Positions 1 to 64,000 of a stretch of 64,000 nucleotides of DNA are shown here, piece by piece; positions within the stretch are counted from its first letter, which is position 1; the number at the start of each line of letters is the position of its first letter. A program made the position numbers and the translations under genes. Below the pieces are notes generated by a model that worked only from the letters and a program-made list of their open reading frames with translations, made no database searches and was not told the origin of the DNA. The DNA is from a virus. The DNA lies in the UHGV virus genome UHGV-1366919, one strand, 5' to 3'.

Positions 1-1
1 G

Positions 2-481
2 GCAAAAAATCCTTCAGACCTTTCTAACTTTGAAAAGTCTGTTAATACATTATACAAGGATATAAAGTTTGACCTTACTGATATTAATAACTCCGGCATT
101 TTTACCGATAATTCTATCAATAGCAATCTTTCAGCTAAAGATATTGAAGTATGTATCAATGAAAATGCAATTTATAATTCTTTAAAAAACTGGTTCAGGA
201 CAAGTGAATGTTCTCGTCTTTTAAATCCTGATTTAAAATTTGATTTACGTTCCTATTTGTTTGAAGGAATTAATGAATATACTGCATACTTTCTCGGCCT
301 TGAATTAATGCAAAAATTGCCTTATTTTGAGCCGAGAATTAATGTTGAAGACTGCCAAATTCAATTAGACTATCTAAATGATGCTTATATTATTAATATG
401 ACCTTAACTATTCCATCTTTAAATAACAAAACTATTAACTTAAAAGAAATTTTAAATTCTTCTGGATATACTACTCTTTAG
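2..481 (+). CDS. Baseplate wedge protein, gp25/GPW-like (C-terminal part; 5' end outside window)
   Basis: The frame is open from the window edge. The translation (...NSLKNWFRTSECSRLLNPDLKFDLRSYLFEGINEY...YFEPRINVEDC...) matches the gp25/GPW baseplate family pattern (WF.T...ER...P.FG..L...LFE ... EPRI). The tracked ORF at 257-481 is only its tail. Confidence 0.6.
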   Translation, partial: AKNPSDLSNFEKSVNTLYKDIKFDLTDINNSGIFTDNSINSNLSAKDIEVCINENAIYNSLKNWFRTSECSRLLNPDLKFDLRSYLFEGINEYTAYFLGLELMQKLPYFEPRINVEDCQIQLDYLNDAYIINMTLTIPSLNNKTINLKEILNSSGYTTL

Positions 482-485
482 TTCC

Positions 486-2285
486 ATGGCTATTACTTCT
501 AATACAACCCCTAGTGACCAAAATTTCGCTTTATTTGAAGGTAGTTCAATTAAACAATTTATAATTGAACAACTCAATAAAGGAGGAATTTTTATTGACC
601 AGCAATATCTTGGATCTAATTTAAATGCCTTTATTGATATTATTGCAGTTATGCTTCAACAGCTGCAATTCCATTTTAATACCTCTGCCACTGAAAATAC
701 TTTTGCTACGGCGAGCTTATATGAAAATATGAATAAGCTTGTAAGTTTGTTTAATTATAAGCCTAATGGTAAACAGACTTCTATTCTTCCTATTTCCATT
801 TTAGCTTCTTTAAGCTCTAATAATAAAATTGGAACTTTTCTTATTCCCCGATATTCATTTATCAATTATAATAAATCTTTTATTTTAAGGAATGATTTAG
901 TTTTTTCTTCTTTATTAAACGAAGAAACAGAAATTAATGATATTCTTTATCAAGGTTCATTAACAGAATCTGATATTTTCTTAACCTCCGGAGAAGAATT
1001 TCAAGTCATTACCTTAATAGACAATAATATCAAAACTGATAACGGTCGATTTATTACTGATAATTTCTTTGATGTTTATGTTAAGGAGCCTAATGGCAAA
1101 TGGGTTCAATATGAAGAAGTAAAATCTTTATTCGAATCTAAGGGTAATGATAAAGTTTTTGAGCGGAGACTTAATGAAAATTATAATTATGAATTTAAAT
1201 TTGGTAATAATATCAATGGCTATAAACCTGTAGAAAATTCTGAAATTATTATTTTTTATGTAATTTCAGATGGTTCTTCTGCTGAAGTTGGTGACGGGCT
1301 TATTAATAATACTGAATTATTTTTGTATAACTCTACAAAATTTCAGGAAATTATTATGGACACAACAACTGGTATTTTTGATATATTACCAGCCTATATC
1401 ACTCCAAATGATTTAAAGTATATTAAAGTTTCTAATACTGGTTATTCAACTCCGGTTTCTGCAGTTGAATCTGTTGACATTATTAGAAATAATGTCCCTA
1501 AAATCTTTGCTTCTCAGAATCGTTTATTAAACGAACAAGACTATATCACTTATATCAACAAAATGTTTAATAATTTTATTAAAGATTGTTATGTCTTTTC
1601 TAATTCTGAGTATACTGGTTCCTATTTGAAATATTTTTATAATATTGGTTTGGATGCACCAAATGATGATCCTCGTGTTGCCCTTAACCAAGTAACCTTT
1701 CAATCTTCCTGTGGATTTAACAACGTTTACGTGGCTCTCCTCCCTCTTATTAATACTATTATTAATGATAAAATACCGAATTATGTGAATACTAATCTTA
1801 AACAATATATTGTTGAAGGATTAAATTCTTATAAAGATATTGCACATAATATTGCACCGATTGACCCAATTTATAAAGCCGTTTCTTTTGGGATTATCCG
1901 GGCAGATAATAATAGTTTACCAGAACATTTTAAAGATGTCCAATTAGTATTAGTAAGAGACAAATATAGTAACTTTAATAGTGATTATATTACTTCTCAA
2001 GCAACTAGTGTCTTTAATAACTTTTTCAATAATGTTAAGCTGGGAGCAACTATCGATATTTCATTGCTTTCTGCCCAACTTGCCCAAATCCCAGGCGTAA
2101 TTGATATTAAAATGCAGGATGGGACTAATGAAACCGATAAATTAACATTTATTGTCTGGAATCCTCTTTATGAAGAAAATGATTTTACAATAACCCAGCA
2201 AAATATTCTTCTTTCTCCATTTATGTTCCCTTATTTTTATGATTTAAGGAACATTAACTCTAAAATGATTGTCATAAATGAGTAA
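486..2285 (+). CDS. Baseplate wedge structural protein (gp6/baseplate-J-like by position)
   Basis: A 599 aa ORF immediately downstream of the gp25-like gene, as in T4 (25 then 6). No diagnostic motif was recognised; the call rests on position and size only. Confidence 0.4.
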   Translation: MAITSNTTPSDQNFALFEGSSIKQFIIEQLNKGGIFIDQQYLGSNLNAFIDIIAVMLQQLQFHFNTSATENTFATASLYENMNKLVSLFNYKPNGKQTSILPISILASLSSNNKIGTFLIPRYSFINYNKSFILRNDLVFSSLLNEETEINDILYQGSLTESDIFLTSGEEFQVITLIDNNIKTDNGRFITDNFFDVYVKEPNGKWVQYEEVKSLFESKGNDKVFERRLNENYNYEFKFGNNINGYKPVENSEIIIFYVISDGSSAEVGDGLINNTELFLYNSTKFQEIIMDTTTGIFDILPAYITPNDLKYIKVSNTGYSTPVSAVESVDIIRNNVPKIFASQNRLLNEQDYITYINKMFNNFIKDCYVFSNSEYTGSYLKYFYNIGLDAPNDDPRVALNQVTFQSSCGFNNVYVALLPLINTIINDKIPNYVNTNLKQYIVEGLNSYKDIAHNIAPIDPIYKAVSFGIIRADNNSLPEHFKDVQLVLVRDKYSNFNSDYITSQATSVFNNFFNNVKLGATIDISLLSAQLAQIPGVIDIKMQDGTNETDKLTFIVWNPLYEENDFTITQQNILLSPFMFPYFYDLRNINSKMIVINE

Positions 2286-4656
2286 TACTTTTAAAGGTAG
2301 GATTACAATTACTAACGATTTAACAAATCAAGAATATAACCCTGTTTCTGATGTAATTTTTACAGTTTCAGGGTCTACAGTTACTTTATCTTTTAATGAT
2401 AATCAAATTGTAGAGACTTCTGACTTAGATGAATCTGGTAATCCTATCTCTTACCAGATTTTTAAAAAATTTGACCGAGAAATTTTATGGGATTTTGGAG
2501 ATGGGACTAAAATTAAAGGATTAACAGCTACCCATACCTATAAAAATCCTGGCTCCTATAGTGTAACTTGTACATGTTTTGATGCTGATGAAAATCCTTA
2601 CAAAAACAGTTATCCCAAAGCTGAGCAAACAATCAAAGTCGTGGATATTCTCCCGACTATTATCTCTTATACTTCTGCATACCTTAAAAAAGTTGAAGCT
2701 GGACTTTTAAAAAATGTATATGCCGGACAACAAATAGAAATTGCTGAAGTTATTGCCACTTTAGACAAAAGTATTACAAATAAAGTACCAATTAAATGTC
2801 ATGCTGTTAAAGCTGGAGCAACCAATATTTTTGATCTTCCGCCTAATAATCCTTATCAGCATTTACTCCCTTATAATACTTTCTTAGATGAAGATAATGA
2901 ACCGACATTATCTATTATCCCAGAATATAAAGATGTCTATGTAGTTTTTGATTATTCAAATGATTCTGGATTGATTCTTAATTTGTATATTATTAATCCA
3001 GAAATGACTGCTTTAACTGAAGTTGAACCTTTAATAGTAGATTCATCCATCAAATATATCTGTAATACTTTAATGGTTCCTTCATTAGATTCTATTTCTA
3101 CTTTAAATTATTACCATATTGGTCAAAGCGGAAAAGCTTCTATTAAATTTCAAGATGATTTACCTTCTTCCCAGGATGAATTAACTTTTGTGCTTGATAC
3201 TGATTATTTTCCTGATGATAATGTCCTTTTAGGAAAAAATACTATCAATCTTGTTTCGATTGGAACCAGTTTGGAAATTAAACAAAATAATCCTGATAAA
3301 CTCAATATATTCATTTCTACAAACGGCTTAACAACTGCGGATAATTCAGATGAGCATCCTATTATAGATATTTCTTTAGAAAATAATACATTTAGTTTTT
3401 GTAGGGCAAAATATCTAGGTATAGATTCACCATTTGTAATACGTTTAATAGCAGATAATTATGGATATTACTTTATTAAAGATATTGCCATTAAAGAAAT
3501 AATTGGTAATTGTGAAAATGCCTCTGTTGAGTTTTATACCGGATTAGAATCTGTATTGGGTACTCCCTATATGTCTATGGGTTCTTGCTTCGGCACTCTA
3601 AGGCCATTGGTGGAAACGGATGAACTTACTTCCACATTTAATTTATCTGTATCATGGGAAGGAACATCTCTTCAAAAATCAGATTTAAGCGTAGATAATT
3701 TAACTTTTATTGATCTCAAAAGCTTTTCTAATAAGGATTCAAAATATTATTTGGATCCTAAGCAGGATTATACTGAATATTCAGCCAAAGAAATCTGGAA
3801 TATCTATAAAACTCATCCTGTTTTTGAAAATCTTCCATTTTTAGACCAATATATGCTTGGTATTTTTGAATCAGATAACTTTTTGGAAAAAGTTATTAAT
3901 AAAGGTAATAATTTTGTCAATGATTTTGGGAATATTAATACCTGTTCTATTATTAGCCTTATTTCTATCTGCGAAAGTCTAAATCTTACTTTAGACTTGT
4001 ATAATAATGAAAATTTCTCTCAGCCTGAAAGTATTAATCAGCTTTTAAAAATTCTTTCCATTAACCATTCCAGATTAATTGGTACCAAGTTTAAAGTTAA
4101 AGATGAATTTGAGACACTTGATAAGCTTCCGGGTAAAAATCGAGGTCCTCAATATGATTTAACTGAAAAAATCTATATTAAAACTGTAAATGGCAAGCGA
4201 ATTTGGCCAATAATTGTTTGTTATGATAGATTTGCTAAGCAATATTTTCTTCTTAATACTGCTCTTTTAGAAAAAGTGAGAAAATCTCCTATTAAAACCG
4301 ATGAACAAGGAGAGTATTTTCAATTAATTGAGTATTTTAAGACCTGGGGATGGAATTTGTTATTAGGAGATTTCGAAAAAGAGCTTTTTAATATCATTTC
4401 TCCCAATAAAAACCTTTATCAAATGCTTAATCTTTTGGCTTCTGAACCAATTGAAGATAAAGCTCGAGAACAATTAAACAAATTTTATTACTTCTATCAG
4501 TATATTGATACTAATGAGACAGATATTCACAGTTCTTATCTGAAACCAGAGACTATTTCTGATAATATTAAAGATTATAATACCTGGTATAAAGCTGATG
4601 GTTCTATTGACCGATTACTTTATAAAACCTTGATTGAGAATCTTGGACTCAATTAG
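2278..4656 (+). CDS. Baseplate/tail structural protein with a PKD-like domain
   Basis: A 792 aa ORF. It contains WDFGDGTKIKGLTATHTYKNPGSYSVTCTCFDADENPY, a typical PKD-domain signature (WxFGDG...HxY...G.Y.V). Its start overlaps the previous gene (ATGAGTAA). It ends with TAG. Confidence 0.55.
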   Translation: MSNTFKGRITITNDLTNQEYNPVSDVIFTVSGSTVTLSFNDNQIVETSDLDESGNPISYQIFKKFDREILWDFGDGTKIKGLTATHTYKNPGSYSVTCTCFDADENPYKNSYPKAEQTIKVVDILPTIISYTSAYLKKVEAGLLKNVYAGQQIEIAEVIATLDKSITNKVPIKCHAVKAGATNIFDLPPNNPYQHLLPYNTFLDEDNEPTLSIIPEYKDVYVVFDYSNDSGLILNLYIINPEMTALTEVEPLIVDSSIKYICNTLMVPSLDSISTLNYYHIGQSGKASIKFQDDLPSSQDELTFVLDTDYFPDDNVLLGKNTINLVSIGTSLEIKQNNPDKLNIFISTNGLTTADNSDEHPIIDISLENNTFSFCRAKYLGIDSPFVIRLIADNYGYYFIKDIAIKEIIGNCENASVEFYTGLESVLGTPYMSMGSCFGTLRPLVETDELTSTFNLSVSWEGTSLQKSDLSVDNLTFIDLKSFSNKDSKYYLDPKQDYTEYSAKEIWNIYKTHPVFENLPFLDQYMLGIFESDNFLEKVINKGNNFVNDFGNINTCSIISLISICESLNLTLDLYNNENFSQPESINQLLKILSINHSRLIGTKFKVKDEFETLDKLPGKNRGPQYDLTEKIYIKTVNGKRIWPIIVCYDRFAKQYFLLNTALLEKVRKSPIKTDEQGEYFQLIEYFKTWGWNLLLGDFEKELFNIISPNKNLYQMLNLLASEPIEDKAREQLNKFYYFYQYIDTNETDIHSSYLKPETISDNIKDYNTWYKADGSIDRLLYKTLIENLGLN

Positions 4657-7501
4657 TCCTTTAAATATCTCCAAGGTAATGATAAACTTTGAAATTAATT
4701 CAATTATTAATTCTAATAGTGTTCCGTCTGAAGTTAAGGACACTATTAAACCTTATACATTTATTGAATTTATTTCAAAAACTTCTTTTGAAAATGATAA
4801 AGAAGTCTTTTTGACTTATTATAAAGAATATCTTACTGAATGGGCCAAAGTTAAAAATGATGACCATCAAATTATTGAGACTAAAGAATTAATTCAGTCT
4901 CAGATTATTGATTTACTTAAAATTATTACTGTTTCTTATGCTACCTTTGAAGAACAGGTCTTTTTATCTAATCTAAATTGGAATTTTAATTCATTAGAAG
5001 ATCCTAATGAGAAATTAAAGGCTAAAAATGCGATTTACTCAGCATTACCTATCTTTGTTTCCAGAATTAAAGATATTGCCGCTTTTTATAGAAATAAACG
5101 TACCGAAGCAACTTTTGTAATTGAGCGAAATAAGATTAAAGGTACTCAACTTTCTGTAGAAAAGATTATTTTTGATAAAATTTTAAGTTTTCTTTTTAAT
5201 GAAAATCCTGAACAAGTAAATTATGTTCAAAATTATTTGAATGTCTCTATCGATAACTTTGTAGACATTTATTCTGATTATTTTGATATTGACCGGGCTT
5301 CATCACTTTCTTGTGACTATAACGATATTGATTCTTCTCTTTATTTTGAGTTAGAAAATATATTAAGAGACATGATCTTTGACGGAAATGTCTATCTTCG
5401 GGAAATTCCGTTAATAGCCCAGCTTAGTCTTGACTTATCTCAGGATTGTGTCGGAGATAAACTTACTTTAAAGAATGAATTGCTGGAAAGCAGTAAAGTT
5501 TCTTTAATATCCGATGATGAAAAAATTAATATTAGAAAGAAACTTTATAAAAAGTACATTGGCGTTGATTTTTATTACTTGATTAAAGATTCTGAAGGTA
5601 ATATTACTACTGATGTATTCATTAAAGCTGATAATCCTTCAAATAATCTTCTAAACCAGCAAACTGTTGATACTCCATTTACTGAATCCAAACAATTAGA
5701 ACTTCTCAAGAATATTGGTTTATTTTTTAAACCAGATAAAACAAGTTTACTTAGAGTTAATACAACTAACTTTGATTATTCTATTGATGAAAGTAAAGTG
5801 GAACCCAACAAGGTTTATATTTTTCCTGATCCAAAAATTTATGGTAATGTAGCATTTAATCGACAAAAGGATTATCCTTATATTATTGAATATTCTTTAA
5901 CTGAATATTCTAAAAACTTTAACTTTGGCTGGGCCGTTAATGATCCATTAGTTGTTAGTGATGCTCAGGCAATGTTTGCCTACTATTCTAAAGAACAAGA
6001 TGTTGACAAGCTCAATAAAAATAATATTGTTTCTTTAAATTTCTATGAACTTTTTGATAAAGGATTTATAAGTTCCTTTAAATCCGACTTATATGGTAAT
6101 AAATTTGCTATTTTTAAAGAAAAAAATGGTAAATTTGCCCGAGATTGGAATTTTACTCCATTTGTTCCTCAGCCCGAAGTAGAAGAAAAGTTTTTATTAG
6201 TCGATGGAGGTGTTTTAGGAGTTGATGATGTGGGAGTTTCTACTGAAGTTTCGGCAGATAAAATTACATGGACTCCTGAAAATCATTATTATTCTTACTT
6301 TATCGAGGGAGGTATAAGCACCCTTCTTCCAGCTTATTTCCGTGCTTATATTCCTAATGGTGCAACAATTGGGAATGGTGATTTGACTCTTGCTATTGAG
6401 GATATTTTAAATGAACCGTTTAGTGCTGTAATAGATGGCAAGTTTATTACAACTGACTATAACGAAATTATCGATAACAATCAGTTTACTTTGCCTAAAA
6501 TTTATTATCAGAATGAAGAATACAAGACAGAACCTCTTCCTGATCATCTAAAACCTGATTATGAAAAAAATAAGGAAAAGACTTATTTTGAAATTCTTGA
6601 AGAAAAAGGTACAATCTTAATTTCTATTACTGGATTAGGACAAATTACTGACATATATTCAGCATTTCCCTGGTGGCAAACTTCTGCCGATAATGAAATT
6701 TATAATTTTTTTATTGAAAATGCTATTGATATTGATGTTATTGAGAATATATTCATCATTAAAGCTAAAAATCCAGCGACAGGAGCGATTCATTTATTAT
6801 TTGAAGGCATTAAATTTAATCCTCTGACTAATAAATTTGAACAGCTCTTTACTAATAAACAAGCTATTTTCTTTAATAATGAAAATTCTTTGATTAAAGC
6901 TTCTTATTTTGATGCCTTTAATTACAAGAGTTTTGAACTTATTAATCCTGCTTTCTTTTCTAGAAATGCAAATATTTGTGATAAAGGTTCCGATATTTTC
7001 TATATTGAGAAACTTCATAAATGTTATTTTGCAGTAATGAATGTCTCCATTAGTGAAAAATATGTCAATGGAACAAAAATTGAATTTCCTGTTTATTATC
7101 CGGACATTTATGAAATTGATTTAATTAATTTTACCGTTAAAAAATATTATTTTCATACTGAAGAGCAAAAAGCTGAATCTTTCCAAATTCCTTCTTCTCT
7201 CTTTAAAAATGGATCAGTAATGATTCAAAAGGCTGGAAATCCATGCTTAACTTATTCATTCGATACAAATACATTTATGCTTTCTTATGTCTTGTATGAT
7301 GTGAATATGTGCCCTTATGTCTATAAACATTTCTTCCAATTAAGTGTATCTGGAGTTGAATTATTTGGAGAAATAGATCCAGATTCTTTAGACTCAACCG
7401 TTTATAGTCCGGCATTTACCGGACAGGAATCTGTCATTACGCCAGGAGATAAAACAACGACTCTTTATCTGAATTTTAATACCAACTTTATTGTATCTTA
7501 A
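4634..7501 (+). CDS. Large baseplate/tail structural protein (hypothetical)
   Basis: A 955 aa ORF in the structural operon. The true start is possibly the internal ATG at about 4679 (MINFE..., preceded by AAGG), which would remove the overlap with the upstream gene. Confidence 0.45.
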   Translation: MRILDSISPLNISKVMINFEINSIINSNSVPSEVKDTIKPYTFIEFISKTSFENDKEVFLTYYKEYLTEWAKVKNDDHQIIETKELIQSQIIDLLKIITVSYATFEEQVFLSNLNWNFNSLEDPNEKLKAKNAIYSALPIFVSRIKDIAAFYRNKRTEATFVIERNKIKGTQLSVEKIIFDKILSFLFNENPEQVNYVQNYLNVSIDNFVDIYSDYFDIDRASSLSCDYNDIDSSLYFELENILRDMIFDGNVYLREIPLIAQLSLDLSQDCVGDKLTLKNELLESSKVSLISDDEKINIRKKLYKKYIGVDFYYLIKDSEGNITTDVFIKADNPSNNLLNQQTVDTPFTESKQLELLKNIGLFFKPDKTSLLRVNTTNFDYSIDESKVEPNKVYIFPDPKIYGNVAFNRQKDYPYIIEYSLTEYSKNFNFGWAVNDPLVVSDAQAMFAYYSKEQDVDKLNKNNIVSLNFYELFDKGFISSFKSDLYGNKFAIFKEKNGKFARDWNFTPFVPQPEVEEKFLLVDGGVLGVDDVGVSTEVSADKITWTPENHYYSYFIEGGISTLLPAYFRAYIPNGATIGNGDLTLAIEDILNEPFSAVIDGKFITTDYNEIIDNNQFTLPKIYYQNEEYKTEPLPDHLKPDYEKNKEKTYFEILEEKGTILISITGLGQITDIYSAFPWWQTSADNEIYNFFIENAIDIDVIENIFIIKAKNPATGAIHLLFEGIKFNPLTNKFEQLFTNKQAIFFNNENSLIKASYFDAFNYKSFELINPAFFSRNANICDKGSDIFYIEKLHKCYFAVMNVSISEKYVNGTKIEFPVYYPDIYEIDLINFTVKKYYFHTEEQKAESFQIPSSLFKNGSVMIQKAGNPCLTYSFDTNTFMLSYVLYDVNMCPYVYKHFFQLSVSGVELFGEIDPDSLDSTVYSPAFTGQESVITPGDKTTTLYLNFNTNFIVS

Positions 7502-8091
7502 TGGATCCAAATGCTAAAGAAATTAGACCAGCAATCGAACTAGACAATCTTTTAGTCTGGGATGAGGCATCTTTGCCTGAATATCCTTCCGGAGAAAATA
7601 TTTTAGTAGAAAATAATTCAGAAGTATTTCTTAATTTTTATTATACAAATTTTCATGCAATGCCTCCACTTTTTAGCCAGGGAGGAACAGTTACTAATAA
7701 AATTACTAAAATTATTGTTGATTGGGGCGATGGCCAATCAAATGAATATAATTACCAGATCGACACCTCGAATATTAATTGGCTTAGAGATATTAGTACC
7801 TGGTTAGCTGAGATCGGTCCGCATCGATATAGCTTTCCTACGGGAGAAGAAGGAGAGAAATCAATAATTATTAAATTTTATGATTCTGCCAACTATTTTT
7901 ATGGGCTTAAAATTAATTTAGATATTCTTTCTAAATCATTTTATAATTTAAAGTTTGAATTAGATGTACAGAAAGCAGTCTTTAATTCAGAACAATCTTC
8001 TGTGATTTTTAAAATTAATAAATCACAAGCTCCTGGTGAAATTCCTAATGATTTAGATGCTCAAATTCCCATAGTCTCGATTCTTAATTGA
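7501..8091 (+). CDS. Small structural protein with a PKD-like WGDG motif
   Basis: A 196 aa ORF with a TAATG junction to the upstream gene. It contains IIVDWGDGQSNEYNYQID, resembling the PKD W-x-W/F-GDG core. Confidence 0.4.
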   Translation: MDPNAKEIRPAIELDNLLVWDEASLPEYPSGENILVENNSEVFLNFYYTNFHAMPPLFSQGGTVTNKITKIIVDWGDGQSNEYNYQIDTSNINWLRDISTWLAEIGPHRYSFPTGEEGEKSIIIKFYDSANYFYGLKINLDILSKSFYNLKFELDVQKAVFNSEQSSVIFKINKSQAPGEIPNDLDAQIPIVSILN

Positions 8092-8107
8092 GCTTTAAAT
8101 ATCCTCA

Positions 8108-11100
8108 ATGAGTATCAGGCCTTTAAAGTCAAAGCCATTTAGTGAAATTAAAAATTTAGAATTATCTTATTTGGATAATTCTTTAGAGTTTCTTAATACC
8201 TCTTACTCAACTTCTGAATCTTTTAATTTTAATCTTTATAATGCCCTTAAAAATATAAATGATCTTACGGTCAATAATTATTCTTATTTTTTCCTGGGTA
8301 AAAAAGATTTATACACTAACTGGTTAAAGGCTAATATTAAAGAAAATGAAACAAATGGTTATATTACTCCTATTACTTTCATTTTAGAAGGTAAACCTGC
8401 TTTTCTATACTTTAATCAACAAAATATTAGTCTTACACCGGACCACAAATTAACCTGGGATACTGATTTTACTCTTTATTCAGTTGAAACAGTTTTAGCC
8501 CAGGGAATTGATTCGGCTATTCAACAAAATTATCTGTTTATTATTGAATATATTGAGGGGACTAATAAATGTTATATTAAACATATTAACGGTAAAACTG
8601 ACTATTATCTCATTAACAGAAAATGGGACTATAGGCTAAACCAGTATACTGGGGGGCCTTGTGATGATCTTTGGTTCTCTTCTCAAAAAGATTTAGCCGA
8701 AGTATTCGGTCAGTTTAACTTTATTAAAACTGGAGATACTTTTCTTTTTTATCTTGCTTGTACTGATGATTATAAAGTACAAAGGCAAGACGGCACATAT
8801 ATGTGGGTTTCTGCCAAATATAATTTGGAATATGAAGCTTCGGAAAATAATTATAAGTTGAAAGTTCCTCAAACTTCTCCAGAAAACCTTCTTTATTATA
8901 TTGATCCACAATATGTTGGTCAAATTGTCCAACTTGACAGCTATAATGGAAGATTAAGAAGTCTTGGTCCTGATTCTATGAGCGATACTAAGCTTACTTT
9001 GGTATCTAATCCAGACCTTGCTCCATTGGTTAATTATAATGGAAAAAACTACAATGTAATTTCAACAATTACTGATAAATTTACTGATTTAACAGATTAT
9101 ATCAATACTTCCTGGATTTCTTATAAAGATAGGAACTTTGCTAATGTAAATGTAGAAAAATCTGCATATAATTTAGAGAGCCAATGCCTTTTTCATCTTC
9201 AATATAACAATATTGATGATAAATTCTCTACAACTCTTAATATTATTCCCTTAAAAAATCATCTTTCTCCTAAAAACTTCACAATAAGAGGAGATTATCT
9301 TAATACGGGAACAAATAATGATCCTAATGTAGATTTTCGCGAATATACATCATTAGAAACAGGTACAAATCAAGAATTTGGTAATTCTACTGTTACTTTA
9401 AATTATATTTTCTATGATATTGAATATATTATCAATCCCGGGGAAGATTTAGCCTTTTCTATTGGTACAAATGAAGATAATGATAGAGGAGTTGCTTTAT
9501 ACCCCTTCCAAAAACTTAATATCAATGATACCAAATTTGTTAAAAACGGATCTTTTGGCTCTACCAACCCATTTTTATCCGATAAAGTTAAAAAGTTACA
9601 AACCAATTCTGTTTTTTCAAATAATGGAAGGTATCTTCATACATGGCTATACCAGTCTAAATCAAATCCATACGGTATTTGGCTAGACCGTTATTATTAT
9701 CCTAATATTATTTCCAAGCAAGATGCTTTAAAGGGCAAAGTTAATTTTGATCCTGCCTCTTTTAATGACATTATTGACAAAGATTATGTTCAATCTGATG
9801 AGTTATTCTATTCATATATTCAGGATGCGCCTTACTTTGACAAGCAAAGTGACCTGATGTTTGAACAAAATGGACAATATGTCTATTCCAGGGTGGGAAA
9901 AGATCAAGTTAATGCGATTATTTCTAATATTTCTGATGCTAAAGAATATGAATTATCTTCTTATTCTGGTAATGAAGAAGTAGTTACAATTAATAATCTC
10001 AATATCAAAAATTCTGGTACTTTGGACCTGAATTTTGATATGTATCTTGATTCAGATAAAGTTTATGGGCTTGATTTATTTGCAAATTCTTCTACTAATG
10101 GATTAAGCATCAGCAATCTTAATGATGTTACCCCATTTCTTTATACTTTTGACAATTACTATAATTCTGATAATAATTTGTCAAATGCTATTGTAACATT
10201 ACATAATACTAATTTTGATATTATTAAGCAACTTGATATTCAACATTTATACAAAAATAATGAGGAAATTTTAGGTTTAGCCCTTAATATTCCCTATGAA
10301 GATTTTGCTATTATTGGTTCAGAATATGTCTATATTGTTTCTTATGACTTGATTCTCAAAGAACGAATTAAGCTTGTTAACGAGAATGAAGTTCTTAAAA
10401 AAGTTAATATTATTAATAATAAACTTTTTTATCTTATTGACAAGCAATATAAATTTAATCTTCCTGATAATCAAACAGATATTTTTAGGCATTTTTATGT
10501 TCTTGATCTTGATAGAACAACAGATGAAGTATCTGAATTAATGGCATATATTCCCGGAACTTCAAGATTAGTTTATAAAGTTACCGATTTAACTCAAAAT
10601 AAACTTTATCCGGTATATTATTCTTCATCAGCCGGTGAAAATGATAATAATATTGTTTTCGACCATATTGATTTAAACGGAAAACAGGTATATCGTACAC
10701 AAAATTCCGACATCGCTCCTTTACCAGAAGGATTATTAGAAAGTACATATGTTTATCTGTTAGATGATACAGGATTTAGTAAAGAGCAAAATTATTATTG
10801 TCCGGATTTAAGAGTAGCTGAATCTTTATTGACAGTTACTTCTCAGGGTATTAATTCAATCTTTATTGATAAAGATGATACGGCATACGCTTTCCCGTAT
10901 ATTCAAGTTACTAAGCAAAATATAGAAGATGGCTTGTTTGGTATTCGAGAACGTGTGCCAGATGCTCTTTATCAGATTGAAAATATTGATTTAAATGATT
11001 ATAAGCAAAGGGTTATTGATTTACCGGATGCTAATATCATCTTTACTTCTTACAATAGGATATTTGATATTTCAGTCAATGATTTAAATCAATTTGCCTG

Positions 11101-12070
11101 TTTAAAATACCAAAGCAACAAAACCAGTGATTCTAAAAAGTTGGAATTACAACTTTTTGACCGGGCAAAATGTCCGCAAAGATCTATAATTGTGGGCGAT
11201 TTGTACGATAATGCTTTTGGATTAGATGCTCTCAAAATTTATAATAAAGGAAACCTTGAAAATGATTTTGTTCTTTTTACTTCAAAATATGATAAAGAAC
11301 TTGAGGTTACTAATTATTATGTATTAATAGTTGACCAAAATTATCAGTCGTCTGAGCATCAGTTAACTTTCGAAGTAAGCCCTGATTTAACTTCTTGTAC
11401 AAATTATTCTCAAATTATTACTACTCGGGATATTAATGTTCTTAATTTTTCATTAAACCTTCCCAAGAGTTCTTTAATAAATGATAAATTTGTTTATAGC
11501 TTTGCTTTAGATGAAATTATTGCAGGATGGTATAATTTCCGAGTTATTATTGATCTTAATAATGGAGTATTTGAAGTTTATGAAAATGAACAACTTCTCC
11601 CCGTTAAAAGAAAAATTACTATCAATCCTAATGTTTATAATTTAAAGAATGTTTTTAATTATCCATTTATTTTAGGAACGGCATCTTATAAAAATGCAAT
11701 AACTTTAAATGACTTTTTAGGATTTAAAGATGAAAAGCCTTTTAATGCGGTTAATTTTAGAATTAAAAACTTTTTACTTTATTCTAAATTATTATCTGAA
11801 GATGAAAGACAAGCCCTTCTTTTATCTTTTTCTGATTTAGAGCCTCTAACTATTACTTTACCAGGCGGACAACGTAATAATTTTGAAGAAATTATTCGTT
11901 ATTTCAAATATAATCCGCCTGCTAATATGTCCAATACCATAAGAATTAATATTAAAAATTCCGGTATTACTAAATTAAGCGACCAGCAAAATCTTTCTTT
12001 GGATATTCTTAGAAAGATCAATGAAGAACTTGCAGTTCCATTAAACATTAAAGAAATTAAATTTATCTAA
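8108..12070 (+). CDS. Very large tail fibre/baseplate structural protein
   Basis: A 1320 aa N-rich ORF in the tail operon. No catalytic motif was recognised. The call rests on size and context. Confidence 0.45.
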   Translation: MSIRPLKSKPFSEIKNLELSYLDNSLEFLNTSYSTSESFNFNLYNALKNINDLTVNNYSYFFLGKKDLYTNWLKANIKENETNGYITPITFILEGKPAFLYFNQQNISLTPDHKLTWDTDFTLYSVETVLAQGIDSAIQQNYLFIIEYIEGTNKCYIKHINGKTDYYLINRKWDYRLNQYTGGPCDDLWFSSQKDLAEVFGQFNFIKTGDTFLFYLACTDDYKVQRQDGTYMWVSAKYNLEYEASENNYKLKVPQTSPENLLYYIDPQYVGQIVQLDSYNGRLRSLGPDSMSDTKLTLVSNPDLAPLVNYNGKNYNVISTITDKFTDLTDYINTSWISYKDRNFANVNVEKSAYNLESQCLFHLQYNNIDDKFSTTLNIIPLKNHLSPKNFTIRGDYLNTGTNNDPNVDFREYTSLETGTNQEFGNSTVTLNYIFYDIEYIINPGEDLAFSIGTNEDNDRGVALYPFQKLNINDTKFVKNGSFGSTNPFLSDKVKKLQTNSVFSNNGRYLHTWLYQSKSNPYGIWLDRYYYPNIISKQDALKGKVNFDPASFNDIIDKDYVQSDELFYSYIQDAPYFDKQSDLMFEQNGQYVYSRVGKDQVNAIISNISDAKEYELSSYSGNEEVVTINNLNIKNSGTLDLNFDMYLDSDKVYGLDLFANSSTNGLSISNLNDVTPFLYTFDNYYNSDNNLSNAIVTLHNTNFDIIKQLDIQHLYKNNEEILGLALNIPYEDFAIIGSEYVYIVSYDLILKERIKLVNENEVLKKVNIINNKLFYLIDKQYKFNLPDNQTDIFRHFYVLDLDRTTDEVSELMAYIPGTSRLVYKVTDLTQNKLYPVYYSSSAGENDNNIVFDHIDLNGKQVYRTQNSDIAPLPEGLLESTYVYLLDDTGFSKEQNYYCPDLRVAESLLTVTSQGINSIFIDKDDTAYAFPYIQVTKQNIEDGLFGIRERVPDALYQIENIDLNDYKQRVIDLPDANIIFTSYNRIFDISVNDLNQFACLKYQSNKTSDSKKLELQLFDRAKCPQRSIIVGDLYDNAFGLDALKIYNKGNLENDFVLFTSKYDKELEVTNYYVLIVDQNYQSSEHQLTFEVSPDLTSCTNYSQIITTRDINVLNFSLNLPKSSLINDKFVYSFALDEIIAGWYNFRVIIDLNNGVFEVYENEQLLPVKRKITINPNVYNLKNVFNYPFILGTASYKNAITLNDFLGFKDEKPFNAVNFRIKNFLLYSKLLSEDERQALLLSFSDLEPLTITLPGGQRNNFEEIIRYFKYNPPANMSNTIRINIKNSGITKLSDQQNLSLDILRKINEELAVPLNIKEIKFI

Positions 12071-14484
12071 TGACTAAAAAATATTATTCTACTAATGAAT
12101 ATTTTCTAATTGATCCGATTACAAAAGAACAAATACCTTATGAAGGCTATGTTCTTGTAGAAAATAATATTCCTTATACATTCGATGATAAAAAAGAATT
12201 AGTCATAGGTAATAATTATACAACAAAGATTAATTTATCTAATGATTTCTTTGATAGATTGTTAGATGTTGATCTTAAATTGCCTTATAATTTAGCTGAT
12301 TGTACTTTTGCAGCTAACGATTTCCTTAAAGCATCTGTTATTAATAAAATTATTAATAATTTAGAAGCAAATAACACCTATATCTTTAAAAATTGTCTTA
12401 TTGCTCAAAATGACTTGCCTTTAAGCGAAAAAATCCCAGTTTTATCTCCCCATAGACCATTTGCTTCTGAAGATAAAACTGAATTTGGCCCGGTAGACGG
12501 ATGGTTTTATTCCAACATATCTTATAGTACTCCCCAAAATATTTGGAATAAATTAGATTGGCCTGATACTGTTGAGGGTTATAATTGGGGAACTGAAGAT
12601 ATTATTAATAGTATTGTTGTTCCAACTAATAAATTTACTGATAAGAAAGATGCCGACGGAAACCCAATGAAACTATATGCTGTTTTTATTGGAAGATCTA
12701 CTTCTATTCAGCTGATGAACCTTTACTTATTTCCTTATGATGAATTACAGCAAAGTTCAGATCCTTTATTAAATGAAGGAGACCATGCTGAAGAATTAAA
12801 TCAACGAATGTTTGAAGAAATCTCTTCAATTAATAATCAAAATATTAGTGGTTCTAATGTCAATAATTTGAATATCTTTACATTTTCTAAAATTGATCCA
12901 AATAACATTGACTCAGCTTCATTTAAAAATATTTCTGGAATAGCTTTAGATGGAAATTACTTGTATGTAATTGATAATCAGTTAAATGGTCTTTTTAAAT
13001 ATGATATTTCCAAATGTTTATCTGATCGAGGAGCTGCAACAAATAGAATAATGCTTGTTGACCAAATTCAAGGCTTTGGAGATTTAAATCAGCCTTATCG
13101 ATTTAATAATCCACAATCTATTGCGGCATTTGATAATACAATCACTGTCTTCGATAAAGGAAATAATGTAATCAAAGTTCTCGATAACTTCTTCAACCAT
13201 AAATTTACCATTCGTTCAGGCGGATTTATTCGTCAAAATACAAGAACAGTGTCAATTTGCCCTTATGAATTTATTCTTAATGAAGAAACTATAGAAAAAG
13301 GTTCAATTTGGGTAATTACTGAAGCTGCAGATAAAATTATTATTAATATTTTCTCTAATAAAGGAGAATACTTGGGTGATTATCAAGTTCTTTATCTTGA
13401 ACTACTTAAAACTTACTGGTATAATCCTGAAGATGGACAACCTTCTTCAGATGAGCCAATCTATAATCAAGAAATCGTTAAAAAAATTGATTTCTCATAT
13501 AATAATTCAAATTATTTCTATATTGTTACTAATAAACGAATTGTTAAATTTCAGCTGTCTAAATTAACTTATCCGATTGGAATTATTTCTTATTATTACC
13601 GTTCAATTACTCTTGACGATTTAGTTTGGGAAAATGTTTACATGCCCTGGGAAAATGTTCAAGACTTAGGGAATAATTTAATTCCTTGGGATTATGATCG
13701 TTCTACAGAATTATCCGCTTATCCTCAAAATGTTTGTTTTTCCATAACAGGAACTCCTGAATTAAATGAAGATGTTATTTTTAATATCATTGATAATAGA
13801 AGTTATTATGGACAAGGAAAGTTGCAAAGAGTAGATAATTACACAGACAATAAACTTCTTTATTATGATAAGAATAGAGACTATACCTACCTTAAAATAA
13901 ATCTGGATGGCAGGGTTAACCCACCAGTTTTAGTGAATACAGGTGATATTGTAGATGAATACCGTCCTTCTGCTCAAAATACCCCGGAAAAAGTTGAAGG
14001 TAAAACATTTGTTATTAAAGAAGAGGAAGTTATTTCTAAGCTCCATAAGAATGTTATCCTTTTCTTTAAAGAACCGAATATTTTAAAGTCTTCTTTATTA
14101 AAATCTGATATTAATGTTTATTCTGAAGAAGAATTAAGCTTTAAAGATAATCAAGAATACTATAATGTCCTTACATTTAATAAAATTCTTTATAAACTTT
14201 TCTTTAACTTATCAGAAATTAAGAAATATATCTTCGGAACATTTGTTGGAGGTTATAGTATTGACGGGTTGATGACTTATGACCATGTTAAGCCTGATTC
14301 ATCTTTTCAGGAATTAGGTTCTGATAAAGAAAATTTCTTCATGGGAGAGAATGAGTTAACATCAATTATCCTTAATAGATGCTTTACCTCAATCTATAAT
14401 ACTCAAGTAAATATCATCAAGAAAATGCAGACTAGTTTTATTAGTACGCTTAACTATAACATTAATTCTTACCGAATCATCTAA
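12070..14484 (+). CDS. Tail fibre/baseplate structural protein with beta-propeller-like repeats
   Basis: An 804 aa ORF joined to the upstream gene by TAATG. It has repeated segments resembling NHL/beta-propeller blades (ISGIALDGNYLYVIDNQLNGLFKYDIS and PQSIAAFDNTITVFDKGNNVIKVLD). Confidence 0.4.
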   Translation: MTKKYYSTNEYFLIDPITKEQIPYEGYVLVENNIPYTFDDKKELVIGNNYTTKINLSNDFFDRLLDVDLKLPYNLADCTFAANDFLKASVINKIINNLEANNTYIFKNCLIAQNDLPLSEKIPVLSPHRPFASEDKTEFGPVDGWFYSNISYSTPQNIWNKLDWPDTVEGYNWGTEDIINSIVVPTNKFTDKKDADGNPMKLYAVFIGRSTSIQLMNLYLFPYDELQQSSDPLLNEGDHAEELNQRMFEEISSINNQNISGSNVNNLNIFTFSKIDPNNIDSASFKNISGIALDGNYLYVIDNQLNGLFKYDISKCLSDRGAATNRIMLVDQIQGFGDLNQPYRFNNPQSIAAFDNTITVFDKGNNVIKVLDNFFNHKFTIRSGGFIRQNTRTVSICPYEFILNEETIEKGSIWVITEAADKIIINIFSNKGEYLGDYQVLYLELLKTYWYNPEDGQPSSDEPIYNQEIVKKIDFSYNNSNYFYIVTNKRIVKFQLSKLTYPIGIISYYYRSITLDDLVWENVYMPWENVQDLGNNLIPWDYDRSTELSAYPQNVCFSITGTPELNEDVIFNIIDNRSYYGQGKLQRVDNYTDNKLLYYDKNRDYTYLKINLDGRVNPPVLVNTGDIVDEYRPSAQNTPEKVEGKTFVIKEEEVISKLHKNVILFFKEPNILKSSLLKSDINVYSEEELSFKDNQEYYNVLTFNKILYKLFFNLSEIKKYIFGTFVGGYSIDGLMTYDHVKPDSSFQELGSDKENFFMGENELTSIILNRCFTSIYNTQVNIIKKMQTSFISTLNYNINSYRII

Positions 14485-16124
14485 TGGCTCAACAATTTTC
14501 ATCTCTTATTAAATTTCGTCGTGGTTTAAAAGAACAGCGATTAAAAACTTCTTTCCAAGAAGGCGAACCTGTTTATGAAACAGATACAAAACGTTTATTC
14601 ATTGGAGTAGGAGATAATAATGAAGCTTCTGTTGGTCCTGAAACAGTCGGTGGTATTATTACATCTAATTTAACTTTTATTGGGCCTGCTTCCAGTGATC
14701 CTTCTCCTGATACTGAGCCGCGGTCTTATTCCGGAGACTTAATGTATGCCAATAATAAGCTTTGGAGAATGGGAGACTCTAATTGGGAAGATATTTCTCC
14801 TAAAGTAGATGGGATTACTTTAGCATATAATGCAAATAATGAACTTCAGGTTCTTTCCGGAGCATTTTCTGTTACTGCCGGGAATGGTATCTCTATTACC
14901 TCGGGAAATACTGTCAATATTAAGAATTCTCCTCAAAATATTCTTCAAATTGTTAATGGTGAATTAACAATTCCTCAAGGAAGTATAACTGCTGATTATT
15001 TTTCTACTGAAACTTTTAGTTCTGACTATTTCACAATTATTGGATCTCTTATCCAAATTAATTTAGATCCTAATTATTTTTCTACGACTGGAAATATTAA
15101 AATTACTAAAGTTCCAGCTGGTGAAAAGAATGATACATTAACAACTGTTGATAATAAACAAGTCGGTACTGTAAATGCTGTCATTACCAATCGTTTAGGA
15201 GAAAGTTCCGGCGGTATTACTCTTGATTCTAATTTAAATCTTCAAATTGATCCTCAAGTAACAGTCATTAATGATGAAACTAATCAAATCACAGGGTTAA
15301 AACCTGGTATTGGTGATGTTTTAGCAGTGAATGATTCCACCTCTAAAGCCTATAATGGATCTATCTCTGATTATTTTGATGAAGATATTAAATGGACTGG
15401 TCATGAAAGAACTGAAATAAGTCTTTTTGAAGAAGACCGGTTAAATGCACCCAATCCGATGACCGTTTTTTCTGGCGGCATGATTTTAATGGATATGGGA
15501 ACTACAAAAACCGGAAAAGGATATAAGCGGTATGCCGTCCCGGTTTTTGAATTACCGGAACCACCTGAAATTTATCATATTGAATTGGGAAGTGGCAATA
15601 CTCCAGGAAGTATTATCGGTGATAACCTTGGAGGAATTCGAGTATGGACCATAGAATCAAATACCAAGCCCGTAGAAAATATAGTAGCAGGCAGTAGTAT
15701 TGATTTACTGCATGGGACAAATAGGTTAGAATTAACTTCACCTATTTCTATTCCTCCAGATGGACAAGTTATTGCTAAAAATTATATTGGTACACTTAAT
15801 TTAGCGGATTATACCGCCAATAATCCAATTATTCGCCAGGTAACTTATGAAGGCTCAGGAACTCCTGTCACCAGTATTTCAATTGATATATTCAATGTTA
15901 ATTCTACTAAAGCCAATTTTACAAAGGTAGAATATGCTTTAGTTTCAGCTCCTGAAACAAATATTAATATTCCAACATTTGATGTACAAGAGAATTCAGA
16001 ATATCCTGGAATTAATAGTTTTGTTAATGTATCAACTTGGCCTTCCGGAGCTCCTAACTGGGAAGATATTTCTTCTGTTACTGTAACTTACAGTGGAACA
16101 GTTATCAAATATACTATTCGCTAA
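14484..16124 (+). CDS. Tail fibre protein (conserved N-terminal fibre motif)
   Basis: A 546 aa ORF. The N-terminus (SLIKFRRGLKEQRLKTSFQEGEPVYETDTKRLFIGVGDN) matches the widespread phage tail-fibre N-terminal signature (RRG...L.EGE...DT..L.IGDG). The body is rich in T/S/G/N, as is typical of fibres. Confidence 0.55.
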   Translation: MAQQFSSLIKFRRGLKEQRLKTSFQEGEPVYETDTKRLFIGVGDNNEASVGPETVGGIITSNLTFIGPASSDPSPDTEPRSYSGDLMYANNKLWRMGDSNWEDISPKVDGITLAYNANNELQVLSGAFSVTAGNGISITSGNTVNIKNSPQNILQIVNGELTIPQGSITADYFSTETFSSDYFTIIGSLIQINLDPNYFSTTGNIKITKVPAGEKNDTLTTVDNKQVGTVNAVITNRLGESSGGITLDSNLNLQIDPQVTVINDETNQITGLKPGIGDVLAVNDSTSKAYNGSISDYFDEDIKWTGHERTEISLFEEDRLNAPNPMTVFSGGMILMDMGTTKTGKGYKRYAVPVFELPEPPEIYHIELGSGNTPGSIIGDNLGGIRVWTIESNTKPVENIVAGSSIDLLHGTNRLELTSPISIPPDGQVIAKNYIGTLNLADYTANNPIIRQVTYEGSGTPVTSISIDIFNVNSTKANFTKVEYALVSAPETNINIPTFDVQENSEYPGINSFVNVSTWPSGAPNWEDISSVTVTYSGTVIKYTIR

Positions 16125-16984
16125 TGTATAATCCCCTAAAATTACAATCCCCGGTAATTTTACCTCCGGAATCGATAAGTCAAAATTGGATTTCTAAAGA
16201 AAATTTTGACTTAAAGGAAAACCTTACATTTTCATTTAAACTTAAATCTAGTAATACTTCAGATAAAGAATTGGGATTTTCTATTTTTCTTGTTAATTCT
16301 TCTAATACCGAATCTTTTGGAGCCAGCACAATTAGGTCTGGCTTGACCGATTATTCTACAAAAGGAGAAATTGGAGAAGGATTTAATAAAAATAATGAAA
16401 AATTATCCTTAAGATATAATAATATTCAATATGATTTTCTTTTGGACCATGTTTATCCTTATTCAATAAATGGTTTGGCTTCTAATCAAAAACCATTTAA
16501 TACAGAAGGATTTCAAAATAATAATATTTTTAGTATTTTATTTGATTCCACCAAAAAATTTTATAAAAACCAGCTTGATTTTTATAAAAATGTTTATTTT
16601 GATGAGGTACAGGTTAAAGATATTGTTACGGATCAAATTGTAGATCCTTCTACTTATAATTGTCCTATCTTTATTCAAGCTCTGCAAGATTTATATATAG
16701 CCGAGTTTAAAACAGATCAAAATTTTGATATACTAAATTTAAATTCTGTAACAATTCGATTTTCTTTTGAAAATTATGGTAAATTGTTCAGAATGGATGT
16801 TCTTGAAGCTAATGGTATAGAATATAAAAATGTATGTTTAAAATATTTTGACCTTAATATGAGGCAATATCGTAATCTTAAGCTCGGATATGGAATTGCA
16901 AGTCCAATAATGACTTATAATACTGAAAATATTGCTGATTTTACTATTGATACTTTCCATATCCAAGGTAAATTGAGAGAGTAA
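16124..16984 (+). CDS. Hypothetical structural protein (tail fibre-associated)
   Basis: A 286 aa ORF that is the last gene of the + strand structural run, with a TAATG junction to the upstream gene. No motif was recognised. Confidence 0.35.
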   Translation: MYNPLKLQSPVILPPESISQNWISKENFDLKENLTFSFKLKSSNTSDKELGFSIFLVNSSNTESFGASTIRSGLTDYSTKGEIGEGFNKNNEKLSLRYNNIQYDFLLDHVYPYSINGLASNQKPFNTEGFQNNNIFSILFDSTKKFYKNQLDFYKNVYFDEVQVKDIVTDQIVDPSTYNCPIFIQALQDLYIAEFKTDQNFDILNLNSVTIRFSFENYGKLFRMDVLEANGIEYKNVCLKYFDLNMRQYRNLKLGYGIASPIMTYNTENIADFTIDTFHIQGKLRE

Positions 16985-17027
16985 AGGTACATATACTATT
17001 CCTGCTCATACTCCTCTTGATATAGAG
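16984..17027. repeat. Left arm of a perfect ~42-44 bp inverted repeat; partner lies inside the tail-fibre gene at 17645-17687
   Basis: GGTACATATACTATTCCTGCTCATACTCCTCTTGATATAGAG on the + strand is the exact reverse complement of 17645-17687. It encodes GTYTIPAHTPLDIE in the + sense. Confidence 0.85.
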
Positions 17028-17222
17028 GACCATTAGACTAATCCATACAATAGTAAACTTATAATTGATAGAATGTCGGGGACTTTTTTCTGTTTCATCT
17101 ATCAAGCTAATCCTAAAGCAATCGGATGTTTTCAACTTGTTAATACTTTTAACGAAACAGGCCATAAAAGATATAACGAAGCATTACAGTATGCAACCTA
17201 TAAATTAAACTTTAGTGGCTAA
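17028..17222 (+). pseudogene. Degenerate alternative tail-fibre C-terminal cassette (collar-region homolog), interrupted by an in-frame TAG
   Basis: Continuing in frame from the repeat, the + strand reads DH*TNPYNSKLIIDRMSGTFFCFIYQANPKAIGCFQLVNTFNETGHKRYNEALQYATYKLNFSG*. This aligns with the minus-strand fibre C-terminus DPQTNPYVLSSLSGEGG...SQHRDNHWAFANVQYELNLSNL. The TAG at 17034-17036 sits exactly where the intact gene has CAA (Gln). Confidence 0.5.
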
Positions 17223-17311
17223 ATAAATCAAAGTAATATGACTCCATGAGAAACTAGATCTTATTGCATATCTCTTTCTTATTTGATTAAAATAACTTTA
17301 AATTTAAAAAA

Positions 17312-17334
17312 GCGGTGAGAACGTTCTCACCGCT
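17312..17334. terminator. Bidirectional intrinsic terminator between convergent genes
   Basis: Perfect hairpin GCGGTGAGAAC/GTTCTCACCGC, flanked by an A-run (17305-17311) and a T-run (17335-17339). It lies between the + gene ending at 16984 and the minus gene ending at 17338. Confidence 0.8.
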
Positions 17335-17337
17335 TTT

Positions 17338-19521
17338 TTATTTAATTTTAATAAGATAGGTTAAAGATATGTTATAAGGTCTAGTTTCTTTGGGGGCAAT
17401 AGGTCCTATTAGGTTACTTAGGTTTAATTCATATTGAACATTAGCAAAAGCCCAATGGTTATCTCTATGTTGTGATAAAAAGTTCGCTTCACTTAGATAA
17501 GTTTGAGAAAAAGCACCAGTTCCACCGACATATAATGGATAACGCTGTCCCCAATTTTGAGAACGAACACAAGTTTTAAAAGTACTTTTGGTTCCTCCTT
17601 CTCCTGAAAGGGAACTTAAGACATATGGATTAGTTTGAGGATCTTCTATATCAAGAGGAGTATGAGCAGGAATAGTATATGTACCTTCACTTGTAATAGT
17701 AGAAGATGTAGTGGAAGCACCTCGAATAAATCTATTTCTTAAGTCTGGCAAATTAAATTGTCCGCCTCCCCCAATTACTGTTAAATGTGAAGTAACTGGA
17801 TGAGCCGTAGTATTAAAAGTAATTATAGCTAATCCTTGGCTTAATCGTAAAAATGGAATTCGCCATGGATTAGAATCAAACTCTAACCACCACTTAGACG
17901 GTACATGGATGTTATAATATCCATCATTTTGAATAGTATAAGTATTTTGCTCATTAATGGTAGCTAACAGTGTACTATTTGTATAGATAGTAACAGGCAA
18001 TGGTGTTCTTATGCCGTTCAATACAATACCAAGGCCTTGAGCAGTAATTACTGTTCCCTTCTTCAAATATAAAGACGGTTCATAATCATAAGCAGATTCG
18101 CCGCTTCTATTAATATTAAAGGGGGCAATATTTGTTGTTAATATTCCTTCAAGAACCAATGGTATATCGTTATAAGGCAAACTAGTTCCATCCAATACAA
18201 GGTAAAAATGCCTTTTAACACCTTCATTATCTGGATTCCAAGATTGCCAAACATCTAAATTAATTGATGTAATAGTATTAAAATTAAAAGTATATTGACC
18301 GCTTACAAATTGAGCTGTGTTAGTAACTTCTTCCGGACAATATAAAATATAATTAGCATAGCCTTCAGAAAGTTCTACATATGTCCTAGCATTAGAACTA
18401 TATTTGGCATCTATAGTACATTCCATTTCAGGAACTGTTACATTTATTTTTGGTAATTGCTGAAATGTATTATTACCAGTAGCGGGAATCCATAAACAAT
18501 AAATTCCATCCTCGGGAATAATATAAGATCTGTTATCAACAGTAGAAATTAAAGGGCTACCGTCAACTCCAAAAGTTGATAAATTTAATTTTTCTTTATT
18601 ATAGATATAAGCTTCGGATGCCCCGGCATTTCCAGCTAAAGTATATCGGGCTCCCTGAATTTGAACAACTGTGTTAGCGGGCAAATAGGCATATTCTGCG
18701 TGGGCAGCCTGATTTGGACTTTGCTCATAATTAATAGTTCTACCAGTTTGCCGCCAACTAATTTTTACAGATGGATTTTCAAATGTATCAGTAGTATTAA
18801 ATTCAATATTACTAAATTGGAGTTCATTTTTAACTAGTTCAAAATCTAAATCTCCTTGAGCCTGTAAAGAATTTATTTCTAATTTGGTCAAAGTAGTAAT
18901 ATTATTTTCATGAAATAAAGATGCTGCAATAATAGGAAGGCTTAGCCTTAATCTTTTATAAGATAATCTACTTGTACCGACTACCATTCGGTACAAATCA
19001 GGGAAATTATCAAAATTATATTCTTGCCCAGTTAATGAATGCCGATTTTGGCCATCGGCAAAATCATAATAATCCCTGAATCGCTGAGGAAGCAAATTAA
19101 GATCTTTTTGGGCAATTGCAACCGGAATAACAGTGCCCACTGGAACAGTTTGCTCCATAATTTGATTATCGGTAACAAACTGTTTAATAATTTCAATTAA
19201 ATCCTGATGCTCATAATTTCCGGCATTATCACCGATGAGAATATTATTTTTAGCCGGAGCAACAGTAGGAACATTAGTTTGAGTACCAAATGTAATCTTA
19301 TCTCTTAATTGAGTTTGGCTGACAATTTCTTTTTGAACTTCAATATGTTCAGTACCAATAGACAATGCAGAATTATTACCCATTGAATCAGCAACAGGAA
19401 CGGGTGTTAATCCAATACCAGTATCTGAACCGTCATCGGCCGGAGAAACACGTAAAATTCCTCGGAAAGATTTTGAAATTGGCTTTTTTGCTACGTCTCT
19501 ATTGTTTTGTTCTGTTGCCAT
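17338..19521 (-). CDS. Tail fibre protein with a C-terminal collar (gp12-like receptor-binding) domain
   Basis: A 727 aa ORF. The C-terminus (...NLPDLRNRFIRGAS...GTYTIPAHTPLDIED...) matches the phage tail-collar domain signature (LPDLRGRF.RG). The rest is T/S/G-rich fibre-like sequence. It contains the right arm of the inverted repeat. Confidence 0.7.
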   Translation of the reverse strand: MATEQNNRDVAKKPISKSFRGILRVSPADDGSDTGIGLTPVPVADSMGNNSALSIGTEHIEVQKEIVSQTQLRDKITFGTQTNVPTVAPAKNNILIGDNAGNYEHQDLIEIIKQFVTDNQIMEQTVPVGTVIPVAIAQKDLNLLPQRFRDYYDFADGQNRHSLTGQEYNFDNFPDLYRMVVGTSRLSYKRLRLSLPIIAASLFHENNITTLTKLEINSLQAQGDLDFELVKNELQFSNIEFNTTDTFENPSVKISWRQTGRTINYEQSPNQAAHAEYAYLPANTVVQIQGARYTLAGNAGASEAYIYNKEKLNLSTFGVDGSPLISTVDNRSYIIPEDGIYCLWIPATGNNTFQQLPKINVTVPEMECTIDAKYSSNARTYVELSEGYANYILYCPEEVTNTAQFVSGQYTFNFNTITSINLDVWQSWNPDNEGVKRHFYLVLDGTSLPYNDIPLVLEGILTTNIAPFNINRSGESAYDYEPSLYLKKGTVITAQGLGIVLNGIRTPLPVTIYTNSTLLATINEQNTYTIQNDGYYNIHVPSKWWLEFDSNPWRIPFLRLSQGLAIITFNTTAHPVTSHLTVIGGGGQFNLPDLRNRFIRGASTTSSTITSEGTYTIPAHTPLDIEDPQTNPYVLSSLSGEGGTKSTFKTCVRSQNWGQRYPLYVGGTGAFSQTYLSEANFLSQHRDNHWAFANVQYELNLSNLIGPIAPKETRPYNISLTYLIKIK
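17645..17687. repeat. Right arm of the perfect inverted repeat (inside the fibre coding sequence)
   Basis: Exact reverse complement of 16984-17027, read directly from the sequence. Confidence 0.85.
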
Positions 19522-19539
19522 GTTATAAAGCTTTCTTGT

Positions 19540-19556
19540 TTGAATATTTATTGAGA
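19540..19556 (-). promoter_or_regulatory. Candidate T4-late-type promoter (ATAAATA) upstream of the tail-fibre gene
   Basis: The minus strand reads CTCAATAAATATTCA about 25 nt upstream of the ATG at 19521, resembling the T4 late consensus TATAAATA. Confidence 0.25.
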
Positions 19557-19628
19557 TCCTCTACTGATTTAAATTTAAAATTAAATTCTAAATTAATCTT
19601 TAAAAATTAATATTAGAATAAAAGAAAA

Positions 19629-19652
19629 GACTCTGGAAATTTATCCAGAGTC
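19629..19652. terminator. Intrinsic terminator hairpin
   Basis: GACTCTGGA-AATTTA-TCCAGAGTC with T/A runs on both sides. It lies at the 3' end of the minus gene 19667-20014. Confidence 0.6.
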
Positions 19653-19666
19653 TTTTAAAAATCATT

Positions 19667-20014
19667 TTAGAAATTATTTTCAAGAATTAAATCTTGTAAT
19701 CCTGCAAAATATCTCTCATCAATATATTTTTTAATAGCTTTATGCGGTTTAGCTTTCTTAACGATATTATCAACTGTAAATTCCATATCTCGTTCATAAT
19801 ATTCGTCGCAAATTAAATTAATCGCTTCAATTAATAAAGCCCATCTTGTCAATAAAGGAAGAGTCATCTGAGTTCCGTCGTTAAATGTTACAACTTGTTT
19901 CTCTCTGGCCTCTAATTCTGCACCGGTCAATTTCTTATTTTTCATCTGAGTTAAACTTTTTAGTTGTTTTATATTTCTCAGATAATAAATCATACATATT
20001 ATGTTCATCAACAA
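19667..20014 (-). CDS. Hypothetical protein (probable true start near 19945)
   Basis: A 115 aa ORF that overlaps the next ORF by 80 nt in a different frame. The internal Met (MKNKKLTGAELEAREK...) removes the overlap. Confidence 0.4.
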   Translation of the reverse strand: MLMNIICMIYYLRNIKQLKSLTQMKNKKLTGAELEAREKQVVTFNDGTQMTLPLLTRWALLIEAINLICDEYYERDMEFTVDNIVKKAKPHKAIKKYIDERYFAGLQDLILENNF

Positions 20015-20372
20015 TTTTTCCCTTTAATACTGGGAACATGTTGATATTAACGCGATATTCATTTTTACATTCAGGGCAAACAAATGTATTTTCTTCCTTG
20101 GATAAATCAATAGGAACCGCGATTGTATTATGATTACAAGGACAATCAAAAACTACAGTATTCAGAGCTTGAATTTCTTCAACTCGCTGAGCTAGCTCTT
20201 CATCAAGTTCTTTATATTTCTGTACAAACTCATTAATAGACTCCTCTTCTTCCTGCTCGAATTCTTCTCGTTCTTTATTGAGAAGGTTTACTTTCCGCTT
20301 GATAAAGAAATAATAAACGGCAATATCCGCAATGAAAAGAAAAACGATTAATGATATGAATAATTCAGTCAT
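19935..20372 (-). CDS. Hypothetical membrane-anchored protein with a C-terminal zinc ribbon
   Basis: A 145 aa ORF. It has an N-terminal hydrophobic helix (LFISLIVFLFIADIAVYYFFI), a charged coiled-coil segment, and C-terminal CPC...CPEC cysteine pairs. Confidence 0.45.
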   Translation of the reverse strand: MTELFISLIVFLFIADIAVYYFFIKRKVNLLNKEREEFEQEEEESINEFVQKYKELDEELAQRVEEIQALNTVVFDCPCNHNTIAVPIDLSKEENTFVCPECKNEYRVNINMFPVLKGKIVDEHNMYDLLSEKYKTTKKFNSDEK

Positions 20373-20386
20373 AATTTATTATCTGA

Positions 20387-20755
20387 TTATTTTCCTAACT
20401 CATCAATCATCGGAATAATTTTTCCAACAATTACCGAGTTAAGTTTATCCACTATTTTTATCATTTTCCTTAATTCGTCCAGGTGCATTTTATCCAGCCC
20501 AGGTAAAGCTAAAGTTTCATTTAACTTATTGCGAATATTGGACATATTAGTAAACAAACCAATAAAATCTCCAGATAAACTATCTAAATTGCCGATTAAT
20601 TGCTTATGCTGATTGTTTAAAGCTTCCAATTCTCCCCTGATTCCTAAAAATTCTTGCATTCTTCTAGGGGAATTATCAAATTCAAACCCAGGATTAACAG
20701 ATAATTTAAAAGGGGAAGGAGCTTTTCCTACGGAATATTGATTTCCCTGTGACAT
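20387..20755 (-). CDS. Hypothetical protein
   Basis: A 122 aa ORF with no recognised motif. Confidence 0.35.
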   Translation of the reverse strand: MSQGNQYSVGKAPSPFKLSVNPGFEFDNSPRRMQEFLGIRGELEALNNQHKQLIGNLDSLSGDFIGLFTNMSNIRNKLNETLALPGLDKMHLDELRKMIKIVDKLNSVIVGKIIPMIDELGK

Positions 20756-20794
20756 GCTGTGGAATATTTAAAGTACACTTAAATAAAGTTACGC

Positions 20795-21262
20795 ATGAAA
20801 AATCTTTATAAAGATACGTTTAGGACTTTATTGGAAGCTGAATTGAATATTGACTTAGCTAAGGATATAGAAAATAATCTTGATAAAACTCCGGGTGAAG
20901 ATAGTGTAGAAAATTCTGAAACCGATGCTTTAGCTTCTACTCTTGATTCTGATGTAACCCCTGCTGATTATCTTTCTGATCCTGCTACGGACAAGGCTCT
21001 TCAACAGCAGATTGAACAGCGAAATAAGGAAATTGCTTCTGTGATTGAAGGATGGGCTCGTAAAATTGATGATTTTGTCGAATTCCTTAATGGAGCTGGA
21101 CCTGATTCTCTCCAAACGATTCTGTCTAAAGCACAACCTGGTACCCTTTTTGCTAAAGTTCAGAGCAATGTCACGCGCAAACTGGCGAACAATGCGGCCG
21201 AATTAGCTGCGACAGCTGAAACACTTCGTTCTTTTGTTGGTCAGAAAGCTATTACCCGTTAA
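20795..21262 (+). CDS. Hypothetical protein
   Basis: A 155 aa ORF, transcribed divergently from 20387-20755. Acidic. Confidence 0.35.
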   Translation: MKNLYKDTFRTLLEAELNIDLAKDIENNLDKTPGEDSVENSETDALASTLDSDVTPADYLSDPATDKALQQQIEQRNKEIASVIEGWARKIDDFVEFLNGAGPDSLQTILSKAQPGTLFAKVQSNVTRKLANNAAELAATAETLRSFVGQKAITR

Positions 21263-21268
21263 TTTATT

Positions 21269-21661
21269 ATGAAATTGCTTAATGAAGATTATTTGGACAA
21301 TGTTCCAGATATGTCTGGTCCTTCTCCTTTCAAATCTGATGGAACAAGAAAAGATGACTGGTTCTTGATTCGTATTCCCGCAGAAAAAGTAGGCCAAAAA
21401 GATCGCTGGTTGAGAAAGACTATTGATTTCTGGGAAACACCAAGGCAACATTATAAATCTTCCTATAATTACTATGCAATTCAGCTGGAAGATGGAGAAG
21501 TAACTTATGTCAAGGCTCCGGCTGCAATGGATAAGCATAAATTATTGGAAAAGATTGAAATGTTTCTCAAGGATGAATTCGGATATGATGGAATGTGGGA
21601 AATTAAAGGCTTTATTAATAAGAAAGTAGCACAAGATAAATCAGAATGGAGGCCAGCCTAA
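21269..21661 (+). CDS. Hypothetical protein
   Basis: A 130 aa ORF. Confidence 0.35.
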   Translation: MKLLNEDYLDNVPDMSGPSPFKSDGTRKDDWFLIRIPAEKVGQKDRWLRKTIDFWETPRQHYKSSYNYYAIQLEDGEVTYVKAPAAMDKHKLLEKIEMFLKDEFGYDGMWEIKGFINKKVAQDKSEWRPA

Positions 21662-21882
21662 TGCAAACACCGATTAAAGTTTCAAATATTAAATCAAGTG
21701 ATCTTTTGACTGAATCTTTATATGATATTAAAGATCAAGAATTTACTTTAGTAGAAAATAAAGATAATCCAATGTCTTTAGCCGTTAAAAAAGATTTAAT
21801 CAAAATTGTTTTGGAAGATATTCTAAAAATGCCGATTAAATCTTTCAGTGTAAAGAAAATGAAAAAAGCTGAGTCAAACTAA
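21646..21882 (+). CDS. Hypothetical small protein
   Basis: A 78 aa ORF followed directly by a terminator hairpin. Confidence 0.3.
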   Translation: MEASLMQTPIKVSNIKSSDLLTESLYDIKDQEFTLVENKDNPMSLAVKKDLIKIVLEDILKMPIKSFSVKKMKKAESN

Positions 21883-21897
21883 TGACTCAGCTTTTTA
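21867..21897 (+). terminator. Intrinsic terminator
   Basis: AGCTGAGTCA-AACTAA-TGACTCAGCT followed by TTTTT. Confidence 0.65.
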
Positions 21898-22165
21898 ATT
21901 TCAAATTTTAACTAGGTTTGACTTTAAATTATATCTATGGTGAAACTACAAAAGCCAAGATAATAAAGTTAAAGTCAAACTTAGCCGATAATTCATCCTC
22001 AGAAAAAGATCTTAAGAAGGAATTAAAGAAACGAAAGTTAATTTAGTTCTATAAAGGATAACGGAAATCCAAATTAATAATTTAAATTACTTTCACTTTT
22101 TATTTACCAAATTTCCTGAAAATGAAGAGGTGATCTATTGTATGATTAACCAAGTATATAGTTTA

Positions 22166-23245
22166 TCATTTTATCTGAGCCAGTTTTATTAAACCAGAGA
22201 TACCAGATACAGTATTTTCCAATATAAAAGATTCTGAAATTTCATTTAACTTTTTTGCAATAGCAATATCATTAAAATCTTTATATTTTTCTCCATACTC
22301 TTTTGGCCAAAGGAAAACTTGTTCATTTTCTTCTAATAAAATTCGACTTTTTTCTCGAGCTGCCTCATCTTGATATTGAGAATCAAGTACCCAAATTCGA
22401 TTTAATAATAAAATCTTATCTAATTGCTCTTCTTGAATACCTGAAAAAAGTGTGCGAGAAGTAGTAATACCTCCTATGGCTAAACCATTCTTAACAAAAC
22501 AAGAATCAAATGGCCCCTCAAAAATATAATAATTTTCTTTATTATAATCAAGGTTTCCCAGATTAAAAACAGATTTAACTCCATTTAATTTGGACAAATA
22601 TCTTATATTAGAAGCCCCTGTTACATCTCGAGACTGATAATACACTATCTTTTGCTTTTCATCATAATATGGAATAATCAATCTCCCGTAATGAATCTTA
22701 TCCTTTAATGAAGTAAACCAAGATTTTGGCCGATTAATTGCTTTATAAAGATTCCGATTAATCAAATAATGTAAACAAGTCTTAACAACTAAATTATTTC
22801 GATAATAACCTATTTGTTGAGGATCACAAAGATCAATAGGATCTTTGGGCAATGAATCATCCTCCGGAACTATTTCTTCAATAATATCTTTAACTTTATT
22901 TTCAAAATATCCGCCGCCTAAATCAAGATAATCGTAATCATTACTTCTTATTTCATCAAAAATCTCATAAGAAGTCATTCCTGATACTTCTTTAATCCAT
23001 TTTAATGGGCGAGATGACCAGCCGCATCGATGACAATAAATTAAATTCTTATCTGGAAGATAAAAACAACGTTTTATTTTACCTATTCCAGTATCGCCTT
23101 CTCTACAAATTGGGCAGGAACAAGAATAATTATTATTCCCTTGATTATATTGGGCAAAATATCCTAAATCAAAAAACTTCTTAATAACATACTCTTGCGG
23201 GAGTTCATTATTCTGTTTCGAAGTCGAAGAGGGAGGAAATAACAT
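22166..23245 (-). CDS. DNA primase (T4 gp61-like)
   Basis: A 359 aa ORF. It has an N-terminal zinc ribbon (CSCPICREGD...CHRCGWS) followed by a TOPRIM-like region. It is adjacent to RNase H and near the gp41 helicase, as expected for a T4-type primosome. Confidence 0.7.
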   Translation of the reverse strand: MLFPPSSTSKQNNELPQEYVIKKFFDLGYFAQYNQGNNNYSCSCPICREGDTGIGKIKRCFYLPDKNLIYCHRCGWSSRPLKWIKEVSGMTSYEIFDEIRSNDYDYLDLGGGYFENKVKDIIEEIVPEDDSLPKDPIDLCDPQQIGYYRNNLVVKTCLHYLINRNLYKAINRPKSWFTSLKDKIHYGRLIIPYYDEKQKIVYYQSRDVTGASNIRYLSKLNGVKSVFNLGNLDYNKENYYIFEGPFDSCFVKNGLAIGGITTSRTLFSGIQEEQLDKILLLNRIWVLDSQYQDEAAREKSRILLEENEQVFLWPKEYGEKYKDFNDIAIAKKLNEISESFILENTVSGISGLIKLAQIK

Positions 23246-24149
23246 CTGTAATGTCTAATCGATTAGCTAAAGTAGAGTACCAATAGTCAATTTTTCTGTA
23301 AATATTCCAGAATTCAAGTTCTTTTATAAGAAGAGTAAAATTTTCCTTATTTGCCTCAGGTGTTTCACTAATACATTTTTCATAATGCTCTTCCTCTTCA
23401 GTAGAAATAAGATTATAATCAAATTTCATCATCTTTAAATTATGTTTAAAAATTTCTAATTCTTCTTCCTTTAATAGGGAAGAATCCTTAAGAGAATCTA
23501 TATCATAATCAATCTTAAGAAGAGAAATAATATCTTGAATCCTGGTTGACCTAATTCCCTTAACACCGCTGATATTATCTGCTCGGTCACCCCTAAGAGC
23601 CTTAAAAATTATGTATTCAAAACCATTATTAACATTATAATAATCTTTAAGATATAGTTCAGTTATAGACTGTTTCTTTTTAGGATTATAAATGATATTT
23701 CCTGGAAAATCTGAGCCAATTAACTGATAAAAATCAGTATCAGTTGAAACTACAATACTTTGGTTAGGATATTTTTTCATCGCTAACCAAAAAATAATAT
23801 CATCCGCTTCTAAATTAATAGGATTGATTTGAATAATGCCCAAAGAATTCAACAATTCCATAATTACTGGCATATATTCATATACTTCTTTATTCTTAAT
23901 TTCATCCCGCTGAGCTTTGTACTCAGAATCTAGCATTTTTCTAAAATTATAGCAGTCTTCTTTTCTATAATCCCATACACAAATAACTTTTTTAGGAGAA
24001 AATAATTCAACTAAAGATTTAAGAGAATTAAGAAATAGATAAATGTGAGAAGTTGGTGTAGGTTTTTCTAATACTTTTGAAACATGGAAAACTCTATGCA
24101 ACAAATTATTAGCATCAATTATTAAGTTCTTCTGTGTAGAATTTCTCAT
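23208..24149 (-). CDS. rnh: RNase H / 5'-3' flap endonuclease (T4 rnh, FEN family)
   Basis: A 313 aa ORF with FEN-family motifs: IIDANNLLHR, AQRDE, EADDIIFWL and STDTDFYQL. Confidence 0.8.
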   Translation of the reverse strand: MRNSTQKNLIIDANNLLHRVFHVSKVLEKPTPTSHIYLFLNSLKSLVELFSPKKVICVWDYRKEDCYNFRKMLDSEYKAQRDEIKNKEVYEYMPVIMELLNSLGIIQINPINLEADDIIFWLAMKKYPNQSIVVSTDTDFYQLIGSDFPGNIIYNPKKKQSITELYLKDYYNVNNGFEYIIFKALRGDRADNISGVKGIRSTRIQDIISLLKIDYDIDSLKDSSLLKEEELEIFKHNLKMMKFDYNLISTEEEEHYEKCISETPEANKENFTLLIKELEFWNIYRKIDYWYSTLANRLDITDVISSLFDFETE

Positions 24150-24192
24150 AAAATTTATTATACATTATCCTCAATAATCGACGGTGAAATTA

Positions 24193-24516
24193 TTATTTTC
24201 TATTAGCAAATAAATCGTTTATAAAGTTCTTTTTATTTTTTTCTGTTTCTAAAAATTGTAATTTAATAACCTCAAATACTTCGTCTGGCAATTTCTCGAC
24301 AAAAGTAATATAAGGCTCTACTACAAAATCTGTAGCTTTATCAAGAATAGTCTCTTCCTTTGCTTTTTCTAAATCTTTCTTATCCAAAATAAGAATTTTA
24401 AAAGAACCGGGAATTACAAGAAATTCATTGTATCTGCCATTTTTTCTGACAAATACAATGAATTTCCCAGTATATTTTCCTCGATTTATTGCGTAACAAT
24501 TACCTGGAAGTTCCAT
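24193..24516 (-). CDS. Hypothetical protein
   Basis: A 107 aa ORF. Confidence 0.3.
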   Translation of the reverse strand: MELPGNCYAINRGKYTGKFIVFVRKNGRYNEFLVIPGSFKILILDKKDLEKAKEETILDKATDFVVEPYITFVEKLPDEVFEVIKLQFLETEKNKKNFINDLFANRK

Positions 24517-24856
24517 AAAGCTTATCTAATTTTTCTTGAAAGAACGGATTGTCTTTATTATAAGAGGCAATTCCTTTTTCGATTAATTGATATAATATCA
24601 CTTCAACAGATTTAGTCTTTAAAAAGAAATTCTTTGGCCAATTTTGCCCTCCATCATTAAATTCAAAAGAAACATCTCCTACATCTGGGTAATTCTCATA
24701 ACAAGTAACAAAAATTGAGGCTCCAGCAGGATCAATCATTATTGTCCATCGTCTGGGATCACTATCACTGAACTTATTAAAAAGCCTAATAGCAATAAAG
24801 CCGCTTTGCCTTAATCTTTTTAAGAGATAACCAGGAGTATCAATTTTATTTGCCAT
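24500..24856 (-). CDS. Hypothetical protein
   Basis: A 118 aa ORF. Confidence 0.3.
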   Translation of the reverse strand: MANKIDTPGYLLKRLRQSGFIAIRLFNKFSDSDPRRWTIMIDPAGASIFVTCYENYPDVGDVSFEFNDGGQNWPKNFFLKTKSVEVILYQLIEKGIASYNKDNPFFQEKLDKLYGTSR

Positions 24857-25627
24857 TTAATTCTTTAAAGATTGAATAAGATAATTATGTTCCAGATTTT
24901 CAGACAATTGACGAATAAAAAGAATATTATAAGTTAATGACTTTCTCTTAACAACAGATACATCAAAAATTACTTCATCATTAAAATAATCAAGCAATGT
25001 CCATACATCAAATTTAATTGGAATTCTTCCAATAAGTTGCCCAGTATAATCTGTTCCTAAAGACACCCTGAAAGAATCTGTTGTATCAGATTGATAATCT
25101 GTTAATTCTCCATAAAGTACCCCGTCTTCAACATAGAAATAAACCTTTGTATTCCCGGAATTATCTCGAACAAAGGAAAATCCTTTTTCCAATTGAATAA
25201 GCTTATCCCTGTTAAGCTTAATAGAAAAAGAAATAGGAAATGCCCTAAATTTATCTGGTGTTACCTGAGGAGGAAGAGGAATAATACTCTTTTCAGCCAG
25301 ATAAAACTTTAATCTAATATAATCATTTTTATATTTGATTAAATTATCATTAATTTCAAGAATAATAGTTTCTTCGATTGCAAAATCGCAAATCTTAAGA
25401 AGCTTAGAAATATCATTAATAGGTAATTCTAGATCAACATTATTATCTCCTTCATCAGGTAAAATAAAGGAGGATAACATAATAATGTTACCCCCCTCGG
25501 AAGTTGTTAAAACCTCCATTTTTTTATCTTTAAGCTTGATAATAATGGACTCAGTAATCTTTGAAATACTTTTAAGAAATAATTTAAATTCTTTTGTCGG
25601 AATATGAAGCTTAATCTTGTTTGCCAT
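24857..25627 (-). CDS. Possible sliding clamp (gp45-like)
   Basis: A 256 aa ORF. Its size is close to T4 gp45 (228 aa) and there is loose N-terminal similarity. The call is weak. Confidence 0.3.
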   Translation of the reverse strand: MANKIKLHIPTKEFKLFLKSISKITESIIIKLKDKKMEVLTTSEGGNIIMLSSFILPDEGDNNVDLELPINDISKLLKICDFAIEETIILEINDNLIKYKNDYIRLKFYLAEKSIIPLPPQVTPDKFRAFPISFSIKLNRDKLIQLEKGFSFVRDNSGNTKVYFYVEDGVLYGELTDYQSDTTDSFRVSLGTDYTGQLIGRIPIKFDVWTLLDYFNDEVIFDVSVVKRKSLTYNILFIRQLSENLEHNYLIQSLKN

Positions 25628-26300
25628 CTGTTTCTATTTCGTCTAAAGGGTCAAGCTCTTTAAGCTCCTCCCCCGTTTCAAATGTTTCTTCTAATGAACT
25701 ATCATAATTTGTCCGGGCTGTCCCTGAAGACAAAATATCAATAAGTTTTAATAAATTATTATTGATTTCTGTAAAATGATAGGTGAAAAAGAATTTTGCA
25801 TCCTCATCTAATGAAGTTAGATTGGAATTATTAATATACTCATTAGAATCCCAATTTTGGCCTTGATAAAATTCAGGCTGAGGCTGAGGTTGTTGTACTG
25901 GGGGCTGCCAATTGTTTTGAACCGGGGGCGGCTGAGAAACAGGCTGCTGTTGCCATTGATTCTGCTGAAATTGATGCTGTTGAGCTCTTTGAGGATTAAA
26001 TCCAGCCATTTGTTTAAATTGAGCCATTGCAGCATCTTTTTCAGCCTGAACCTGCTGTTCAGCTAATTGGCGGTTAATTTCAATTGCTTGTTGAGCTAAT
26101 TTCTGCCTTTCCTGAATCAAATATCTGTCCTCTTCAGTTAAACCTGCTCTTGGATCAAACTTAATTGCCCCAAGATTCTTAACAAGTCCTGCCGTAAATT
26201 GAGCAAGAAGAGGATTGGGTCGCCCGTCAGGAAGACGGGCGAATTGATTAACGACATAAGAAGGAACAGACTGACTTTGTTGTTGCTGATTATAATTCAT
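25611..26300 (-). CDS. Hypothetical Q/P-rich protein
   Basis: A 229 aa ORF with an extreme Gln/Pro-rich central region. No motif was recognised. Confidence 0.35.
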   Translation of the reverse strand: MNYNQQQQSQSVPSYVVNQFARLPDGRPNPLLAQFTAGLVKNLGAIKFDPRAGLTEEDRYLIQERQKLAQQAIEINRQLAEQQVQAEKDAAMAQFKQMAGFNPQRAQQHQFQQNQWQQQPVSQPPPVQNNWQPPVQQPQPQPEFYQGQNWDSNEYINNSNLTSLDEDAKFFFTYHFTEINNNLLKLIDILSSGTARTNYDSSLEETFETGEELKELDPLDEIETDGKQD

Positions 26301-26302
26301 CT

Positions 26303-27253
26303 TTAGTTAAGATCAGCGGTTTGTCCATTCAAATAAGCTTCAAGCTCATTCAAGTCAACTTCAGTTGGTTCAGTTGGTTCAGTCGATTCAGAAGAACTAA
26401 TTGTCTCAGTCTTGACTGGTTCTTCTCGAGTAAAAGAAGGAATCGGATCCATGCCAACAACAGAAGTAGGAGCAGAAATAGGAGCTACTTTAGCCGTAGT
26501 ATCTGGATTAGCCCCCAAGAAAGTTGTCATAAACAACTTCTCAAGTTCAGAAACTTCCATATTTCGTTCAATAGCAGTCAAATCATGTGCTTGCTGAAGA
26601 ATCGTATCAATATCAGCCTCACTCAAACCAAGATCACGCTTACGACGAACAAAAGTGGAAGATTTATAAGAAGTAAAATCACCTTGAGGTTCAGCATTAA
26701 TATTAAGATTAATACCATCGGCAGAAAGGTCAAAAATTGCCTTCCTCATATCCTCAACATCAAATTCTTCAACAAATTTTTCCTTCTTCTTAGGATCATC
26801 AGAACAAGCTTCTTCAATAATGTTCTGAAGTTGACGTCCGGCTTGAAGAATCTTAACCTTACCATTATTTTCAGGATTTACTGGATCATTTACAACATAA
26901 ACATTATAATACCAGGATTCCTTATAGTTAAGGCGCTTATCAACATCCTTAAACAAGGCTTCATTACCAGAATTCTTTACCTTAAAATAATATTCAGTAA
27001 TAGGGCAAGCTTCGCCATAGGTGCGAGGAGAAAGAACATAAGTCCAGCGACCATCCTTAATAGACCTCCAAGAATACTGGAAAAAATGGAAAATAGACTT
27101 ATGATAGCCAGCACGTCCTTCCTTTACATAAGGAAGAAGACGAACAAGATATTCATTACCAGCTTTAAAAGAAAGCTTTTCAGTATAAAGGCCTTTTTTA
27201 GTATTAGAAGCAAAAAGTTCAGCCGAGGATTGGAAAAAATCATTTAGATTCAT
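26303..27253 (-). CDS. Single-stranded DNA-binding protein (T4 gp32-like)
   Basis: A 316 aa ORF. The segment YYNVYVVNDPVNPENNGKVKILQAGRQL aligns with T4 gp32 [29 protein letters not shown]. It also has an acidic C-terminal tail, as gp32 does. Confidence 0.8.
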   Translation of the reverse strand: MNLNDFFQSSAELFASNTKKGLYTEKLSFKAGNEYLVRLLPYVKEGRAGYHKSIFHFFQYSWRSIKDGRWTYVLSPRTYGEACPITEYYFKVKNSGNEALFKDVDKRLNYKESWYYNVYVVNDPVNPENNGKVKILQAGRQLQNIIEEACSDDPKKKEKFVEEFDVEDMRKAIFDLSADGINLNINAEPQGDFTSYKSSTFVRRKRDLGLSEADIDTILQQAHDLTAIERNMEVSELEKLFMTTFLGANPDTTAKVAPISAPTSVVGMDPIPSFTREEPVKTETISSSESTEPTEPTEVDLNELEAYLNGQTADLN

Positions 27254-27273
27254 AGATTTATTTTTTTTTTAAT

Positions 27274-27906
27274 TTAATTTTGTTTAATTTCGTTTAATTT
27301 ATTGCCAATATTTTTTAATCTTTTCGAATAATTGTATTGTCTTTGTGTTTCGAAGAACTTCTTTTTGAAATCCTCCAAGTATATATTTAATATCTCATCT
27401 TCATATAAGTCACTTAATTTCAAGTGAAAAGCATGTAAATGATATAATGAAATATATTGCTTCTTCAAATGAATCAGATATTGAAAAATACCTTTATCAT
27501 TTGTTATTTTCGGATAATCATGTAACTTAATTTTATTTTCTCGGACAAAATTAATAATAAACTTTAATCCTTCAATAAAATCATTTACCGATTCATCTGA
27601 ATCTATAAAAGTATTATACCGTTCTTTTATGAACTTTGAATAACTTTTAACCGCAATATAAGTATGAAAAAATCCTAAGTGAAGGTAGGTGTTCGTCAAA
27701 TTTGCAAAACCTGATTTAAAGAACAAATCCTCATTAATCTCTGGATTTCGTTGAAAGAAAAGATCTAACTTGACTAAATCAGTTTTTATATCATCAGAAA
27801 TATTAGAAAAGTCCTTCCGCTTATTATATGGTCTATTTTGACTTAGAGCTAAATGTTTAAGATATAAATTATAAATCTTTTGTTGATTTTCAGTTAATTC
27901 TTCCAT
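27274..27906 (-). CDS. Possible helicase loader (gp59-like)
   Basis: A 210 aa ORF immediately upstream of gp32, matching the T4 order 59-32, and of similar size. Sequence similarity is weak. Confidence 0.3.
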   Translation of the reverse strand: MEELTENQQKIYNLYLKHLALSQNRPYNKRKDFSNISDDIKTDLVKLDLFFQRNPEINEDLFFKSGFANLTNTYLHLGFFHTYIAVKSYSKFIKERYNTFIDSDESVNDFIEGLKFIINFVRENKIKLHDYPKITNDKGIFQYLIHLKKQYISLYHLHAFHLKLSDLYEDEILNIYLEDFKKKFFETQRQYNYSKRLKNIGNKLNEIKQN

Positions 27907-28168
27907 TCAAATATTGAAGTATCAATTTAGATTTTACTAAACTTGGATCAATTTCTAAAAGATATTTGCAAATCTCTATATCAGAGTCAAGTCCGGTAAT
28001 TTCCTTTGCTATATGATTAAATCGCTTGTCAGTTAAAACTAAAATAAAAACATTTTGAAAATTAATTTTCTTTCCGCTCATTAAAGTCAATAATGTAGCC
28101 AACTGATAAAGAGAATTAATTATTTCACTATCCTCTAAAGATAAAAGATCTGCATCATCTAAGCTCAT
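27890..28168 (-). CDS. Hypothetical small protein
   Basis: A 92 aa ORF. Confidence 0.3.
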   Translation of the reverse strand: MSLDDADLLSLEDSEIINSLYQLATLLTLMSGKKINFQNVFILVLTDKRFNHIAKEITGLDSDIEICKYLLEIDPSLVKSKLILQYLNGRIN

Positions 28169-28173
28169 TTGTT

Positions 28174-29511
28174 TTAGTTATTATCTGAAACTAAAAATGC
28201 CGATAAAGAATCTTCTACAGTTTCTTCTAAAGTAGATTTATATGTTCCTTCTTGCTCCAAATCTTCAATTTTTAAAGTATCGTATGCTATTTTCATTACT
28301 ATACTAAAATCTACAGGACCATATCTATTCTTGGCAAAACCTAATCTGATAAAATTCATTACCGAATCTTCTTCATTCTTAAAAATTTCCCAAATAACAT
28401 CTGCAGTCGCAGAAACACCTGTTGATTCAGAAATAGAGTTCAATCCACTCATTTTTTTACCATCTGCGCTGCGATTTTGCTGGGTCAATGACACTACTGG
28501 CGCCGATAACCAATAACTTAACGCTCTTGTATGTTCAGCAATTCCTTTAAGTTTTTCATATAGATTATTGCCAGGTCCATCAAAAAGATTAATATAATCG
28601 ATACAAAGTGCATCAATTTTTATTCCTTTTTCTACTATATGCTTTTTAATCCATCCCTTTAATTCAGGAACAGTAATAGTTGACGGTGGAAATTCTTTAA
28701 TAATAATCTTTCCTGGCTTATTCTTCATCTTTTCCTTCACTTCATCTGTTCTCAAATGCAGCTCAGCAAATGGAATTGCTGTTTGTTGAGAACAAAAGCG
28801 AGAAGCGTAAGCTAATTCTGACATTTCAAGAGTAATGAGGAGAACTGTCTTTCCCTGATTGGCAATATTACATGCAATATTTCCTAAAAATAATGATTTA
28901 CCCTTATTCGGAGGAGCCATAAACAAATATAAAGCTTTTCCATCTTCATAAAAGCCTCCATCAATATACTTGTCCAAAGATTTAAATCCGGTAGAAATAG
29001 TTCTCTTCTTTTCCTTTAATGCAGTAAGGATATTACCAATATCTTCATATAAATCTAACCCTTTTTCATTATCAAGGGTAATATTGCAAACCTGTTCAAA
29101 CTTTTCAAGAACTTTAGAAGAATTAATTTCTCCTTTTTCCAATTCTCCGGCAACAGAGATCATAGTTTGAATAATTCCGCGTTCCTTAATGAATCTTTCT
29201 GCAGATTTCAGGAATAAATCTTTATCCATTCCTTCATAGTCAATATGTTCAATCTCATTAAAGACAGAATCTATTGCATGTTTATATTCTTTCTTGTTCA
29301 AGAAGAGAATAAGCTCATCTTTCGTCGGTAATTTTTCTCTTTTTTCAAAGAAAAACTTATAAAAATTAACAACTAAAGCATAATTCTCATTTTTAAAAAA
29401 TAATTTTGGATTTGTTAAGAACCTTCCCAAAGTTGATAAGACCATTACATCAGAAACAATACCCTTAACAAGAAAAGGTTCAAAATCGTCTAAATCAAAC
29501 TTTTCAAACAT
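28174..29511 (-). CDS. Replicative DNA helicase (DnaB family, T4 gp41-like)
   Basis: A 445 aa ORF. It has a DnaB-type Walker A in context (GFKSLDKYIDGGFYEDGKALYLFMAPPNKGKSLFLGNIACNIA...LLITLEMS) and the later motifs. Confidence 0.8.
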   Translation of the reverse strand: MFEKFDLDDFEPFLVKGIVSDVMVLSTLGRFLTNPKLFFKNENYALVVNFYKFFFEKREKLPTKDELILFLNKKEYKHAIDSVFNEIEHIDYEGMDKDLFLKSAERFIKERGIIQTMISVAGELEKGEINSSKVLEKFEQVCNITLDNEKGLDLYEDIGNILTALKEKKRTISTGFKSLDKYIDGGFYEDGKALYLFMAPPNKGKSLFLGNIACNIANQGKTVLLITLEMSELAYASRFCSQQTAIPFAELHLRTDEVKEKMKNKPGKIIIKEFPPSTITVPELKGWIKKHIVEKGIKIDALCIDYINLFDGPGNNLYEKLKGIAEHTRALSYWLSAPVVSLTQQNRSADGKKMSGLNSISESTGVSATADVIWEIFKNEEDSVMNFIRLGFAKNRYGPVDFSIVMKIAYDTLKIEDLEQEGTYKSTLEETVEDSLSAFLVSDNN

Positions 29512-29587
29512 TGTTATTCCATTTTATTTTAGTCCTGAAAAAAGATAAGTGCACCTATAGGTGCTCAATACTCAATAAATACCATAA

Positions 29588-32116
29588 ATGATTAAGATAG
29601 ATACTTATCGAGATTTAATGACCCGTCCAATTTTGGAGGCATTAATTGAAAAAAGAAAAACAAAAAGCGATGAAACTGAGCAGCGTCCAGTAGTTAATAC
29701 TCGAACTAAGCTGGAAAATCGCGGAAAAGGCGAAGAAAGCTCTTATGTATTTGATTTACCCGAAAAATCAACCTTTAGAAATACTGCCGGAAGAGGATTG
29801 CTTGAATTAGCTGCAGATGAGCAGGATGTTCAATATATGATTGCTCAAATTACTCTTTCTAACTTAGGCCTTATTCCTAAAGTTTATCGCTCCAGGAGAA
29901 TTAACGTTAATCCATCTAATGTTTCCAAGATTAATAAGATTAAAACTCTCCTTACTCAATTATTTTCTCATACCGTTTTAGATGATGATGCTCCTGCCGG
30001 GGTCCTTAAGACACTTTTGGCCAATCCTAAAATGGAAATTGACAATAAAGTTGGCTTTAATACTTTTGATTTGCTTAATCGAGTTAAAAGTTGGGACCAG
30101 GTTCTTGACAATTTAAAGAAAAATGTAGCCCGTAGCATTGCAGGTTTATCGGGAAGAGCAGAAAAAACCCATAAAATCTCTCAAGACTTCCATGATCGTA
30201 TTGGTAAAGCTGATTGGAGTGATACTGTAGATGCCCCCAAAACTGTTGCTGATGTAGCTAAAAATATTTTTGGTGAATCTGTTGATGAAATTCCTGAAAC
30301 ATTGACTCAAGAGGAAAAAGAAAAGATGTTTGTTAATGCTTACTCTATTCTTAAACCTCTTTATGAAGCTGCTTCCAAATCCGGATTAAGTCCTGCCGGC
30401 TATCTTAAATTCCAGCAAAACCTCGACCGAGTTGCCGGGGCACTTAAAACTAATGAAATCAGCAAATATATCAATGAAATTGAGGCAAAGCGTCAACCAA
30501 GAACAGTTGAGGACTATAAAGATGTCTTAATTGAAGCATTAGCACGAGCCGTTAAGGGCGATGATTCCAAAATGCAGGTTAGTAATCTTATTTCCAAGCA
30601 AGCTACTACCGCTTTACGCTGGTTAACCCGGCATTTAACCAAACTTGGCTATACTGGCGGTTTAAAGATTGCTAATGTTCTCGATTATATTAAAAACGGG
30701 GATGATGAATACGCCAATGATGCCCGTTATTATCTGGAAAACATCTATAATATTACTCCGGATCAATTAACTGTACAAAATTTCCCTTCTTTTAAAAAGT
30801 TTGTTAATACTTTATATCAAAACTTTGAAAAGGTAATGGGTTCTTATAAAGCTCTTAAAGATCGTCCGAAAGCATCTCAACGCCTTAATCTTAAAAATCC
30901 TGATAAGCCAATGGTTACTAACCGAAAAGGTGGTATTGGCCAATCTATTCCGGCTATTAAAAAATCTATCGAAGCTTCAGAAAAACTTCTGGCTAATTTT
31001 GATGAAAAAAATGAGCGGTTACAGAAGGCTATTGAATTCGATAAAGAATGGAAAGCTGGTAAAGCTAAGATGTATGTAGCCGTTACTGCCGGTACCCTTG
31101 GCTTGGGCGGTCGAACTGATACTTCTCCTGTAATTGAATTTGGCGAAGTAACTCGGCCAGAACTTAACAAGATGACCGCCGATAACCTTGCTAATGGTTA
31201 TATTGATCTTGTTACTCCAAAATATAAAGAAGCATATAAAAATCTTCTTGAATCTGATCCTGAATTACCTAAAAAGATTAGGAATCACATTATTAAGCAG
31301 AAGAATGTTGCTCCTAGCAAAGTTGCTAACCAACTTCGATTTGACCTTGGCAAAACTTTGAATAAAGACGGCTCTTCTAACCGTCAATGGTATATTGATC
31401 GAATCAATAAGTTTAAAGAACAACTTGCCGCTGTTTCTGGAGAAAAAGTTGAAAAAGAAACTGTCGAACGTAAGAAGCTTTCCGATTTCTCCGATGAAGG
31501 AGTTGAGGGTGATATTGATATGCCTTATACAATCTTTAAAGTTGATGAAACAGCTCCTCGCCTTATTAGCCCAATTATTGTTGCCCTCAAGAAAACACTT
31601 GAAAAATATAATGCAACAGTTGACTGGTCTACTAACTTTGAAGATGAAGAAGGATATATTACTATCTATTATCCGGAAAATGGCAAGTTCTTTAATGCTA
31701 AAGATCCTAAAAAGCTTGTCGAAGACCTTCGTAAATCTATTCAAACCATGGCAGCTCGCCTTGGATATGATTATGTAGATATTACAACTTATTCTTATGA
31801 ATTTGCTAAAGACCAATATGATTCTTCCGGATTTGTAATACCTCAAGATGATGAAGATTCCGAAGAAGATATTGAAATAAACAATGATAGTGAATCAGCT
31901 GAAATAGAATCTGAATTTGAAAGTGAAGATGAAGAAGAAACTGATGATCCTCTTGTATCGATGGCGCTTGATGCAATCGAACATAAAAAAGATGATTGCG
32001 AATCTGCCTCTAAAAAACCTGTTAAACGAGAAGTAAAATTCATTCCCAATAAGGACAGATACCCTAGGGAACGAATTCAAAATCAATGGCGAAAGAGCTA
32101 TTTCTGGAACCAATAA
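29588..32116 (+). CDS. Large hypothetical protein (K/E-rich, acidic C-terminal tail)
   Basis: An 842 aa ORF. The C-terminus is DDEDSEEDIEINNDSESAEIESEFESEDEEETDD. No catalytic motif was recognised. Confidence 0.45.
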   Translation: MIKIDTYRDLMTRPILEALIEKRKTKSDETEQRPVVNTRTKLENRGKGEESSYVFDLPEKSTFRNTAGRGLLELAADEQDVQYMIAQITLSNLGLIPKVYRSRRINVNPSNVSKINKIKTLLTQLFSHTVLDDDAPAGVLKTLLANPKMEIDNKVGFNTFDLLNRVKSWDQVLDNLKKNVARSIAGLSGRAEKTHKISQDFHDRIGKADWSDTVDAPKTVADVAKNIFGESVDEIPETLTQEEKEKMFVNAYSILKPLYEAASKSGLSPAGYLKFQQNLDRVAGALKTNEISKYINEIEAKRQPRTVEDYKDVLIEALARAVKGDDSKMQVSNLISKQATTALRWLTRHLTKLGYTGGLKIANVLDYIKNGDDEYANDARYYLENIYNITPDQLTVQNFPSFKKFVNTLYQNFEKVMGSYKALKDRPKASQRLNLKNPDKPMVTNRKGGIGQSIPAIKKSIEASEKLLANFDEKNERLQKAIEFDKEWKAGKAKMYVAVTAGTLGLGGRTDTSPVIEFGEVTRPELNKMTADNLANGYIDLVTPKYKEAYKNLLESDPELPKKIRNHIIKQKNVAPSKVANQLRFDLGKTLNKDGSSNRQWYIDRINKFKEQLAAVSGEKVEKETVERKKLSDFSDEGVEGDIDMPYTIFKVDETAPRLISPIIVALKKTLEKYNATVDWSTNFEDEEGYITIYYPENGKFFNAKDPKKLVEDLRKSIQTMAARLGYDYVDITTYSYEFAKDQYDSSGFVIPQDDEDSEEDIEINNDSESAEIESEFESEDEEETDDPLVSMALDAIEHKKDDCESASKKPVKREVKFIPNKDRYPRERIQNQWRKSYFWNQ

Positions 32117-32133
32117 TTAATAAAGCTAAATTG

Positions 32134-32166
32134 AAAAACCCGAAGGATTAAATCCTTCGGGTTTTT
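32134..32166. terminator. Bidirectional intrinsic terminator (copy 1 of a repeated hairpin)
   Basis: AAAAACCCGAAGGAT-TAA-ATCCTTCGGGTTTTT between convergent genes. A nearly identical hairpin recurs at 51183-51214. Confidence 0.85.
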
Positions 32167-32194
32167 CTTTTGTCAATATTTCATAAAAATATTC

Positions 32195-32977
32195 TTAACC
32201 TAAATATGGCCGGCAATAATCATAATTATTAGAGTCTGCTTGGTTAGGCATCTCAGGATCACCTGCACAACCAGGACATTGAAGGACTCCAGAACATCCA
32301 GAACACATTATTACTTCTGAGTTCTCATTTCCTCCCTCACAGTCACAATCTTGACATTCACTTTCTTCAGCACAAGTAGTAGAAATATCTTCTTCACAGT
32401 CACAATATTCACTGGCTAAGAAGAAAAGCTTAGAATCATTATACTTCAGCCATTCGTTATATTCATTCATACTGAATAAGTCTTGGTCTACATTCTTAAA
32501 ATATTCAGTAAACTTCTTATCAGTAATATCTTTGCCATAAGAAAGGCATGGAAATCTAAGGCTGAAATAGACATCCTGAAACTTAACACCATAATCATTT
32601 GCCTGCTTCTTAATTAAATCAATAATATCAGAAGAAATTCCTTCATACCAGGAATCAACAGCTACAGTGACTGTAAGCTTATTATAATTATACCGATGTC
32701 CTTTTCCGTTAGGTTCCAAAACAGTTTGTGTTCCTGTATTGAAATCCACATAAACTACATGAGGTTTCTTAATACTACAAAGTCGCTTCGATTCATATTC
32801 ACGACGATTTTCTGTATAATCAAGCTTAAAACCCCGCTTTTTAAGTGCCTCATCTTCTACAAGAAATGTAATGCTGGATGGATGCTTTTCATAAATTTCT
32901 CCACCCAAAAATTCACACATTTCAATGGCCTTGTTCAGGTCATCACTACAATCAAGTTTTTTCGTTACAAAAATCAT
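32195..32977 (-). CDS. Hypothetical protein with a Cys-rich C-terminal tail
   Basis: A 260 aa ORF. The C-terminus has many CxxC pairs: CDCEED...CQDCDCEGG...CSGCSGVLQCPGCAG. Confidence 0.4.
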   Translation of the reverse strand: MIFVTKKLDCSDDLNKAIEMCEFLGGEIYEKHPSSITFLVEDEALKKRGFKLDYTENRREYESKRLCSIKKPHVVYVDFNTGTQTVLEPNGKGHRYNYNKLTVTVAVDSWYEGISSDIIDLIKKQANDYGVKFQDVYFSLRFPCLSYGKDITDKKFTEYFKNVDQDLFSMNEYNEWLKYNDSKLFFLASEYCDCEEDISTTCAEESECQDCDCEGGNENSEVIMCSGCSGVLQCPGCAGDPEMPNQADSNNYDYCRPYLG

Positions 32978-32982
32978 ATAAA

Positions 32983-34095
32983 TTATTCTTCAATTAATTC
33001 TTCTTCAGTTTCTTCCTCTGGAATATCATGGGCTGAATAACCCCATGCTTCAGGTAAGCGTCGTTCAATTTCAGGATAAATTTTTTCATCCCAAAGCTCT
33101 TTCTTCTTTCGGAAAGCTTTAGCATAACCAAGAGATGTTCCGTCATAAAGATCATAAACACTTCCCCGACGTTCGATAACACCAAGGTTGATTGCTAATT
33201 CAAGTGTTCCATATTCTTCATCCAAACCAGTCTTCCAGCTAAGGTACATAGAACCCTCAATCATTGGACGAATGAAACGATTCTTAACACACATACAACG
33301 CATTTCAATACCAGCAATTCCCTTACCAACTTCATCCTTTTCACCAGAATCTTTTTCTTTAAGATTCTTTTTAGCAAGCTGGACAACTACAGAAGGAAGA
33401 TAACGGCAAGCTTTGCCGCCATTCATGCACTTAACCAAATCTGGGTACATTTCATTTGGATTATCATAAATATGGTTAGTAACCACAAATGTAGTTTTGG
33501 TTAAGCCCCCGTATGTTGTACAAGTTTTCAATAAAGATTTAATTGCCTTTGCAATTGTACCCATATCTGCGGAAGTAGAATCTTTATCCATTCTCTTTGT
33601 TTCCATTTCAGAAAGCATATTTGCAAGAGAATCAATAACTACAAGAAACTTTCCTTCCATGTGTGTTTCTTCAATCTTTTGAAGAAGAGCAAAAATTGCA
33701 TTTCGAACTTGCTCAATGGATTTAGCTGGGAAATACTTAATCTTCTTTGGATCGGCTCCAAGAGATTCAACCATTCTAGCATCAATAGCATTTTCAGTAT
33801 CGAATACTACAGTATACATTCCCATTTTCTGAGCATTTCCCACAATTTTTTGAGCGATAAAGCTCTTACCAGATGCGCTTTCCCCGGCTAAAAGGGTTAC
33901 GCGCCCTTTTGGAATTCCTCCATATAATGATCCAGAAATTACTGCGTTAAGCATCTTGCTTCCTGTATCAATCCACTCATCTACATTAGAAAGAGTGGAT
34001 TGATCTAAGAAAGAAGAATAAGGACTATAATCATCCAATACATCAAAAACTTTTGATGCAAGTTTATTAATATCAACTTTTTCTTCTTCTGCCAT
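32983..34095 (-). CDS. uvsX: RecA-like recombinase UvsX
   Basis: A 370 aa ORF. GRVTLLAGESASGKSFIAQ and VVFDTENA, plus the general architecture, align with T4 UvsX (GLLILAGPSKSFKS...LFYDSEFG). Confidence 0.85.
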   Translation of the reverse strand: MAEEEKVDINKLASKVFDVLDDYSPYSSFLDQSTLSNVDEWIDTGSKMLNAVISGSLYGGIPKGRVTLLAGESASGKSFIAQKIVGNAQKMGMYTVVFDTENAIDARMVESLGADPKKIKYFPAKSIEQVRNAIFALLQKIEETHMEGKFLVVIDSLANMLSEMETKRMDKDSTSADMGTIAKAIKSLLKTCTTYGGLTKTTFVVTNHIYDNPNEMYPDLVKCMNGGKACRYLPSVVVQLAKKNLKEKDSGEKDEVGKGIAGIEMRCMCVKNRFIRPMIEGSMYLSWKTGLDEEYGTLELAINLGVIERRGSVYDLYDGTSLGYAKAFRKKKELWDEKIYPEIERRLPEAWGYSAHDIPEEETEEELIEE

Positions 34096-34097
34096 AA

Positions 34098-34424
34098 TTA
34101 AAGACTTTGAGTAATTTCCTTATACTGCTTAACAAGCGGAGATTCTTGATTTTCAGTAATCATATGAGGAAACTTACTAAGTTTATCGATACTCAATTCA
34201 AAGTCATTCCCAAGATATTCTTTAAAGAGGTAAGGTACAAGATCTACCTTAAACTTAGTCTTAGCAGCCCGAGGGTCATTAGGATTACAAGGAGCCCCAT
34301 CTTCTGTAACCGTATATTGCATATTAACAATCATATACGGATTTTCAATTATCTTTTCAGAAGAATTAAGAACCCCAACAGATGTTACTCCTCCATCTAC
34401 CCAAATATAATATTGATTTTCCAT
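34098..34424 (-). CDS. Hypothetical protein
   Basis: A 108 aa ORF. Confidence 0.3.
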   Translation of the reverse strand: MENQYYIWVDGGVTSVGVLNSSEKIIENPYMIVNMQYTVTEDGAPCNPNDPRAAKTKFKVDLVPYLFKEYLGNDFELSIDKLSKFPHMITENQESPLVKQYKEITQSL

Positions 34425-34436
34425 TTTTTATTAAAT

Positions 34437-35246
34437 TTAATTTTGTTCTGATTTTTTATTGGTGCCAGTTTTTGTTGATTTTCGAGCAGTGGCAGCTTTT
34501 CTAGTATTAGCCGAAGATGTACTTTTCTTTTTAGCAGAAGTTGTTTTTGCTTTAGCTTTGGCCTTTTCAGCCTCAGCTTGTTTCTTTGCTGTTTCAGCTA
34601 ATTGTTTTTTAATTTCTGCTTCGATTGCTTCAAGATCTTCTTCCTCTTCTATTTCATCTTCAGGCGCAGCTTCATTTTTTAAATTATCCATTGGATCTGG
34701 ATCATTATATTCCGGAATGCCAAATGCAGACTTAGGAATTGGCTTGGGCTTTGCCATATGATGAATTCGAAGCGGCTTAGGTTCTTCTTCCTTGGGTTGC
34801 TCCTCTTCATTATCTTTTCCATAAGGAATTCTACGATATAAGAATGTATCAATAATAGAACCTCTCTTTAATTCTAAATCTTGTTCAATACCGAGCCAAA
34901 ATTTACAAAAGGTAGCTTCAATATTAATTCTAGAAGGAGCAATATTACAATAAGATTTCATAACAGCAAATGCCTTAGCTACATATTTCATTGCAATATT
35001 CAAGAATTTACAATAATCCGGAAGAGGGGGAAGAGCTTTAAATTCATCAATTCTGGCATATAATGCTAATTTTAATCTGTTCTCAAAATCATCAAGAACA
35101 AATTTAACTCCCGCCTGATAACCTTTTTGATAAGACTCATCAATCTTTTGCTGAAGATGATAATAAAATGGAGTTCCCGGAATAGGATTTCCATTTGAGT
35201 CAAAGAAATTTTCTCCGGTTAATGACGATTTATGAAGTAAACTCAT
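34437..35246 (-). CDS. Hypothetical protein with a histone-H1-like Lys/Ala-rich C-terminal tail
   Basis: A 269 aa ORF. The C-terminus (AETAKKQAEAEKAKAKAKTTSAKKKSTSSANTRKAATARKSTKTGTNKK) suggests nucleic-acid binding. Confidence 0.4.
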   Translation of the reverse strand: MSLLHKSSLTGENFFDSNGNPIPGTPFYYHLQQKIDESYQKGYQAGVKFVLDDFENRLKLALYARIDEFKALPPLPDYCKFLNIAMKYVAKAFAVMKSYCNIAPSRINIEATFCKFWLGIEQDLELKRGSIIDTFLYRRIPYGKDNEEEQPKEEEPKPLRIHHMAKPKPIPKSAFGIPEYNDPDPMDNLKNEAAPEDEIEEEEDLEAIEAEIKKQLAETAKKQAEAEKAKAKAKTTSAKKKSTSSANTRKAATARKSTKTGTNKKSEQN

Positions 35247-35327
35247 ATGATTTATTATACTCTAAACATTAACTTTTTCAATTATTTCTTTTATTAAAGT
35301 TTTCTTTTGTAAATCGTTTTGACATTA

Positions 35328-37925
35328 CTATTCTTCTCCGAATAAATCAAATAATTCAAATTCATATTCATCTGTTACATTAGGAGGAGTCCAGTTTGCC
35401 ACTTTATAAAGGCTGGCAATGCAAGCATAAAATGGCTTTTCAAATATTCTTCGATAGTCAATCTCAAATAATTCAAGAAATTCAGGAGGCATATACCCGT
35501 CTCGAATAGCAATCGAGTCAATCCTATACTTATTATTGGGCTTTAATGCAATAACCTGTATTGTATCTCCTTCTCTAATAGGCTGAACTCCATGGATTTT
35601 TTCCTTTTCTATAATAAGATTATAATAATATGCAGCTCTAATATGAGCTTGCATGCCTTTCATAGTCTGAAAACCAGAAGAACCGTCAGAATATTTGTTA
35701 AATGTTTTAACTCGGGCAATCTTGCAAATAGTTGTCAATGGAAGTTTTTTAAATTCTTCATATGCCTCTCTTAGCCTTTTATCGGTTTCATACTTATTCT
35801 GATGAAGAATCATAGGCTCAATAACTTTTTTACCAATTTCTTTAATCGGCTTACTCATAATACTTTTAGCCAGTTCAACACCAGTATATTTCCAAGAGAT
35901 TTTGAGATTACCCTCGAGGTCTACTTCACCTTCATTATCAACACAATGTAAAACGTAATTCTTCTTTTTGCGGTACAAACCATAGTCGCAAATCTTTTCA
36001 CGTTTAAAATGAAGGATTGTTCTCTTAGTATTAAACGTTTCAGTTACAAACTTATTGAGTTCTCTATCAATGTAATCATTAAGTTCATCAATAAGTTTAT
36101 ATCCTTCTGGAGTAACTTTAGAATCTTTACAAATTATAATCCCGGCAACTCCATGAAGAGAAACGCCAACTGAGTCAGTATCATTAAAGATAATATGCTC
36201 CTCGGCAACTTCTTCAGTCATCCCGGGAGTTTTCATCATAATAAAATCTTTGACAATTCTATTAACCTGTTTAATAGTGCATTGTCCAGTTAAAGTAATT
36301 GAATTTCCTATTGAATCATGGCCCAAAGGACTCGTCTTAGAAGTCAAAGCTCCATAACAGCTGTTAATACAAAGTTTCTTTGTATATTGCGCAATTTGAA
36401 GCTGCTTAATTTTTAATTCAATCTTTTCTTTCTCCTCTTTAGGAAGATCTTTCTTTAATTCTTCTTCAAGCCTAACAATTTCCTTTCTGTCTTTCTTTCG
36501 AGAATCAAAGACACTTTCCATAAATTCTGGATAAATGCCCTGTTTCTTTTGTGAGAATAATACATTTGCAGGAGTCCTAATTAGCTCAGTATTCTTTACA
36601 AATTCATTAAACTTTTGTTCTGTTAAAGTATATTGTTTTCCAGAAGTTAATGTCAAATGAATATTTCCATCTCCCAATTCCACAAATTCACCAACCATTG
36701 TTTCAATGGAAATATTATTCGTAATGGCGCAAGAAGGGTATAGCGATGCAGCATCATACGTTATTAGATCTTTTACAAGACCTGGTTTTACGCTTACATA
36801 TCCGCCTTCATTCTTACCTTCAAGGACTTCTCGTTTTGGAGTAAAAAGGATTTGTCCCCGAGATCTTGCTTTTAGAGCAATTGCTCCGGAAACATATGCA
36901 ACTACGCCTAATCCATCTTCAAAATTCGTTAATCCAAGAGTAGCGAGATACCTTAAAAGAGCGAAATAATTAGTCTTCTTATCAATCTTTACAAGAAGTT
37001 CAACATCTCGAATATTATAAAGAACGAAATCATTCCAATTATTTTTTTGGAAATCTCCAATGGGTCCTTCATACTCAAGTTTTTGTTCTCCTACTTCTAT
37101 TGAACCAATGTGGTCCAGCTTATAAGAATCTTGAAGTTTTACCTTTAGTTTCTTATAAACATCAATATAGTCAATAATAAGCATTCCAGGAGTAATATAT
37201 TTTGTATATTCTCTTGGAGGATTATCCTTTGTTTTACCAATGCCCATATTGAATATTCCCAAAGGACTTAATCTTTTTAATTCATCCTGTCCTAAAACTT
37301 TAGTAATCCGATTGACCAAATAAGGCATATCGAAAAAATTTGAGTTCCAGGCAGAAAGAATATCAGGATGGTCTTTTTCAATATATCTTAAAAATGATTC
37401 AAGGAGTTCATATTCATCTTCGCAATGAATATAAAATACCTTCAGGTCATTAGGTAATTCTCCGGTAAATTCTTTTGTACCGAATGTAGTATATTCATTA
37501 GTCAAAGAATCATGAATAGTAATAAGACTAATCGGAGCTCTTGCCTCTTCCGGTGCTGGGAATTCATTATAAGGAAGTGGCTCAGTTTCAATATCGAAAA
37601 AACAAATCTTCAAAGGATTCTTAGAAAAATCTTCAGAATCCTGCATTCCTCCATATTCATCCATTAAGAATTGCTGAGCCGGTTTAAAATTCTCAAATAA
37701 CCTTGTTATTTTTGAATCCTTAATGAATTCACTTCTTTCCCATGAATTCTTAAAAATCTTTTTGGACAAAGGAGTACCAAAAATAGAAGTATACTTCCCA
37801 TTTGAATCCTCAATATACAAATATGGAGAATAAGGACGGTCAACCATAATTCGGTCGCCGTCCTTATTCCAAGTAAACAATTTGATATTTTTATCTCGTC
37901 CGTCCCAATAAGCGAATCGGTACAT
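35328..37925 (-). CDS. Family B DNA polymerase (T4 gp43-like)
   Basis: An 865 aa ORF. It carries the ExoI motif FFDIETE, motif A DAASLYPS and motif C NDTDSVGV (YGDTDS-like). Confidence 0.9.
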   Translation of the reverse strand: MYRFAYWDGRDKNIKLFTWNKDGDRIMVDRPYSPYLYIEDSNGKYTSIFGTPLSKKIFKNSWERSEFIKDSKITRLFENFKPAQQFLMDEYGGMQDSEDFSKNPLKICFFDIETEPLPYNEFPAPEEARAPISLITIHDSLTNEYTTFGTKEFTGELPNDLKVFYIHCEDEYELLESFLRYIEKDHPDILSAWNSNFFDMPYLVNRITKVLGQDELKRLSPLGIFNMGIGKTKDNPPREYTKYITPGMLIIDYIDVYKKLKVKLQDSYKLDHIGSIEVGEQKLEYEGPIGDFQKNNWNDFVLYNIRDVELLVKIDKKTNYFALLRYLATLGLTNFEDGLGVVAYVSGAIALKARSRGQILFTPKREVLEGKNEGGYVSVKPGLVKDLITYDAASLYPSCAITNNISIETMVGEFVELGDGNIHLTLTSGKQYTLTEQKFNEFVKNTELIRTPANVLFSQKKQGIYPEFMESVFDSRKKDRKEIVRLEEELKKDLPKEEKEKIELKIKQLQIAQYTKKLCINSCYGALTSKTSPLGHDSIGNSITLTGQCTIKQVNRIVKDFIMMKTPGMTEEVAEEHIIFNDTDSVGVSLHGVAGIIICKDSKVTPEGYKLIDELNDYIDRELNKFVTETFNTKRTILHFKREKICDYGLYRKKKNYVLHCVDNEGEVDLEGNLKISWKYTGVELAKSIMSKPIKEIGKKVIEPMILHQNKYETDKRLREAYEEFKKLPLTTICKIARVKTFNKYSDGSSGFQTMKGMQAHIRAAYYYNLIIEKEKIHGVQPIREGDTIQVIALKPNNKYRIDSIAIRDGYMPPEFLELFEIDYRRIFEKPFYACIASLYKVANWTPPNVTDEYEFELFDLFGEE

Positions 37926-37929
37926 ATTT

Positions 37930-38481
37930 TTATTTTATGTCTAGTCTGGCTTTAATAATTGACAAGGCTAAATCATATCCTCCTTGATCTCCGGAAATCC
38001 TATGAGGCTTAATATTAAGATCTCCTAAAAACTTTTCAAGGTCTTTAGCTATTTTATCTGATTCTTCTTCGGTTTGATGCCTTCCAATTGGATTATAAGG
38101 CTTAACCCTGTTGATAAAAAAGTTTAAATTATCATATTGATGATGAGTCTTAACAATCAGCTGAGTTCTTTCGTAAGCACAATTATCATTGCTATAATAA
38201 GCGCTTAGCAATAACGGACTATCGGTAATAATTGCATCAACTTTTCCGTTAACTCTGGATAATTTGAAAGATTGTTTGCCAAAAATATAATTTTGATCTT
38301 CAAAAACTGATTTATTCTCTTCCCATACTTTATCCTTGGCAAATTCGCTGACATATTCACAATTAACACCTAAGCATTTTAAGTTATAAAACAAATATGC
38401 CGCACCCGTTGACTTACCTGCACCAGGTTGTGCAAACAAATTAACCACTAAAGTTCTTTTCACGTTTTCTTTATTTTGCAT
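37930..38481 (-). CDS. P-loop NTPase, kinase-like (possible dNMP/nucleotide kinase)
   Basis: A 183 aa ORF with a Walker A motif (FAQPGAGKSTGAAY). It is too short for the clamp loader gp44. Confidence 0.4.
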   Translation of the reverse strand: MQNKENVKRTLVVNLFAQPGAGKSTGAAYLFYNLKCLGVNCEYVSEFAKDKVWEENKSVFEDQNYIFGKQSFKLSRVNGKVDAIITDSPLLLSAYYSNDNCAYERTQLIVKTHHQYDNLNFFINRVKPYNPIGRHQTEEESDKIAKDLEKFLGDLNIKPHRISGDQGGYDLALSIIKARLDIK

Positions 38482-38492
38482 TTTTCTTAAAG

Positions 38493-40301
38493 TTAAATGG
38501 TGATTCTTTTTGTAATACCATTATGCTTGTCTAATTGAATAATTTCACCGATTCCAGCTTTAAAGAAATCAGGCTTATGAGAAATGAGATAAATCGCCTG
38601 GTCTTCTTTCTGGGCAAATTCTTCTAAAATATTACAAACAATTTCCGAGTTAGTTTTATCCAAAGAAGAATCAAGAATTTCATCATAAAAAGAAACGTTG
38701 TAACTTACGGAACCTTGCAATTTAAGAATATCTCTAAATGCCCATATACAAGCTAAGTCTAGCATTTTAGATTCAGCACCGGAAAGATTTCCATAACTTA
38801 CCATAATTCCTCTTTTATTGAGAATTTCTTCTTCAAATACTTCATTAAATGATAATGAATATTGAGAATTCTGCTTAGTGAGATAATACTTGATTCTAAA
38901 ATTCAGTAAATCAAGAAGCTTTTTAATAATATAAGCCCTGATACCTTCTTCAGAAAGAATAAATCTTGCAATTTCAAATTTAGCTAAAGAAGCATTAATG
39001 TCTTTAATAACTTCTTCTTTTTTGGCTTTTTCTTTTTCGGCTTTTTCAATTAAATCTTTGAATATATCTTTTTCTTCAGATTCCTTCTCATGAACCTGGT
39101 ATTGTTTTAAAAGATCTTCTTTTAATTTTAAAGTATCAGTCTCAGCTTTAATGGCTGACTTATTATTGCTAATTTCCCATTCTAAATCCCTTAACTGGTT
39201 TAACTCTTTTTGCTTCTTTTGCTGAATATCCTGAGCTAGGGCAATAAGTTTGTTTAATTTTTCTTTTTCTTCTTCTTTCTTTAGAAGTTTATCTTGAAGT
39301 TCTTTAATAGAATGTTTAATTTCAATTTGATCTTTATCAGTAAATGGGCGGTTACATTCGGCACAAACTGGACCAAACTTTAATAAGGTATCAATTTTTT
39401 CAGATATAGTCTTTTTTTCATTCTTAATAGCTCCTAAATCAGCAGCTATTCTTATTTGGGCTTCCCGAGTCTTTCCTATATCATTTTTAATAGCATTTAA
39501 AATACTCTCGGAAACCTTTATTTTAGAAAGTCTAGCTTCCTCTTCCTTTAATTTAGAAATCTTTAAGGAAATTTTATGAATATCTTTTTCAATAATTTGT
39601 TTCTCAAGTTCTTTCTTTTGTTTTTGATTGGCAATTCTCTCCAACTCTTTCCTTTGTTTAGAAGTATAATCAAAAATATTAGAATTAATTTGTTCTACAA
39701 GTTTAGATTCTATGTCAAGTTCTCTTTTAGAGATATTAATATCATCCTTAACAAGCTTAAACATTTGAGTTACTACATCAAGATTAAAAAGACTTTCAAT
39801 AAACTTCTTTTTATCAGTCTTGCCCTGGCTCATAAATGGAATTGTATTATTTGCCTGCATGGCAATACAATTCTTAAAAACCTCTTGAGATGTAGAAAGA
39901 ACCTCTAAAATATAAGTTGTCGTATTAGGAATACTATCTCTTGTTTTATCCCTCCCGTCCTTGAATACCTTTAAAGAAGACGGATTTAATTCTCGAATAA
40001 TCTTAAAATTATTATTTCCCTTGGTCGAATTACAGTTAAATTCAAGAATAACTTGAGTTGTTCCTTTAACCAAATTATTAGGAATATTCCTAATTGCTAA
40101 ATCTTTTAGAGTTTTTCCAAAAATAGCAAAAGAAAATGCCGCAACGATAGAACTTTTGCCAACACCATTTTTAGTGCCCGGTACATCAGAATTTGTACCA
40201 GTGATGAAATTAACACCTGGTTTAAATTCAATTACAACAGACTCTTCACCAATCGATAAAAAGTTTTTAATTTGAATTTTTTTAAATGTTATAAACTTCA
40301 T
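38493..40301 (-). CDS. Rad50/SbcC-like recombination ATPase (T4 gp46-like)
   Basis: A 602 aa ORF. It has an N-terminal Walker A (GTNGVGKSSI), a long coiled coil with a CxxC zinc hook (GPVCAECNRP), and C-terminal signature motifs (LSGAES) and Walker B/D-loop (AIYLISH). Confidence 0.85.
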   Translation of the reverse strand: MKFITFKKIQIKNFLSIGEESVVIEFKPGVNFITGTNSDVPGTKNGVGKSSIVAAFSFAIFGKTLKDLAIRNIPNNLVKGTTQVILEFNCNSTKGNNNFKIIRELNPSSLKVFKDGRDKTRDSIPNTTTYILEVLSTSQEVFKNCIAMQANNTIPFMSQGKTDKKKFIESLFNLDVVTQMFKLVKDDINISKRELDIESKLVEQINSNIFDYTSKQRKELERIANQKQKKELEKQIIEKDIHKISLKISKLKEEEARLSKIKVSESILNAIKNDIGKTREAQIRIAADLGAIKNEKKTISEKIDTLLKFGPVCAECNRPFTDKDQIEIKHSIKELQDKLLKKEEEKEKLNKLIALAQDIQQKKQKELNQLRDLEWEISNNKSAIKAETDTLKLKEDLLKQYQVHEKESEEKDIFKDLIEKAEKEKAKKEEVIKDINASLAKFEIARFILSEEGIRAYIIKKLLDLLNFRIKYYLTKQNSQYSLSFNEVFEEEILNKRGIMVSYGNLSGAESKMLDLACIWAFRDILKLQGSVSYNVSFYDEILDSSLDKTNSEIVCNILEEFAQKEDQAIYLISHKPDFFKAGIGEIIQLDKHNGITKRITI

Positions 40302-40569
40302 TATCAGCCAACTTTTCTAAAATCTTTTTCTTATTTTTAACCTTTTGCTTATGCTTCTTTACAAATGAAAAACATTTTGAATAAAACTTACATTCATTCT
40401 TTGAACAATTACAATGAGGCCACCAATCATTTCTGCAAAATGGTAATTCTTTCCAAGAATTTTTATGAGCACCTCCATGTACTCCATCTCTTTTATCCCG
40501 GGACATTAGAAATCTCTCTATATTTCTTTTGCAAATATTGCAATACTTCTTTTGGATTAGGAACATCAA
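40282..40569 (-). CDS. Questionable small Cys-rich ORF in the SbcD-SbcC gap
   Basis: A 95 aa ORF that overlaps both neighbours in other frames. It has CxxC...H...C.C pairs and could be a zinc-ribbon micro-protein or spurious. Confidence 0.2.
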   Translation of the reverse strand: MMFLIQKKYCNICKRNIERFLMSRDKRDGVHGGAHKNSWKELPFCRNDWWPHCNCSKNECKFYSKCFSFVKKHKQKVKNKKKILEKLADNEVYNI

Positions 40570-41530
40570 GCAAACCGATATATTCTTTAATTGCTTCCAT
40601 TAATTCTAAAGCAACAAAATCAGTTTTTGTATCAATAGCAGAAGAAAATCCTTTATTATCCCAGTCAATATCGCATTCCAGAGGCTGACAAGATGACAAT
40701 AATTTAATAAGTTCATCCATGTCATCTACAGTAATATTCTTATCAATCGCCAGTCGAAGATAATTATTAACAATTTCTTTACCAATCTTAGAAGGTTCTT
40801 TTCTAATTAGGGAAGAAAGAGTCATCTTAATAAATTTAGGAGAAATCTCATTATAATGATAAGAATATTTTCCTGTATCTACATCAAGAATAATAAAACC
40901 TTTCTTATCTCCCGCCTCTCCATAGTTCATCTGAAAAGGATTACCTACATAAACAATAGATCCAGATGAATATTTTCTAAACTGGGCTTTATGAAAATGC
41001 CCAGAAAAAATACTATTAAATTTCTTCAATAGATCAGATAATTTAAAACCTTCTTCACAAAGATGCTCAGATGAATTCATTTGAAACGTATTAATCTCAA
41101 AATGACCGAACAAATAATCAGAAGATTCAATTTCTGGATTTAACGGATTAAATCCCCATGGACAAAGAGTAATACTTTTATCCCCGATATTCAATCTGGC
41201 AGGCTTATCATAATATTTGATATTATTATATCCTTGAAAAATAGAAGTAGAAGATACTTCAGTGCTTCCGGAAAAATACAAATCGTGATTACCTGGAAAT
41301 ATATGAATAGAAAAATCCTCCAATAACCGGAGGATTTTTGCTGTTGAATTCAAAGTATAAACATCTACCGAATTTCTGTTATGAAACCAGTCTCCAAGAA
41401 AAAATACATCTTTAATATTTTTCTCTTTGAGAGTTTTAACCATATCTTGGATAAATTCAACTGCAACACTATGCCAATGTTGATTATCTCCTTTAATTCC
41501 AAGATGTAAATCAGAAAAAATTGCTATCAT
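40493..41530 (-). CDS. Mre11/SbcD-like nuclease (T4 gp47-like)
   Basis: A 345 aa ORF with calcineurin-like phosphoesterase motifs (DLHLG, GDWFH, GNHD). Confidence 0.85.
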   Translation of the reverse strand: MIAIFSDLHLGIKGDNQHWHSVAVEFIQDMVKTLKEKNIKDVFFLGDWFHNRNSVDVYTLNSTAKILRLLEDFSIHIFPGNHDLYFSGSTEVSSTSIFQGYNNIKYYDKPARLNIGDKSITLCPWGFNPLNPEIESSDYLFGHFEINTFQMNSSEHLCEEGFKLSDLLKKFNSIFSGHFHKAQFRKYSSGSIVYVGNPFQMNYGEAGDKKGFIILDVDTGKYSYHYNEISPKFIKMTLSSLIRKEPSKIGKEIVNNYLRLAIDKNITVDDMDELIKLLSSCQPLECDIDWDNKGFSSAIDTKTDFVALELMEAIKEYIGLLDVPNPKEVLQYLQKKYREISNVPG

Positions 41531-41595
41531 TACTTGCCTAAAACCATTCTTTTATCTGAACTTTATCCTTTGCCGCTAAGATTCTTGAATTTCAA

Positions 41596-42777
41596 TCATT
41601 CCGCAATAAAAACCTTATTTCCTACATCCCATATCCGGTCCCAACCGTTTGCACTCATATTTTCATATTCAGATAATTTAAGATCAAAATAATTCAAAAG
41701 ACGCGGTAATTTATGTTTTTGAAATTGAACTCGGCTTTTTCGTTGAAGAGAATTATCTTTAAAATAAAAGTAATTCGGGTCAGCATCATGAATCTCCTTA
41801 AATCCAATTTGTCGATAAAGCTGACCTTGGGACCATCGACGATCGGCATATGTAATTACACTGCCTGCATTATTTCTACGAAAATATTCAAACAACTTGG
41901 AAGCTCCTCCAATTACTGTAAAATTAGCAACTGTACAATAGCGAATCAGTTCATAATCATATTTCTTGTTAAACCTGGATTTATTAAAAGTCATTACAGC
42001 CACCATGCGATTCTTATAAAATAATCCCAGATTAATGGAAGAAGCGTAAGTTCCTTGAATATGATATTTTAAAATAAATGGCTTAACTTGCTGATAAGTC
42101 AATTCGCGAACTTTACATTTACGAGCATAGATCTTTCCGGAAGTAATTCCAAGAAGATGACGAATACGGGCCTTAACAATCTGCGGCTTCAATTCCCATT
42201 CATCTTCGAATACATGAATTAACCGTACTCCTTTTTCTTCACACTTATTTGTTTCAGTCAAATGGTACCGTTTAGTAAATCCATTTCGTTCACAATGTCC
42301 TGAAAGGGAATCAAACTCAAAAGCAATCTTCTTATCTGGAATATGAATAGCAATAGTATAAGGAGCTGCTAACTCTTTATCATTCTCAATAATCCGGCCA
42401 TTATAAACACTTTTAATATAATTTATAAAATTATTATAAGACTCAGGGTTAGATACCGGCTCAACAATAGGAGCTGGTTCTTTTTTAGAAGACGTGGAAA
42501 CTTTTTTAATTTTTTCCTTCTTTTGCTTTGGTTCTTTTGGAGCTTTGGACACTTTAGGCTCTGTATTTTTCCTTAATGCTTCAATAGCACATTGCCTGCA
42601 TCCATACTTGGAACGTATAAAATGCTGGGTTAAACAAAAGAAAGATCCATGATCCTTGCAAATAATTTCAACCGGTTTCCTGTTACTTTGATAATCAACT
42701 TTAGAGTAATCAAATTGATCTCCAAATTTTTCAAGGCAGAATTTAATAAAAGCTTCCTTACGTTGTTCTTTTTTCAT
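41596..42777 (-). CDS. Homing-endonuclease-like protein (N-terminal zinc-ribbon repeat unit, C-terminal Vsr/DUF559-like nuclease-fold domain)
   Basis: A 393 aa ORF. The N-terminal unit (FDYSKVDY...IICKDHGSF...H..YGCRQC) is homologous to the repeats of the next gene. The C-terminal segment (IAFEFDSLSGH...GVRLIHVFEDEW) resembles the PD-(D/E)XK Vsr/DUF559 family. It is a paralog of 42799-44109. Confidence 0.5.
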   Translation of the reverse strand: MKKEQRKEAFIKFCLEKFGDQFDYSKVDYQSNRKPVEIICKDHGSFFCLTQHFIRSKYGCRQCAIEALRKNTEPKVSKAPKEPKQKKEKIKKVSTSSKKEPAPIVEPVSNPESYNNFINYIKSVYNGRIIENDKELAAPYTIAIHIPDKKIAFEFDSLSGHCERNGFTKRYHLTETNKCEEKGVRLIHVFEDEWELKPQIVKARIRHLLGITSGKIYARKCKVRELTYQQVKPFILKYHIQGTYASSINLGLFYKNRMVAVMTFNKSRFNKKYDYELIRYCTVANFTVIGGASKLFEYFRRNNAGSVITYADRRWSQGQLYRQIGFKEIHDADPNYFYFKDNSLQRKSRVQFQKHKLPRLLNYFDLKLSEYENMSANGWDRIWDVGNKVFIAE

Positions 42778-42798
42778 AGAATGAATATAACTAATTTC

Positions 42799-44109
42799 TC
42801 AATTTTTAAAGGTGCGCAGATTACACACTTTATTTTTAGTATGTATCTTGGTAAACAACAAATTTTCTATAGATTTTCTATTATTTTTCCAGTCTCTTTC
42901 TTCGACATTTATTAGTAGAATATTTGCTTCTTTACAACGCCTTTCCTTTTCGGCATGACAGCCAGGCTGTCTTTCTTCTTTAAGTTTATGCCAGTGAGAT
43001 CCATTATATTCAATGCCAATTCTTAATTCGGGAAGAAATATGTCAAGCTCCATTCTTCCTATTTGAGTCTTATCATTTTCAAGAACTTCTCCCGAATAAA
43101 TTGACTTAATATATGCACAAACTTCTTTTTCTCCTCTAGATGTCTGTTTAGATAAGGCACATATTGGACAACCTTGTTGAAGATACCAATGACTAGACGG
43201 TATTTGTTGAAATACTCCGTGTACAGGACATATGATATTAACCTTAGAATGTGCGTTTACATAATTTACTAAAGAATAATCATATTTTTCTCCATGAACT
43301 TTTCTAGACCTCTTAATAAATTCATCAATTGTTAACTTTTCAAAACCAAAACATTTAGGACACCCTGAGCCATTTAAATGACTATTTGGTTTTTGCCAAA
43401 AAATACCATGTTTAGGACAAATAATTGATATTTTTTTCTGAGAATGCTCATAACTTACTTGAGAATAATCATAAAGAGTACCATGAACTTTTCTTGCTTT
43501 CTGAATAAAATCTTCAGTCGTTACTAACTCTTTATTTCCACATTTTGGACAACCACACCCATTAAGATGGGAATTAGGTGTTTGCTGAAATATATGTCCA
43601 CACTTTTTACATTTAATTTTTACCTTAACTTTATTACCCTGGTAATCCACTTCAGAATAATCAAATTTATCACCGTGTACTTTACTAGCTTTTTCAATAA
43701 ATTCTTTAGTTGTAGATTTATTGTTATTAGAGCAAAAAGGACATCCAAAACCTTTCATGTGGCTTTGTGCCTGCTGTTCAAATATATGCCCGCATTTTTT
43801 ACATTTAATTTTTACTTTAAGCTTATTGCCTTGATAATCTACTTCAGAATAATCAAATTTATCGCCATGAACTTTTTGGGACTTTTCAATAAATTCTTTA
43901 GTTGTTAGCTTCTTAACACCAGCACATTCTAAACATCCGCATCCCTGGACATGGCTATAAGCTTTTTGCTGAAAAGAACCGTGAATAGGACATATTATTG
44001 TTATGACATTATGAGCTCCTGTATAAAAAGTCTCAGAATAATCATATTTGTTTCCATGAACCTCTGTACATTCTTTAATAAATTGCTCATTTGATTTTAA
44101 TTTTGCCAT
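42799..44109 (-). CDS. Homing-endonuclease-like protein with 5-6 tandem zinc-ribbon repeats and a C-terminal Vsr/DUF559-like domain
   Basis: A 436 aa ORF. It has about six copies of a ~56 aa unit (EFIxKxxKVHGDKYDYSxVxY....KVxIxCxKHGxFxQ....H..GxGCPxC). The C-terminal segment (ELDIFLPELRIGIEYNGSHWH) is nuclease-fold-like. The repeats are near-identical at the DNA level. Confidence 0.5.
   Translation of the reverse strand: MAKLKSNEQFIKECTEVHGNKYDYSETFYTGAHNVITIICPIHGSFQQKAYSHVQGCGCLECAGVKKLTTKEFIEKSQKVHGDKFDYSEVDYQGNKLKVKIKCKKCGHIFEQQAQSHMKGFGCPFCSNNNKSTTKEFIEKASKVHGDKFDYSEVDYQGNKVKVKIKCKKCGHIFQQTPNSHLNGCGCPKCGNKELVTTEDFIQKARKVHGTLYDYSQVSYEHSQKKISIICPKHGIFWQKPNSHLNGSGCPKCFGFEKLTIDEFIKRSRKVHGEKYDYSLVNYVNAHSKVNIICPVHGVFQQIPSSHWYLQQGCPICALSKQTSRGEKEVCAYIKSIYSGEVLENDKTQIGRMELDIFLPELRIGIEYNGSHWHKLKEERQPGCHAEKERRCKEANILLINVEERDWKNNRKSIENLLFTKIHTKNKVCNLRTFKN
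43290..43960. repeat. Intragenic tandem DNA repeats (~168 bp units)
   Basis: Adjacent repeat units are nearly identical at the nucleotide level (for example the two KVHGDKFDYSEVDYQGNK(L/V)KVKIKCKKCGHIF units). They produce the spurious + strand ORF 43567-43908. Confidence 0.7.
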
Positions 44110-44150
44110 TTATTTTCATTTCGGAAACTCCTGAAAAAATTAAGGTGAAA

Positions 44151-44711
44151 TTAATCTTCTGAATCTTCTTCCGGTCTTACATAAATTGGAGCGTCTGCGC
44201 ATTGAATAAGTTCCGGATATTTTACTTCCCTATATTTTTTAACTTTTTCAGCGTGCTTCTTTTCATTTTTTATGATTGCACAGAAGGACCAGTAACAGAT
44301 TTGCGTCCAAAAACTGAAAGCCTTAGACCCATAATTCACACTCCATTTCTTCCCACGCAGTGCGGTCATACATTTAATGAGAGCACTTGAAATCATTTCA
44401 TCTTTATAAGAATAACGGCTAAAGCTCGAAGACCTTGCTAAACCTTGCGCAATCTTAAGGAAACATTCCGCGATGTAATTCATATTCGGTTTATCGCTGT
44501 CCTCAACTTCATAAAACCTTTTAATTGCCGCGTCAAATTTAGCCGAATCTACATAATAGTCCTCTTTTTTAGTCTTTCCTCGATTCTGAACAGTAATAAA
44601 CGCCCTTTTCTTATTCGGATCATTCAGCATTTCACGCTTTTTATCCAAATCTTCAGGCGGACGTGTTTTAGTAGAAGGCTGTACAAATTGTTCTTTATTA
44701 GCTTCAGTCAT
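44151..44711 (-). CDS. Late-transcription sigma factor (T4 gp55-like)
   Basis: A 186 aa ORF. [39 protein letters not shown] aligns with T4 gp55 [69 protein letters not shown] aligns with [28 protein letters not shown]. Confidence 0.8.
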   Translation of the reverse strand: [186 protein letters not shown]

Positions 44712-44734
44712 GTTAATTCAATTATAATACAACT

Positions 44735-46237
44735 TTAGGCCTTTAGGCCAATTATTTTAAAAGGAATCTTTTCTTGCTCATATAATTTGATACGTTCATC
44801 TCTATGCCTTAACGCATATTTTGTATTGGGAATTATATCGATAACCCGGGCAAGAGTTTTATTTTCCTTTAAACGCAGTATTCGTCCGATGGATTGAATT
44901 ATTCTTACATTGCTTTTTCCAATCAAACCAGGAAATACAATATTATGCAAATTTTTGATATTGATACCTGTTGAGAATATTGAAGCTTGAGCAATTAACA
45001 AAATATTGTTTTCTTTTTCCAATTGCTCCTTAATATCGGTTCGTTCTTCAATCGGCACCTCTCCTTGAATAAAGTAAACTTTTCTATTCGGATCGGCTTC
45101 TTTAAATTTTTGCAGAAGATTTTCCCCATGAATAATCCTATTGACCAAAATTAAAGTATTATTGCTTAATTTTGAAACAATAGAAGTAATAGTTGAGTTA
45201 AACTGGTCATTATTGCTCAACCATTCGGTTTCTTCCATGAATCCAAAAGGCCTTTTAACACCTTCATCATCCAGGACATAAGTCGGAATATCATTTAATT
45301 GAATATTAATTCCAAAAGTTGAAACCTGCGTCAGGAATTTATCTTTTCTTAATTCTGCAGAAGGCAGTTCAAATCTTACAGGTCCAATTTTGCCTAAGAT
45401 TGACCATTTGTCATGTTTATCATGTGGTAATGTACCTGTGAAGCCATATCTTAACTTAGCCGGAAGATCTGCGATAATCTTAGAAATTTTATTATTGGCC
45501 TTAATTGAATGAACTTCATCGATGATAATACAGTCAAATTTTTGTATCTCTTTTTTAAGGTCATCATACTGGGCTCTGAGAATACTTGCTCCGCAAATAA
45601 CGACTTGTGATTTCTTATCGAAAGGAATATTTGAAAACCATTTGGAAATAGAATATTTGAAATTCTTTAAATGCGAAGAAATATCATTAAAAGTCTGATT
45701 GGCCAAATCAGGAAAAGGACAAACCAATAAAACTTTTCTGGCTAATTTATTCTTAAGAATATTCCGGATTAATAATGCGCAGCATACTGTCTTGCCCGCT
45801 CCTGTTCCTAAAATATAAATACCGTTTTGCTTATTAAGGGCAATTTGCATCGATTCTTTTTGATAAGGCCTGACTTCTGATCCTTTATCATCAATATAAA
45901 TGTTCTTCGTATCAAGAACTAAATCATTGCTCTGAATATATTTTTTAATGCCGTCATCTAATTTAAATTTAACAGAACGATCATAAAATGTATTCTTAAC
46001 AAATGCAAGTATGTCTCGTAATAATCCGATTTCAAATTCACCGGACATTTTAATGCAAGATTTCTTAATATATTCTTTACTCGGTTGAATTTTGATGCCT
46101 TTTTGACGACATCTCTTGACATACATATGATTTCGTTCAACTGTAGAAAAATGATCTCTCAATTGTTCATAAGCATCAAAGTACTCAAATATAATCCTAC
46201 CAAGATTATTTGATGTTCTGTTGATTTCGATAATCAT
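44735..46237 (-). CDS. uvsW: UvsW-like SF2 DNA helicase
   Basis: A 500 aa ORF with Walker A (ILGTGAGKT) and a DEVH box (IIIDEVHS). The C-terminus (IQGEVPIEERTDIKEQLEKENNILLIAQASIFSTGINIKNLHNIVF...IIQSIGRILR) aligns closely with T4 UvsW (VSGEVDTETRNIMKTLAENGKGIIIVASYGVFSTGISVKNLHHVVL...VLQTIGRVLR). Confidence 0.85.
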   Translation of the reverse strand: MIIEINRTSNNLGRIIFEYFDAYEQLRDHFSTVERNHMYVKRCRQKGIKIQPSKEYIKKSCIKMSGEFEIGLLRDILAFVKNTFYDRSVKFKLDDGIKKYIQSNDLVLDTKNIYIDDKGSEVRPYQKESMQIALNKQNGIYILGTGAGKTVCCALLIRNILKNKLARKVLLVCPFPDLANQTFNDISSHLKNFKYSISKWFSNIPFDKKSQVVICGASILRAQYDDLKKEIQKFDCIIIDEVHSIKANNKISKIIADLPAKLRYGFTGTLPHDKHDKWSILGKIGPVRFELPSAELRKDKFLTQVSTFGINIQLNDIPTYVLDDEGVKRPFGFMEETEWLSNNDQFNSTITSIVSKLSNNTLILVNRIIHGENLLQKFKEADPNRKVYFIQGEVPIEERTDIKEQLEKENNILLIAQASIFSTGINIKNLHNIVFPGLIGKSNVRIIQSIGRILRLKENKTLARVIDIIPNTKYALRHRDERIKLYEQEKIPFKIIGLKA

Positions 46238-46370
46238 TATAATTCAATTATAACGTAAAATATTCAAAATTGATCAAAAATTATTCAAATAATTTAATAT
46301 TAATAACTTAAATTACACAATATTTATTTGATTTTAATATAATTTATTTAAATTTAATTAATTATATCAA

Positions 46371-46420
46371 ATATAATTGGTATACTGGTCTCGCGCGCGG
46401 GAGGAGAATACCAATTATAT
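46371..46420. repeat. Hairpin with AT-rich 12 bp arms around a GC core (GGTCTCGCGCGCGGGAGGAG)
   Basis: The arms ATATAATTGGTA and TACCAATTATAT flank the GC-rich core. Confidence 0.7.
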
Positions 46421-46535
46421 TTTAATTATATTCAATTATATTTTAATTATAATAAAATTATTTTGAAATTTATTTTCAAAATTTTAATTTTATTTTCAAA
46501 TTTATTTTGAAATTTGAAACATACGAACTTATTAA

Positions 46536-46555
46536 GGGGTACGCGCGCGTACCCC
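46536..46555. repeat. Perfect 20 bp GC-rich palindrome GGGGTACGCGCGCGTACCCC
   Basis: Self-complementary as read. An adjacent element GCCCATTAGGGC lies at 46561-46572. Confidence 0.8.
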
Positions 46556-46581
46556 ACATAGCCCATTAGGGCAATATTCAT

Positions 46582-46600
46582 AAGCGTGCAGCGCACGCTT
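46582..46600. repeat. Hairpin AAGCGTGC-AGC-GCACGCTT
   Basis: An 8 bp stem with a 3 nt loop, read directly. Confidence 0.7.
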
Positions 46601-46671
46601 TCTACTTTATATTTAATTAATTAAATATAAATAAATATTTATTTATATTTAAATTATAATATAAAATATTA

Positions 46672-46706
46672 AAAATAATTTAAAATAATTTAAAATAATT
46701 TAAAAT
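46672..46706. repeat. Tandem direct repeat (AAAATAATTT) x3
   Basis: AAAATAATTTAAAATAATTTAAAATAATTTAAAAT, read directly. Confidence 0.7.
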
Positions 46707-46722
46707 ATTAAAAATTTTTTCT

Positions 46723-46771
46723 ATGCGCGCCCGCGCCCGCACACACGCGCACACGAAATCACCGAGCGCTG
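46723..46771. repeat. GC-rich alternating purine-pyrimidine tract
   Basis: TATGCGCGCCCGCGCCCGCACACACGCGCACACG...ACCGAGCGCTG. This has Z-DNA-prone (CG)n/(CA)n character that is unique in the window. Confidence 0.7.
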
Positions 46772-46865
46772 TTTTGGAGGTTTAACCAAATAGATAATTG
46801 TCTAATCCGAATAAGATTTGAATAAGTACATTTATTATCAGGATCTCTTCGGTACTCTATGGATA

Positions 46866-46906
46866 ATAAAAAACCAATCTGACTTATAGAAATCAGATTG
46901 GTTTCG
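46866..46906 (-). terminator. Intrinsic terminator for uvsY (minus strand)
   Basis: Stem AACCAATCTGA/TCAGATTGGTT. On the minus strand the hairpin is followed by TTTTTT (A-run on the + strand at 46866-46872). Confidence 0.7.
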
Positions 46907-47019
46907 ACAATTTATTTTTAAAATCTCCTGGAGAATTATTTTAAATTCTTTTACCCTCCAGGTAGTAAAGTACAAGCCTAAAAGTTTTTAAAATTTTCTA
47001 GATATTTTTTAGAATTAAA

Positions 47020-47418
47020 TTACAGAACTTGAAGCTGCATGATCTCGACGATGTTCTTAACGTCATTCGTAATATAGGCGAAGATCTTTTCGACTTTATT
47101 CAAATATTCAACCAGCATCTTTTGATCTTCGATCTCTTGAGTAATTTCCTGCATAGGCTTGGTATTGGCAATAACATTTTTCATAGAAGCAGTAGACATT
47201 TGAACCAATGGCTCCTGCTTTTCAAGGGCAGTTTTTTCAAGAGCTTTCTTCTTTCGTTCCAATCTATTGAGTTCCTGTGTTTCTAAAATCAGCTTTGTTA
47301 CCCAATAATGTTTTCTTTGAGGAATTTCAAAAGATTTTTGCTGAATAACCATTTCATTTAATTTCAAATCTTCAGCAATTTCTTTTGAGTATTGTTCGAG
47401 TTTTTCTTGAGGTGTCAT
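47020..47418 (-). CDS. uvsY: Recombination mediator UvsY-like protein
   Basis: A 132 aa ORF, close in size to T4 UvsY (137 aa). It has a loosely similar heptad/charged pattern and sits adjacent to uvsW. Similarity is moderate only. Confidence 0.45.
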   Translation of the reverse strand: MTPQEKLEQYSKEIAEDLKLNEMVIQQKSFEIPQRKHYWVTKLILETQELNRLERKKKALEKTALEKQEPLVQMSTASMKNVIANTKPMQEITQEIEDQKMLVEYLNKVEKIFAYITNDVKNIVEIMQLQVL

Positions 47419-47445
47419 GTCTTTAACTAATGTTATTATAACATC

Positions 47446-47883
47446 ATGAAGCTAAAAAGACATAAGGATATTGCCTCATTATTCATTAACAAGAAAAAAG
47501 TTGAAGAAGACTGCGAAGGAATGACAGCAGGTTCTGTTTTAGCTCCTTCAGCCCAGGCGACTGGAGGAAATATTACAAATACCGATTCGTATGCCCCAGG
47601 AGACAATAGAATTCCTAAGTCTTTATTCAAAACGAGGGTTATTAAACGAAAATATAAAGAAGAAGATGCTGAAGAATATCCTGAAATTCCGGCTGATTTC
47701 TTTACTGATAAGGAATGGGAAAAAATTGAAGAAGAGGCTGAAAGCCGTGGATGCAGTCCTTATGAAGTAGCTTATCGAGAATATAAAGCCAGAGGAGGAA
47801 TGGACCAGGACCGCAAAATGACGGATATTGAAGTTCAAAAAGCATTTGATGAATTAAAATCGCATTTGGCGGATTATAATTGA
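47446..47883 (+). CDS. Hypothetical protein
   Basis: A 145 aa ORF, divergent from uvsY. Confidence 0.35.
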   Translation: MKLKRHKDIASLFINKKKVEEDCEGMTAGSVLAPSAQATGGNITNTDSYAPGDNRIPKSLFKTRVIKRKYKEEDAEEYPEIPADFFTDKEWEKIEEEAESRGCSPYEVAYREYKARGGMDQDRKMTDIEVQKAFDELKSHLADYN

Positions 47884-48344
47884 TTCCAATGAATCAAGAT
47901 TTAGGTCATTGGGTTACTTCGATAGACATCCCTGAAGAAATATTCGGGTTTGTCTATCGAATTACCAATTTGGAAAATAATAAAATGTACATCGGTAAAA
48001 AACTTTGTACATCGGTTAAAAAGCTTCCTCCATTAAAAGGTAAAACAAGAAAAAGACATAAAAAAGTAGAAACAGATTGGAAAACTTATACCGGGTCTTC
48101 TCCGGAATTAAATGAAGATATTAAAAAATTAGGCAAAGATAAATTTAAATTCGAGATTATAAAATTTTGTACCTGTAAATGGGAATTGAGTTATTTTGAA
48201 GCAAAGGCCCAATTTGAAGAAGATGTTTTATTCAAGCAAGATGAATATTACAATGGTATAATCAATTTAAGAATTGGCCGTTCGCCAAAAGAAAGTCTTG
48301 AAAAATTTAATTTATGCCAATCGAATTTAAAATCCGGAATTTAA
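47880..48344 (+). CDS. GIY-YIG family endonuclease (Seg-like/EndoII-like)
   Basis: A 154 aa ORF. GFVYRITNLENNKMYIGKK is the GIY...YIG signature. Confidence 0.6.
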   Translation: MIPMNQDLGHWVTSIDIPEEIFGFVYRITNLENNKMYIGKKLCTSVKKLPPLKGKTRKRHKKVETDWKTYTGSSPELNEDIKKLGKDKFKFEIIKFCTCKWELSYFEAKAQFEEDVLFKQDEYYNGIINLRIGRSPKESLEKFNLCQSNLKSGI

Positions 48345-48808
48345 CTGTTATTGATTTGAATTGCTTATTTGATTCAGCTTTATTTGAAGCCAACAAGTAT
48401 GCTTTAGACAATGACATTAAAAGTTCAAAAGATATTTCTACGCTTTTTAAACATTTTACCTTTACAAAATTTTTAGATGTTTGCCAAAATTTTACTACTA
48501 AAAATATTCTTCTCTATTTTGAAGATCAATCCGATTTGCCAAAGGATTATTTTCTTATTTTAAAACTCCTGAAAAATAAAATTAAATTTCCAACCATCAT
48601 TTCCAATATCTCTATTAATGAATATCTGGCAATCATTTCTGATGATTCTCCAGAATTTGATGAAGTAATGGCTGAAAATTATAATTTTAGTTTTATAGAT
48701 CATTTTACTGATTTTAAAAATTATCTTAAGAAGTCAGGTCTTCTTTTCCTTAACAAGAAGTACCAGAATTTGACTGAAGTTATCGGTCTTCTAATAGCAT
48801 GTAAATAA
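48314..48808 (+). CDS. Hypothetical protein
   Basis: A 164 aa ORF. Confidence 0.3.
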   Translation: MPIEFKIRNLTVIDLNCLFDSALFEANKYALDNDIKSSKDISTLFKHFTFTKFLDVCQNFTTKNILLYFEDQSDLPKDYFLILKLLKNKIKFPTIISNISINEYLAIISDDSPEFDEVMAENYNFSFIDHFTDFKNYLKKSGLLFLNKKYQNLTEVIGLLIACK

Positions 48809-48816
48809 AAATTATC

Positions 48817-49233
48817 ATGAATTCTAATTTATTCAAGACATTAGATACTTTAACAAAACAATATTTGATTAAAGAAGCTAATGATGAAGACCTTCCTTTT
48901 CCTACTGGAGAAGAGGGAGATCAAGGCGATAAAGAAGTAGATGCTGAGGTTGAAATGGATATTAATGAGCCTCAAGCCGATGATCCTACTGAAACTCCGG
49001 AAACTGGAGATATTCCTCAAAATGAAGAAGGAGCTTTTATTTCCGATACAAAGCTTGCAATGTTCGCTAATCTTCTTTTAAAAGCTTTCATGGCTCCTCC
49101 TTCTACTGATATTCCGGAGAATCTTCAAAATGTAACGGCAAACAATGCTAGCCAGGTTATCGCCTTTATTGAGTCTAGGATGAATCTTCAAAAGCCGACT
49201 AATAATATTGTTGATGACTTATCAAAAGTTTAA
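48817..49233 (+). CDS. Hypothetical highly acidic protein
   Basis: A 138 aa ORF. It contains EEGDQGDKEVDAEVEMDINEPQADDPTETPETGDIPQNEEG. Its charge distribution resembles that of DNA mimics; this is speculative. Confidence 0.35.
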   Translation: MNSNLFKTLDTLTKQYLIKEANDEDLPFPTGEEGDQGDKEVDAEVEMDINEPQADDPTETPETGDIPQNEEGAFISDTKLAMFANLLLKAFMAPPSTDIPENLQNVTANNASQVIAFIESRMNLQKPTNNIVDDLSKV

Positions 49234-49238
49234 AGGTT

Positions 49239-51179
49239 ATGCAAGAATTTACAAAAATTTTACAAAATATTGAGCTAATTCAGGAAGCTCAAAAAAGAAA
49301 AGATCCTGTTCTTAATGTAGTAACATTATTCAGTGGAATGGGAGCTCCGGAAATTGCCCTTGATAAATTGGGAGTCAAATACAGGATTGTTCTGGCATCT
49401 GATATTGATCCAGAGGCTGAAGCAGTTTATAAGCAACTTCATGGTAAAAAACTTGCTAAAGGAAATGATTCATTTATTCCGAATGTTTATGATGTTTTAG
49501 ACCAGGTTGAACCTTCAAAGCTTAGCGCAGATGTTTTAATTGCAGGATTTTCTTGCCAGGCTTTTTCTTTATCTGGTAAACAATATGGCATTTATTCTCG
49601 TCAAGTAAAACCTGAAGGATCCAATAAAAAATTTGTCGTCAATATTAAAAGGCATTTAACTGATATTAATGGAGATACTGCAATCACTGTTAATAATGAT
49701 GAATCTGATCCTTTACCTGAAGGACTTCCCGAAGGAACTAAAGTAACTATTTCTCCAGATTCTGACGGTAAGCTGGCATTTCAAACATTAAAGATTGCCC
49801 AAACATTAAAGCCAAAAGTTATTATTCTTGAAAATGTTTCTACTTTTGGCCAGGCTGATATTGAAGATGAAGATGAAGTTCCTTCTGAATTTATTACAGA
49901 AGAAAAAGAAATTAAAGTAATTCAATCCAGACTGGGACAATCTGGAAAAGTAGACATATCTGAAGGAGGTTATTTGAGACTCCTTGGAAAGATTTTCAAT
50001 ACTATTGGATATAGTTTTTATCCAATGTACCTTGATCCGACTTCTTATACTAATTCCGTAATTCGTCGTCCACGAATTTATATCGTTGGTATTCGAAATG
50101 ATATTGAAGCAGGAATTAATCCAAATAAATTAGAAGCTTTTGATGATAAGATGGCAACTAATTTTGGATTGAACACCACTAAATCCGAAAAGGATTATCA
50201 AAAGCTTTTGGACAAAACTTTGAACTACATTATGAGTTCAAAGTATTCTCATGGCTATATGTCCAAAAATCCTCGAGAACTTGTTAAAGGTTTAGTCTCT
50301 AAATTTGGCATTAATAGATTTGCAGAAGCTACTGACTATATCTTTAATAAGCTTGTTAAAAATGGAAGTGTTGATCCCAGAAACCTTCAATTAAATCAAT
50401 TTCAGTATGATTCTAATGTTATTGATAAAGAATTTAATGATCCTCAGGTTATTAAATTCTTCAAGAAAATCAGAAGCGAACAGCAACCTGTAATTTTGGA
50501 TGTATCTGAAAAAAGCGATACTGTTGATTATCTTTCTACTGTTTTAGCGGAAGGTATTTCTGGTTATTTTGAAGAATATAGCGGTAAATTTACTATTGAT
50601 AATCCGCAAGGTAAATTAAATTTAGACTTTGGAACTAAACCCGCAAAACCAAAGGTTAAGAAAGAAAAACCATTGGTTCAGGGTGAATTGGATCTTGACT
50701 ATGGGGAAGATCCTTTGGGACAAGTAGTTCAAGAAGCTTTAGGAAAATATAATAATCAAAAAGTTGATGAAATTGCTATTAAGAAATTTAAAGAAATCAT
50801 TGCTAAGAAGTTATTGACCCAATTTCTTTTAAATTCTTATAATAAACGTAATTTAAGTTATATTCCTACAATTCTCAAGAATTCATCTATTCCTATGAAA
50901 GTCGGAGGAGTTGGCAATGCAAACTACTTTATTCTTCGTAATAAATCCGGACAGTTTAGCTGGGGATATATTCATCCGGCAATTTTGATGAAGTTGATGG
51001 GAATGTATTATAATTCAAGTTCCGGAGATGATTCAATTTATCAAAGTATAGCAAAAACAAAACTTGCAAATGGCCGTCCGATTTCAGTTAATGGAATTAT
51101 TCGACGAATTGGTAATTCAATGAGTGTAACAGTTCTTGAAAAATTATTCAAATCGCTAATTTCAATGAAAGCCCTATGA
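49239..51179 (+). CDS. DNA (cytosine-5)-methyltransferase family protein, unusually large, with a non-canonical motif IV
   Basis: A 646 aa ORF. It carries motif I (LFSGMGAPE), motif IV (GFSCQAFSLSG, with Ser replacing the usual Pro of PCQ), motif VI (ILENV), motif VIII (IRRPRIYIVG) and motif X (IGNSMSVTV) at the C-terminus. There are large insertions between motifs IV and VI and in the TRD region. Confidence 0.7.
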   Translation: MQEFTKILQNIELIQEAQKRKDPVLNVVTLFSGMGAPEIALDKLGVKYRIVLASDIDPEAEAVYKQLHGKKLAKGNDSFIPNVYDVLDQVEPSKLSADVLIAGFSCQAFSLSGKQYGIYSRQVKPEGSNKKFVVNIKRHLTDINGDTAITVNNDESDPLPEGLPEGTKVTISPDSDGKLAFQTLKIAQTLKPKVIILENVSTFGQADIEDEDEVPSEFITEEKEIKVIQSRLGQSGKVDISEGGYLRLLGKIFNTIGYSFYPMYLDPTSYTNSVIRRPRIYIVGIRNDIEAGINPNKLEAFDDKMATNFGLNTTKSEKDYQKLLDKTLNYIMSSKYSHGYMSKNPRELVKGLVSKFGINRFAEATDYIFNKLVKNGSVDPRNLQLNQFQYDSNVIDKEFNDPQVIKFFKKIRSEQQPVILDVSEKSDTVDYLSTVLAEGISGYFEEYSGKFTIDNPQGKLNLDFGTKPAKPKVKKEKPLVQGELDLDYGEDPLGQVVQEALGKYNNQKVDEIAIKKFKEIIAKKLLTQFLLNSYNKRNLSYIPTILKNSSIPMKVGGVGNANYFILRNKSGQFSWGYIHPAILMKLMGMYYNSSSGDDSIYQSIAKTKLANGRPISVNGIIRRIGNSMSVTVLEKLFKSLISMKAL

Positions 51180-51182
51180 TTA

Positions 51183-51214
51183 AAAACCCGAAGGATTTAA
51201 TCCTTCGGGTTTTT
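51183..51214. terminator. Bidirectional intrinsic terminator (copy 2 of the repeated hairpin)
   Basis: AAAAACCCGAAGGAT-TTAA-TCCTTCGGGTTTTT between convergent genes. The stem is identical to the one at 32134-32166. Confidence 0.85.
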
Positions 51215-51216
51215 CT

Positions 51217-53295
51217 TTATCCAAATAAAATATTCAAAATAAATTCTGAACAAGTTGTTTCAAGAAGGTTTTCTTCATTCTCTTCCTGTCCCCTTTGCCT
51301 TCGCCATTCAAGGGCATCATAAATCATGCCTGTTTCCGGATCATATTCCAAAAATCTTCCTGAAGTTGAATCTTTCCAAAGATAATGCCCATTATTCAGG
51401 CGTTTACTCTTTTTGGGAGGAATAAATCCATCGGGAGCCTTCTTGGGATATTTTTCTTTTTTAGTTGTTTTTTGTTTAGCTTTTCTTTGTTTTTTAGAAG
51501 AATCGCTTAAACGCTTTGTATCTTGAGATGCTTGAGATTGTTTTTCTGAAGAATAATCTTCTCCGTCAGTAGCTCTGGCATCTTCTCCCTCAAATTCAGT
51601 TCCTTGATTTGGACTTTCAGGTTGAGGCGGAGGAGTTCCTCCTTCAGTTTTACCAAAAGAATCCCCCTCACCTTTATTTTCAGAAGATGTATTATTCTTT
51701 TCAGAAGTTTTATCATTTTGAGTTCCATAATTATTAAACTTCCGGAAAGCAGCAAAAATATTAGGATTTTCTCCACCTTTATTGCTATCTATCCATCTTT
51801 TAATTTGACTGTCTACAGGTCCTTCAGTGGCGATTGTACTTCCATTAACTGCTCGGTATTTCTTAAATCCAAATTGAGGATTACTGGAAAAATTACCTTG
51901 TTCATCCACCGAAGAAAGTTCAGAATTGGTTAATAATTCTTCAATATAATTGATAACTTTTTCACCAAGGAATTCAGTGAAAATAGATTTTTCAAAAGCT
52001 TCTGCGATAGGAGTAACTTTTCTGGAACCTTTAACACCACTGACTAAAACAAATTCAGTTAAAATACCTTTAGACTTAAGTCCATCAACTAACATTCTTC
52101 CCAGACGTTTAGTAGTATCAGAATAAAAATCAGATTTAATATCTGACATTATTTTGTTAAAATCAGTTTCAGCCTGAGGATAATTATCTTTAAGAAAATC
52201 TTTAAAAGCCTCTTTCTGATTATTGTCAAAAAGAACAAGGTAAAGAATAGGCTTATTAACAGAAGCCTGTTCTCTTTGAGTCTTTTCAAATGTTGTTTCT
52301 TCTTTAATCAAATTAAAAGAATTTTCTTGATATGAAGAATTAACAATTTCTGTACTGTCGGATTGTTGCTGTTCTGGATTTTGTTCTTGATTTTGATCCT
52401 TCGACTGACCTTGTGAATTATTCTGTTTATTGCCTATTTGCTTATTTTCATAGGTATAACCAATATAATCAAGAATTTTATAAACTTGAGGATCTTTAAC
52501 AAATGGGCTAATCGGTTGTCCAGATGCCATGAATTTATCATTCAAATATTTGAAGATAAGATATTTGTCATCTTTTTGGTAATCTTGAATTTCTTTTTTA
52601 GCATCAGCCAAATTCTTTTTAAGAGTATCAATACCTTGCCCTATACTCAAATCAGTATTTCCAAGAGTTTTATAAATGTTATAAGCTCCCCGAATCCCGC
52701 CTTTAGCAGCTTGGTAAGCTTTGCCGGCAGTGGATGTTGCTCCAGACGGATTAGTTTTTAATGATTTAGGAAGAAAATTATTTCCGCCATGCATTGCAGT
52801 TGATGTATCTTCTTCCTTCAGAGTATAATCAACTTCAATCTTCTTATCAGAAATATTATCTTTTGAAATATCGATTAAAGCATCAAGTTCATTTTTAAGA
52901 AACTCTTGTCCTAATAAAACTTTATTTTTATTATTGGACCTGTTACCAACCGTAAAAGGAACATTTAAAAATTCATCAGTGGCAAACTTAACATCAAATA
53001 ATACTACAGGACGATCTTCAGTTTGGCCGGCTCCAATATTAATTGTAATAGTGTCCTGAACTTTTTTAGAAACCCTGTGATCTTTACCATTCTCATCATA
53101 GGTAGTAAAAACTACAACATCGCCTTGATAATAAAAATCTTCGCCATGAATTACATTAAAGGCTCCATTACCGCTATCGACTTTGGCTAAAATATCTCCA
53201 ACTCCCTTAATAAAAATAGGTTCTTCAACTCCAACTACTAATTTTTCCAGCCAAAGTTGATAATTTCTTTTTCTCAAATAGTTTAAAGCTTTCAT
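51217..53295 (-). CDS. Large hypothetical protein with an N-terminal retropepsin-like (Zn_protease/DUF785-type) domain, a low-complexity core and a basic C-terminus
   Basis: A 692 aa ORF. The N-terminal segment (ILAKVDSGNGAFNVIHGED...VLLGQEFLKNELDALID) resembles the putative ATP-dependent zinc protease / retropepsin-like fold (DTGA-like motif followed by a LLGR.FL..F.VD tail). The middle is Q/N/S/E-rich and the C-terminus is KKQRKAKQKTTKKEK-rich. Confidence 0.45.
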   Translation of the reverse strand: MKALNYLRKRNYQLWLEKLVVGVEEPIFIKGVGDILAKVDSGNGAFNVIHGEDFYYQGDVVVFTTYDENGKDHRVSKKVQDTITINIGAGQTEDRPVVLFDVKFATDEFLNVPFTVGNRSNNKNKVLLGQEFLKNELDALIDISKDNISDKKIEVDYTLKEEDTSTAMHGGNNFLPKSLKTNPSGATSTAGKAYQAAKGGIRGAYNIYKTLGNTDLSIGQGIDTLKKNLADAKKEIQDYQKDDKYLIFKYLNDKFMASGQPISPFVKDPQVYKILDYIGYTYENKQIGNKQNNSQGQSKDQNQEQNPEQQQSDSTEIVNSSYQENSFNLIKEETTFEKTQREQASVNKPILYLVLFDNNQKEAFKDFLKDNYPQAETDFNKIMSDIKSDFYSDTTKRLGRMLVDGLKSKGILTEFVLVSGVKGSRKVTPIAEAFEKSIFTEFLGEKVINYIEELLTNSELSSVDEQGNFSSNPQFGFKKYRAVNGSTIATEGPVDSQIKRWIDSNKGGENPNIFAAFRKFNNYGTQNDKTSEKNNTSSENKGEGDSFGKTEGGTPPPQPESPNQGTEFEGEDARATDGEDYSSEKQSQASQDTKRLSDSSKKQRKAKQKTTKKEKYPKKAPDGFIPPKKSKRLNNGHYLWKDSTSGRFLEYDPETGMIYDALEWRRQRGQEENEENLLETTCSEFILNILFG

Positions 53296-53296
53296 A

Positions 53297-53695
53297 TTAA
53301 TTTAAAGGAATGGAAATAATTTGCGGGATAGTCACTCGTTTATTTCCAACATTTATAGTTTGCTGAAGATTAATCCCAGAGTTTAACTGGGTAATATAAT
53401 CTTCCAGAGATAAAGAGATAGCAGTTAAATCAGCAGTCAATAAAGATCGAAGATAGGATAATTGAGGAGAATCAATTTCATTAGAGCAATTTTGAGAAAT
53501 AATATCCAACTTACCTTTAATAGAACAAATCAAATCCTGCAAGCTTTGCTGAGATTCCAATGCTCCTGTCGGCGGTTGCCCTATAGTTGGTTTTTCAACC
53601 TCCCAATTAAACGTATTCGACTGATTATAGCTTTCTTCAAAGATCCCTTCAGAAATATCTTTTAAAATCTCTAAATTTTCTTCGTCAAGAAACAT
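53297..53695 (-). CDS. Hypothetical protein
   Basis: A 132 aa ORF. Confidence 0.3.
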   Translation of the reverse strand: MFLDEENLEILKDISEGIFEESYNQSNTFNWEVEKPTIGQPPTGALESQQSLQDLICSIKGKLDIISQNCSNEIDSPQLSYLRSLLTADLTAISLSLEDYITQLNSGINLQQTINVGNKRVTIPQIISIPLN

Positions 53696-53699
53696 ATTT

Positions 53700-53735
53700 T
53701 GTATTTAAAGACAATTCTCGTGATATAATGACTTT
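53700..53735 (+). promoter_or_regulatory. Candidate sigma70-like (early) promoter
   Basis: TATAAT lies at 53724-53729, about 15 nt upstream of the ATG at 53745, in a divergent intergenic spacer. Confidence 0.25.
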
Positions 53736-53744
53736 ATAAAAGTT

Positions 53745-54482
53745 ATGAAAATTGCCGTTTCAGGAACAAGTTGCTCAGGTAAATCTACATTAATTCGTGA
53801 ATTTATTAATACCTTTAAGATGTATAAAACCCCGGCCAAAACTTACAGAGATAGGTTAAAAGCCGAAAAGATAAATCATTCAAGTAAAACCTGCGAAGAA
53901 ACGCAAAAGTTTATCTTGGATTATATGATTGATCAATTGACAGAACTTAAGGATGAAAAGTATATCATTTATGATCGTTGTCCTCTCGACGTTCTTGTTT
54001 ATACTGTTTTAGCAGCTGAAGCAAATCAGGTTAGTGAAGAATTTTTGGTCGAGACTATTCAAAGGGTTCGAGATTCTCTTAGTTTATTAGATGTAATCTT
54101 TATTTGTCCCTTTGATGATAAGATCAAAATCATAGATAATGGCACCCGAGATACTGACATCAATTATATTAAGAAAGTTGATTCTGTCTTTCAAAATTTA
54201 ATGCAGCAGTATTATACTGATTTTGAAGCTGACGTTTTCTTCCCTGTTAAAGATTGCCCTGGTATTATTAATCTTGAAAATCTTAATAACCGTTTAGGAG
54301 ACATTAAAATTATTATTAATCCAAATGGAGACCTTTATTCTGCTGAAGATGATAAGAATCTTCAGGCTTACTATCTCGGTGGGAATCAGGTTTCTAAAGC
54401 TGACAAGACTCGAGGAATGATGGAATCCTTGATTGAACGTCAGGAATTTTTGCTTCCTCGTACTGAAATTGAAGGATTATGA
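53745..54482 (+). CDS. P-loop NTPase (AAA_28/NadR-like nucleotide kinase family)
   Basis: A 245 aa ORF with an N-terminal Walker A (MKIAVSGTSCSGKSTL). Confidence 0.45.
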   Translation: MKIAVSGTSCSGKSTLIREFINTFKMYKTPAKTYRDRLKAEKINHSSKTCEETQKFILDYMIDQLTELKDEKYIIYDRCPLDVLVYTVLAAEANQVSEEFLVETIQRVRDSLSLLDVIFICPFDDKIKIIDNGTRDTDINYIKKVDSVFQNLMQQYYTDFEADVFFPVKDCPGIINLENLNNRLGDIKIIINPNGDLYSAEDDKNLQAYYLGGNQVSKADKTRGMMESLIERQEFLLPRTEIEGL

Positions 54483-54920
54483 TTTAAGAGGAAGCGGATC
54501 TAACGGAATAGTAACTCCTGTTGGAAGATTGGGGAAAGATGCAGGGTTAAGATTGATAATTTCAATTAACGTATTAATACCAGTTACAACCTCATTATAA
54601 TTTGAAATATCATTCAAGTTTAACTGGTTAACTGCATCTGACAAGTTATTCTGGTCTGAAGAAAGATTATTAACAACAATGGTAGAAGTTCCGATTTTAT
54701 CGATTTGGTCAGAAGAAGCAGAATAAGAATTCCACATTTCATTAAACTGAGAGCCGAAAGAAACATTGTCAAGTGTAATGATAAAAGATGCAAAATCAAG
54801 TAAAGTAGTTGTACCTTCAGCTGTTTGGACTAAAAATTTATCTCCATCTCGAATATCTTGAATTAAAGACAAATCATTTATGCTTGCCCAAACTTTATTT
54901 CCATCTTTCTGAATAGCCAT
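54477..54920 (-). CDS. Hypothetical protein
   Basis: A 147 aa ORF. Confidence 0.3.
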   Translation of the reverse strand: MAIQKDGNKVWASINDLSLIQDIRDGDKFLVQTAEGTTTLLDFASFIITLDNVSFGSQFNEMWNSYSASSDQIDKIGTSTIVVNNLSSDQNNLSDAVNQLNLNDISNYNEVVTGINTLIEIINLNPASFPNLPTGVTIPLDPLPLKS

Positions 54921-54977
54921 GATTATTAATATTTAATGGCACCTTCTAATTTTAAGAAATAGATTAAATTAATAAAA

Positions 54978-55376
54978 ATGGATTTTCGCACTGAATTTTT
55001 TCCTTTGTTAAACAAAGCATTATATAAAACTGAAACAGATGTCTCGGAACATATTGTTTCTAATTCGGATATGTTTTTGTTTAATCGTTATACTTCATTT
55101 TATAATCCCGGATTAGTAGGAATTATAAATGAAACAATGAATAAATTTGGTAAAAGCCTTTATTTCGATAATTCAGGACCTTATCTTTACCAAGTTCTTA
55201 AATCAATCTTTCCAACCTTGAATAAAGGAAGAATTAATTATATTTCTAAAAAGAAGTCAGAATTAGTAAAAGGAGCAGATAATTTTGTTAAGAAATATTC
55301 TCGAAAATATAATATATCTGAAAGAGAAGTTTGGGGAATGTTATTCCTAGTAGAAAAAATAAACGAAAAATATTAA
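54978..55376 (+). CDS. Hypothetical protein
   Basis: A 132 aa ORF. Confidence 0.3.
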   Translation: MDFRTEFFPLLNKALYKTETDVSEHIVSNSDMFLFNRYTSFYNPGLVGIINETMNKFGKSLYFDNSGPYLYQVLKSIFPTLNKGRINYISKKKSELVKGADNFVKKYSRKYNISEREVWGMLFLVEKINEKY

Positions 55377-55380
55377 AACC

Positions 55381-55791
55381 ATGGTTAAAGACGTAGATGA
55401 TTATTATAAGATTCCTGAATTTGTTATTGACCTTAACAAGCAGGAATATAAGGGAGATATGGGTCTTCAAGATTATTGTTTAGACTGGGTATCTTATGAT
55501 ACCATTCTGCTTGATATGATTGACCTTGAAGAAGGATTTAAGAAAGTAGGTCAGTTTTTAACTGCAACTAATTCCGATATTAAAGCCTGGCGAAAAGGAC
55601 AAGTTAAAATGATTGGTCCTCGAGTAAAAGATTATAAGGTTGGTGATATTGTAATTTTCCCGGGAATTCATGGTCTTGAATCTGGAGGTCTTTATATTAC
55701 CAATGAATCGGGTGAACGAGAATATGTTAAGCATGGACATTTCCTTAGCGAAGGACGTATTTTCGGTAAAGTACATAATATTGAAGAATAA
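55381..55791 (+). CDS. Hypothetical protein
   Basis: A 136 aa ORF. There is a weak GroES-like flavour (KVGDIVIF) that is not reliable. Confidence 0.3.
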   Translation: MVKDVDDYYKIPEFVIDLNKQEYKGDMGLQDYCLDWVSYDTILLDMIDLEEGFKKVGQFLTATNSDIKAWRKGQVKMIGPRVKDYKVGDIVIFPGIHGLESGGLYITNESGEREYVKHGHFLSEGRIFGKVHNIEE

Positions 55792-56150
55792 TGGATAGAA
55801 ACAGATTAGAAAATCTCTTATTTGACAATATTTTGATTATTAGTTTTTTTCGACGGACTTACCCTGTTGGGAGAGTCCGTCGAATGATTTGTACCAAGTC
55901 GGATATTTTAACTTCTTTTCAAGGACGAGTAAATTTAAATTATCGACCGCCGAAGCATTCACCAACAATAAACCAGAAAGAACATAATATTGTTATAGTT
56001 TGGGATATTCTTTGTCAAGATTATCGTTGGATACCTTGTGAAAGTGTTAACATTATTGAAGTAATTCCTAAAAATGAATTTTGGAATTATTATAATAATG
56101 CTTTACTTCCGATGAGTAAGAGAGATAAGATTGCATTTATGAATGGTTAA
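55791..56150 (+). CDS. Hypothetical protein
   Basis: A 119 aa ORF. Confidence 0.3.
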   Translation: MDRNRLENLLFDNILIISFFRRTYPVGRVRRMICTKSDILTSFQGRVNLNYRPPKHSPTINQKEHNIVIVWDILCQDYRWIPCESVNIIEVIPKNEFWNYYNNALLPMSKRDKIAFMNG

Positions 56151-56152
56151 TC

Positions 56153-56491
56153 ATGGAATTTGTAGAAATAGAAAAATTATTTGATAACTTTTTGCTTTAT
56201 GATATTAACATTTATCATGATGATAAGCTTTTTAAAACAGGAAAGCTAAAAATGGTAACAGTTAAAAATCATTATATTAAATTTTTTATTGAAAGTGCTG
56301 GAAGTATTAAAGTATTAGAGTTATTTTATCCATTTAGTTTTAAACAAACTGATAATAAGATTATCTTTGATTATAAAGTTGATACAGTCACCAGGGGGAA
56401 TAAGCTTCTTAATCTAAAAATAGCAAATTATAAAGAAGAGATTTCTTCTAAGTTTTTGAATAGTACAGTAACTTTTGAAATTAAAGGATAA
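56153..56491 (+). CDS. Hypothetical protein
   Basis: A 112 aa ORF. Confidence 0.3.
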   Translation: MEFVEIEKLFDNFLLYDINIYHDDKLFKTGKLKMVTVKNHYIKFFIESAGSIKVLELFYPFSFKQTDNKIIFDYKVDTVTRGNKLLNLKIANYKEEISSKFLNSTVTFEIKG

Positions 56492-58110
56492 TGGATTTTA
56501 AAAAATACTTTCCTTCTCAATATAAGCCTAATAAAAATCAGGAATATATTCTTGAAGAATTGAATAAAGCCTGGAATCTAGGAAAGAAATATATTATTAT
56601 CAATGCTCCGACAGGTTCAGGTAAAAGTATAATTTCTAAAACAATTGCACAGTCTGCTCCCGATATTTCTGCAACTTATCGAGATTTTGTAGATTCGGGG
56701 GCAATTTATGATATAGAAGAGGATGATGTTCCAGATTCCCTTAAAGAAGGAACAGCTATTTTAACTGTTACCAAATCTCTTCAGGATCAATATAAAAAAT
56801 TGTTTCCTGAAGATACTATGCTAAAAGGGAAATCAAACTATCCTTGTTCCATGGTTCCAACTCTTTCATCTGATTTGGGACCTTGTGTTTTTGAACCTGA
56901 GCAAAAGGAACTCTGCATTTCTTGTGGACAATGTGAATATTTCTTAAAAAGAGATGAGGCATTAAAGCATAAATGTTCTTTTTATTCTTATTCAATGTTT
57001 ATGAGTCTTCCTCCGGCTTGCAGGGCTAAAAGGAATATTATTGCTGATGAATGTGCAGAATTAGAAGATTTATTGGTTCAATCTTATACAGTTCCTTTTA
57101 ATTTTAAGATTTTGAAAAAGCTTAATATTGAGATTCCTCCTACGCCAACTCAAGGTTCTAATTATGAAAAATATATTCTTTGGCTGAGGAGTGCGAAAGC
57201 TTCAATTTATTCTACTCTCGTAGAAAAAAGAAAAGAAATGAGAGGCAAGGACCTTAAGAAAATGAGTAAAGAAAAGAAACTTGTTTTCCGAGCCATTAAT
57301 ATTTTTAATGATTCTTGCGACAAGGTACTTGACATTATCGATAATAATGAATTTATTATTGAACATAATAAAGAAGAGTTAATTTTTAAACCTTTTAAGG
57401 TTGATAAAATTGCCCAACGATTGTTTAAGCATTGTGATCTAGTGGTTCTTATGTCAGCTACTATTATTGATTATAAGAACTTTGCCAAGCAATTGGGAAT
57501 TAAGGAGGACGAGTATTATTATATTGAATCGGCATCTACATTTGATCCTAAGAAAGCCCCAATTCATTTATCTAATTTTCTTTCTGTTTCTTATTCAAAC
57601 AAAGCTTTAGTAATTCCCCAACTTTGCAAGATTGCTAAACAGATTTGTGAAAATTATAAAGGAAAGAAAGGTATTATTCATACTCATACCTTTGAAATTA
57701 CCGAAGCATTTAAAAAGGCAGTAGGCAATAATCCCCGTTTTCTTTTTAGAGAACCAGGAAAAACTAATGAATTTCTAATTAATGAACATATTGAACGAAA
57801 TGATGATACAATTCTTGTGTCTCCGTCAATGACTCATGGTGTTGACCTTTGTGGTGCCTTGGGAGAGTTTGCCGTTATTTTAAAAGCTCCATTTCTGCCA
57901 TTGGGCGATGAACGAGTTAAACGATTAGCGCAAGATGATAAAGAATGGTACACTAATAAAATGCTAGGCGCTTGTATTCAAATGTGCGGGCGCACTATTA
58001 GAAATGCTTCTGACGAGGCAGTAACTTATATTTTAGATGGAACATTAACTAAAAGCCTAATTCAAAATAAAGATAAACTTCCAAAATATTTCCTAGAAAG
58101 ATTTGTATAA
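56491..58110 (+). CDS. DinG/XPD/Rad3-family Fe-S helicase
   Basis: A 539 aa ORF. It has Walker A (NAPTGSGKS), a four-Cys cluster (CSMVP...CVFEP...CISCGQCEY...CSF), a DEAH-like box (IADECAE), and a C-terminal motif VI (CGRTIRNASDEAVTYILD) typical of Helicase_C_2. Confidence 0.65.
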   Translation: MDFKKYFPSQYKPNKNQEYILEELNKAWNLGKKYIIINAPTGSGKSIISKTIAQSAPDISATYRDFVDSGAIYDIEEDDVPDSLKEGTAILTVTKSLQDQYKKLFPEDTMLKGKSNYPCSMVPTLSSDLGPCVFEPEQKELCISCGQCEYFLKRDEALKHKCSFYSYSMFMSLPPACRAKRNIIADECAELEDLLVQSYTVPFNFKILKKLNIEIPPTPTQGSNYEKYILWLRSAKASIYSTLVEKRKEMRGKDLKKMSKEKKLVFRAINIFNDSCDKVLDIIDNNEFIIEHNKEELIFKPFKVDKIAQRLFKHCDLVVLMSATIIDYKNFAKQLGIKEDEYYYIESASTFDPKKAPIHLSNFLSVSYSNKALVIPQLCKIAKQICENYKGKKGIIHTHTFEITEAFKKAVGNNPRFLFREPGKTNEFLINEHIERNDDTILVSPSMTHGVDLCGALGEFAVILKAPFLPLGDERVKRLAQDDKEWYTNKMLGACIQMCGRTIRNASDEAVTYILDGTLTKSLIQNKDKLPKYFLERFV

Positions 58111-58112
58111 AA

Positions 58113-58364
58113 ATGAAAAGAGATTATAACGAAAAATGTTTAGAAGCGTTGGAATTGGTCTATACAAAGTATGGAATTGATATGAATAACGCACCGGCTG
58201 AAAAGATGATTGATGCAATTACTTCTGAATTGGGTTGTTCAATAGGTTATCATATCATGTCTACTAAAGATGCGAAGCCAATTGATGAAAAAGAATTAGT
58301 ACTTAATGCTCTAGAAGATGATTATCTCAATGAAATTGGATTGAAGAATATTCTTTTAGCCTAA
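58113..58364 (+). CDS. Hypothetical small protein
   Basis: An 83 aa ORF. Confidence 0.3.
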   Translation: MKRDYNEKCLEALELVYTKYGIDMNNAPAEKMIDAITSELGCSIGYHIMSTKDAKPIDEKELVLNALEDDYLNEIGLKNILLA

Positions 58365-58891
58365 TGAAGATCTTTTACACTGGAGTTGGGAATAGAGATA
58401 CTCCTCATGAGTATCTTGAAAAGATGACAGCCCTGGCTTCTTTATTAGAAAAAGAAGGCTGTATTCTCAGAAGCGGAGGAGCGGAAGGAGCTGATACCGC
58501 TTTTGAAAATGGTGTAAGATCTCTTTACAATAAAGAGATTTATCTTCCATGGACTTTTTTCAATAATAAAGTCCATGGATATGTTACACCTTTAGATTTA
58601 ATAAATTGTATTGATGAAATTCTTAGTAGAGTTCATCCCAATTTCAGTAATCTTCGAGAAAGCACATTAAAGCTTCATCGAAGAAATGTTCTTCAGATTT
58701 TAGGGCAGGATTTAGCGACTCCTTCTCATTTTGTTTTATGTTATACCCGGGACGGAGCTGAAACTTTTACTTCTTTTGAAACTGGAGGAACTGGAACTGT
58801 TATAAGATTGGCAAATCATTATAATATACCTGTTTTTAATTTAAGAAATAAAAACTGGGCTGATCGATTTAAAGAATTTATGAAAGGCTAG
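58364..58891 (+). CDS. SLOG-superfamily Rossmann protein (DprA/Smf/YpsA-like)
   Basis: A 175 aa ORF. The pattern YTGVGNRDTP...LRSGGAEGADTAFENG...ETGGTGTVIRLANHYNIPVFNL matches the DprA/YpsA Rossmann signature. Confidence 0.45.
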   Translation: MKIFYTGVGNRDTPHEYLEKMTALASLLEKEGCILRSGGAEGADTAFENGVRSLYNKEIYLPWTFFNNKVHGYVTPLDLINCIDEILSRVHPNFSNLRESTLKLHRRNVLQILGQDLATPSHFVLCYTRDGAETFTSFETGGTGTVIRLANHYNIPVFNLRNKNWADRFKEFMKG

Positions 58892-58900
58892 TCATTAAAG

Positions 58901-60010
58901 TTGACTAGTCTTTTTCATTTTAAATACTTGACAATGTTGGACCAGCAATATAATTCTGAAATTGAAATTCTTTTAGCCCAATTCCTTAGTGCTTTTGATG
59001 ATTGTGTAATTAGAAGAGGCAAGGATGAAAATGGAAAAGAAAAATATATTGTTCCACGTTATCTTATCGGAAATAAAACACGGGTTTTTACCGACATTGT
59101 AAATGCCGCTGGTAATATTACCTTACCGGTTGTAGTTGGAGAGGTCCAGTCAATTGCTTTCGACAGTACAAGATCTTTTAATAAGCAGCTACAGCCAAGA
59201 ACATATATGTCTCCTAAGGAGATAAGATATAAACAGCCTACTCCTATTAAAATCAATCTTAGCGTAAATTTTTATACAAAATTCTTCGGAGATATTTGGC
59301 AAATGTTTACTAATTTTGCTGCATTTACTAATCCCTATTTTTTTATATCCTGGCAGACTCCTCAGGAATTACAGACTGGCTCTCAAGAAATAAGATGTCA
59401 AGCTTTATGGGGCGGTAATTTTGTAATTGATTACCCTCGAACAGCCGAAGAAAATCAAAATTGGCTTATTCATGGAACATCCGAATTTACTATTGAAGGA
59501 TGGATTTTCAACAGGCCTTCTCAAAAATTCGGAGTTATTACTTCGGTAGAGAACGAAATGGCTTATAATACAAATGTAGCTAAAATTGGAGAAAAAGGAA
59601 TAGAATATTTTAATAAAGATGGATGGCCTTCCATTACTAATGTAATTGTCGATAATATTCGGTTGAGAAAAGGAATTGAAAATTATATTTCGATTGAATC
59701 TGAAAAAACTTTAATAATTGAAGGGCGGTCTTTTTTCGCCAATCAATGCACAGGACTCTTAGTTAAACCAGTTGATCCTATTGATTTAGAGCCAGAAGGA
59801 CTGACCCCTGTTACCATTGATACAATTAAGATGGGAGAAGTTTCTGGATTTGCAATTACTGAAGAAATAATCTCAATGAGTGAAAATCTTATTAAATTTA
59901 AACTGCCTAAAAGTTTAGTTACAGGAACTATATTTGACATTTATGTTTTTAATAATGCCGGATTTACTTCTATCTCAAAAGAAAAAGGATTCTTTATTAA
60001 GATTGTTTAA
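58901..60010 (+). CDS. Hypothetical structural protein upstream of the portal
   Basis: A 369 aa ORF. Its position matches tail tube/sheath-proximal genes in T4 (18, 19 then 20), but no motif was recognised. Confidence 0.35.
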   Translation: MTSLFHFKYLTMLDQQYNSEIEILLAQFLSAFDDCVIRRGKDENGKEKYIVPRYLIGNKTRVFTDIVNAAGNITLPVVVGEVQSIAFDSTRSFNKQLQPRTYMSPKEIRYKQPTPIKINLSVNFYTKFFGDIWQMFTNFAAFTNPYFFISWQTPQELQTGSQEIRCQALWGGNFVIDYPRTAEENQNWLIHGTSEFTIEGWIFNRPSQKFGVITSVENEMAYNTNVAKIGEKGIEYFNKDGWPSITNVIVDNIRLRKGIENYISIESEKTLIIEGRSFFANQCTGLLVKPVDPIDLEPEGLTPVTIDTIKMGEVSGFAITEEIISMSENLIKFKLPKSLVTGTIFDIYVFNNAGFTSISKEKGFFIKIV

Positions 60011-60099
60011 ATTCCACACTTAAACATTTTAAGAATATTTTAAAATAAAATGAAAGTATTTTAAATGGCAGCAAACTAAAGATTTAATAAAGACTTATT

Positions 60100-60120
60100 T
60101 TAAAGGACTTTAAATATAGA
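60100..60120 (+). promoter_or_regulatory. Candidate late-type promoter upstream of the portal gene
   Basis: CTTTAAATATAG lies about 10 nt upstream of the portal ATG. It resembles TATAAATA only loosely. Confidence 0.15.
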
Positions 60121-60125
60121 AAATT

Positions 60126-61934
60126 ATGGCAGAGACCAAAAAGAGATTTAAAACTAATCTTGGTAAAGCATTGTCCAAGCTTAGCCAGAATTCAAGAGTT
60201 CTTGGTAACTTTATTGAACTCGATACGGCGGGAGCGAATCCAAAATATGAATTATTTTACAATACAGGAATCCGCCGCAGGGAAGGGTTAGCTAATAATG
60301 CAGTCTCTGTCACTTATGATAAGCCTGATGAAAAATTTGCCCAGGGAGTTTTCGGGCGTTATCCATACGGTTCAATTTATTATTCGACGCTTAACGACAA
60401 CAAAAGCGCAAGACTCTATGAGTACAGAATGATGGCGCAGTACTCAGAAATTTTAAATGCTTTGGAGCATATTACTAATGAGTTTATTACGGTTGATGAC
60501 CGGGGACGTGTCGCTACAATGAGGTATTCCAAGCCTAATGCTGACGTAGTAGAGGAATCAACTCTTTTGGATGAATTTGATTATTTTCAAAAACTTTTCA
60601 ATTTTGAAGAAAAAGGGTCTTCTTATTGTTGGCGTTATCTTGTCGAGGGAGAAGTTTTTCTGGAACTTATTGTAAATGATGCAAAACCTGAAAATTTAAA
60701 GGAAGGAATTTTAGGAGTAATTGATATTTCGGCAGATCTTGTAGATACGATTTGGAAGTCAAAGGCTGCCCGAGTTATTGATTCCTTCATAGGAAGAAAG
60801 CCGATTTATGACCCGAATGACGGCAATAAGATTCAAAAGATTGAATTAGTGCCTTATCAAGCTAATCAGCTTTTTTATGTTTATTCCGGACAATGGGATG
60901 CTGACGGAGAATATATGGTTCCTTTTATTGAACGTGCAAGAAGGAGATATATCCAGCTTTCTTACATTGAAGATGCTATTGTAATTTATCGTTTGGTACG
61001 TGCTCCTGAACGATTAGTCTTTACAATTCCAACAGGAAACATGACTCCATCTGCTGCTGAGCGTTATCTTAAAACGCTCATGGATAATTATTGGAAATCC
61101 AAAGTTATGGATATTAATACTGGGGATATTAGCCAACGCTATAATCCTCAAGCCATGACTGATGCTTACTATTTTGCTAAGCCTATGAATGGTGAAGCAA
61201 TTAGTGTTACATCGTTAAAGGGCGGGGATAATCTTGGGGAAATTAAAGACTTGGATTTCTTCTTAAAAGCTCTTTATCGAGATTTAAAAGTTCCTTCTTC
61301 TTATCTTAATTTTTCCGAAAAAGCAGTTAATTCTGATCCTAGCCAGATCTTGGTAGAAGAATTGCGGTTTGCTGATTTTATTACTGATATTCAACGTTCA
61401 TTTGCTTATGCTTTAAAACAAGCCTTTATTACTCATCTTAAGTTTAAAGGTTTATGGCAACGTTATCATCTTCATGAAAATCATATAGATATTAAGTTTA
61501 ACCAGCCTGGTTCTTATTATCTCATGAGAGAGCTTCAAATTGCTCAAATGAGAAATGACATCTTTAATGCCGTTTCTTCTAATGAAATTATTTCTAAGAT
61601 TTATGCCCTTAAGAAATATTTTGACTGGTCGGATAAGGAAATTCTTGCTAATATTGCATTCCTTAAGACTGAGGCGGCTTTGCTTTGGGAAATTGAACAG
61701 CGTCGTCAATATGGCCCTACTTGGAAAAATATGATTACAGGTGAAGGTGGAGAACAACCCGGCGGAGGAATGGGTGGAGAAGGGTTACCTGGTGAAGGTA
61801 TGAATCTTGGGGGAGGTTCTCCAGAAGGTGAAATGGGAGGTTCTGAAAATCCGCCCGAATTTGGAGGCGGACCAGCAGCGACTAGTGAAATAGGAGCTCC
61901 AGAGGAAGGAGCCGGAGATATTCAACCCGTTTAA
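60126..61934 (+). CDS. Portal vertex protein (T4 gp20-like)
   Basis: A 602 aa ORF. [55 protein letters not shown] aligns with T4 gp20 [71 protein letters not shown]...PENLKEGI aligns with HFRRWYVDSRIFFHKI...RPKEGI. There is an extra Gly/Glu-rich C-terminal tail. Confidence 0.9.
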   Translation: [602 protein letters not shown]

Positions 61935-61944
61935 TGTAATTTAT

Positions 61945-62157
61945 ATGAAAACAAACTCACTTCCCCAACAATATAAATCCGAACCATTAAAACACATAAA
62001 GGAAGACGATGATTCGATTTATAAATTTTATCAACAATCATATCTTTTGAAAGATCCACAGTTTGTAGAAGCTATAAAAAAGAGTCCAGAATATTTAGAT
62101 CTTGTTGAGTCAGTAGAAAATTTTTTGACTGAATTAAGAAATCATAATCACAAATAA
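61945..62157 (+). CDS. Hypothetical small protein (position analogous to T4 gp67/68 prohead core)
   Basis: A 70 aa ORF directly after the portal gene. Confidence 0.3.
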   Translation: MKTNSLPQQYKSEPLKHIKEDDDSIYKFYQQSYLLKDPQFVEAIKKSPEYLDLVESVENFLTELRNHNHK

Positions 62158-62163
62158 GTATTT

Positions 62164-62466
62164 TTAATAGCTTTCCCCCAAATCACTATTTTCCTCAATT
62201 CTTAACATTTGTATATCTTTTACTGACTCACTAAACCAAGTCAATTGTTTTGCTAATTTTTGAACTGCCAAAACACATGATACTGCATTTATCTTATCTT
62301 TATCTCCAAAATATACTGATTCCTGTTGCCTTTTAAAACCTTCTTTTACTAATACTTTTTCAATATCTTTATAAGCATTATTCCATGAAGTATTATGATA
62401 CAAAGCTTTCAATTTATCTGTATCTAAATCAAACACAATCGCATACATACGTTCATTATTAGACAT
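62164..62466 (-). CDS. vapD: VapD-like endoribonuclease (Cas2 superfamily)
   Basis: A 100 aa ORF. MYAIVFDLDTDKLKALY...NNAYKDIEKVLVKEGFKRQQESVYFGDKDKINAVSCVLAVQKLAKQLTWFSESVKDIQMLRIEE aligns along its full length with VapD of Helicobacter/Haemophilus ([84 protein letters not shown]). The true start is probably the MYAI at about 62448. Confidence 0.75.
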   Translation of the reverse strand: MSNNERMYAIVFDLDTDKLKALYHNTSWNNAYKDIEKVLVKEGFKRQQESVYFGDKDKINAVSCVLAVQKLAKQLTWFSESVKDIQMLRIEENSDLGESY

Positions 62467-62535
62467 GTAATTATTTATAATATATTGTCTATTAATTTGT
62501 TATTGTAAATGAAACGTCAAGCTTGCGTAAAAGTT

Positions 62536-63351
62536 TTACTCAATATCATACTGAATTCCACCGTTGTTCAGGGCGTCTTGAAGGTCATCTTCTACACTAC
62601 AGTTATTAAATTTAACATAACTTAAACGGTTGGCTTTCTGAGTAAGAAAATCTGTATTAGAAGTATTCAATATGGTATGATCTCCATTAATAATCAAAGT
62701 CTGGATAACATTATTGGAAAGATTAATATTTTGAATTTGCGAATTTAAATTTATTTCAAAGGTTCCCGTGATTAATGAGTCTCTTATATCAAGATAAGTA
62801 AATCTCATTTCTGGGGCTAAATTCAAATAACAAAGATTTGTTTCATAGACAGTTAATTCTGAACAAGAAGGAAGATTCAATTCTAAAGAAGTAATATTTT
62901 GATTTCTGGAAGTAAAACTCTTGATTAAATCTTTATTCTGAATAATCATGCCACTTGAATCAAGGACAACAGGAGAAAATATTAAAGAATTAATTGCCTG
63001 ATTTCCTTCATAAATTGTAAATTGTGCATTAATATCTTCTTCAGCTGAATTAATATCAAGGTATCTAAAAACTTTATTATTTGTTTCTACATAAAGTTTT
63101 CTTGTTTCTGTTTCGGCAACTTGGCTAATATGATAGCCAAAAGATACCGTATTAATATCTGGTAATAAAGTTAAAGCAATACAGTCGGGAGATAATGTAT
63201 TTTTATATTGAACAAACCTGGCCGTCTGGTTAAGATCTGATAATTCTCCATTATCAGATAATCCAGGTAAAGAAACTTGATTATCATTAGGAAGTAAATT
63301 TTCTAATGATGATGAAGTAATTTGGGAAAGTTTAATATAGCTATCGGACAT
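62536..63351 (-). CDS. Leucine-rich-repeat-like hypothetical protein
   Basis: A 271 aa ORF with repeated LxxLxLxxN-type segments (ITSLELNLPSCSELTVYETNLCYLNLAPE...INLSNNVIQTLIING). Confidence 0.4.
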   Translation of the reverse strand: MSDSYIKLSQITSSSLENLLPNDNQVSLPGLSDNGELSDLNQTARFVQYKNTLSPDCIALTLLPDINTVSFGYHISQVAETETRKLYVETNNKVFRYLDINSAEEDINAQFTIYEGNQAINSLIFSPVVLDSSGMIIQNKDLIKSFTSRNQNITSLELNLPSCSELTVYETNLCYLNLAPEMRFTYLDIRDSLITGTFEINLNSQIQNINLSNNVIQTLIINGDHTILNTSNTDFLTQKANRLSYVKFNNCSVEDDLQDALNNGGIQYDIE

Positions 63352-64000
63352 TGATCGGAATAATATTTTTATCTGTTGCTATTTGAAGTTCGTTTTCTGT
63401 GAACTGTTCATTAAGGTAATTCACCATATAAAATGGAGTAGGGACATTATAAGGACTTAATGAAGAAATAAACGGAGTAATATTACTCATATTATTACTC
63501 ATAATTCTTCCATGGGTAAAATTACTTAAAATATAATATTTTTTATGAAATTTAGAATATCCTAGAATAATTTTAATAGAATTGCCTTCATCTACATTTA
63601 AAATATTAAAATTATGAAGACTTCTAATATCTAAAATATCAGTATCAATCGTATTTGGTCCATTAAAATAAATTGTTCTTATTGTCGGGCAAGCTGAAAG
63701 GTCTAATTTACTAACCGTTCCGGTATAAATGAATAATGAAACGGGAGAGTCTTCTTTACATGTAATATAGCAGCTTTTATCAAAAGCTAAATCAAAATTT
63801 ACCGGAATAGTCCCGGTAATGGGACTATATGATGTACTTACTTCAGAATAAGGATATTGTATTATTGTTGTCTTAGTACCTCCAGCCGAATCATCATAGC
63901 AACTTATTGTTCCGTTAGATGTCCATTTACTCCAAATAAAACGTCCTTTGGGAAAGACCATAGTAGTTGGCTTAAGCATATCACCTAATTCTTCTATTAA
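63341..64000 (-). CDS. Leucine-rich-repeat-like hypothetical protein (5' end outside window)
   Basis: The frame stays open past the ATG at 63979 to the window edge. LRR-like segments are present (DLSACPTIRTIYFNGPNTIDTDILDIRSLHNFNILNV). Confidence 0.35.
   Translation of the reverse strand, partial: LIEELGDMLKPTTMVFPKGRFIWSKWTSNGTISCYDDSAGGTKTTIIQYPYSEVSTSYSPITGTIPVNFDLAFDKSCYITCKEDSPVSLFIYTGTVSKLDLSACPTIRTIYFNGPNTIDTDILDIRSLHNFNILNVDEGNSIKIILGYSKFHKKYYILSNFTHGRIMSNNMSNITPFISSLSPYNVPTPFYMVNYLNEQFTENELQIATDKNIIPINVR

Follow-up and report, generated by a model that had tools for sequence, protein, structure and literature searches.

A long exact inverted repeat that has one arm inside a tail fibre gene raises the question of whether the DNA between the arms is a switch that exchanges the receptor-binding tip of the fibre by inversion, whether such a switch still operates, and what would invert it. 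We asked this of a locus in the window (the whole stretch of viral DNA that was analysed, 64 kb in length) and of its relatives, which are ~200-kb human-gut genomes of an uncultured T4-like phage.

The inverted repeat and the fibre gene

The features of the locus are listed here by their positions in the window.

16124-16984 (+): convergent 286-aa gene of unknown function, last gene of the plus-strand structural operon, with its stop in the left arm
16980-17047 (+): left arm, on the silent side, exact core 16984-17026; overlaps the stop codon of the 286-aa gene
17048-17297 (+): silent tip cassette B2, a pseudogene with no start codon; TAA at 17220-17222 and TGA at 17247-17249, plus a TAG in the arm
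17249-17389 (no strand): inner inverted repeat (17249-17302 / 17336-17389, 76%), the two conserved C-terminal coding ends, which point towards each other with the terminator in between
17305-17340 (no strand): 36-nt palindrome without a mismatch, midway along the invertible segment; T-runs occur on each strand
17338-19521 (-): fibre gene, 727 aa, consisting of constant body, arm and expressed tip A2; putative T4 gp12 / 'tail collar fibre' homologue
17341-17623 (-): expressed tip cassette A2, a variable core followed by the conserved C-terminal strand ETRPYNISLTYLIKIK
17624-17691 (-): right arm, inside the fibre gene where the constant body meets the variable tip, exact core 17645-17687; codes for SEGTYTIPAHTPLDIEDPQTNPY

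An earlier note on this DNA had reported an exact inverted repeat of 42-44 bp with one arm in the fibre coding sequence. We find the exact repeat to be 43 nt long, with positions 16984-17026 (+) forming the reverse complement of 17645-17687, and the number of such matches expected by chance is 0 (100 dinucleotide-preserving shuffles). It extends to a 68-nt inverted repeat with 91% identity (16980-17047 / 17624-17691), which is the longest in the 64-kb window, and only two copies of the arm are present in the 64 kb when up to 3 mismatches are allowed. The right arm does lie within the 727-aa ORF (17338-19521, minus strand), where it encodes (S)EGTYTIPAHTPLDIE(DPQTNPY). The left exact arm starts at the final base of the TAA (16982-16984) that ends the 286-aa ORF and, when read in the arm frame, gives ESKGTYTIPAHTPLDIEDH, a stop, and then TNPYNSKLIID... 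The inner third of this arm is mutated (GAGGACCATTAG), and the mutations include the TAG at 17034-17036, which stands opposite a Gln codon of the intact gene just as the note had proposed (DPQTNPY versus a stop followed by TNPY).

The note's assignment of the gene to the collar-domain tail fibres is supported by a match of phrog_523, 'tail collar fiber protein', to residues 587-727 (E 8e-07) and by motifs shared with gp12. A phmmer search of the PDB matches the fibre to T4 gp12 (1ocy and 5iv5, E 0.002-0.005) in alignments that are collinear with gp12 and run through LPDLRNRFIRG and ETRPYNISLTYLIKIK. The Pfam family S_tail_recep_bd scores under its curated cutoff (18.4 bits versus 23.8; E 0.0027), and the AF2 monomer model of the fibre is unusable, also for judging the trimeric interdigitated head-domain fold of such fibres, with a mean pLDDT of 39.6 and values of <50 for residues 562-727. 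We regard the 727-aa fibre as a homologue of T4 gp12, an inference that rests on two short motifs together with the PHROG match.

Beyond the left arm, the note had described an alternative cassette that was both decayed and a 'divergent homolog' of the fibre C-terminus. Decay is borne out by three stops in the arm frame (TAG 17034-17036, TAA 17220-17222 and TGA 17247-17249), and the arm does lead in frame into a cassette. Homology of the cores is not supported: a BLASTP comparison of the variable cores of the two tips (77 aa versus 67 aa) returns E = 18, and all that the tips have in common is the arm and the last ~16 residues (ETRPYNISLxYLIKxK). Synonymous sites in these C-terminal ends, which make up the inner inverted repeat, are not homogenised. 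The palindrome at 17305-17340 is predicted to form a bidirectional, terminator-like hairpin common to both tail-to-tail cassettes, and the transcript of the 286-aa gene would run through the silent cassette as far as this hairpin. The 286-aa gene has no family match in Pfam or PHROG, and its position is conserved in all relatives.

Orientation of the segment in relatives and in the window

Across the family, the arm is a 69-nt sequence at the end of the constant body of the fibre that codes for SEGTYTIPAHxPLxIEDPQTNPY, and an inverted copy lies ~580 nt away, directly abutting the convergent 286-aa gene at its stop codon. Two tail-to-tail partial ORFs, A and B, and the palindromic terminator that separates them are all that these ~580 nt contain, with no genes of the U/U' chaperone type; A and B have unrelated cores and end in the same 16 residues. 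In 98 proteins the fibre body ends in tip A, and in 36 the same body ends in the unrelated tip B. At ten loci both cassettes are intact, and six of these express A with B silent while four express B with A silent, the flanking genes being unchanged. The clearest pair is L016 and L003, whose flanks are 100.000% identical over 4908 + 2701 nt (7.6 kb) and whose 719-nt segment is inverted with 1 mismatch. Most B-type bodies have an A-type partner at 0 to 5 amino acid differences (0 for P0091/P0023 and P0093/P0041), and Fitch parsimony places a minimum of 19 changes of A/B state on the body tree of 134 tips.

Judged from these assembled contigs, in the absence of reads that show the two states in a single sample, the DNA between the arms occurs either way round, each orientation fusing an intact tip in frame to the body, and flips between A and B are recurrent. 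Given both orientations, and one strain in either state, the locus corresponds to a Mu-G-like switch of the 'gene splicing by inversion' kind. As comparison of relatives shows, recombination between the arms inverts the segment, joins the other tip in frame to the body, and parks the first tip as a silent cassette without a start. We conclude, from sequence alone and without binding data, that at loci of this type an invertible switch with two states sets which receptor-binding tip a gp12-like fibre carries. No evidence shows that the two tips bind different receptors. The invertible, cassette-switching architecture inferred in the earlier note is thus found in relatives, with a different intact tip in frame in each orientation, and its proposal to look for an intact second cassette in related genomes is answered by all ten A1/B1 loci, at which the silent cassette is intact.

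The window itself belongs to an A2/B2 sub-lineage that gives a different picture. All ten loci of this sub-lineage, the window included, express A2, and in all ten B2 contains at least one stop; L030 and L037 have an additional frameshift in B2. None of the 36 expressed B tips is of the B2 type, while intact B1 cassettes, which are orthologous to B2, are found both silent and expressed. The TGA is common to the window, L024, L025 and L031-L036; in our reading, the window's cassette acquired a CGA>TGA nonsense mutation in an ancestor and two further C>T stops later. With these stops in cassette B, inversion would truncate the fibre, so that the genome is locked on A2. This sub-lineage is common, and in it cassette B is a pseudogene and the orientation is fixed. 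Because B has decayed at all ten of its loci, all of them A-expressed, and sister lineages occur in both states, we interpret the window locus as the locked remnant of a switch that those sister lineages keep active; of the arms, the 43-nt identity is what is left in the window. The earlier note had taken arm identity to imply ongoing gene conversion or inversion; both orientations occur in the family, and for the window genome 43 nt of identity alone is no proof of ongoing inversion. Its own relic alternative fits the window (B2 stops, fixed orientation) and does not fit the wider family (both orientations, intact cassettes).

Three other explanations of these observations have to be weighed against a switch. 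The inversions could be assembly artefacts, since de Bruijn graphs cannot orient a segment whose inverted repeat is longer than k: an exact repeat of at least k branches the graph regardless of biology, the default SPAdes k of 55 is below 69, and some contigs do end at or in the arms (L010, L004/L019, L038 and L039). However, Megahit contigs built at k=119 and k=141 span the arm and join identical bodies to A (L017, L016) or B (L005/L020). Among those built at k=119, L017 (A) shows 100% identity to L005/L020 (B) as far as the arm's inner end, beyond which the sequences part, so that 119-mers, which are longer than the 69-nt arm, span both junctions. As 36 distinct B-type and 98 A-type proteins also come from independent assemblies, we consider an artefact highly improbable. 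Somewhat less remote, but still improbable, is the absence of any programmed switch, with cassette B a neutral relic of an old inverted duplication and the A and B states the outcome of tip exchange during co-infection. Such a history would account for the decay of B and the constant orientation in the window and nine sister loci, and exchange of entire segments between lineages does occur: 98.8% identity between the window and L027 reaches precisely as far as the inner end of each arm and falls to 77.6% in the segment enclosed. It does not account for one strain in both orientations with both cassettes reciprocally swapped, for the at least 19 changes needed on the body tree, for intact silent cassettes in 10/10 A1/B1 loci, or for the homogenisation of synonymous sites in the arms. 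A neutral relic is contradicted for the family and is effectively true of the window genome. Lastly, the left cassette could be translated, either because TAG is recoded as Gln or because a +1 frameshift extends the 286-aa protein into it. Stop-codon recoding occurs in some gut phages, the B2 TAG is aligned with a Gln codon, and relative to the 286-aa gene the cassette lies in the +1 frame, which begins right at the stop of that gene. Yet B2 also has a TAA and a TGA (and the frameshift in L030/L037), relatives carry CAG where the window has TAG, and the 64-kb window has no tRNA and has long standard-code ORFs throughout. There is likewise no slippery sequence at GAG-TAA-A, the 286-aa gene ends in either TAA or TGA among relatives, and a TGA two codons upstream of the arm interrupts the cassette frame. 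Translation by either route is contradicted by the extra TAA and TGA stops, and we see next to no chance of it.

Recombination between the arms

Candidate recombination genes are encoded in the window.

26303-27253 (-): gp32-like single-strand DNA-binding protein (Pfam gp32, E 2e-14); candidate machinery, role inferred
32983-34095 (-): UvsX/RecA-like recombinase (Pfam RecA, E 1e-17); candidate trans-acting enzyme for arm recombination, role inferred
38493-41530 (-): gp46/gp47-like recombination nuclease pair (SMC_N/AAA_23 ATPase and Metallophos); candidate, role inferred

The phage also encodes a UvsW-like protein. We infer that catalysis could be supplied by the phage's own homologous recombination, through UvsX, gp32, the gp46/47-like pair and the UvsW-like protein, acting on ~69 nt of uninterrupted homology during recombination-dependent replication, and that flipped genomes would make up a minority of each burst. 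The mechanism that we favour, by a modest measure, is homologous recombination between the arms, with the part played by the enzymes inferred. On its side are arm homogenisation, the boundaries seen with L027, the recombination genes, and the lack of any recombinase or site found; against it are ~116 kb unscreened, crossovers that fit a single site, p = 0.22 for excess arm identity, and the non-independence of the genomes.

At codons for identical amino acids, synonymous differences number 16/179 in the arms and 46/117 in the equally conserved C-terminal ends, a contrast that uses non-independent genomes. The arms are identical at 69/69 positions in 5/13 loci, with haplotypes that differ between genomes, and are mosaic at the other loci. 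A 4-SNP block (GAAGATCCTCAAACTAATCCATAT) occurs only beside cassette A, other A cassettes having the B-type block, and this pattern looks like a conversion tract that reached the edge of homology. When within-genome arm identity was tested for excess by permutation, the result was not significant (p = 0.22). Both informative crossovers (n=2), at arm positions 12-48 and 31-40, are compatible with a single fixed site.

The same switch could instead be driven by a site-specific invertase whose gene lies in another part of the ~200-kb genome or in the host, and which acts on a core site in the arms. The host version is modelled on the global invertases of gut Bacteroidales. To our knowledge, every characterised tail-fibre inversion system has a dedicated recombinase (Gin, Cin, Pin, Min, Rci), which speaks for an invertase here too. 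Tail-fibre inversion with a dedicated recombinase is described in PMC9881135. The arm region to which the informative crossovers map contains a dyad, TCCTCT-N6-AGAGGA; this 6-N6-6 dyad (TCCTCTTRATATAGAGGA) overlaps a palindrome (GAGGATCCTC) at arm positions 33-55, and it is destroyed in the silent arm of the locked window lineage. Dyads of this kind are expected ~0.1 times by chance, however, and this one is imperfect beside cassette A in 5 genomes. A gix/hix/cix crossover site is 26 bp long, with two 12-bp half-sites around a 2-bp core. The arms gave no full-consensus match at up to 8 mismatches, and the best gix/hix half-site match had 3 mismatches of 10; no Mpi-like site was found in them. 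Known systems have the invertase gene adjacent, and the earlier note's statement that none lies nearby stands: Pfam matches to Resolvase, Recombinase or Phage_integrase are absent from the 38 largest window ORFs, the small genes beside the fibre match no recombinase family, precomputed Pfam assignments reveal none in neighbouring genes of relatives, and a further 10 kb searched outside either end of the window yielded no recombinase. This screen covers ~84 of ~200 kb and does not include the remaining ~116 kb, and a host-encoded invertase falls outside any screen because the host is unknown. Also against an invertase, arm identity spans the full 69 nt and ends exactly at the point of protein divergence, and the outer halves of the arms are homogenised too, of which a fixed central crossover cannot be the source. 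On balance we judge an invertase unlikely, though well short of dismissible. The broader reading, that a lytic T4-like phage phase-varies its tip at a useful low frequency through UvsX-dependent general machinery and without a dedicated invertase, is tentative, and we would not yet give it even odds. As parts of that reading, and equally tentatively, 69 nt of coding homology would be near the minimal efficient substrate of T4-type recombination, and recombinase-free programmed inversion would have evolved independently of the Mu and P1 systems.

Significance and comparison with known systems

Tail-fibre switching by DNA inversion is textbook knowledge for the temperate phages Mu and P1, and we know of no case hitherto in which it was not coupled to a cognate invertase. 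The gut phage is T4-like, apparently lytic and uncultured, and it has a gp12-type fibre and a minimal module of 0.6 kb with no invertase found nearby. It is very common in human gut metagenomes, where 1330 blocks of an assembly collection contain an index entry for one of its proteins. If the invertase-free reading is true, a large phage that ranks among the most prevalent in the human gut carries out recombinase-free programmed inversion. The locus offers a concrete, testable case of host-range bet-hedging in the gut virome, and lineages with live and dead switches provide a natural experiment. It also carries a warning for assembly and annotation, as the orientation of the segment in short-read assemblies can be arbitrary at k < 69. 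Two interchangeable tips with conserved splice points are in addition a ready scaffold for engineering receptor specificity.

Like the Mu G (Gin/gix), P1/P7 C (Cin), e14 P (Pin) and p15B Min systems, the locus has its repeat within the fibre gene at the constant/variable junction. It further shares with them promoter-less alternative C-terminal cassettes in opposite orientation that are spliced onto one constant body, and both orientations in natural populations. Both cassettes come into frame after inversion, as in Mu G and P1 C, in 10/10 A1/B1 relatives; in the window, the second cassette is a pseudogene. The segment differs from these systems in being ~0.58 kb of two tail-to-tail partial ORFs with one shared terminator, without cassette-specific chaperone genes (U/U'), without an adjacent invertase gene or gix-like site having been found, and with arms of 69 nt of coding homology rather than 34-bp sites; moreover, it is found in a T4-like, apparently lytic phage and acts on a gp12-like fibre. 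Shufflons (R64 Rci) and DGRs (BPP-1 Mtd) likewise vary the C-terminal receptor-binding end of an adhesin, but a shufflon has many segments, 19-bp sfx sites and an adjacent Rci, and a DGR requires a reverse transcriptase and a template repeat; none of these is seen in the window. A shufflon was rejected here, with only two copies of the arm in 64 kb and no match to a tyrosine recombinase.

Inversion between inverted repeats with no dedicated invertase identified, and with orientation uncorrelated with phylogeny, is also found in the ~30-kb invertible region of Anabaena cyanophages (bioRxiv 10.64898/2026.02.14.705889) and in the module inversion of the T4-like Campylobacter phages CP21/CP220 (PMC4546147). 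There, however, the repeats measure 400-700 nt or form long arrays, and the DNA that they invert amounts to tens of kilobases of whole genes, without alternative coding ends being spliced onto one gene. T4 gp12, the short tail fibre (1OCY, 1H6W, 5IV5), resembles the window fibre in the collar motif LPD(L/M)R..F.RG and the strand ETRP(Y/W)NISL.Y.IK.K, in collinear order. It differs in that no homology can be detected outside the last ~140 residues, the body being unrelated, and in that gp12 has one fixed receptor-binding head; gene order around the window fibre is also not as in T4. In T-even phages, according to work attributed to Tetart et al. in 1998, adhesin segments of the long tail fibre are reportedly swapped by recombination between conserved motifs. 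There too, short conserved coding motifs bracket hypervariable receptor-binding segments and feed homologous recombination, and the arms of the gut family also bound exchange between lineages, as between the window and L027. The T-even exchange takes place between genomes and in direct orientation, whereas the donor cassette of the gut phage is stored inverted in the same genome, which makes the exchange reversible and self-contained.

Inverted repeat and layout of the fibre locus

The earlier note had described an inverted repeat of about 42 bp with one arm inside a tail-fibre gene, and this repeat is confirmed here. The 43-nt string AAGGTACATATACTATTCCTGCTCATACTCCTCTTGATATAGA is present at 16984-17026 (+) and at 17645-17687 (-), and no inverted repeat of this length arose by chance in 100 dinucleotide-preserving shuffles. 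Ungapped extension yields a repeat of 68 nt with 91% identity (16980-17047 / 17624-17691), the longest inverted repeat of the 64-kb window. Further copies of the 43-nt string were not found in the window when up to 3 mismatches were allowed. The features of the locus are as follows.

17624-17691: right arm, inside the 727-aa fibre ORF 17338-19521 (-); encodes SEGTYTIPAHTPLDIEDPQTNPY
From 16984: left arm; its first base is the last base of the TAA stop codon of the convergent 286-aa ORF 16124-16984 (+)
17034-36, 17220-22 and 17247-49: TAG, TAA and TGA stop codons, respectively, of the left copy in the frame of the arm
17249-17302 / 17336-17389: weaker second inverted repeat (76%), flanking a perfect 36-nt palindrome
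17305-17340: the perfect 36-nt palindrome, with T-runs on both sides; a bidirectional terminator-like hairpin

Translated in the arm frame, the left copy reads ...DIEDH, a stop, and then TNPYNSKLIIDRMSGTFF... The last ~140 residues of the 727-aa ORF match the PHROG family 'tail collar fiber protein' (E 8e-07) and the structures of the T4 short tail fibre gp12 (1OCY and 5IV5; E 0.002-0.005, phmmer). The gp12 match consists of two collinear motifs, LPDLRNRFIRG versus LPDMRGLFVRG and, at the extreme C-terminus, ETRPYNISLTYLIKIK versus ETRPWNISLNYIIKVK. An AF2 model of the fibre monomer, built from a shallow alignment of 18 sequences, had a pLDDT of 39.6 and was unusable.

The window encodes a T4-type replication set (gp32, a DnaB-like helicase, RNase H, a family-B DNA polymerase, primase and sliding clamp), the late sigma factor gp55, recombination genes (UvsX/RecA, a gp46/47-like nuclease pair and a UvsW-like helicase) and the structural genes for portal gp20 and gp15. 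The portal shares only ~27% identity with those of T4-like or any cultured phages, and neither the locus nor the fibre has a match in 50,697 cultured-phage records (blastn, tblastn). IMG/VR holds a single 42.8-kb contig of the phage. Its relatives are contigs of 195-205 kb from human gut metagenomes, and prevalence is high, the exact 286-aa protein being indexed in 1330 blocks of the assembly collection.

Several other genes deserve mention. The 546-aa ORF at 14484-16124 (+), which is 538 aa long in some relatives, has an Mtd_N (major tropism determinant N-terminal) domain and is thus another fibre-like protein; this second variable fibre lies two genes upstream of the switch. A 175-aa ORF (58364-58891 (+)) matches phrog_768, 'DprA-like DNA recombination-mediator protein' (E 1e-53), and may bear on the phage's recombination capacity. 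A 646-aa ORF (49239-51179 (+)) has a C5 cytosine DNA methylase domain at its N-terminus (E 2e-23). Treble-clef zinc-finger domains of the DUF723 / DUF4379 type are present in the neighbouring ORFs at 41596-42777 (-) and 42799-44109 (-), and a relative's contig, L029, has a third DUF723 protein just past the window end (5255-6178); these may form a family of mobile nuclease-like genes. The 100-aa ORF at 62164-62466 (-) has an orthologue (L029 10886-11203) with a weak precomputed Pfam match to CRISPR_Cas2. At L029 1-1285, ~8-10 kb past the window's right end, lie sulfate-assimilation-type genes, GTP_EFTU/PAPS_reduct (CysN/CysD-like) and APS_kinase, which are likely auxiliary metabolic genes.

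Two fibre tips and their inversion in related phages

A search at the protein level gave 134 fibres that share the ~610-aa body, each continuing after ...DPQTNPY into one of two C-termini. Tip A (VLSSLSGEG...) is found in 98 proteins, with a full length of 726-731 aa, and tip B (NSKLIIDGMSGTFFC...) in 36, with a full length of 712-719 aa. The two tips have a common end, ETRPYNISLxYLIKxK, and BLASTP detects no similarity (E = 18) between their variable cores, which measure 77 aa in A and 67 aa in B. DNA of the whole structure is available for 20 distinct loci, and in every one the unexpressed tip is a start-less inverted cassette that starts with the arm, flush on the stop codon of the 286-aa gene. 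Arm-to-arm homology covers 69 nt, from AGTGAAGG to CCATAC, and stops exactly at the point where the tips diverge. Tip B (e.g. L003 7909-8157) is otherwise invariant, with a few hypervariable positions, NTS[N/G/D]G[T/S/A]GHRK[Y/H][N/D]G[S/P]S and FS[S/G]Q..QN[N/D]; these are likely receptor-contacting loops, for which there are no receptor-specificity data.

In 10 loci, of segment type A1/B1, both cassettes are intact. Tip A is expressed and B silent in six of these (L001, L007, L008, L012, L016 and L032), and B is expressed and A silent in the other four (L003, L009, L013 and L027). Two of the loci, L016 and L003, come from different samples and have flanks that are 100.000% identical over 4908 + 2701 nt, while the 719-nt segment between them, arms included, is inverted with 1 mismatch. 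Megahit contigs assembled at k=119 run from body through arm into tip A (L017) or into tip B (L005/L020) and are identical over 4908 nt as far as the arm's inner edge. Since a 119-mer spans the 69-nt arm, the orientation of these contigs is not an assembler's coin toss. These comparisons show, at the level of assembled DNA, a reciprocal inversion with breakpoints in the arms, by which either tip is spliced in frame.

Orientation is also scattered across the fibre-body phylogeny: two bodies of B type have an identical counterpart of A type, and the majority of B-type bodies lie within 5 substitutions of an A-type neighbour. Fitch parsimony requires at least 19 changes on the 134 tips of the tree, a count that also includes tip exchange between genomes and so does not represent in-situ flips alone. 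The locus is a switch of the tail-fibre tip by inversion, and its activity in sister lineages is demonstrable, albeit not with both orientations within one sample. The invertible or cassette-switching architecture proposed from the window alone is thereby supported, and the comparison with related genomes suggested as a check found the alternative cassette intact in the 10 A1/B1 loci and the arms in all 20.

Contigs of 6 to 204 kb end at or within the arms (L038, L039, L010 and L004/L019). We considered such ends as a sign of within-sample heterogeneity and found them uninformative, since any exact inverted repeat as long as k or longer forces a branch in the assembly graph; segment orientation is therefore untrustworthy when short reads are assembled with k below 69. 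The window also has two copies, separated by 19 kb, of a perfect 34-nt palindrome that resembles a terminator hairpin, GAAAAACCCGAAGGATTAAATCCTTCGGGTTTTT (32133-32166 and 51182-51215). The distance from the palindrome at 17305-17340 to that at 32133-32166 is 14.83 kb, the recurrent size of this phage's Logan (k=31) contigs, indicating that contigs break at perfect palindromes. We therefore reject these recurrent contigs as a biological signal; they are an assembly artefact, the stretch between two perfect palindromic terminators.

Decay of the silent cassette in the window

The window segment is of type A2/B2, with ~78% DNA identity to A1/B1; the flanks, right to the inner ends of both arms, share 98.8% identity with those of the A1/B1 locus L027. 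Near-identical flanks around a divergent segment indicate that whole segments are also transferred from one lineage to another, the arms marking their limits. In all 10 A2/B2 loci, B2 is a pseudogene. It has one stop in L024 (CGA>TGA, between ...MTP and ETR...), two in L025 and three in the window, L031 and L033-L036, with an extra frameshift in L030 and L037. Tip A2 is expressed in all 10, and the B2 type is absent from the 36 expressed B tips. Judging from the cassette's reading frame, flipping in the window genome would terminate the fibre after ...DIEDH. The window switch is locked by pseudogenisation and its cassette is a decaying relic, which bears out the decayed cassette, and the option of a relic, put forward in the earlier note.

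The alignment of the TAG with a Gln codon likewise holds, the codon being CAG in relatives. Recoding of TAG as Gln is ruled out: other stop types occur in the cassette, no tRNA is encoded in the window and orthologues have CAG, so the TAG is a plain CAG>TAG nonsense mutation. A reading in which a +1 frameshift joins the 286-aa protein to the cassette was also rejected, given the lack of a slippery site, the variable stop codon and an upstream TGA in the cassette frame.

Mechanism of flipping and comparison with known systems

The segment may flip by homologous recombination and gene conversion between the arms, the enzyme being inferred, and we incline slightly towards this mechanism. In T4, ~50 bp of homology is enough for efficient recombination, and replication is recombination-dependent; the 69-nt arms are thus a plausible substrate. 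At codons for the same residue the arms differ at 16/179 and the equally conserved C-terminal ends at 46/117 (Fisher 6e-10). Of the 13 loci compared, 5 have arms that match at 69/69 positions, with haplotypes differing among genomes, and the others have mosaic arms. Four linked SNPs at the arm's inner end are found only next to A, and other A cassettes have the B-type block, a pattern that fits what a conversion tract reaching the edge of homology may leave. Against homologous recombination, a permutation test found no significant excess of within-genome arm identity (p = 0.22), and concerted evolution of the arms is therefore not claimed; the synonymous-site contrast is the better control, though its genomes are not independent.

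That an unlinked or host invertase catalyses the inversion seems doubtful but possible. The two informative crossovers map to arm positions 12-48 and 31-40, both compatible with one fixed site, and a fixed crossover interval might lie, for example, in the arm stretch TCCTCTTRATATAGAGGA. A dyad, TCCTCT-N6-AGAGGA, is present where these crossovers map, at arm positions 33-55 (window 17012-17034 and 17637-17659; ~0.1 expected by chance). In most relatives it overlaps with the palindrome GAGGATCCTC; the window has an imperfect copy of the dyad in the expressed arm and a destroyed one in the silent arm. Neither a serine nor a tyrosine recombinase was found in the 38 largest window ORFs, in the small genes adjoining the fibre or, in relatives, within 10 kb past either window end, as the earlier note's report of no invertase gene nearby had it. 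This screen covered ~84 of ~200 kb, leaving the host and most of the genome outside it. A motif search of the arms found no gix/hix-like or Bacteroides Mpi-like sites, and to our knowledge all fibre-inversion systems characterised so far have their invertase gene directly beside the segment.

If an invertase-free mechanism, such as the homologous recombination that we favour, holds, the locus would notably extend the known biology of phage host range. A full-text literature search of incomplete coverage found no published account of the locus or of inversion in a gp12-type fibre. In function, the locus is a case of 'gene splicing by inversion', like the G segment of Mu, C of P1, P of e14 and Min of p15B. 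It differs from this family in three of the features tested, lacking an invertase next to the segment, gix-type sites and chaperone genes linked to the cassettes. It differs also in scale, with a segment of 0.58 kb made up of two partial ORFs around one terminator, and in having a T4-like carrier and a gp12-like fibre as the target. The motif-mediated adhesin swapping of T-even phages is alike in likely enzymology, and repeat-mediated isomerisation, likewise without an identified invertase, is described for Anabaena cyanophages (bioRxiv 10.64898/2026.02.14.705889) and Campylobacter T4-like phages (PMC4546147).

What the first reader, a model, noticed from the sequence alone, without database searches (positions are those of the whole stretch)
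41596..44109. Two paralogous homing-endonuclease-like genes with tandem zinc-ribbon repeats inserted between gp47 (Mre11) and gp55
Both proteins share a repeated ~56 aa CxxC...H..GxGCPxC unit (one copy in the first, about six in the second) fused to a C-terminal PD-(D/E)XK Vsr/DUF559-like segment. The repeats are near-identical at the DNA level, which indicates recent expansion or concerted evolution. Their location within a conserved T4 core block (46-47-55) is typical of mobile homing-endonuclease insertions. The repeat domain could be a modular DNA-binding array.
Basis: partly seen in the sequence, partly recalled or inferred. Interest (0 to 1): 0.55.

Follow-up and report, generated by a model that had tools for sequence, protein, structure and literature searches.

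The report
Two Hef-type homing-endonuclease genes, one nuclease-dead

Summary
Both ORFs exist exactly as stated: A is 41596-42777(-), 393 aa, and B is 42799-44109(-), 436 aa. Both belong to the large, already annotated Hef-like family (Vsr-like/EDxHD nuclease). B matches 1,104 phage records and A matches 420.

Corrections to the observation:
- B has five zinc modules, not about six. Each is 63-64 aa, not about 56.
- The modules are 57-75% identical at DNA level, not near-identical.
- In A the nuclease-like segment is central, not C-terminal. It is followed by a 180-aa GNAT domain whose best structural match is phage Mu Mom.

New findings:
- A has lost residues that are invariant or nearly so in 119 homologs, including the metal-binding Asp (D→A).
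- B keeps all of them but lacks the Mom-like domain.
- Both genes are under purifying selection.
- Strains of the same phage carry B with 5, 3 or 2 modules through in-frame deletions.
- The gp55/gp47 junction is empty in 56 of 77 distant relatives. It holds other cargo in some closer ones, while three closer relatives keep an A-like gene there and a fourth keeps a B-like end plus a divergent A-like gene.

Verdict: new members of a known kind. The complementary split of nuclease and Mom-like functions is interesting but untested.

The parts
42799..44109 (-). Gene B (436 aa): five zinc modules plus a Vsr-like/EDxHD nuclease domain, with no Mom-like domain.
   Evidence: ORF. PHROG 559/681 and Pfam DUF4379/DUF723. 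AF2 model with pLDDT 89.3. No match to the family's Mom-domain HMM.
43906..44094 (-). B zinc module 1 (aa 6-68; ligands C40, H43, C59, C62).
   Evidence: Register and identities. Helix plus beta-hairpin unit in the model.
43717..43905 (-). B zinc module 2 (aa 69-131; CxxC...CxxC).
   Evidence: It is the left partner of the 573-nt strain deletion.
43525..43713 (-). B zinc module 3 (aa 133-195). It is 76% aa identical to module 2, the closest pair.
   Evidence: It is the left partner of the 381-nt strain deletions.
43333..43521 (-). B zinc module 4 (aa 197-259).
43144..43332 (-). B zinc module 5 (aa 260-322). It is the right partner of all strain deletions seen.
42835..43143 (-). B nuclease domain (aa 323-425) with E327, E354, D356, E367, N369, G370, H374 and K388 intact.
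   Evidence: Family alignments. Foldseek: 3r3p_B TM 0.80 with rmsd 2.9 A, 1vsr TM 0.57, 3hrl TM 0.68.
41596..42777 (-). Gene A (393 aa): one zinc module, a disordered Lys-rich linker, a nuclease-dead Vsr-like domain and a Mom-like GNAT domain.
   Evidence: ORF. PHROG 3339 at E = 1.5e-98. AF2 model with pLDDT 91.5.
42562..42777 (-). A zinc module (aa 1-72; ligands C40, H43, C60, C63).
   Evidence: Pfam DUF723 at E = 1.2e-6. Model pLDDT above 90.
42448..42561 (-). A Lys/Pro-rich linker (aa 73-110), predicted disordered.
   Evidence: pLDDT below 50 for residues 75-99.
42142..42447 (-). A nuclease-like domain (aa 111-212) with Y114, T141, A143, S157 and E175 in place of the family's E, E, D, G and K.
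   Evidence: 119 homologs have D 119/119, K 119/119, E 115/119, E 116/119 and G 118/119 at these columns. The HMM alignment scores 129 bits with no gap at the motif. The family Asp aligns with D196 of I-Bth0305I, which is mutated to Ala in crystal 3r3p.
41599..42141 (-). A Mom-like GNAT domain (aa 213-393) with H239, R279, D312, R314 and Y321 matching Mom H58, R111, D149, R151 and Y159.
   Evidence: Foldseek best PDB hit is 8bv8 (Mu Mom), E = 1.6e-6. Pfam Mom gives E = 0.0045 for A and E = 5e-6 for homolog P0002. HMM alignment to Mu Mom. All family-invariant residues are kept.
42060..42360 (.). Step in between-strain divergence (1.3-7% upstream, about 0-0.7% downstream), read as a recombination breakpoint inside gene A.
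   Evidence: SNP profile of the window against L087 and L001. dS gradient from uvsW 0.17 to gp47 0.005.
44151..44711 (-). Flanking gp55-like late sigma factor (context).
   Evidence: phrog_234 at E = 1.6e-21.
40493..41530 (-). Flanking gp47 / SbcD-Mre11-like nuclease subunit (context).
   Evidence: Pfam Metallophos and phrog_100.

Best explanation
A and B are two distantly paralogous members of the Hef-type (Vsr-like, 'EDxHD') free-standing homing-endonuclease family. They occupy the variable junction between gp55 and gp47 of an uncultured T4-like phage.

B is the likely working nuclease. Its five zinc modules would bind DNA (inferred). Its intact Vsr-like domain would cut a target in genomes that lack the cassette during co-infection (inferred). 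Recombinational repair would then copy the cassette and flanking markers (inferred).

A is no longer a nuclease, because the metal-binding Asp and four other nearly invariant residues are replaced (shown). A is nevertheless kept under purifying selection, with an intact zinc module and an intact Mom-like GNAT domain (shown). It therefore now serves a non-cleaving role. The most likely role is binding or chemically marking DNA, possibly to shield the phage's own copy of the target (inferred).

The zinc array of B is evolutionarily labile. Strains that are otherwise identical carry 5, 3 or 2 modules through in-register deletions (shown).
For: - Family membership: PHROG 3339/559/681 at E = 1e-80 to 1e-101. 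There are 1,104 phage records for B and 420 for A, many annotated 'Hef-like homing endonuclease'. Campylobacter Hef53, annotated as similar to U5 Hef, has the same zinc-repeat / ELD-nuclease / Mom-like layout. BFVD hits at E = 1e-32 to 1e-38 include proteins named homing endonuclease in phages CP21 and PA5oct.
- Nuclease fold: the family profile hits 3r3p at E = 2e-7. B's model matches 3r3p with TM 0.80 and also matches 1vsr. Taylor et al. 2011 (PMC3239194) place Hef-type enzymes in the EDxHD family.
- B intact, A dead.
- Both genes selected: dN/dS is 0.09 for B and 0.14-0.17 for A, against 0.02-0.17 for most core-gene comparisons.
- Presence/absence at the site.
- Divergence step inside A, compatible with a co-conversion or recombination boundary.
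- Repeat-number variants: 436, 309 (two different junctions) and 245 aa. Microhomology is only 10-12 nt, so assembler collapse is unlikely. L086 has 0 differences in five flanking genes.
- Extra B-like copies sit beside DNA-polymerase fragments in relatives L089 and L095, which shows the family moves within this clade.
Against: - No cleavage, target site or homing event is shown.
- No close relative (above 90% identity) lacking the cassette was found. All strain variants carry both genes, so current mobility is undemonstrated.
- A-like genes at the same position in L089/L090/L095 are 57-63% identical, similar to gp47 at 62-65%. This fits long vertical residence.
- Base composition is not anomalous.
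- No own promoter or terminator is detectable above chance.
- The divergence step rests on essentially one lineage pair.
- DNA binding by the zinc modules is inferred only from domain type and position.
Confidence: 0.6

Rival explanations
1. Split restriction-modification-like pair. A's Mom-like domain chemically modifies the phage's own DNA (an acyl or aminoacyl adduct on a base, as Mu Mom does on adenine N6). A's zinc module and dead nuclease fold would serve as the DNA-binding scaffold. B then cuts unmodified DNA of the host or of competing phages. This is the reading Iyer et al. 2021 gave for fused Mom-REase proteins of jumbo phages, here partitioned into two genes.
For: - Iyer et al. 2021 (PMC7824862) make this prediction for Mom-REase fusions.
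- A keeps five of seven Mom active-site residues and all family-invariant residues of the GNAT domain.
- The best structural match is Mom.
- The losses are complementary: B's nearest nuclease relatives mostly (8 of 11) carry about 175 further residues after the nuclease domain, the length of the Mom-like domain, which B lacks. A lacks the catalytic residues.
- Both genes are under purifying selection and always co-occur in strains.
- L091 repeats the arrangement: a B-like nuclease end, then a protein with vestigial nuclease similarity and an intact Mom-like domain, then gp47.
Against: - Mom's essential S124, and Y59, are not conserved in the A family.
- A scores below Pfam's Mom threshold (17.1 against 27.1 bits).
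- No modification has been reported for any Hef-like protein in the papers searched.
- U5 Hef is described in a review as a homing enzyme that cleaves nrdB.
- Only 42 residues of the B-like gene are visible in L091.
Confidence: 0.2
2. Decaying relics. Both genes are remnants of selfish homing endonucleases that are fixed in this lineage and are degenerating (A's active site gone, B's Mom domain and zinc modules being lost), with no present function.
For: - A's active-site loss.
- B's missing Mom domain.
- Recurrent deletions in B's array.
- This matches the classical invasion-fixation-decay cycle of homing-endonuclease genes (general knowledge).
Against: - dN/dS is 0.09-0.17, within the range of the core genes.
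- No frameshift or stop was seen in any of six independent assemblies, and all deletions are in frame and in register.
- A's GNAT domain keeps every family-invariant residue.
- A-like genes persist at 57-63% identity in relatives.
Confidence: 0.12
3. Non-nuclease DNA-binding regulators. The zinc-module proteins act on transcription or replication near the late sigma factor gene, and the nuclease-like folds are only scaffolds.
For: - Position directly downstream of gp55, apparently co-transcribed.
- A is nuclease-dead.
Against: - B keeps the full catalytic set.
- The family is scattered at many unrelated loci and in 10-11 copies per genome in Campylobacter phages, which is typical of selfish elements.
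- Most relatives lack the genes.
Confidence: 0.04

Closest known systems
Hef of phage U5 and 'Hef-like' free-standing homing endonucleases (e.g. Hef53 of Campylobacter phage NCTC12673, F-Lim enzymes of LIMEstone1)
   Same: Both have an N-terminal zinc-containing repeat region, a nuclease core with the ELD...IExxG..WH motif and a Mom-like C-terminal domain. Both are free-standing genes wedged between conserved T4-type core genes.
   Different: Here the three parts are distributed over two genes. B lacks the Mom-like domain. A lacks the catalytic residues and has only one zinc module. The zinc module type (DUF723/DUF4379) differs from the repeat in Hef53. A direct comparison with the U5 Hef sequence was not possible, because neither the sequence nor Sandegren 2005 was available.
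I-Bth0305I, prototype of the EDxHD (Vsr-like) homing-endonuclease family, PDB 3r3p
   Same: Same nuclease fold and the same catalytic positions. The profile match is E = 2e-7 and B's model superimposes with TM 0.80.
   Different: I-Bth0305I is intron-encoded, binds DNA through NUMOD/HTH motifs and has no GNAT domain. A and B are free-standing and use zinc modules. A naturally carries the D→A change that was engineered to inactivate I-Bth0305I for crystallisation.
Mom of phage Mu (PDB 8bv8), a tRNA-Gly-dependent adenine N6 carbamoylmethyl transferase
   Same: GNAT fold. The family HMM aligns H58, R111, D149, R151 and Y159 of Mom with H239, R279, D312, R314 and Y321 of A. In A's model three short helices (aa 349-376) lie between the last strands, where Mom has its helix-turn-helix-like insertion; this positional match was judged by eye.
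   Different: The essential S124, and Y59, are not conserved. A scores below the Pfam threshold. A's domain is fused to a zinc module and a dead nuclease domain. No activity is known.
Mom-REase fusion proteins of jumbo phages (Iyer et al. 2021; e.g. PA5oct)
   Same: Same domain pairing. A PA5oct protein is a strong structural match at E = 2.4e-32.
   Different: Those are single chains with both domains presumed active. Here the two functions sit in two adjacent genes with complementary losses.
E. coli Vsr and DUF559/MTES_1575 PD-(D/E)xK nucleases
   Same: Same core fold (1vsr TM 0.57, 3hrl TM 0.68). Weak Pfam MTES_1575 and Vsr hits.
   Different: Not mismatch-repair enzymes. They lack Vsr's own zinc site and carry extra domains.

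Membership tests
Hef-type / EDxHD Vsr-like homing endonucleases | Vsr-like nuclease fold | tested here: met
   The family profile hits 3r3p at E = 2e-7. B's model matches 3r3p with TM 0.80 and 1vsr with TM 0.57. A's domain aligns to the family HMM at 129 bits.
Hef-type / EDxHD Vsr-like homing endonucleases | Conserved catalytic residues (E, D, N/H, H and an acidic or Lys partner), protein B | tested here: met
   E327, E354, D356, E367, N369, H374 and K388 are present. D, E, G and K are invariant in the aligned homologs.
Hef-type / EDxHD Vsr-like homing endonucleases | Conserved catalytic residues, protein A | tested here: not met
   A has Y114, T141, A143, S157 and E175 where 119 homologs have E (97%), E (97%), D (100%), G (99%) and K (100%). 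A is a family member by descent but is very unlikely to be an active endonuclease.
Hef-type / EDxHD Vsr-like homing endonucleases | Presence/absence polymorphism of the gene at an otherwise conserved site | tested here: met
   56 of 77 loci have 67 bp or less between gp55 and gp47. Relatives with gp47 at 55-63% identity lack the genes. However, three relatives at 62-65% keep an A-like gene.
Hef-type / EDxHD Vsr-like homing endonucleases | Site-specific double-strand cleavage and biased inheritance (homing) | not testable with these tools
   Needs enzyme assays and phage crosses. The only indirect hint is a divergence step inside A.
Mom family (Pfam PF25680) GNAT DNA-modifying enzymes | GNAT fold closest to Mom | tested here: met
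   Foldseek best PDB hit is 8bv8 at E = 1.6e-6 over 195 columns. Stand-alone phage Mom proteins in BFVD match at E = 2e-9. Three short helices (aa 349-376) lie between the last strands; their equivalence to Mom's insertion was judged by eye, not tested.
Mom family (Pfam PF25680) GNAT DNA-modifying enzymes | Score above Pfam's gathering threshold | tested here: not met
   A scores 17.1 bits against a cut-off of 27.1 (E = 0.0045). Homolog P0002 scores 26.7 bits. hhalign against the single Mu Mom sequence gives probability 3.9%.
Mom family (Pfam PF25680) GNAT DNA-modifying enzymes | Essential residues R111, S124, D149, R151 (plus H58, Y59, Y159) | tested here: inconclusive
   H58, R111, D149, R151 and Y159 are matched by H239, R279, D312, R314 and Y321. 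S124 and Y59 are not matched. The supporting alignment is weak (6.2 bits).
Mom family (Pfam PF25680) GNAT DNA-modifying enzymes | Base-modifying activity on DNA | not testable with these tools
   Requires nucleoside mass spectrometry.
DUF723 / DUF4379 treble-clef zinc module | Four zinc ligands per unit and a Pfam match above threshold | tested here: met
   DUF4379 scores 79.3 bits (cut-off 24.5) for B. DUF723 scores 28.8 bits for A and 38.1 bits for B (cut-off 20.9). CxxC/CxxH plus CxxC ligands are present in all six units.

The most novel reading that the evidence does not exclude
A and B may be a naturally split Hef-type element. DNA cleavage (B) and Mom-like DNA marking (A) would have been partitioned into two co-inherited genes that act as a cutter and a self-protector. 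If so, the unexplained Mom-like domain of the whole Hef-like family would be the element's own immunity device, a homing endonuclease with a built-in modification function. The window would provide a ready-made separation-of-function pair for testing this.
Probability: 0.2. Interest if true: 0.6.

Novelty: new member of a known kind. Interest (0 to 1): 0.35.

Why it matters
Taken as homing-endonuclease-family genes in a T4-like core block, these are ordinary. The family is in PHROGs and is annotated in hundreds of phages.

Two things are worth a specialist's attention.

1. The Hef-like family carries a Mom-like GNAT domain whose role in a homing enzyme has not been tested. It is noted only as a prediction by Iyer et al. 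2021. Here nature has uncoupled it from the nuclease activity: A is nuclease-dead yet under purifying selection. That argues the GNAT domain does something on its own.

2. The zinc-module array changes length (5, 3 or 2 units) between otherwise identical genomes. This gives a natural series for asking how array length relates to DNA target recognition.

Tried and rejected
SEARCHES THAT FOUND NOTHING USEFUL
- Megablast of the locus against 50,697 phage records: no match, so no close isolate exists.
- Tandem Repeats Finder: no array with a 189-192 nt period, because the units are too diverged.
- gp47 pattern search of IMG/VR: only the same phage. The gp55 search was needed to get relatives.
- phmmer of B alone against PDB: only HypA zinc ribbons at E = 0.12. 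A family profile was needed to reach 3r3p.
- NCBIfam: nothing meaningful for A or B.
- hhalign of the family against the single Mu Mom sequence: weak, probability 3.9%. The Mom link rests on Foldseek, Pfam and motif conservation.
- Sigma-70-type promoter and terminator scans, and the T4 late-promoter motif: nothing above chance near the genes.

PAPERS NOT HELD
- Sandegren 2005 (Hef) and Iyer 2009. What U5 Hef does is taken from a review.

IDEAS CONSIDERED AND REJECTED
- That the 3- and 2-module versions of B are assembly collapses. The longest exact matches between the recombining units are 10-12 nt. Two different junctions exist for the 309-aa form. The variants come from several independent samples.
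- That B is an ordinary member of the Mom-less zinc-array nucleases. Its nuclease domain groups with longer proteins that carry about 175 further residues after it. B's last residues align with the region just before the Mom-like domain of the A family.
- That D148 ('IPD') compensates for A143 in A. A D/E at that position is also seen in homologs that keep the catalytic Asp (judged by eye from the sequences).

LOOK-UPS THAT DID NOT DELIVER
- The last contig look-ups (P0243, P0253) did not yield a complete A ortholog with its upstream gene.
Full report
WHAT IS THERE

The window carries, all on the minus strand: a UvsW-like helicase (44735-46237), a gp55-like late sigma factor (44151-44711), ORF B (42799-44109, 436 aa), ORF A (41596-42777, 393 aa), gp47/SbcD (40493-41530) and gp46/SbcC (38493-40301). 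GC content across them (0.30-0.36) does not differ from the flanks.

THE REPEATS

B contains five modules, not about six. They are in register at 189-192 nt spacing, so each is 63-64 aa. A has one such module. Each module has a CxxH or CxxC pair and a CxxC pair. They match Pfam DUF4379 ('probable treble clef zinc finger', 79 bits) and DUF723.

In the AlphaFold model of B (pLDDT 89.3) each module is a helix followed by a beta-hairpin and a short helix. Pairwise identity between modules is 40-76% at protein level and 57-75% at DNA level. Only modules 2 and 3 are close, at 84% over 131 nt. 'Near-identical at the DNA level' is therefore wrong, and Tandem Repeats Finder sees no array.

FAMILY

Both proteins hit PHROG families labelled homing, HNH or plain endonuclease: phrog_3339, phrog_559 and phrog_681, at E = 1e-80 to 1e-101. 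By tblastn, B-like proteins occur in 1,104 phage records and A-like proteins in 420. Many are annotated 'Hef-like homing endonuclease', and Campylobacter phages have 10-11 copies per genome.

Hef53 of Campylobacter phage NCTC12673 is annotated as similar to Hef of phage U5. It has the same three-part layout: zinc-containing repeats of another type, a nuclease core with ELD...IExxG..WH, and the C-terminal domain discussed below.

[quoted passage not shown] B's model superimposes on 3r3p with TM 0.80 and rmsd 2.9 A, and also on Vsr (1vsr) and a DUF559-type protein (3hrl). Taylor et al. 2011 had already placed Hef-type enzymes in this Vsr-like 'EDxHD' family.

In A the nuclease-like fold is central (aa 111-212). 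The C-terminal 180 residues form a separate, confidently modelled domain (overall pLDDT 91.5). Its best match in the PDB is phage Mu Mom (8bv8, E = 1.6e-6), followed by many GNAT acetyltransferases.

Pfam's Mom model hits A weakly (E = 0.0045, below threshold) and hits its homolog P0002 at E = 5e-6. Stand-alone phage Mom proteins also match structurally.

Mom was recently shown to use glycyl-tRNA to modify adenine N6. H58, Y59, R111, S124, D149, R151 and Y159 lie at its active site. An HMM of A's family aligns H239, R279, D312, R314 and Y321 with five of these. It does not align Y59 or the essential S124. All residues that are invariant in the family's GNAT domain are present in A.

Iyer et al. 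2021 had noted Mom domains fused to restriction-endonuclease folds in jumbo phages and read them as fused restriction-modification units. A PA5oct protein of that kind is a strong structural match to A.

I aligned A with its 119 closest homologs. A's residues at the family's most conserved nuclease positions are:
- Ala143, where all 119 have Asp.
- Glu175, where all 119 have Lys.
- Tyr114 and Thr141, where 97% have Glu.
- Ser157, where 99% have Gly.

The HMM alignment has no gap at the motif. The family Asp corresponds to D196 of I-Bth0305I (Vsr D51), the metal ligand. That is the residue mutated to Ala to make the inactive crystal form. A is therefore very probably not a nuclease.

B keeps the whole set: E327, E354, D356, E367, N369, G370, H374 and K388. 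B has no Mom-like domain. Its nearest nuclease-domain relatives mostly (8 of 11) carry about 175 further residues after the nuclease domain. B's last residues align with the region just before the Mom-like domain of the A family. So B looks like a Hef-type protein that lost the GNAT domain, and A like one that lost catalysis and most zinc modules.

A and B are only about 25% identical in the nuclease region, so they are old paralogs.

ARE THEY FUNCTIONAL?

Against strain variants of the same phage, dN/dS is 0.09 for B and 0.14-0.17 for A. Most core-gene comparisons give 0.02-0.17; gp47 against L087 gives 0.50, but from only three differences. The counts are small throughout (6-10 non-synonymous changes per gene). 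No assembly shows a frameshift or stop.

REPEAT-NUMBER POLYMORPHISM

The same phage lineage, with both genes in the same place, appears in several public assemblies (L001, L082-L087). B is 436 aa in three of them, 309 aa in others and 245 aa in others. The short forms are in-frame, in-register deletions of 381 nt (modules 3/5) and 573 nt (modules 2/5).

The 309-aa form exists with two different junctions, as in P0128 and P0130, so it arose at least twice. The recombining units share at most 10-12 identical bases, far below assembler k-mer sizes, so these are not collapsed assemblies. L086 has no difference from the window in uvsW, gp55, A, gp47 or gp46, yet has two modules instead of five. The change is therefore very recent.

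THE INSERTION SITE

Among 77 IMG/VR loci with uvsW-gp55-gp47-gp46 synteny (gp55 32-41% identical):
- 56 have 67 bp or less between gp55 and gp47.
- 16 have a 1.07-kb opposite-strand gene.
- 3 have 2.2 kb of other cargo.
- Only the same phage has A and B.

Closer relatives were found through gp47:
- L092, L093/L094 and L097 (gp47 56-57% identical) have gp55, a 66-72-aa ORF, then gp47. L096 (58%) also shows a 72-aa ORF before gp47, but its contig ends before gp55.
- L099 (55%) has two other genes there, and L098 (63%) has an opposite-strand acidic ORF.
- L089/L090 (65%) and L095 (62%) have an A-like gene, 57-63% identical, directly upstream of gp47. The contigs end inside it.
- L091 (59%) has the end of a B-like nuclease gene, then a 375-aa protein, then gp47. 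That protein has only vestigial nuclease similarity and an intact Mom-like domain (E = 9e-20).

The junction is thus a plastic site with real presence/absence polymorphism. However, the A-type gene has probably resided there for a long time in part of the clade.

Extra B-like copies lie next to DNA-polymerase fragments in L089 and L095.

RECOMBINATION HINT

Between the window and L087 or L001, divergence is 1.3-7% per 300 nt from uvsW through B and the first half of A. It then falls to 0-0.7% from about 42,100-42,350 onward. dS goes from 0.17 in uvsW to 0.005 in gp47. A breakpoint inside a nuclease-family gene fits what is reported for phage nuclease genes generally. This is essentially one observation.

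MECHANISM

Best reading (confidence 0.6): this is a Hef-type homing-endonuclease cassette in which B is the cutter and A is a nuclease-dead, still-selected partner.
- Shown: folds, residues, selection, site polymorphism and array dynamics.
- Inferred: DNA binding by the zinc modules, cleavage of cassette-less genomes, and repair-mediated spread.

Main rival (0.2): a split restriction-modification-like pair, in which A marks the phage's own DNA and B cuts unmarked DNA.

Minor rivals: decaying relics (0.12) and regulators (0.04).

VERDICT

These are new members of a known kind. Interest is moderate to low (0.35). It is raised somewhat by the natural uncoupling of the nuclease and Mom-like functions and by the labile zinc array.

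Noticed in passing
window 47880-48344 (+): A third homing-endonuclease-type gene lies 3.2 kb away. It is a GIY-YIG ORF ('GFVYRITNLENNKMYIGKK'). The homologous gene in strain contigs L082, L093 and L097 carries Pfam SegE_GIY-YIG.
   Followed up: partly
window 44087-44132 (-): B's ATG (44109) has no Shine-Dalgarno at a usable distance. An AGGAG (44132-44128) sits 8 nt before an out-of-frame ATG (44119). That ATG opens a 10-codon mini-ORF overlapping B's start, so B may be translated by coupling or at a low level. A's start (42777) also lacks an obvious Shine-Dalgarno.
   Followed up: no
window 40302-40492 (gp47-gp46 spacer): This is a second variable spot. It shows 12% divergence against L087, with 0-0.7% in the bins either side. 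Different small ORFs are called in different strains (48, 52 and 74 aa). Relatives have a Dam methylase (L093), a 165-aa ORF (L095) or about 780-820 bp of extra DNA at this position.
   Followed up: partly
L089 1580-3846 and L090 1505-3771: In the closest relatives, gp46/SbcC appears to be interrupted. Residues 1-50 and 50-601 are separated by about 460 nt within a 676-aa product that has a faint Intein_splicing hit.
   Followed up: no
L089 4154-5729 and L095 3940-5989: DNA polymerase is called as a product of only 504-508 aa, against 865-895 aa in other relatives. It is followed by a B-like zinc-module/nuclease gene, which suggests a Hef-type gene splitting or abutting gene 43.
   Followed up: no
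whole window: The T4 late-promoter consensus TATAAATA is strongly under-represented. There are 4 matches against 15.3 expected, and all 100 shuffles had at least 4. This phage's gp55-dependent promoters probably use a different motif.
   Followed up: no
window about 49250-50110 (+) and beyond, by homology to L082 1-864: In strain contig L082 a 646-aa product with a C5 cytosine DNA methylase domain (PF00145) lies a few kb beyond the helicase. It is relevant to any idea about DNA modification in this phage.
   Followed up: no
L019 8451-9458 (-), L045 5871-8018 (-): In a subset of distant relatives, the gp55/gp47 junction holds an opposite-strand 335-aa ORF of unknown function. In three loci it also holds a 370-aa ORF.
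   Followed up: no
one search hits (e.g. Campylobacter phages CP30A, F372) and BFVD A0A7T3KDC2 (182 aa): In some Campylobacter phages a single match to A spans two annotated 'homing endonuclease' CDSs. A 182-aa stand-alone Mom-like protein also exists (TM 0.92 to A's C-terminal domain). Split nuclease / Mom-like arrangements therefore occur elsewhere too.
   Followed up: no
L098 record name: One relative's contig is labelled 'gut metagenome', which suggests this T4-like clade (GC about 31%) is gut-associated. No host was determined.
   Followed up: no

Follow-up and report, generated by a model that had tools for sequence, protein, structure and literature searches.

Phages related to T4 replicate mostly by recombination and possess several origins. 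In T4 itself, oriE, oriF and oriG sit at transcription switches and at shifts in skew; oriF occupies about 100 bp at the promoter of uvsY, where this gene has its 5' end, the origin promoter is of the middle mode (MotA), and UvsW is a helicase which removes the R-loops of origins. Origins of the iteron type include T4 oriE, with its 12-nt repeats, lambda ori and plasmid origins. In yeast mitochondria, the ori/rep elements are made of three GC clusters with AT stretches between them. To our knowledge, the origins of T4-like phages share no common motif and very few are known experimentally; because of this lack of motif, they cannot be annotated in thousands of uncultured relatives and, as T4-like phages have several of them, a single locus cannot be picked out from sequence. 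T4 oriF corresponds to ori(uvsY), and both oriF and oriG consist of a promoter and an A+T-rich unwinding element, the latter having no sequence requirement (PMC3016281). Yeast mitochondrial DNA contains palindromic GC clusters, which are located between genes in AT-rich DNA and are recombination hot spots (PMC4478555). Z-DNA-forming (CG)n and (CA.TG)n tracts in supercoiled plasmids are referred to Nordheim and Rich 1983 and Freund et al. 1989 in PMC13174585, where the latter study is also cited for Z-prone tracts as deletion hot spots in bacteria.

The DNA studied here is a window of 64 kb (the whole stretch analysed, 64,000 nt), extended to 73 kb, from the ~200-kb genome of an abundant, uncultured T4-like phage of the human gut. 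This genome is about 30% GC and tightly packed with genes, and no DNA similarity to cultured phages was found. An earlier note had singled out positions 46238-47019 as the sole long non-coding stretch and as a candidate replication origin. These 782 nt, referred to as the spacer, are indeed gene-free, no other gap of the window exceeds 300 nt, and the elements named in that note were all recovered where it had placed them. Its proposal for the flanking genes was also borne out: upstream of the spacer lies a uvsY-like gene (47020-47418, minus strand, 132 aa; PHROG 231 'UvsY-like recombination mediator', E 5e-8) and downstream a uvsW-like SF2 helicase gene (44735-46237, minus strand, 500 aa), the product of which is ~32% identical to cyanophage UvsW. 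The UvsY-like protein scores under the cut-off of the Pfam UvsY model, its homologues at 35% identity carry PF11056, and 2146 index blocks of the collection list the exact protein, with longest contigs of ~200 kb. The spacer belongs to a replication/recombination cluster comprising gp46/47-like genes, DNA polymerase, uvsW and uvsY, and genes for GIY-YIG, DUF723/HNH, C5-methylase, Mre11-like and Rad50-like proteins are found within a few kb. A divergent transcription switch at 47419-47445, some 400 nt from the spacer, counts in favor of an origin, and the uvsY promoter (TGTTATAAT at 47443) is beyond the spacer. The analogy to T4 oriF drawn in the earlier note thus holds as far as the association with uvsY is concerned but is loose in position, since oriF is at the uvsY promoter and the spacer is 3' of uvsY.

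The composition of the spacer sets it apart from the remainder of the window, beyond what chance would give. It has the lowest GC content, including 100 bp at 0% GC, and contains the DNA which melts most readily within the 64 kb. Three of the four longest perfect palindromes of the window and both of its longest alternating purine-pyrimidine runs fall inside it. Although it represents 1.2% of the window, it holds 9 of the 21 CGCG, 10-11 of the 32 GCGC and all seven CGCGCG/GCGCGC hexamers. Folded as single-stranded DNA, the whole spacer reaches -122 kcal/mol, as compared to -69 ± 5 for shuffled sequences (z -11).

Both ends of the spacer appear to carry ordinary signals, namely a uvsY terminator and an extended -10 promoter close upstream of uvsW. 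The terminator scan placed an intrinsic terminator of uvsY at 46870-46905 on the minus strand, with a GC-containing stem of 12-16 pairs directly followed by TTTTTT (DNA fold z -8.1), and the only variation of this stem, in L037/L038, amounts to a G-T wobble when read on the minus strand. T runs of this kind, which the phage's ordinary terminators possess, were not found at the 20-bp palindrome, the AT-armed hairpin or the alternating tract described below. In the uvsY 3' region, a hairpin CCTGGAG-(22 nt)-CTCCAGG (46927-46962, minus strand, z -2.0) belongs to the 200 nt that vary least within the spacer, and the strain variants give three wobble votes per strand. A moderately GC-containing segment extends from the terminator to the alternating tract (46756-46869); it is variable and is replaced in L037/L038 (alignment, 18 variants), its diversity climbs to 0.12 near the alternating tract, and it contains one compensatory pair, in a TTGG/CCAA hairpin at 46774-46789. 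At the other end, the AT-rich uvsW leader (46238-46368, minus strand) includes an extended -10-like (C/T)GTTATAAT with TATAAT at 46247-46252 on the minus strand, as read from the sequence; TGTTATAAT or TGATATAAT is kept directly upstream of uvsW in L007, L001, L027 and L025, where the remainder differs.

The main rival to an origin is that the spacer is a dispensable and fast-evolving insulator, selected only for the termination of uvsY and for a separate uvsW promoter, a possibility which we regard as doubtful. As uvsY is terminated and uvsW has its own promoter, uvsW would be transcriptionally separate, and the tracts, palindromes, phased repeats and GC clusters would be by-products of slippage and recombination in unconstrained AT-rich DNA. 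That the terminator and the promoter are the sole elements of a recognized type argues for such an insulator, whereas the uvsY-proximal 200 nt vary less than the uvsY coding sequence (diversity of 0.004-0.028 versus 0.01-0.07), which argues against it.

Between the ends of the spacer lie two adjoining tracts. The alternating purine-pyrimidine tract reported earlier was found at 46725-46755; it is made of GC/GT steps, is predicted to be Z-DNA-prone and includes a perfect 18-nt run (46738-46755), the longest in the window. With this run and another of 14 nt, the window contains alternating runs of at least 12 nt rich in CG and CA/TG steps, as expected for Z-DNA-forming sequences. The tract had been counted as the fourth of four CGCG palindromes; the three others are hairpins or palindromes, but its own self-complementarity is not in excess (z -0.5 and -1.3) and it forms no hairpin. 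Next to it, a run of 115 nt is devoid of G and C (46606-46720) and is a candidate unwinding element, of the A+T-rich kind present in T4-type origins. The long AT palindromes quoted in the earlier note turned out to be portions of two perfect palindromes of 26 bp (46606-46631) and 32 bp (46621-46652). The T4 late promoter TATAAATA was rejected as a general motif, with four copies in the window, two of which are inside the 32-bp palindrome. A phased array completes this tract: the 10-bp unit described earlier is correct, while its extent is 6.2 copies (46656-46715) instead of three. Copy number varies between strains, L004/L013 being 20 nt shorter.

Comparison with related loci indicated what is retained in the spacer. 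Relatives with 56-68% UvsY identity keep a spacer of 390-520 nt between uvsY and uvsW, and most of them share a layout in which an alternating GC/GT tract, a nearly G/C-free tract and GC clusters are followed by the uvsW promoter; no sequence similarity or alignability of the spacer was found between these lineages. Alternating runs of 19, 33, 31, 25 and 18 nt are present in the spacers of L025, L026, L050 and L007 and are the longest in each locus; the tracts of L025, L026 and L050 (19-33 nt) are analogous to that of the window, and these three loci also have AT-only tracts analogous to 46606-46720. In four of five relatives' loci checked, (CG)3-type hexamers occur solely in the spacer. The fifth, L027, has none. 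L027 also has no long alternating run, and this last point counts against an origin. Close strains are mosaics, and what they have in common is limited to the ~200 nt closest to uvsY and to the core tract GGTGATTTCG[C/T]GTGCGCGTG..GCGGGCGCGC. The alternating tract with the adjoining GGTGATTTCG is common to all of them, and the alternating core is retained although the DNA has been swapped on either side; between strains it differs by 2-nt and 6-nt indels. In contrast, L007 and L031, the UvsY of which is 100% identical to that of the window, lack both the 20-bp palindrome and the AT-armed hairpin. What is conserved is an alternating tract beside a G/C-free tract, and not the CGCG palindromes, the loss of which in relatives is part of what the earlier note had named as evidence against its own proposal. 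The keeping of a build without its sequence is what a physical rather than a sequence requirement would predict and, as bacteria show hot spots of deletion at Z-prone tracts, the retention of such tracts suggests selection. Similar tracts were also seen in two unrelated low-GC phage contigs, L020 and L022.

The same comparison also bears on the insulator. Whole segments are replaced between strains of identical UvsY (L007-type and L037-type alleles), a TnpB element is tolerated in a small ORF directly after uvsY in L049, the repeat copy numbers and the short indels resemble slippage, and no sequence is common to the lineages. Compound dinucleotide repeats would moreover maintain purine-pyrimidine alternation automatically, and the yeast mitochondrial GC clusters offer a comparable case (PMC4478555). 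Segment replacement and the TnpB insertion fit dispensable DNA and an origin equally well. It is harder to account, with an insulator, for a spacer which persists down to 56% UvsY identity in the absence of any other gap above 300 nt, for GC-rich alternating tracts which, in a genome of ~30% GC, recur at the same site and are absent from the remainder of the loci examined, for the survival of the core tract across recombinant alleles, and for GC elements that are not dispersed copies.

On the uvsW side of the G/C-free tract, the GC islands are unlike one another and restricted to this spacer. The GC hairpin AAGCGTGC-AGC-GCACGCTT is present, as claimed, at 46582-46600 (8 bp, 3-nt loop, z -3.6); L007 and L025 have short GC hairpins of other sequences (loops of 3-4 nt), and that of L007 precedes the same ATTGCC. 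It is followed, towards uvsW, by a small hairpin GCCC-ATTA-GGGC (46561-46572) and by the perfect 20-bp palindrome GGGGTACGCGCGCGTACCCC, which the earlier note had rightly described and which lies at 46536-46555, with a 14-nt alternating core; this palindrome is missing from the L007/L031/L048 alleles. A search for further copies, suggested in that note, yielded no exact copy of the 20-bp palindrome or of the AAGCGTGC hairpin elsewhere in IMG/VR. A mobile, dispersed GC-cluster family was rejected, as no other copies were found, and so were remnants of IS200/IS605 ends, since the AT-rich ends of the polymorphic TnpB elements bear no relation to the palindromes; the core 20-mer also matched four bacterial genomes rich in GC, which was put down to chance. 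Beyond the 20-bp palindrome, AT-only arrays phased at 11-12 bp (46413-46515) comprise a 21-bp direct repeat in two copies (46412-46451), an 11-bp array of nine copies (46413-46508) and, in agreement with the short repeat arrays noted earlier, four exact TTATTTTSAAA copies (46458-46512). These repeats are degenerate (69-86% matches) and strain-variable: L011 and L035 have an additional copy of the 11-nt unit AATTAAAATAT inside the 21-bp repeat, and L025 and L027 carry a different repeat, TTTCTTTCTTTA in two copies, in their place. The hairpin or cruciform around GGTCTCGCGCGCGGGAGG (46369-46422, z -5.8) was confirmed with longer arms than reported, 15 bp (46369-46383 and 46408-46422) and not 12; it is missing from the L007-type allele.

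Palindromes, cruciforms, Z-prone tracts or CGCGCG cores might also be cut or bound by phage enzymes, so that the spacer would be a programmed fragile or recognition site whose breaks seed recombination-dependent replication and gene conversion. Candidate enzymes would be the gp46/47-like nuclease, the neighboring GIY-YIG and HNH endonucleases and the C5-methyltransferase. Such a site is unlikely, even though the long perfect palindromes are concentrated in the spacer, the (CG)3 hexamers are confined to it, the nuclease and methylase genes are within a few kb, and mosaic strains have junctions at the alternating tract, as in L048, where an L035-like left part is joined there to an L007-like right part. 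The L007-type allele is devoid of CGCG palindromes, and recombinants are easier to spot where alleles are non-homologous. Outside the spacer, CGCG and GCGC are not avoided (ratios of 0.78 and 0.92), which speaks against a recognition site and led us to reject restriction-site avoidance.

We also looked for products of the spacer. Hidden genes were rejected: ORFs of 49 aa and 45 aa had no PHROG hits, a 20-aa ORF rich in Arg, which covers the alternating tract, is interrupted in other strains by indels of 2 nt and 7 nt, and nothing in this spacer corresponds to the 65-aa ORF of the L026 clade. One or more small structured RNAs are a quite improbable alternative. A first candidate, of about 80 nt on the plus strand, would span the 20-bp palindrome and the GCCC hairpin together with the AAGCGTGC hairpin and its T-rich tail; a second, antisense, would lead from the alternating tract in the direction of the 3' end of uvsY. 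The GC-rich hairpins fold far better than shuffled sequences in this AT-rich genome, and the site at 46582-46600 is terminator-like on the plus strand, albeit a weak fit to an intrinsic terminator. Upstream of the 20-bp palindrome, a TTGAAA-17-TATTAA can be read from the sequence, a single compensatory change from G-C to A-U, via a G-U intermediate, fits the plus strand, and diversity is low in the first 200 nt. Folding is, however, equally good on both strands, the alternating tract forms no hairpin, and the hairpins of the ~80-nt candidate are absent from the L007-type allele and not kept in sequence in relatives. Rfam 15 covariance models gave no hit at gathering score in the 64 kb and, for the spacer at E up to 10, nothing above chance-level matches; nothing relevant was found in six relatives either, and ARAGORN detected no tRNA or tmRNA. 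A novel structured RNA was rejected after RNAalifold analysis of nine distinct variants on both strands, a small sample of close strains with limited power for covariation, which gave one robust compensatory pair; the strain variants in Watson-Crick helices (wobbles restricted to the minus strand in 13 cases and to the plus strand in 11, with 13 plain mismatches) indicate no strand bias. The best explanation is a non-coding spacer acting at the DNA level, and not by way of a structured RNA or a protein-coding gene.

Many contigs end in the spacer, L010 in a Nextera adapter, and the start of L017 folds back at the 26-bp AT palindrome, as might be expected from an assembly or sequencing artefact. 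This is highly improbable, since the identical 782-nt sequence was obtained in at least nine independent assemblies with different assemblers, the variants are phylogenetically coherent and analogous tracts exist in relatives. The breaks are attributed to palindromes and to low coverage of G/C-free DNA. Physical genome ends were likewise rejected, the clustering of contig ends being explained by adapter read-through, palindrome fold-back and AT-only DNA.

With respect to the type of origin, DnaA dependence was rejected for lack of a cluster of TTATCCACA boxes in the spacer, where a single 1-mismatch box (46858-46866) is not conserved between strains; such boxes number 28 in the window, versus 20 ± 4 expected. 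An iteron/initiator origin was rejected because the repeats are AT-only, degenerate and strain-variable and no initiator- or Rep-like Pfam domain was detected among the neighboring proteins scanned; no Z-DNA-binding domain was detected among them either. A scan for sigma-70-like consensus sites returned 20 weak sites inside AT-only DNA, against 11 ± 3.3 in shuffles, and no site on the minus strand from the uvsY terminator to the G/C-free tract. The GC-skew analysis proposed in the earlier note was carried out on the 73 kb. Orientation-corrected skew changes sign within 42-54 kb and the two sides differ by 0.047 ± 0.011, with a best breakpoint at 44-54 kb; the breakpoint is broad (~10 kb), with a second optimum near 16 kb, and the shift could instead reflect gene-class composition. 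A strand switch and, at low resolution, a skew shift are found near the spacer, as at T4-type origins. The origin idea withstood all the indirect tests applied and is partly supported: easy melting, the switch, the skew and the kept spacer fit it, but the location 3' of uvsY and the unconserved CGCG palindromes do not. The broad skew breakpoint, the missing DnaA-box cluster and the lack of an initiator-like gene among the neighboring proteins scanned also weigh against it.

The reading that we favor, tentatively and at somewhat less than even chances, is that of an unwinding and non-B-DNA module working at the DNA level, plausibly an origin of the T4 type, composed of a transcript and an unwinding element, flanked by the uvsY terminator and the uvsW promoter. 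Three kinds of supercoil-responsive sequences between the spacer ends would make up the module: the Z-DNA-prone GC/GT tract, the adjoining 115 nt without G or C, with their helically phased repeats and two perfect AT palindromes, and the GC hairpins and palindromes beyond. Negative supercoiling is what these sequences would respond to. A transcript that traverses the G-rich tract from uvsY towards uvsW, or begins in the AT tract, would remain hybridized in the G/C-free unwinding element, where it would open the duplex and prime leading-strand synthesis, in the manner of T4 oriF and oriG; R-loops of this kind would afterwards be removed by UvsW, the gene of which is adjacent. The spacer fits a replication origin, and a replication role, R-loops and, in vivo, Z-DNA or cruciforms are what we infer from it. 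A further proposal, which we consider rather unlikely, is that a clade of such gut phages, with genomes of about 200 kb, keeps this supercoil-responsive module at one fixed site with its physical properties, rather than its sequence, under selection, as the main early origin or as a switch between origin- and recombination-dependent replication before uvsW, Z-DNA or an R-loop at the G-rich tract controlling the opening.

Should the spacer be an origin, it would provide a recognizable physical signature, in which palindromes accompany an alternating GC/GT tract and a G/C-free one at a strand switch, and this signature could be searched in other AT-rich phages. It would also be a natural case of Z-DNA-prone and cruciform-prone DNA maintained in a phage despite its instability. 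Even as junk, it would be a recombination-prone and hard-to-assemble locus, at which many metagenomic contigs of a very common gut phage break.

The spacer resembles T4 oriF and oriG in consisting of intergenic or regulatory DNA in the neighborhood of uvsY and uvsW with an extreme A+T-rich and easily unwound segment, in lying near a transcription strand switch and a skew shift, and in having the R-loop-removing helicase UvsW encoded beside it; the absence of a sequence requirement at the T4 origins is matched by a build which is kept without its sequence. It differs from oriF, about 100 bp at the uvsY promoter, by its 782 nt located 3' of uvsY, and the scan for sigma-70-like sites gave no convincing promoter reading into the candidate unwinding element. 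The spacer also has Z-prone alternating tracts, long perfect AT palindromes and palindromes rich in GC, none of which belongs to the definition of the T4 origins. Clusters of short direct and inverted repeats spaced by 10-12 bp or 21 bp beside an AT-rich segment recall iteron-type origins, but the repeats of the spacer are AT-only, degenerate, strain-variable and replaced in L025/L027. With yeast GC clusters, it shares short palindromic GC islands in extremely AT-rich intergenic DNA, rapid turnover and a link to recombination; the yeast clusters are dispersed families of many copies with defined target sites, whereas the islands described here are single-copy, dissimilar and confined to one spacer. 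Finally, the tracts of these phage spacers, with perfect alternation over 14-33 nt and CG and CA/TG steps, are comparable to the Z-DNA-forming tracts of plasmids, the known instability of which is in line with the 2-nt and 6-nt indels between strains. Unlike the plasmid tracts, they occur in a natural setting, at one conserved site in a phage clade and always beside a G/C-free tract.

The 782-nt spacer between the minus-strand uvsW-like and uvsY-like genes (46238-47019) is, as the earlier note had proposed, the only long non-coding stretch of the window; no other gap exceeds 300 nt, and the second largest measures 283 nt. The elements listed in that note were all found where it had placed them. 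The lowest GC content of the window falls in this spacer, reaching 0% GC over 100 bp and including a run free of G and C at 46606-46720, and so do its two longest alternating purine-pyrimidine runs and 7/7 of its CGCGCG/GCGCGC hexamers. Of the four perfect palindromes that are longest in the window, three also lie here (32-bp AT, 26-bp AT and the 20-bp GGGGTACGCGCGCGTACCCC at 46536-46555). The fourth, which at 36 bp is the longest of all (TAAAAAAGCGGTGAGAACGTTCTCACCGCTTTTTTA, 17305-17340, in a 172-nt gap), is an ordinary terminator-type hairpin outside the spacer. As single-stranded DNA, the whole spacer folded to -122 kcal/mol vs -69 ± 5 for shuffles (z-score -11). The earlier observation holds up and is striking in statistical terms. 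Two details were amended: the AT-armed hairpin (46369-46422) is present but has arms of 15 bp rather than 12, and only three of the "four CGCG palindromes" are GC hairpins or palindromes, the fourth, 46725-46755, being an alternating tract that is not palindromic (z -0.5 and -1.3).

The window, of about 31% GC, is densely filled with T4-like genes, both structural (portal, gp13 and gp15 homologues) and for replication, recombination and transcription (B-family DNA polymerase, gp46/47-like nuclease subunits, gp55-like late sigma factor, UvsW-like, UvsY-like). No DNA similarity to cultured phages was found for the window, and the best matches of the UvsW-like protein were cyanophage proteins at ~32% identity. 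In the collection, 2146 index blocks list the exact UvsY-like protein; those contigs with it that were examined measured about 200-205 kb, at least one being labelled human gut. The spacer surroundings are rich in homing-endonuclease-type genes, including two neighbouring DUF723/HNH endonuclease genes with internal repeats beside the gp55-like gene (41596-44109; 393 and 436 aa) and a SegE-like GIY-YIG gene (47880-48344). A 100-aa ORF at 62164-62466 gave a weak precomputed Pfam match to Cas2 (PF09827), and PAPS-reductase/GTPase and APS-kinase-like genes (sulfate activation) lie ~9 kb past the window end (L051, 1-1285).

Contig ends are frequent within the uvsY-uvsW spacer, three ~201-kb contigs included, most of them just past the alternating tract (L001, L010, L017, L024, L029, L030, L032-L034, L036-L038, L047-L049). 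The end of L010 is a Nextera adapter (CTGTCTCTTATACACATC), and L017 starts with an inverted copy folding back at the 26-bp AT palindrome. These breaks were rejected as genome ends and attributed to the way palindromes and DNA free of G and C disturb assembly; independent assemblies excluded an artefact.

Among close strains the spacer is a mosaic. The identical 782 nt occur in at least nine assemblies, while other strains differ in the number of repeat units (the 10-bp array, 46656-46715, shorter by 20 nt; an extra 11-nt unit inside the 21-bp repeat, 46412-46451) or by 2-nt and 6-nt indels in the alternating tract. In L007, L031 and L048 only the first ~290 nt are common with the window, followed by an unrelated AT-rich right half devoid of the 20-bp palindrome and of the AT-armed hairpin, and in L037 and L038 it is the segment left of the core that is different. 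All close strains have in common the uvsY-proximal ~200 nt and the core GGTGATTTCG[C/T]GTGCGCGTG..GCGGGCGCGC, then the AT-tract start. The uvsY-proximal part is less diverse (0.004-0.028) than uvsY itself (0.01-0.07). According to the earlier note, an ordinary leader whose palindromes are not conserved in related phages was to speak against an origin; the 20-bp palindrome is missing from those three strains, and the alternating tract core is kept. TnpB (IS605 OrfB / Cas12f-like) elements differ in presence between strains at three sites: the interval between a 145-aa gene and uvsY (L007, 6463-7701), the DUF723 HNH endonuclease gene corresponding to window 42799-44109 (L004, 12064-13176; also L011, L013) and a relative's 65-aa ORF just after uvsY (L049, 3587-4849). 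These elements end in AT-rich sequence that bears no relation to the GC palindromes. Slippage and recombination acting on a dispensable spacer would account for the mosaic alleles and for the TnpB insertion in L049.

Such dispensability, the main rival reading and in our view somewhat less likely than an unwinding module, leaves unexplained why so compact a genome keeps this one spacer through deep divergence. At 56-68% UvsY identity, the order uvsY, non-coding spacer of 390-520 nt, uvsW is kept in L025, L026, L027 and L050, and partly in L049, with transcription diverging at the uvsY start. Alignment of these spacers to the window gave nothing beyond low-complexity AT, and the same build was found again in most of the relatives: shortly after uvsY an alternating GC/GT tract (19 nt in L025, 33 nt in L026, 31 nt in L050), next to it 50-150 nt nearly or wholly without G and C, then GC clusters or short GC hairpins, further AT repeats and an extended -10 promoter before uvsW, with a second alternating tract in the L026/L050 clade. 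The longest alternating runs of each locus lie in this spacer, except in L027 (none of at least 13 nt), and (CG)3-type hexamers are confined to it; by our own estimate, a perfectly alternating run of 33 nt would arise by chance in 8.4 kb with a probability of about 2e-6. Dispensability also leaves unexplained the retention of GC-rich alternating tracts, known deletion hot spots; Z-prone tracts are so described for bacteria (Freund et al. 1989, cited in PMC13174585). It is the alternating tract that is conserved as a partner of the unwinding element, and not the CGCG palindromes, which had first drawn notice.

The only robust sequence likeness between the spacers of L025 (approximately 4730-4760) and L027 (approximately 4745-4775) is ACTTTCTTTCTTTATATATTTCTTTCTTTA, a duplicated TTTCTTTCTTTA motif that the window lacks. 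Long GC/GT alternating tracts (~40 and ~100 nt) also occur between genes, in AT-rich DNA a short way upstream of a coding region, in two low-GC phage contigs from IMG/VR having no proteins in common with the window (L020, 73 kb, 820-837; L022, 160 kb, 13357-13374), the latter sharing an exact 25-mer with 46725-46755. Tracts of this kind may be more widespread among AT-rich phages.

The spacer is a DNA-level element. Its two ORFs had no family matches, and a 20-codon ORF across the alternating tract was rejected, natural indels between strains shifting its frame. Rfam and ARAGORN returned no known RNA. Consensus folding of the uvsY-proximal 300 nt from 18 distinct strain variants gave similar energies on both strands and a single compensatory pair (TTGG/CCAA, 46774-46789), and single changes in majority Watson-Crick helices were balanced (13 minus-only wobbles, 11 plus-only, 13 plain mismatches), so that, the uvsY terminator excepted, no sign of structural selection on one RNA strand was seen among these variants. 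Ordinary terminators of this phage have a stem flanked by A and T runs, which the GC palindromes of the spacer lack. Near-identical bidirectional terminators, AAAAACCCGAAGGATT(A/T)AATCCTTCGGGTTTTT, lie ~19 kb apart between convergent genes (32117-32194 and 51180-51216).

A search for other copies of the 20-bp palindrome and of the GC hairpin at 46582-46600 gave no exact match in IMG/VR; the GC islands are single-copy, and a mobile GC-cluster family was rejected for that reason. Endonucleases of the GIY-YIG and HNH types and a C5-methyltransferase are also encoded in the window; the spacer may, though less probably, serve neighbouring nucleases or the methyltransferase as a recognition or fragile site.

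Neither a DnaA-box cluster nor, among the neighbouring proteins scanned, an initiator-like domain was found. When GC skew per gene was regressed on orientation and side of the spacer, the effect of side was 0.047 ± 0.011 and did not depend on orientation. The breakpoint scan, run also on the sequence extended to 73 kb with L051, fitted best at 44-54 kb, with a second optimum near 16 kb; the residual skew is negative leftward, close to zero between 42 and 54 kb, and rightward +0.06 to +0.08. This polarity is as would be expected for bidirectional replication from 42-54 kb, at poor resolution and with possible gene-class effects.

In T4, oriF lies at the uvsY promoter. A review equates oriF with ori(uvsY), in line with the earlier note, and reports that a promoter plus an A+T-rich unwinding element of exchangeable sequence suffices for oriF and oriG, that oriE, oriF and oriG sit at transcription switches with compositional shifts, and that UvsW unwinds origin R-loops (PMC3016281). 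For the spacer, the reading with the best support is an origin-like unwinding module, which we infer only tentatively. The origin proposed earlier fits this description in its unwinding element, setting and conservation pattern but not in position: the spacer lies 3' of uvsY, not at the uvsY promoter as T4 oriF does. No convincing promoter reading into the unwinding element was found. Its likeness to T4 oriF and oriG resides in the unwinding element, the setting and a build that is conserved without conserved sequence.
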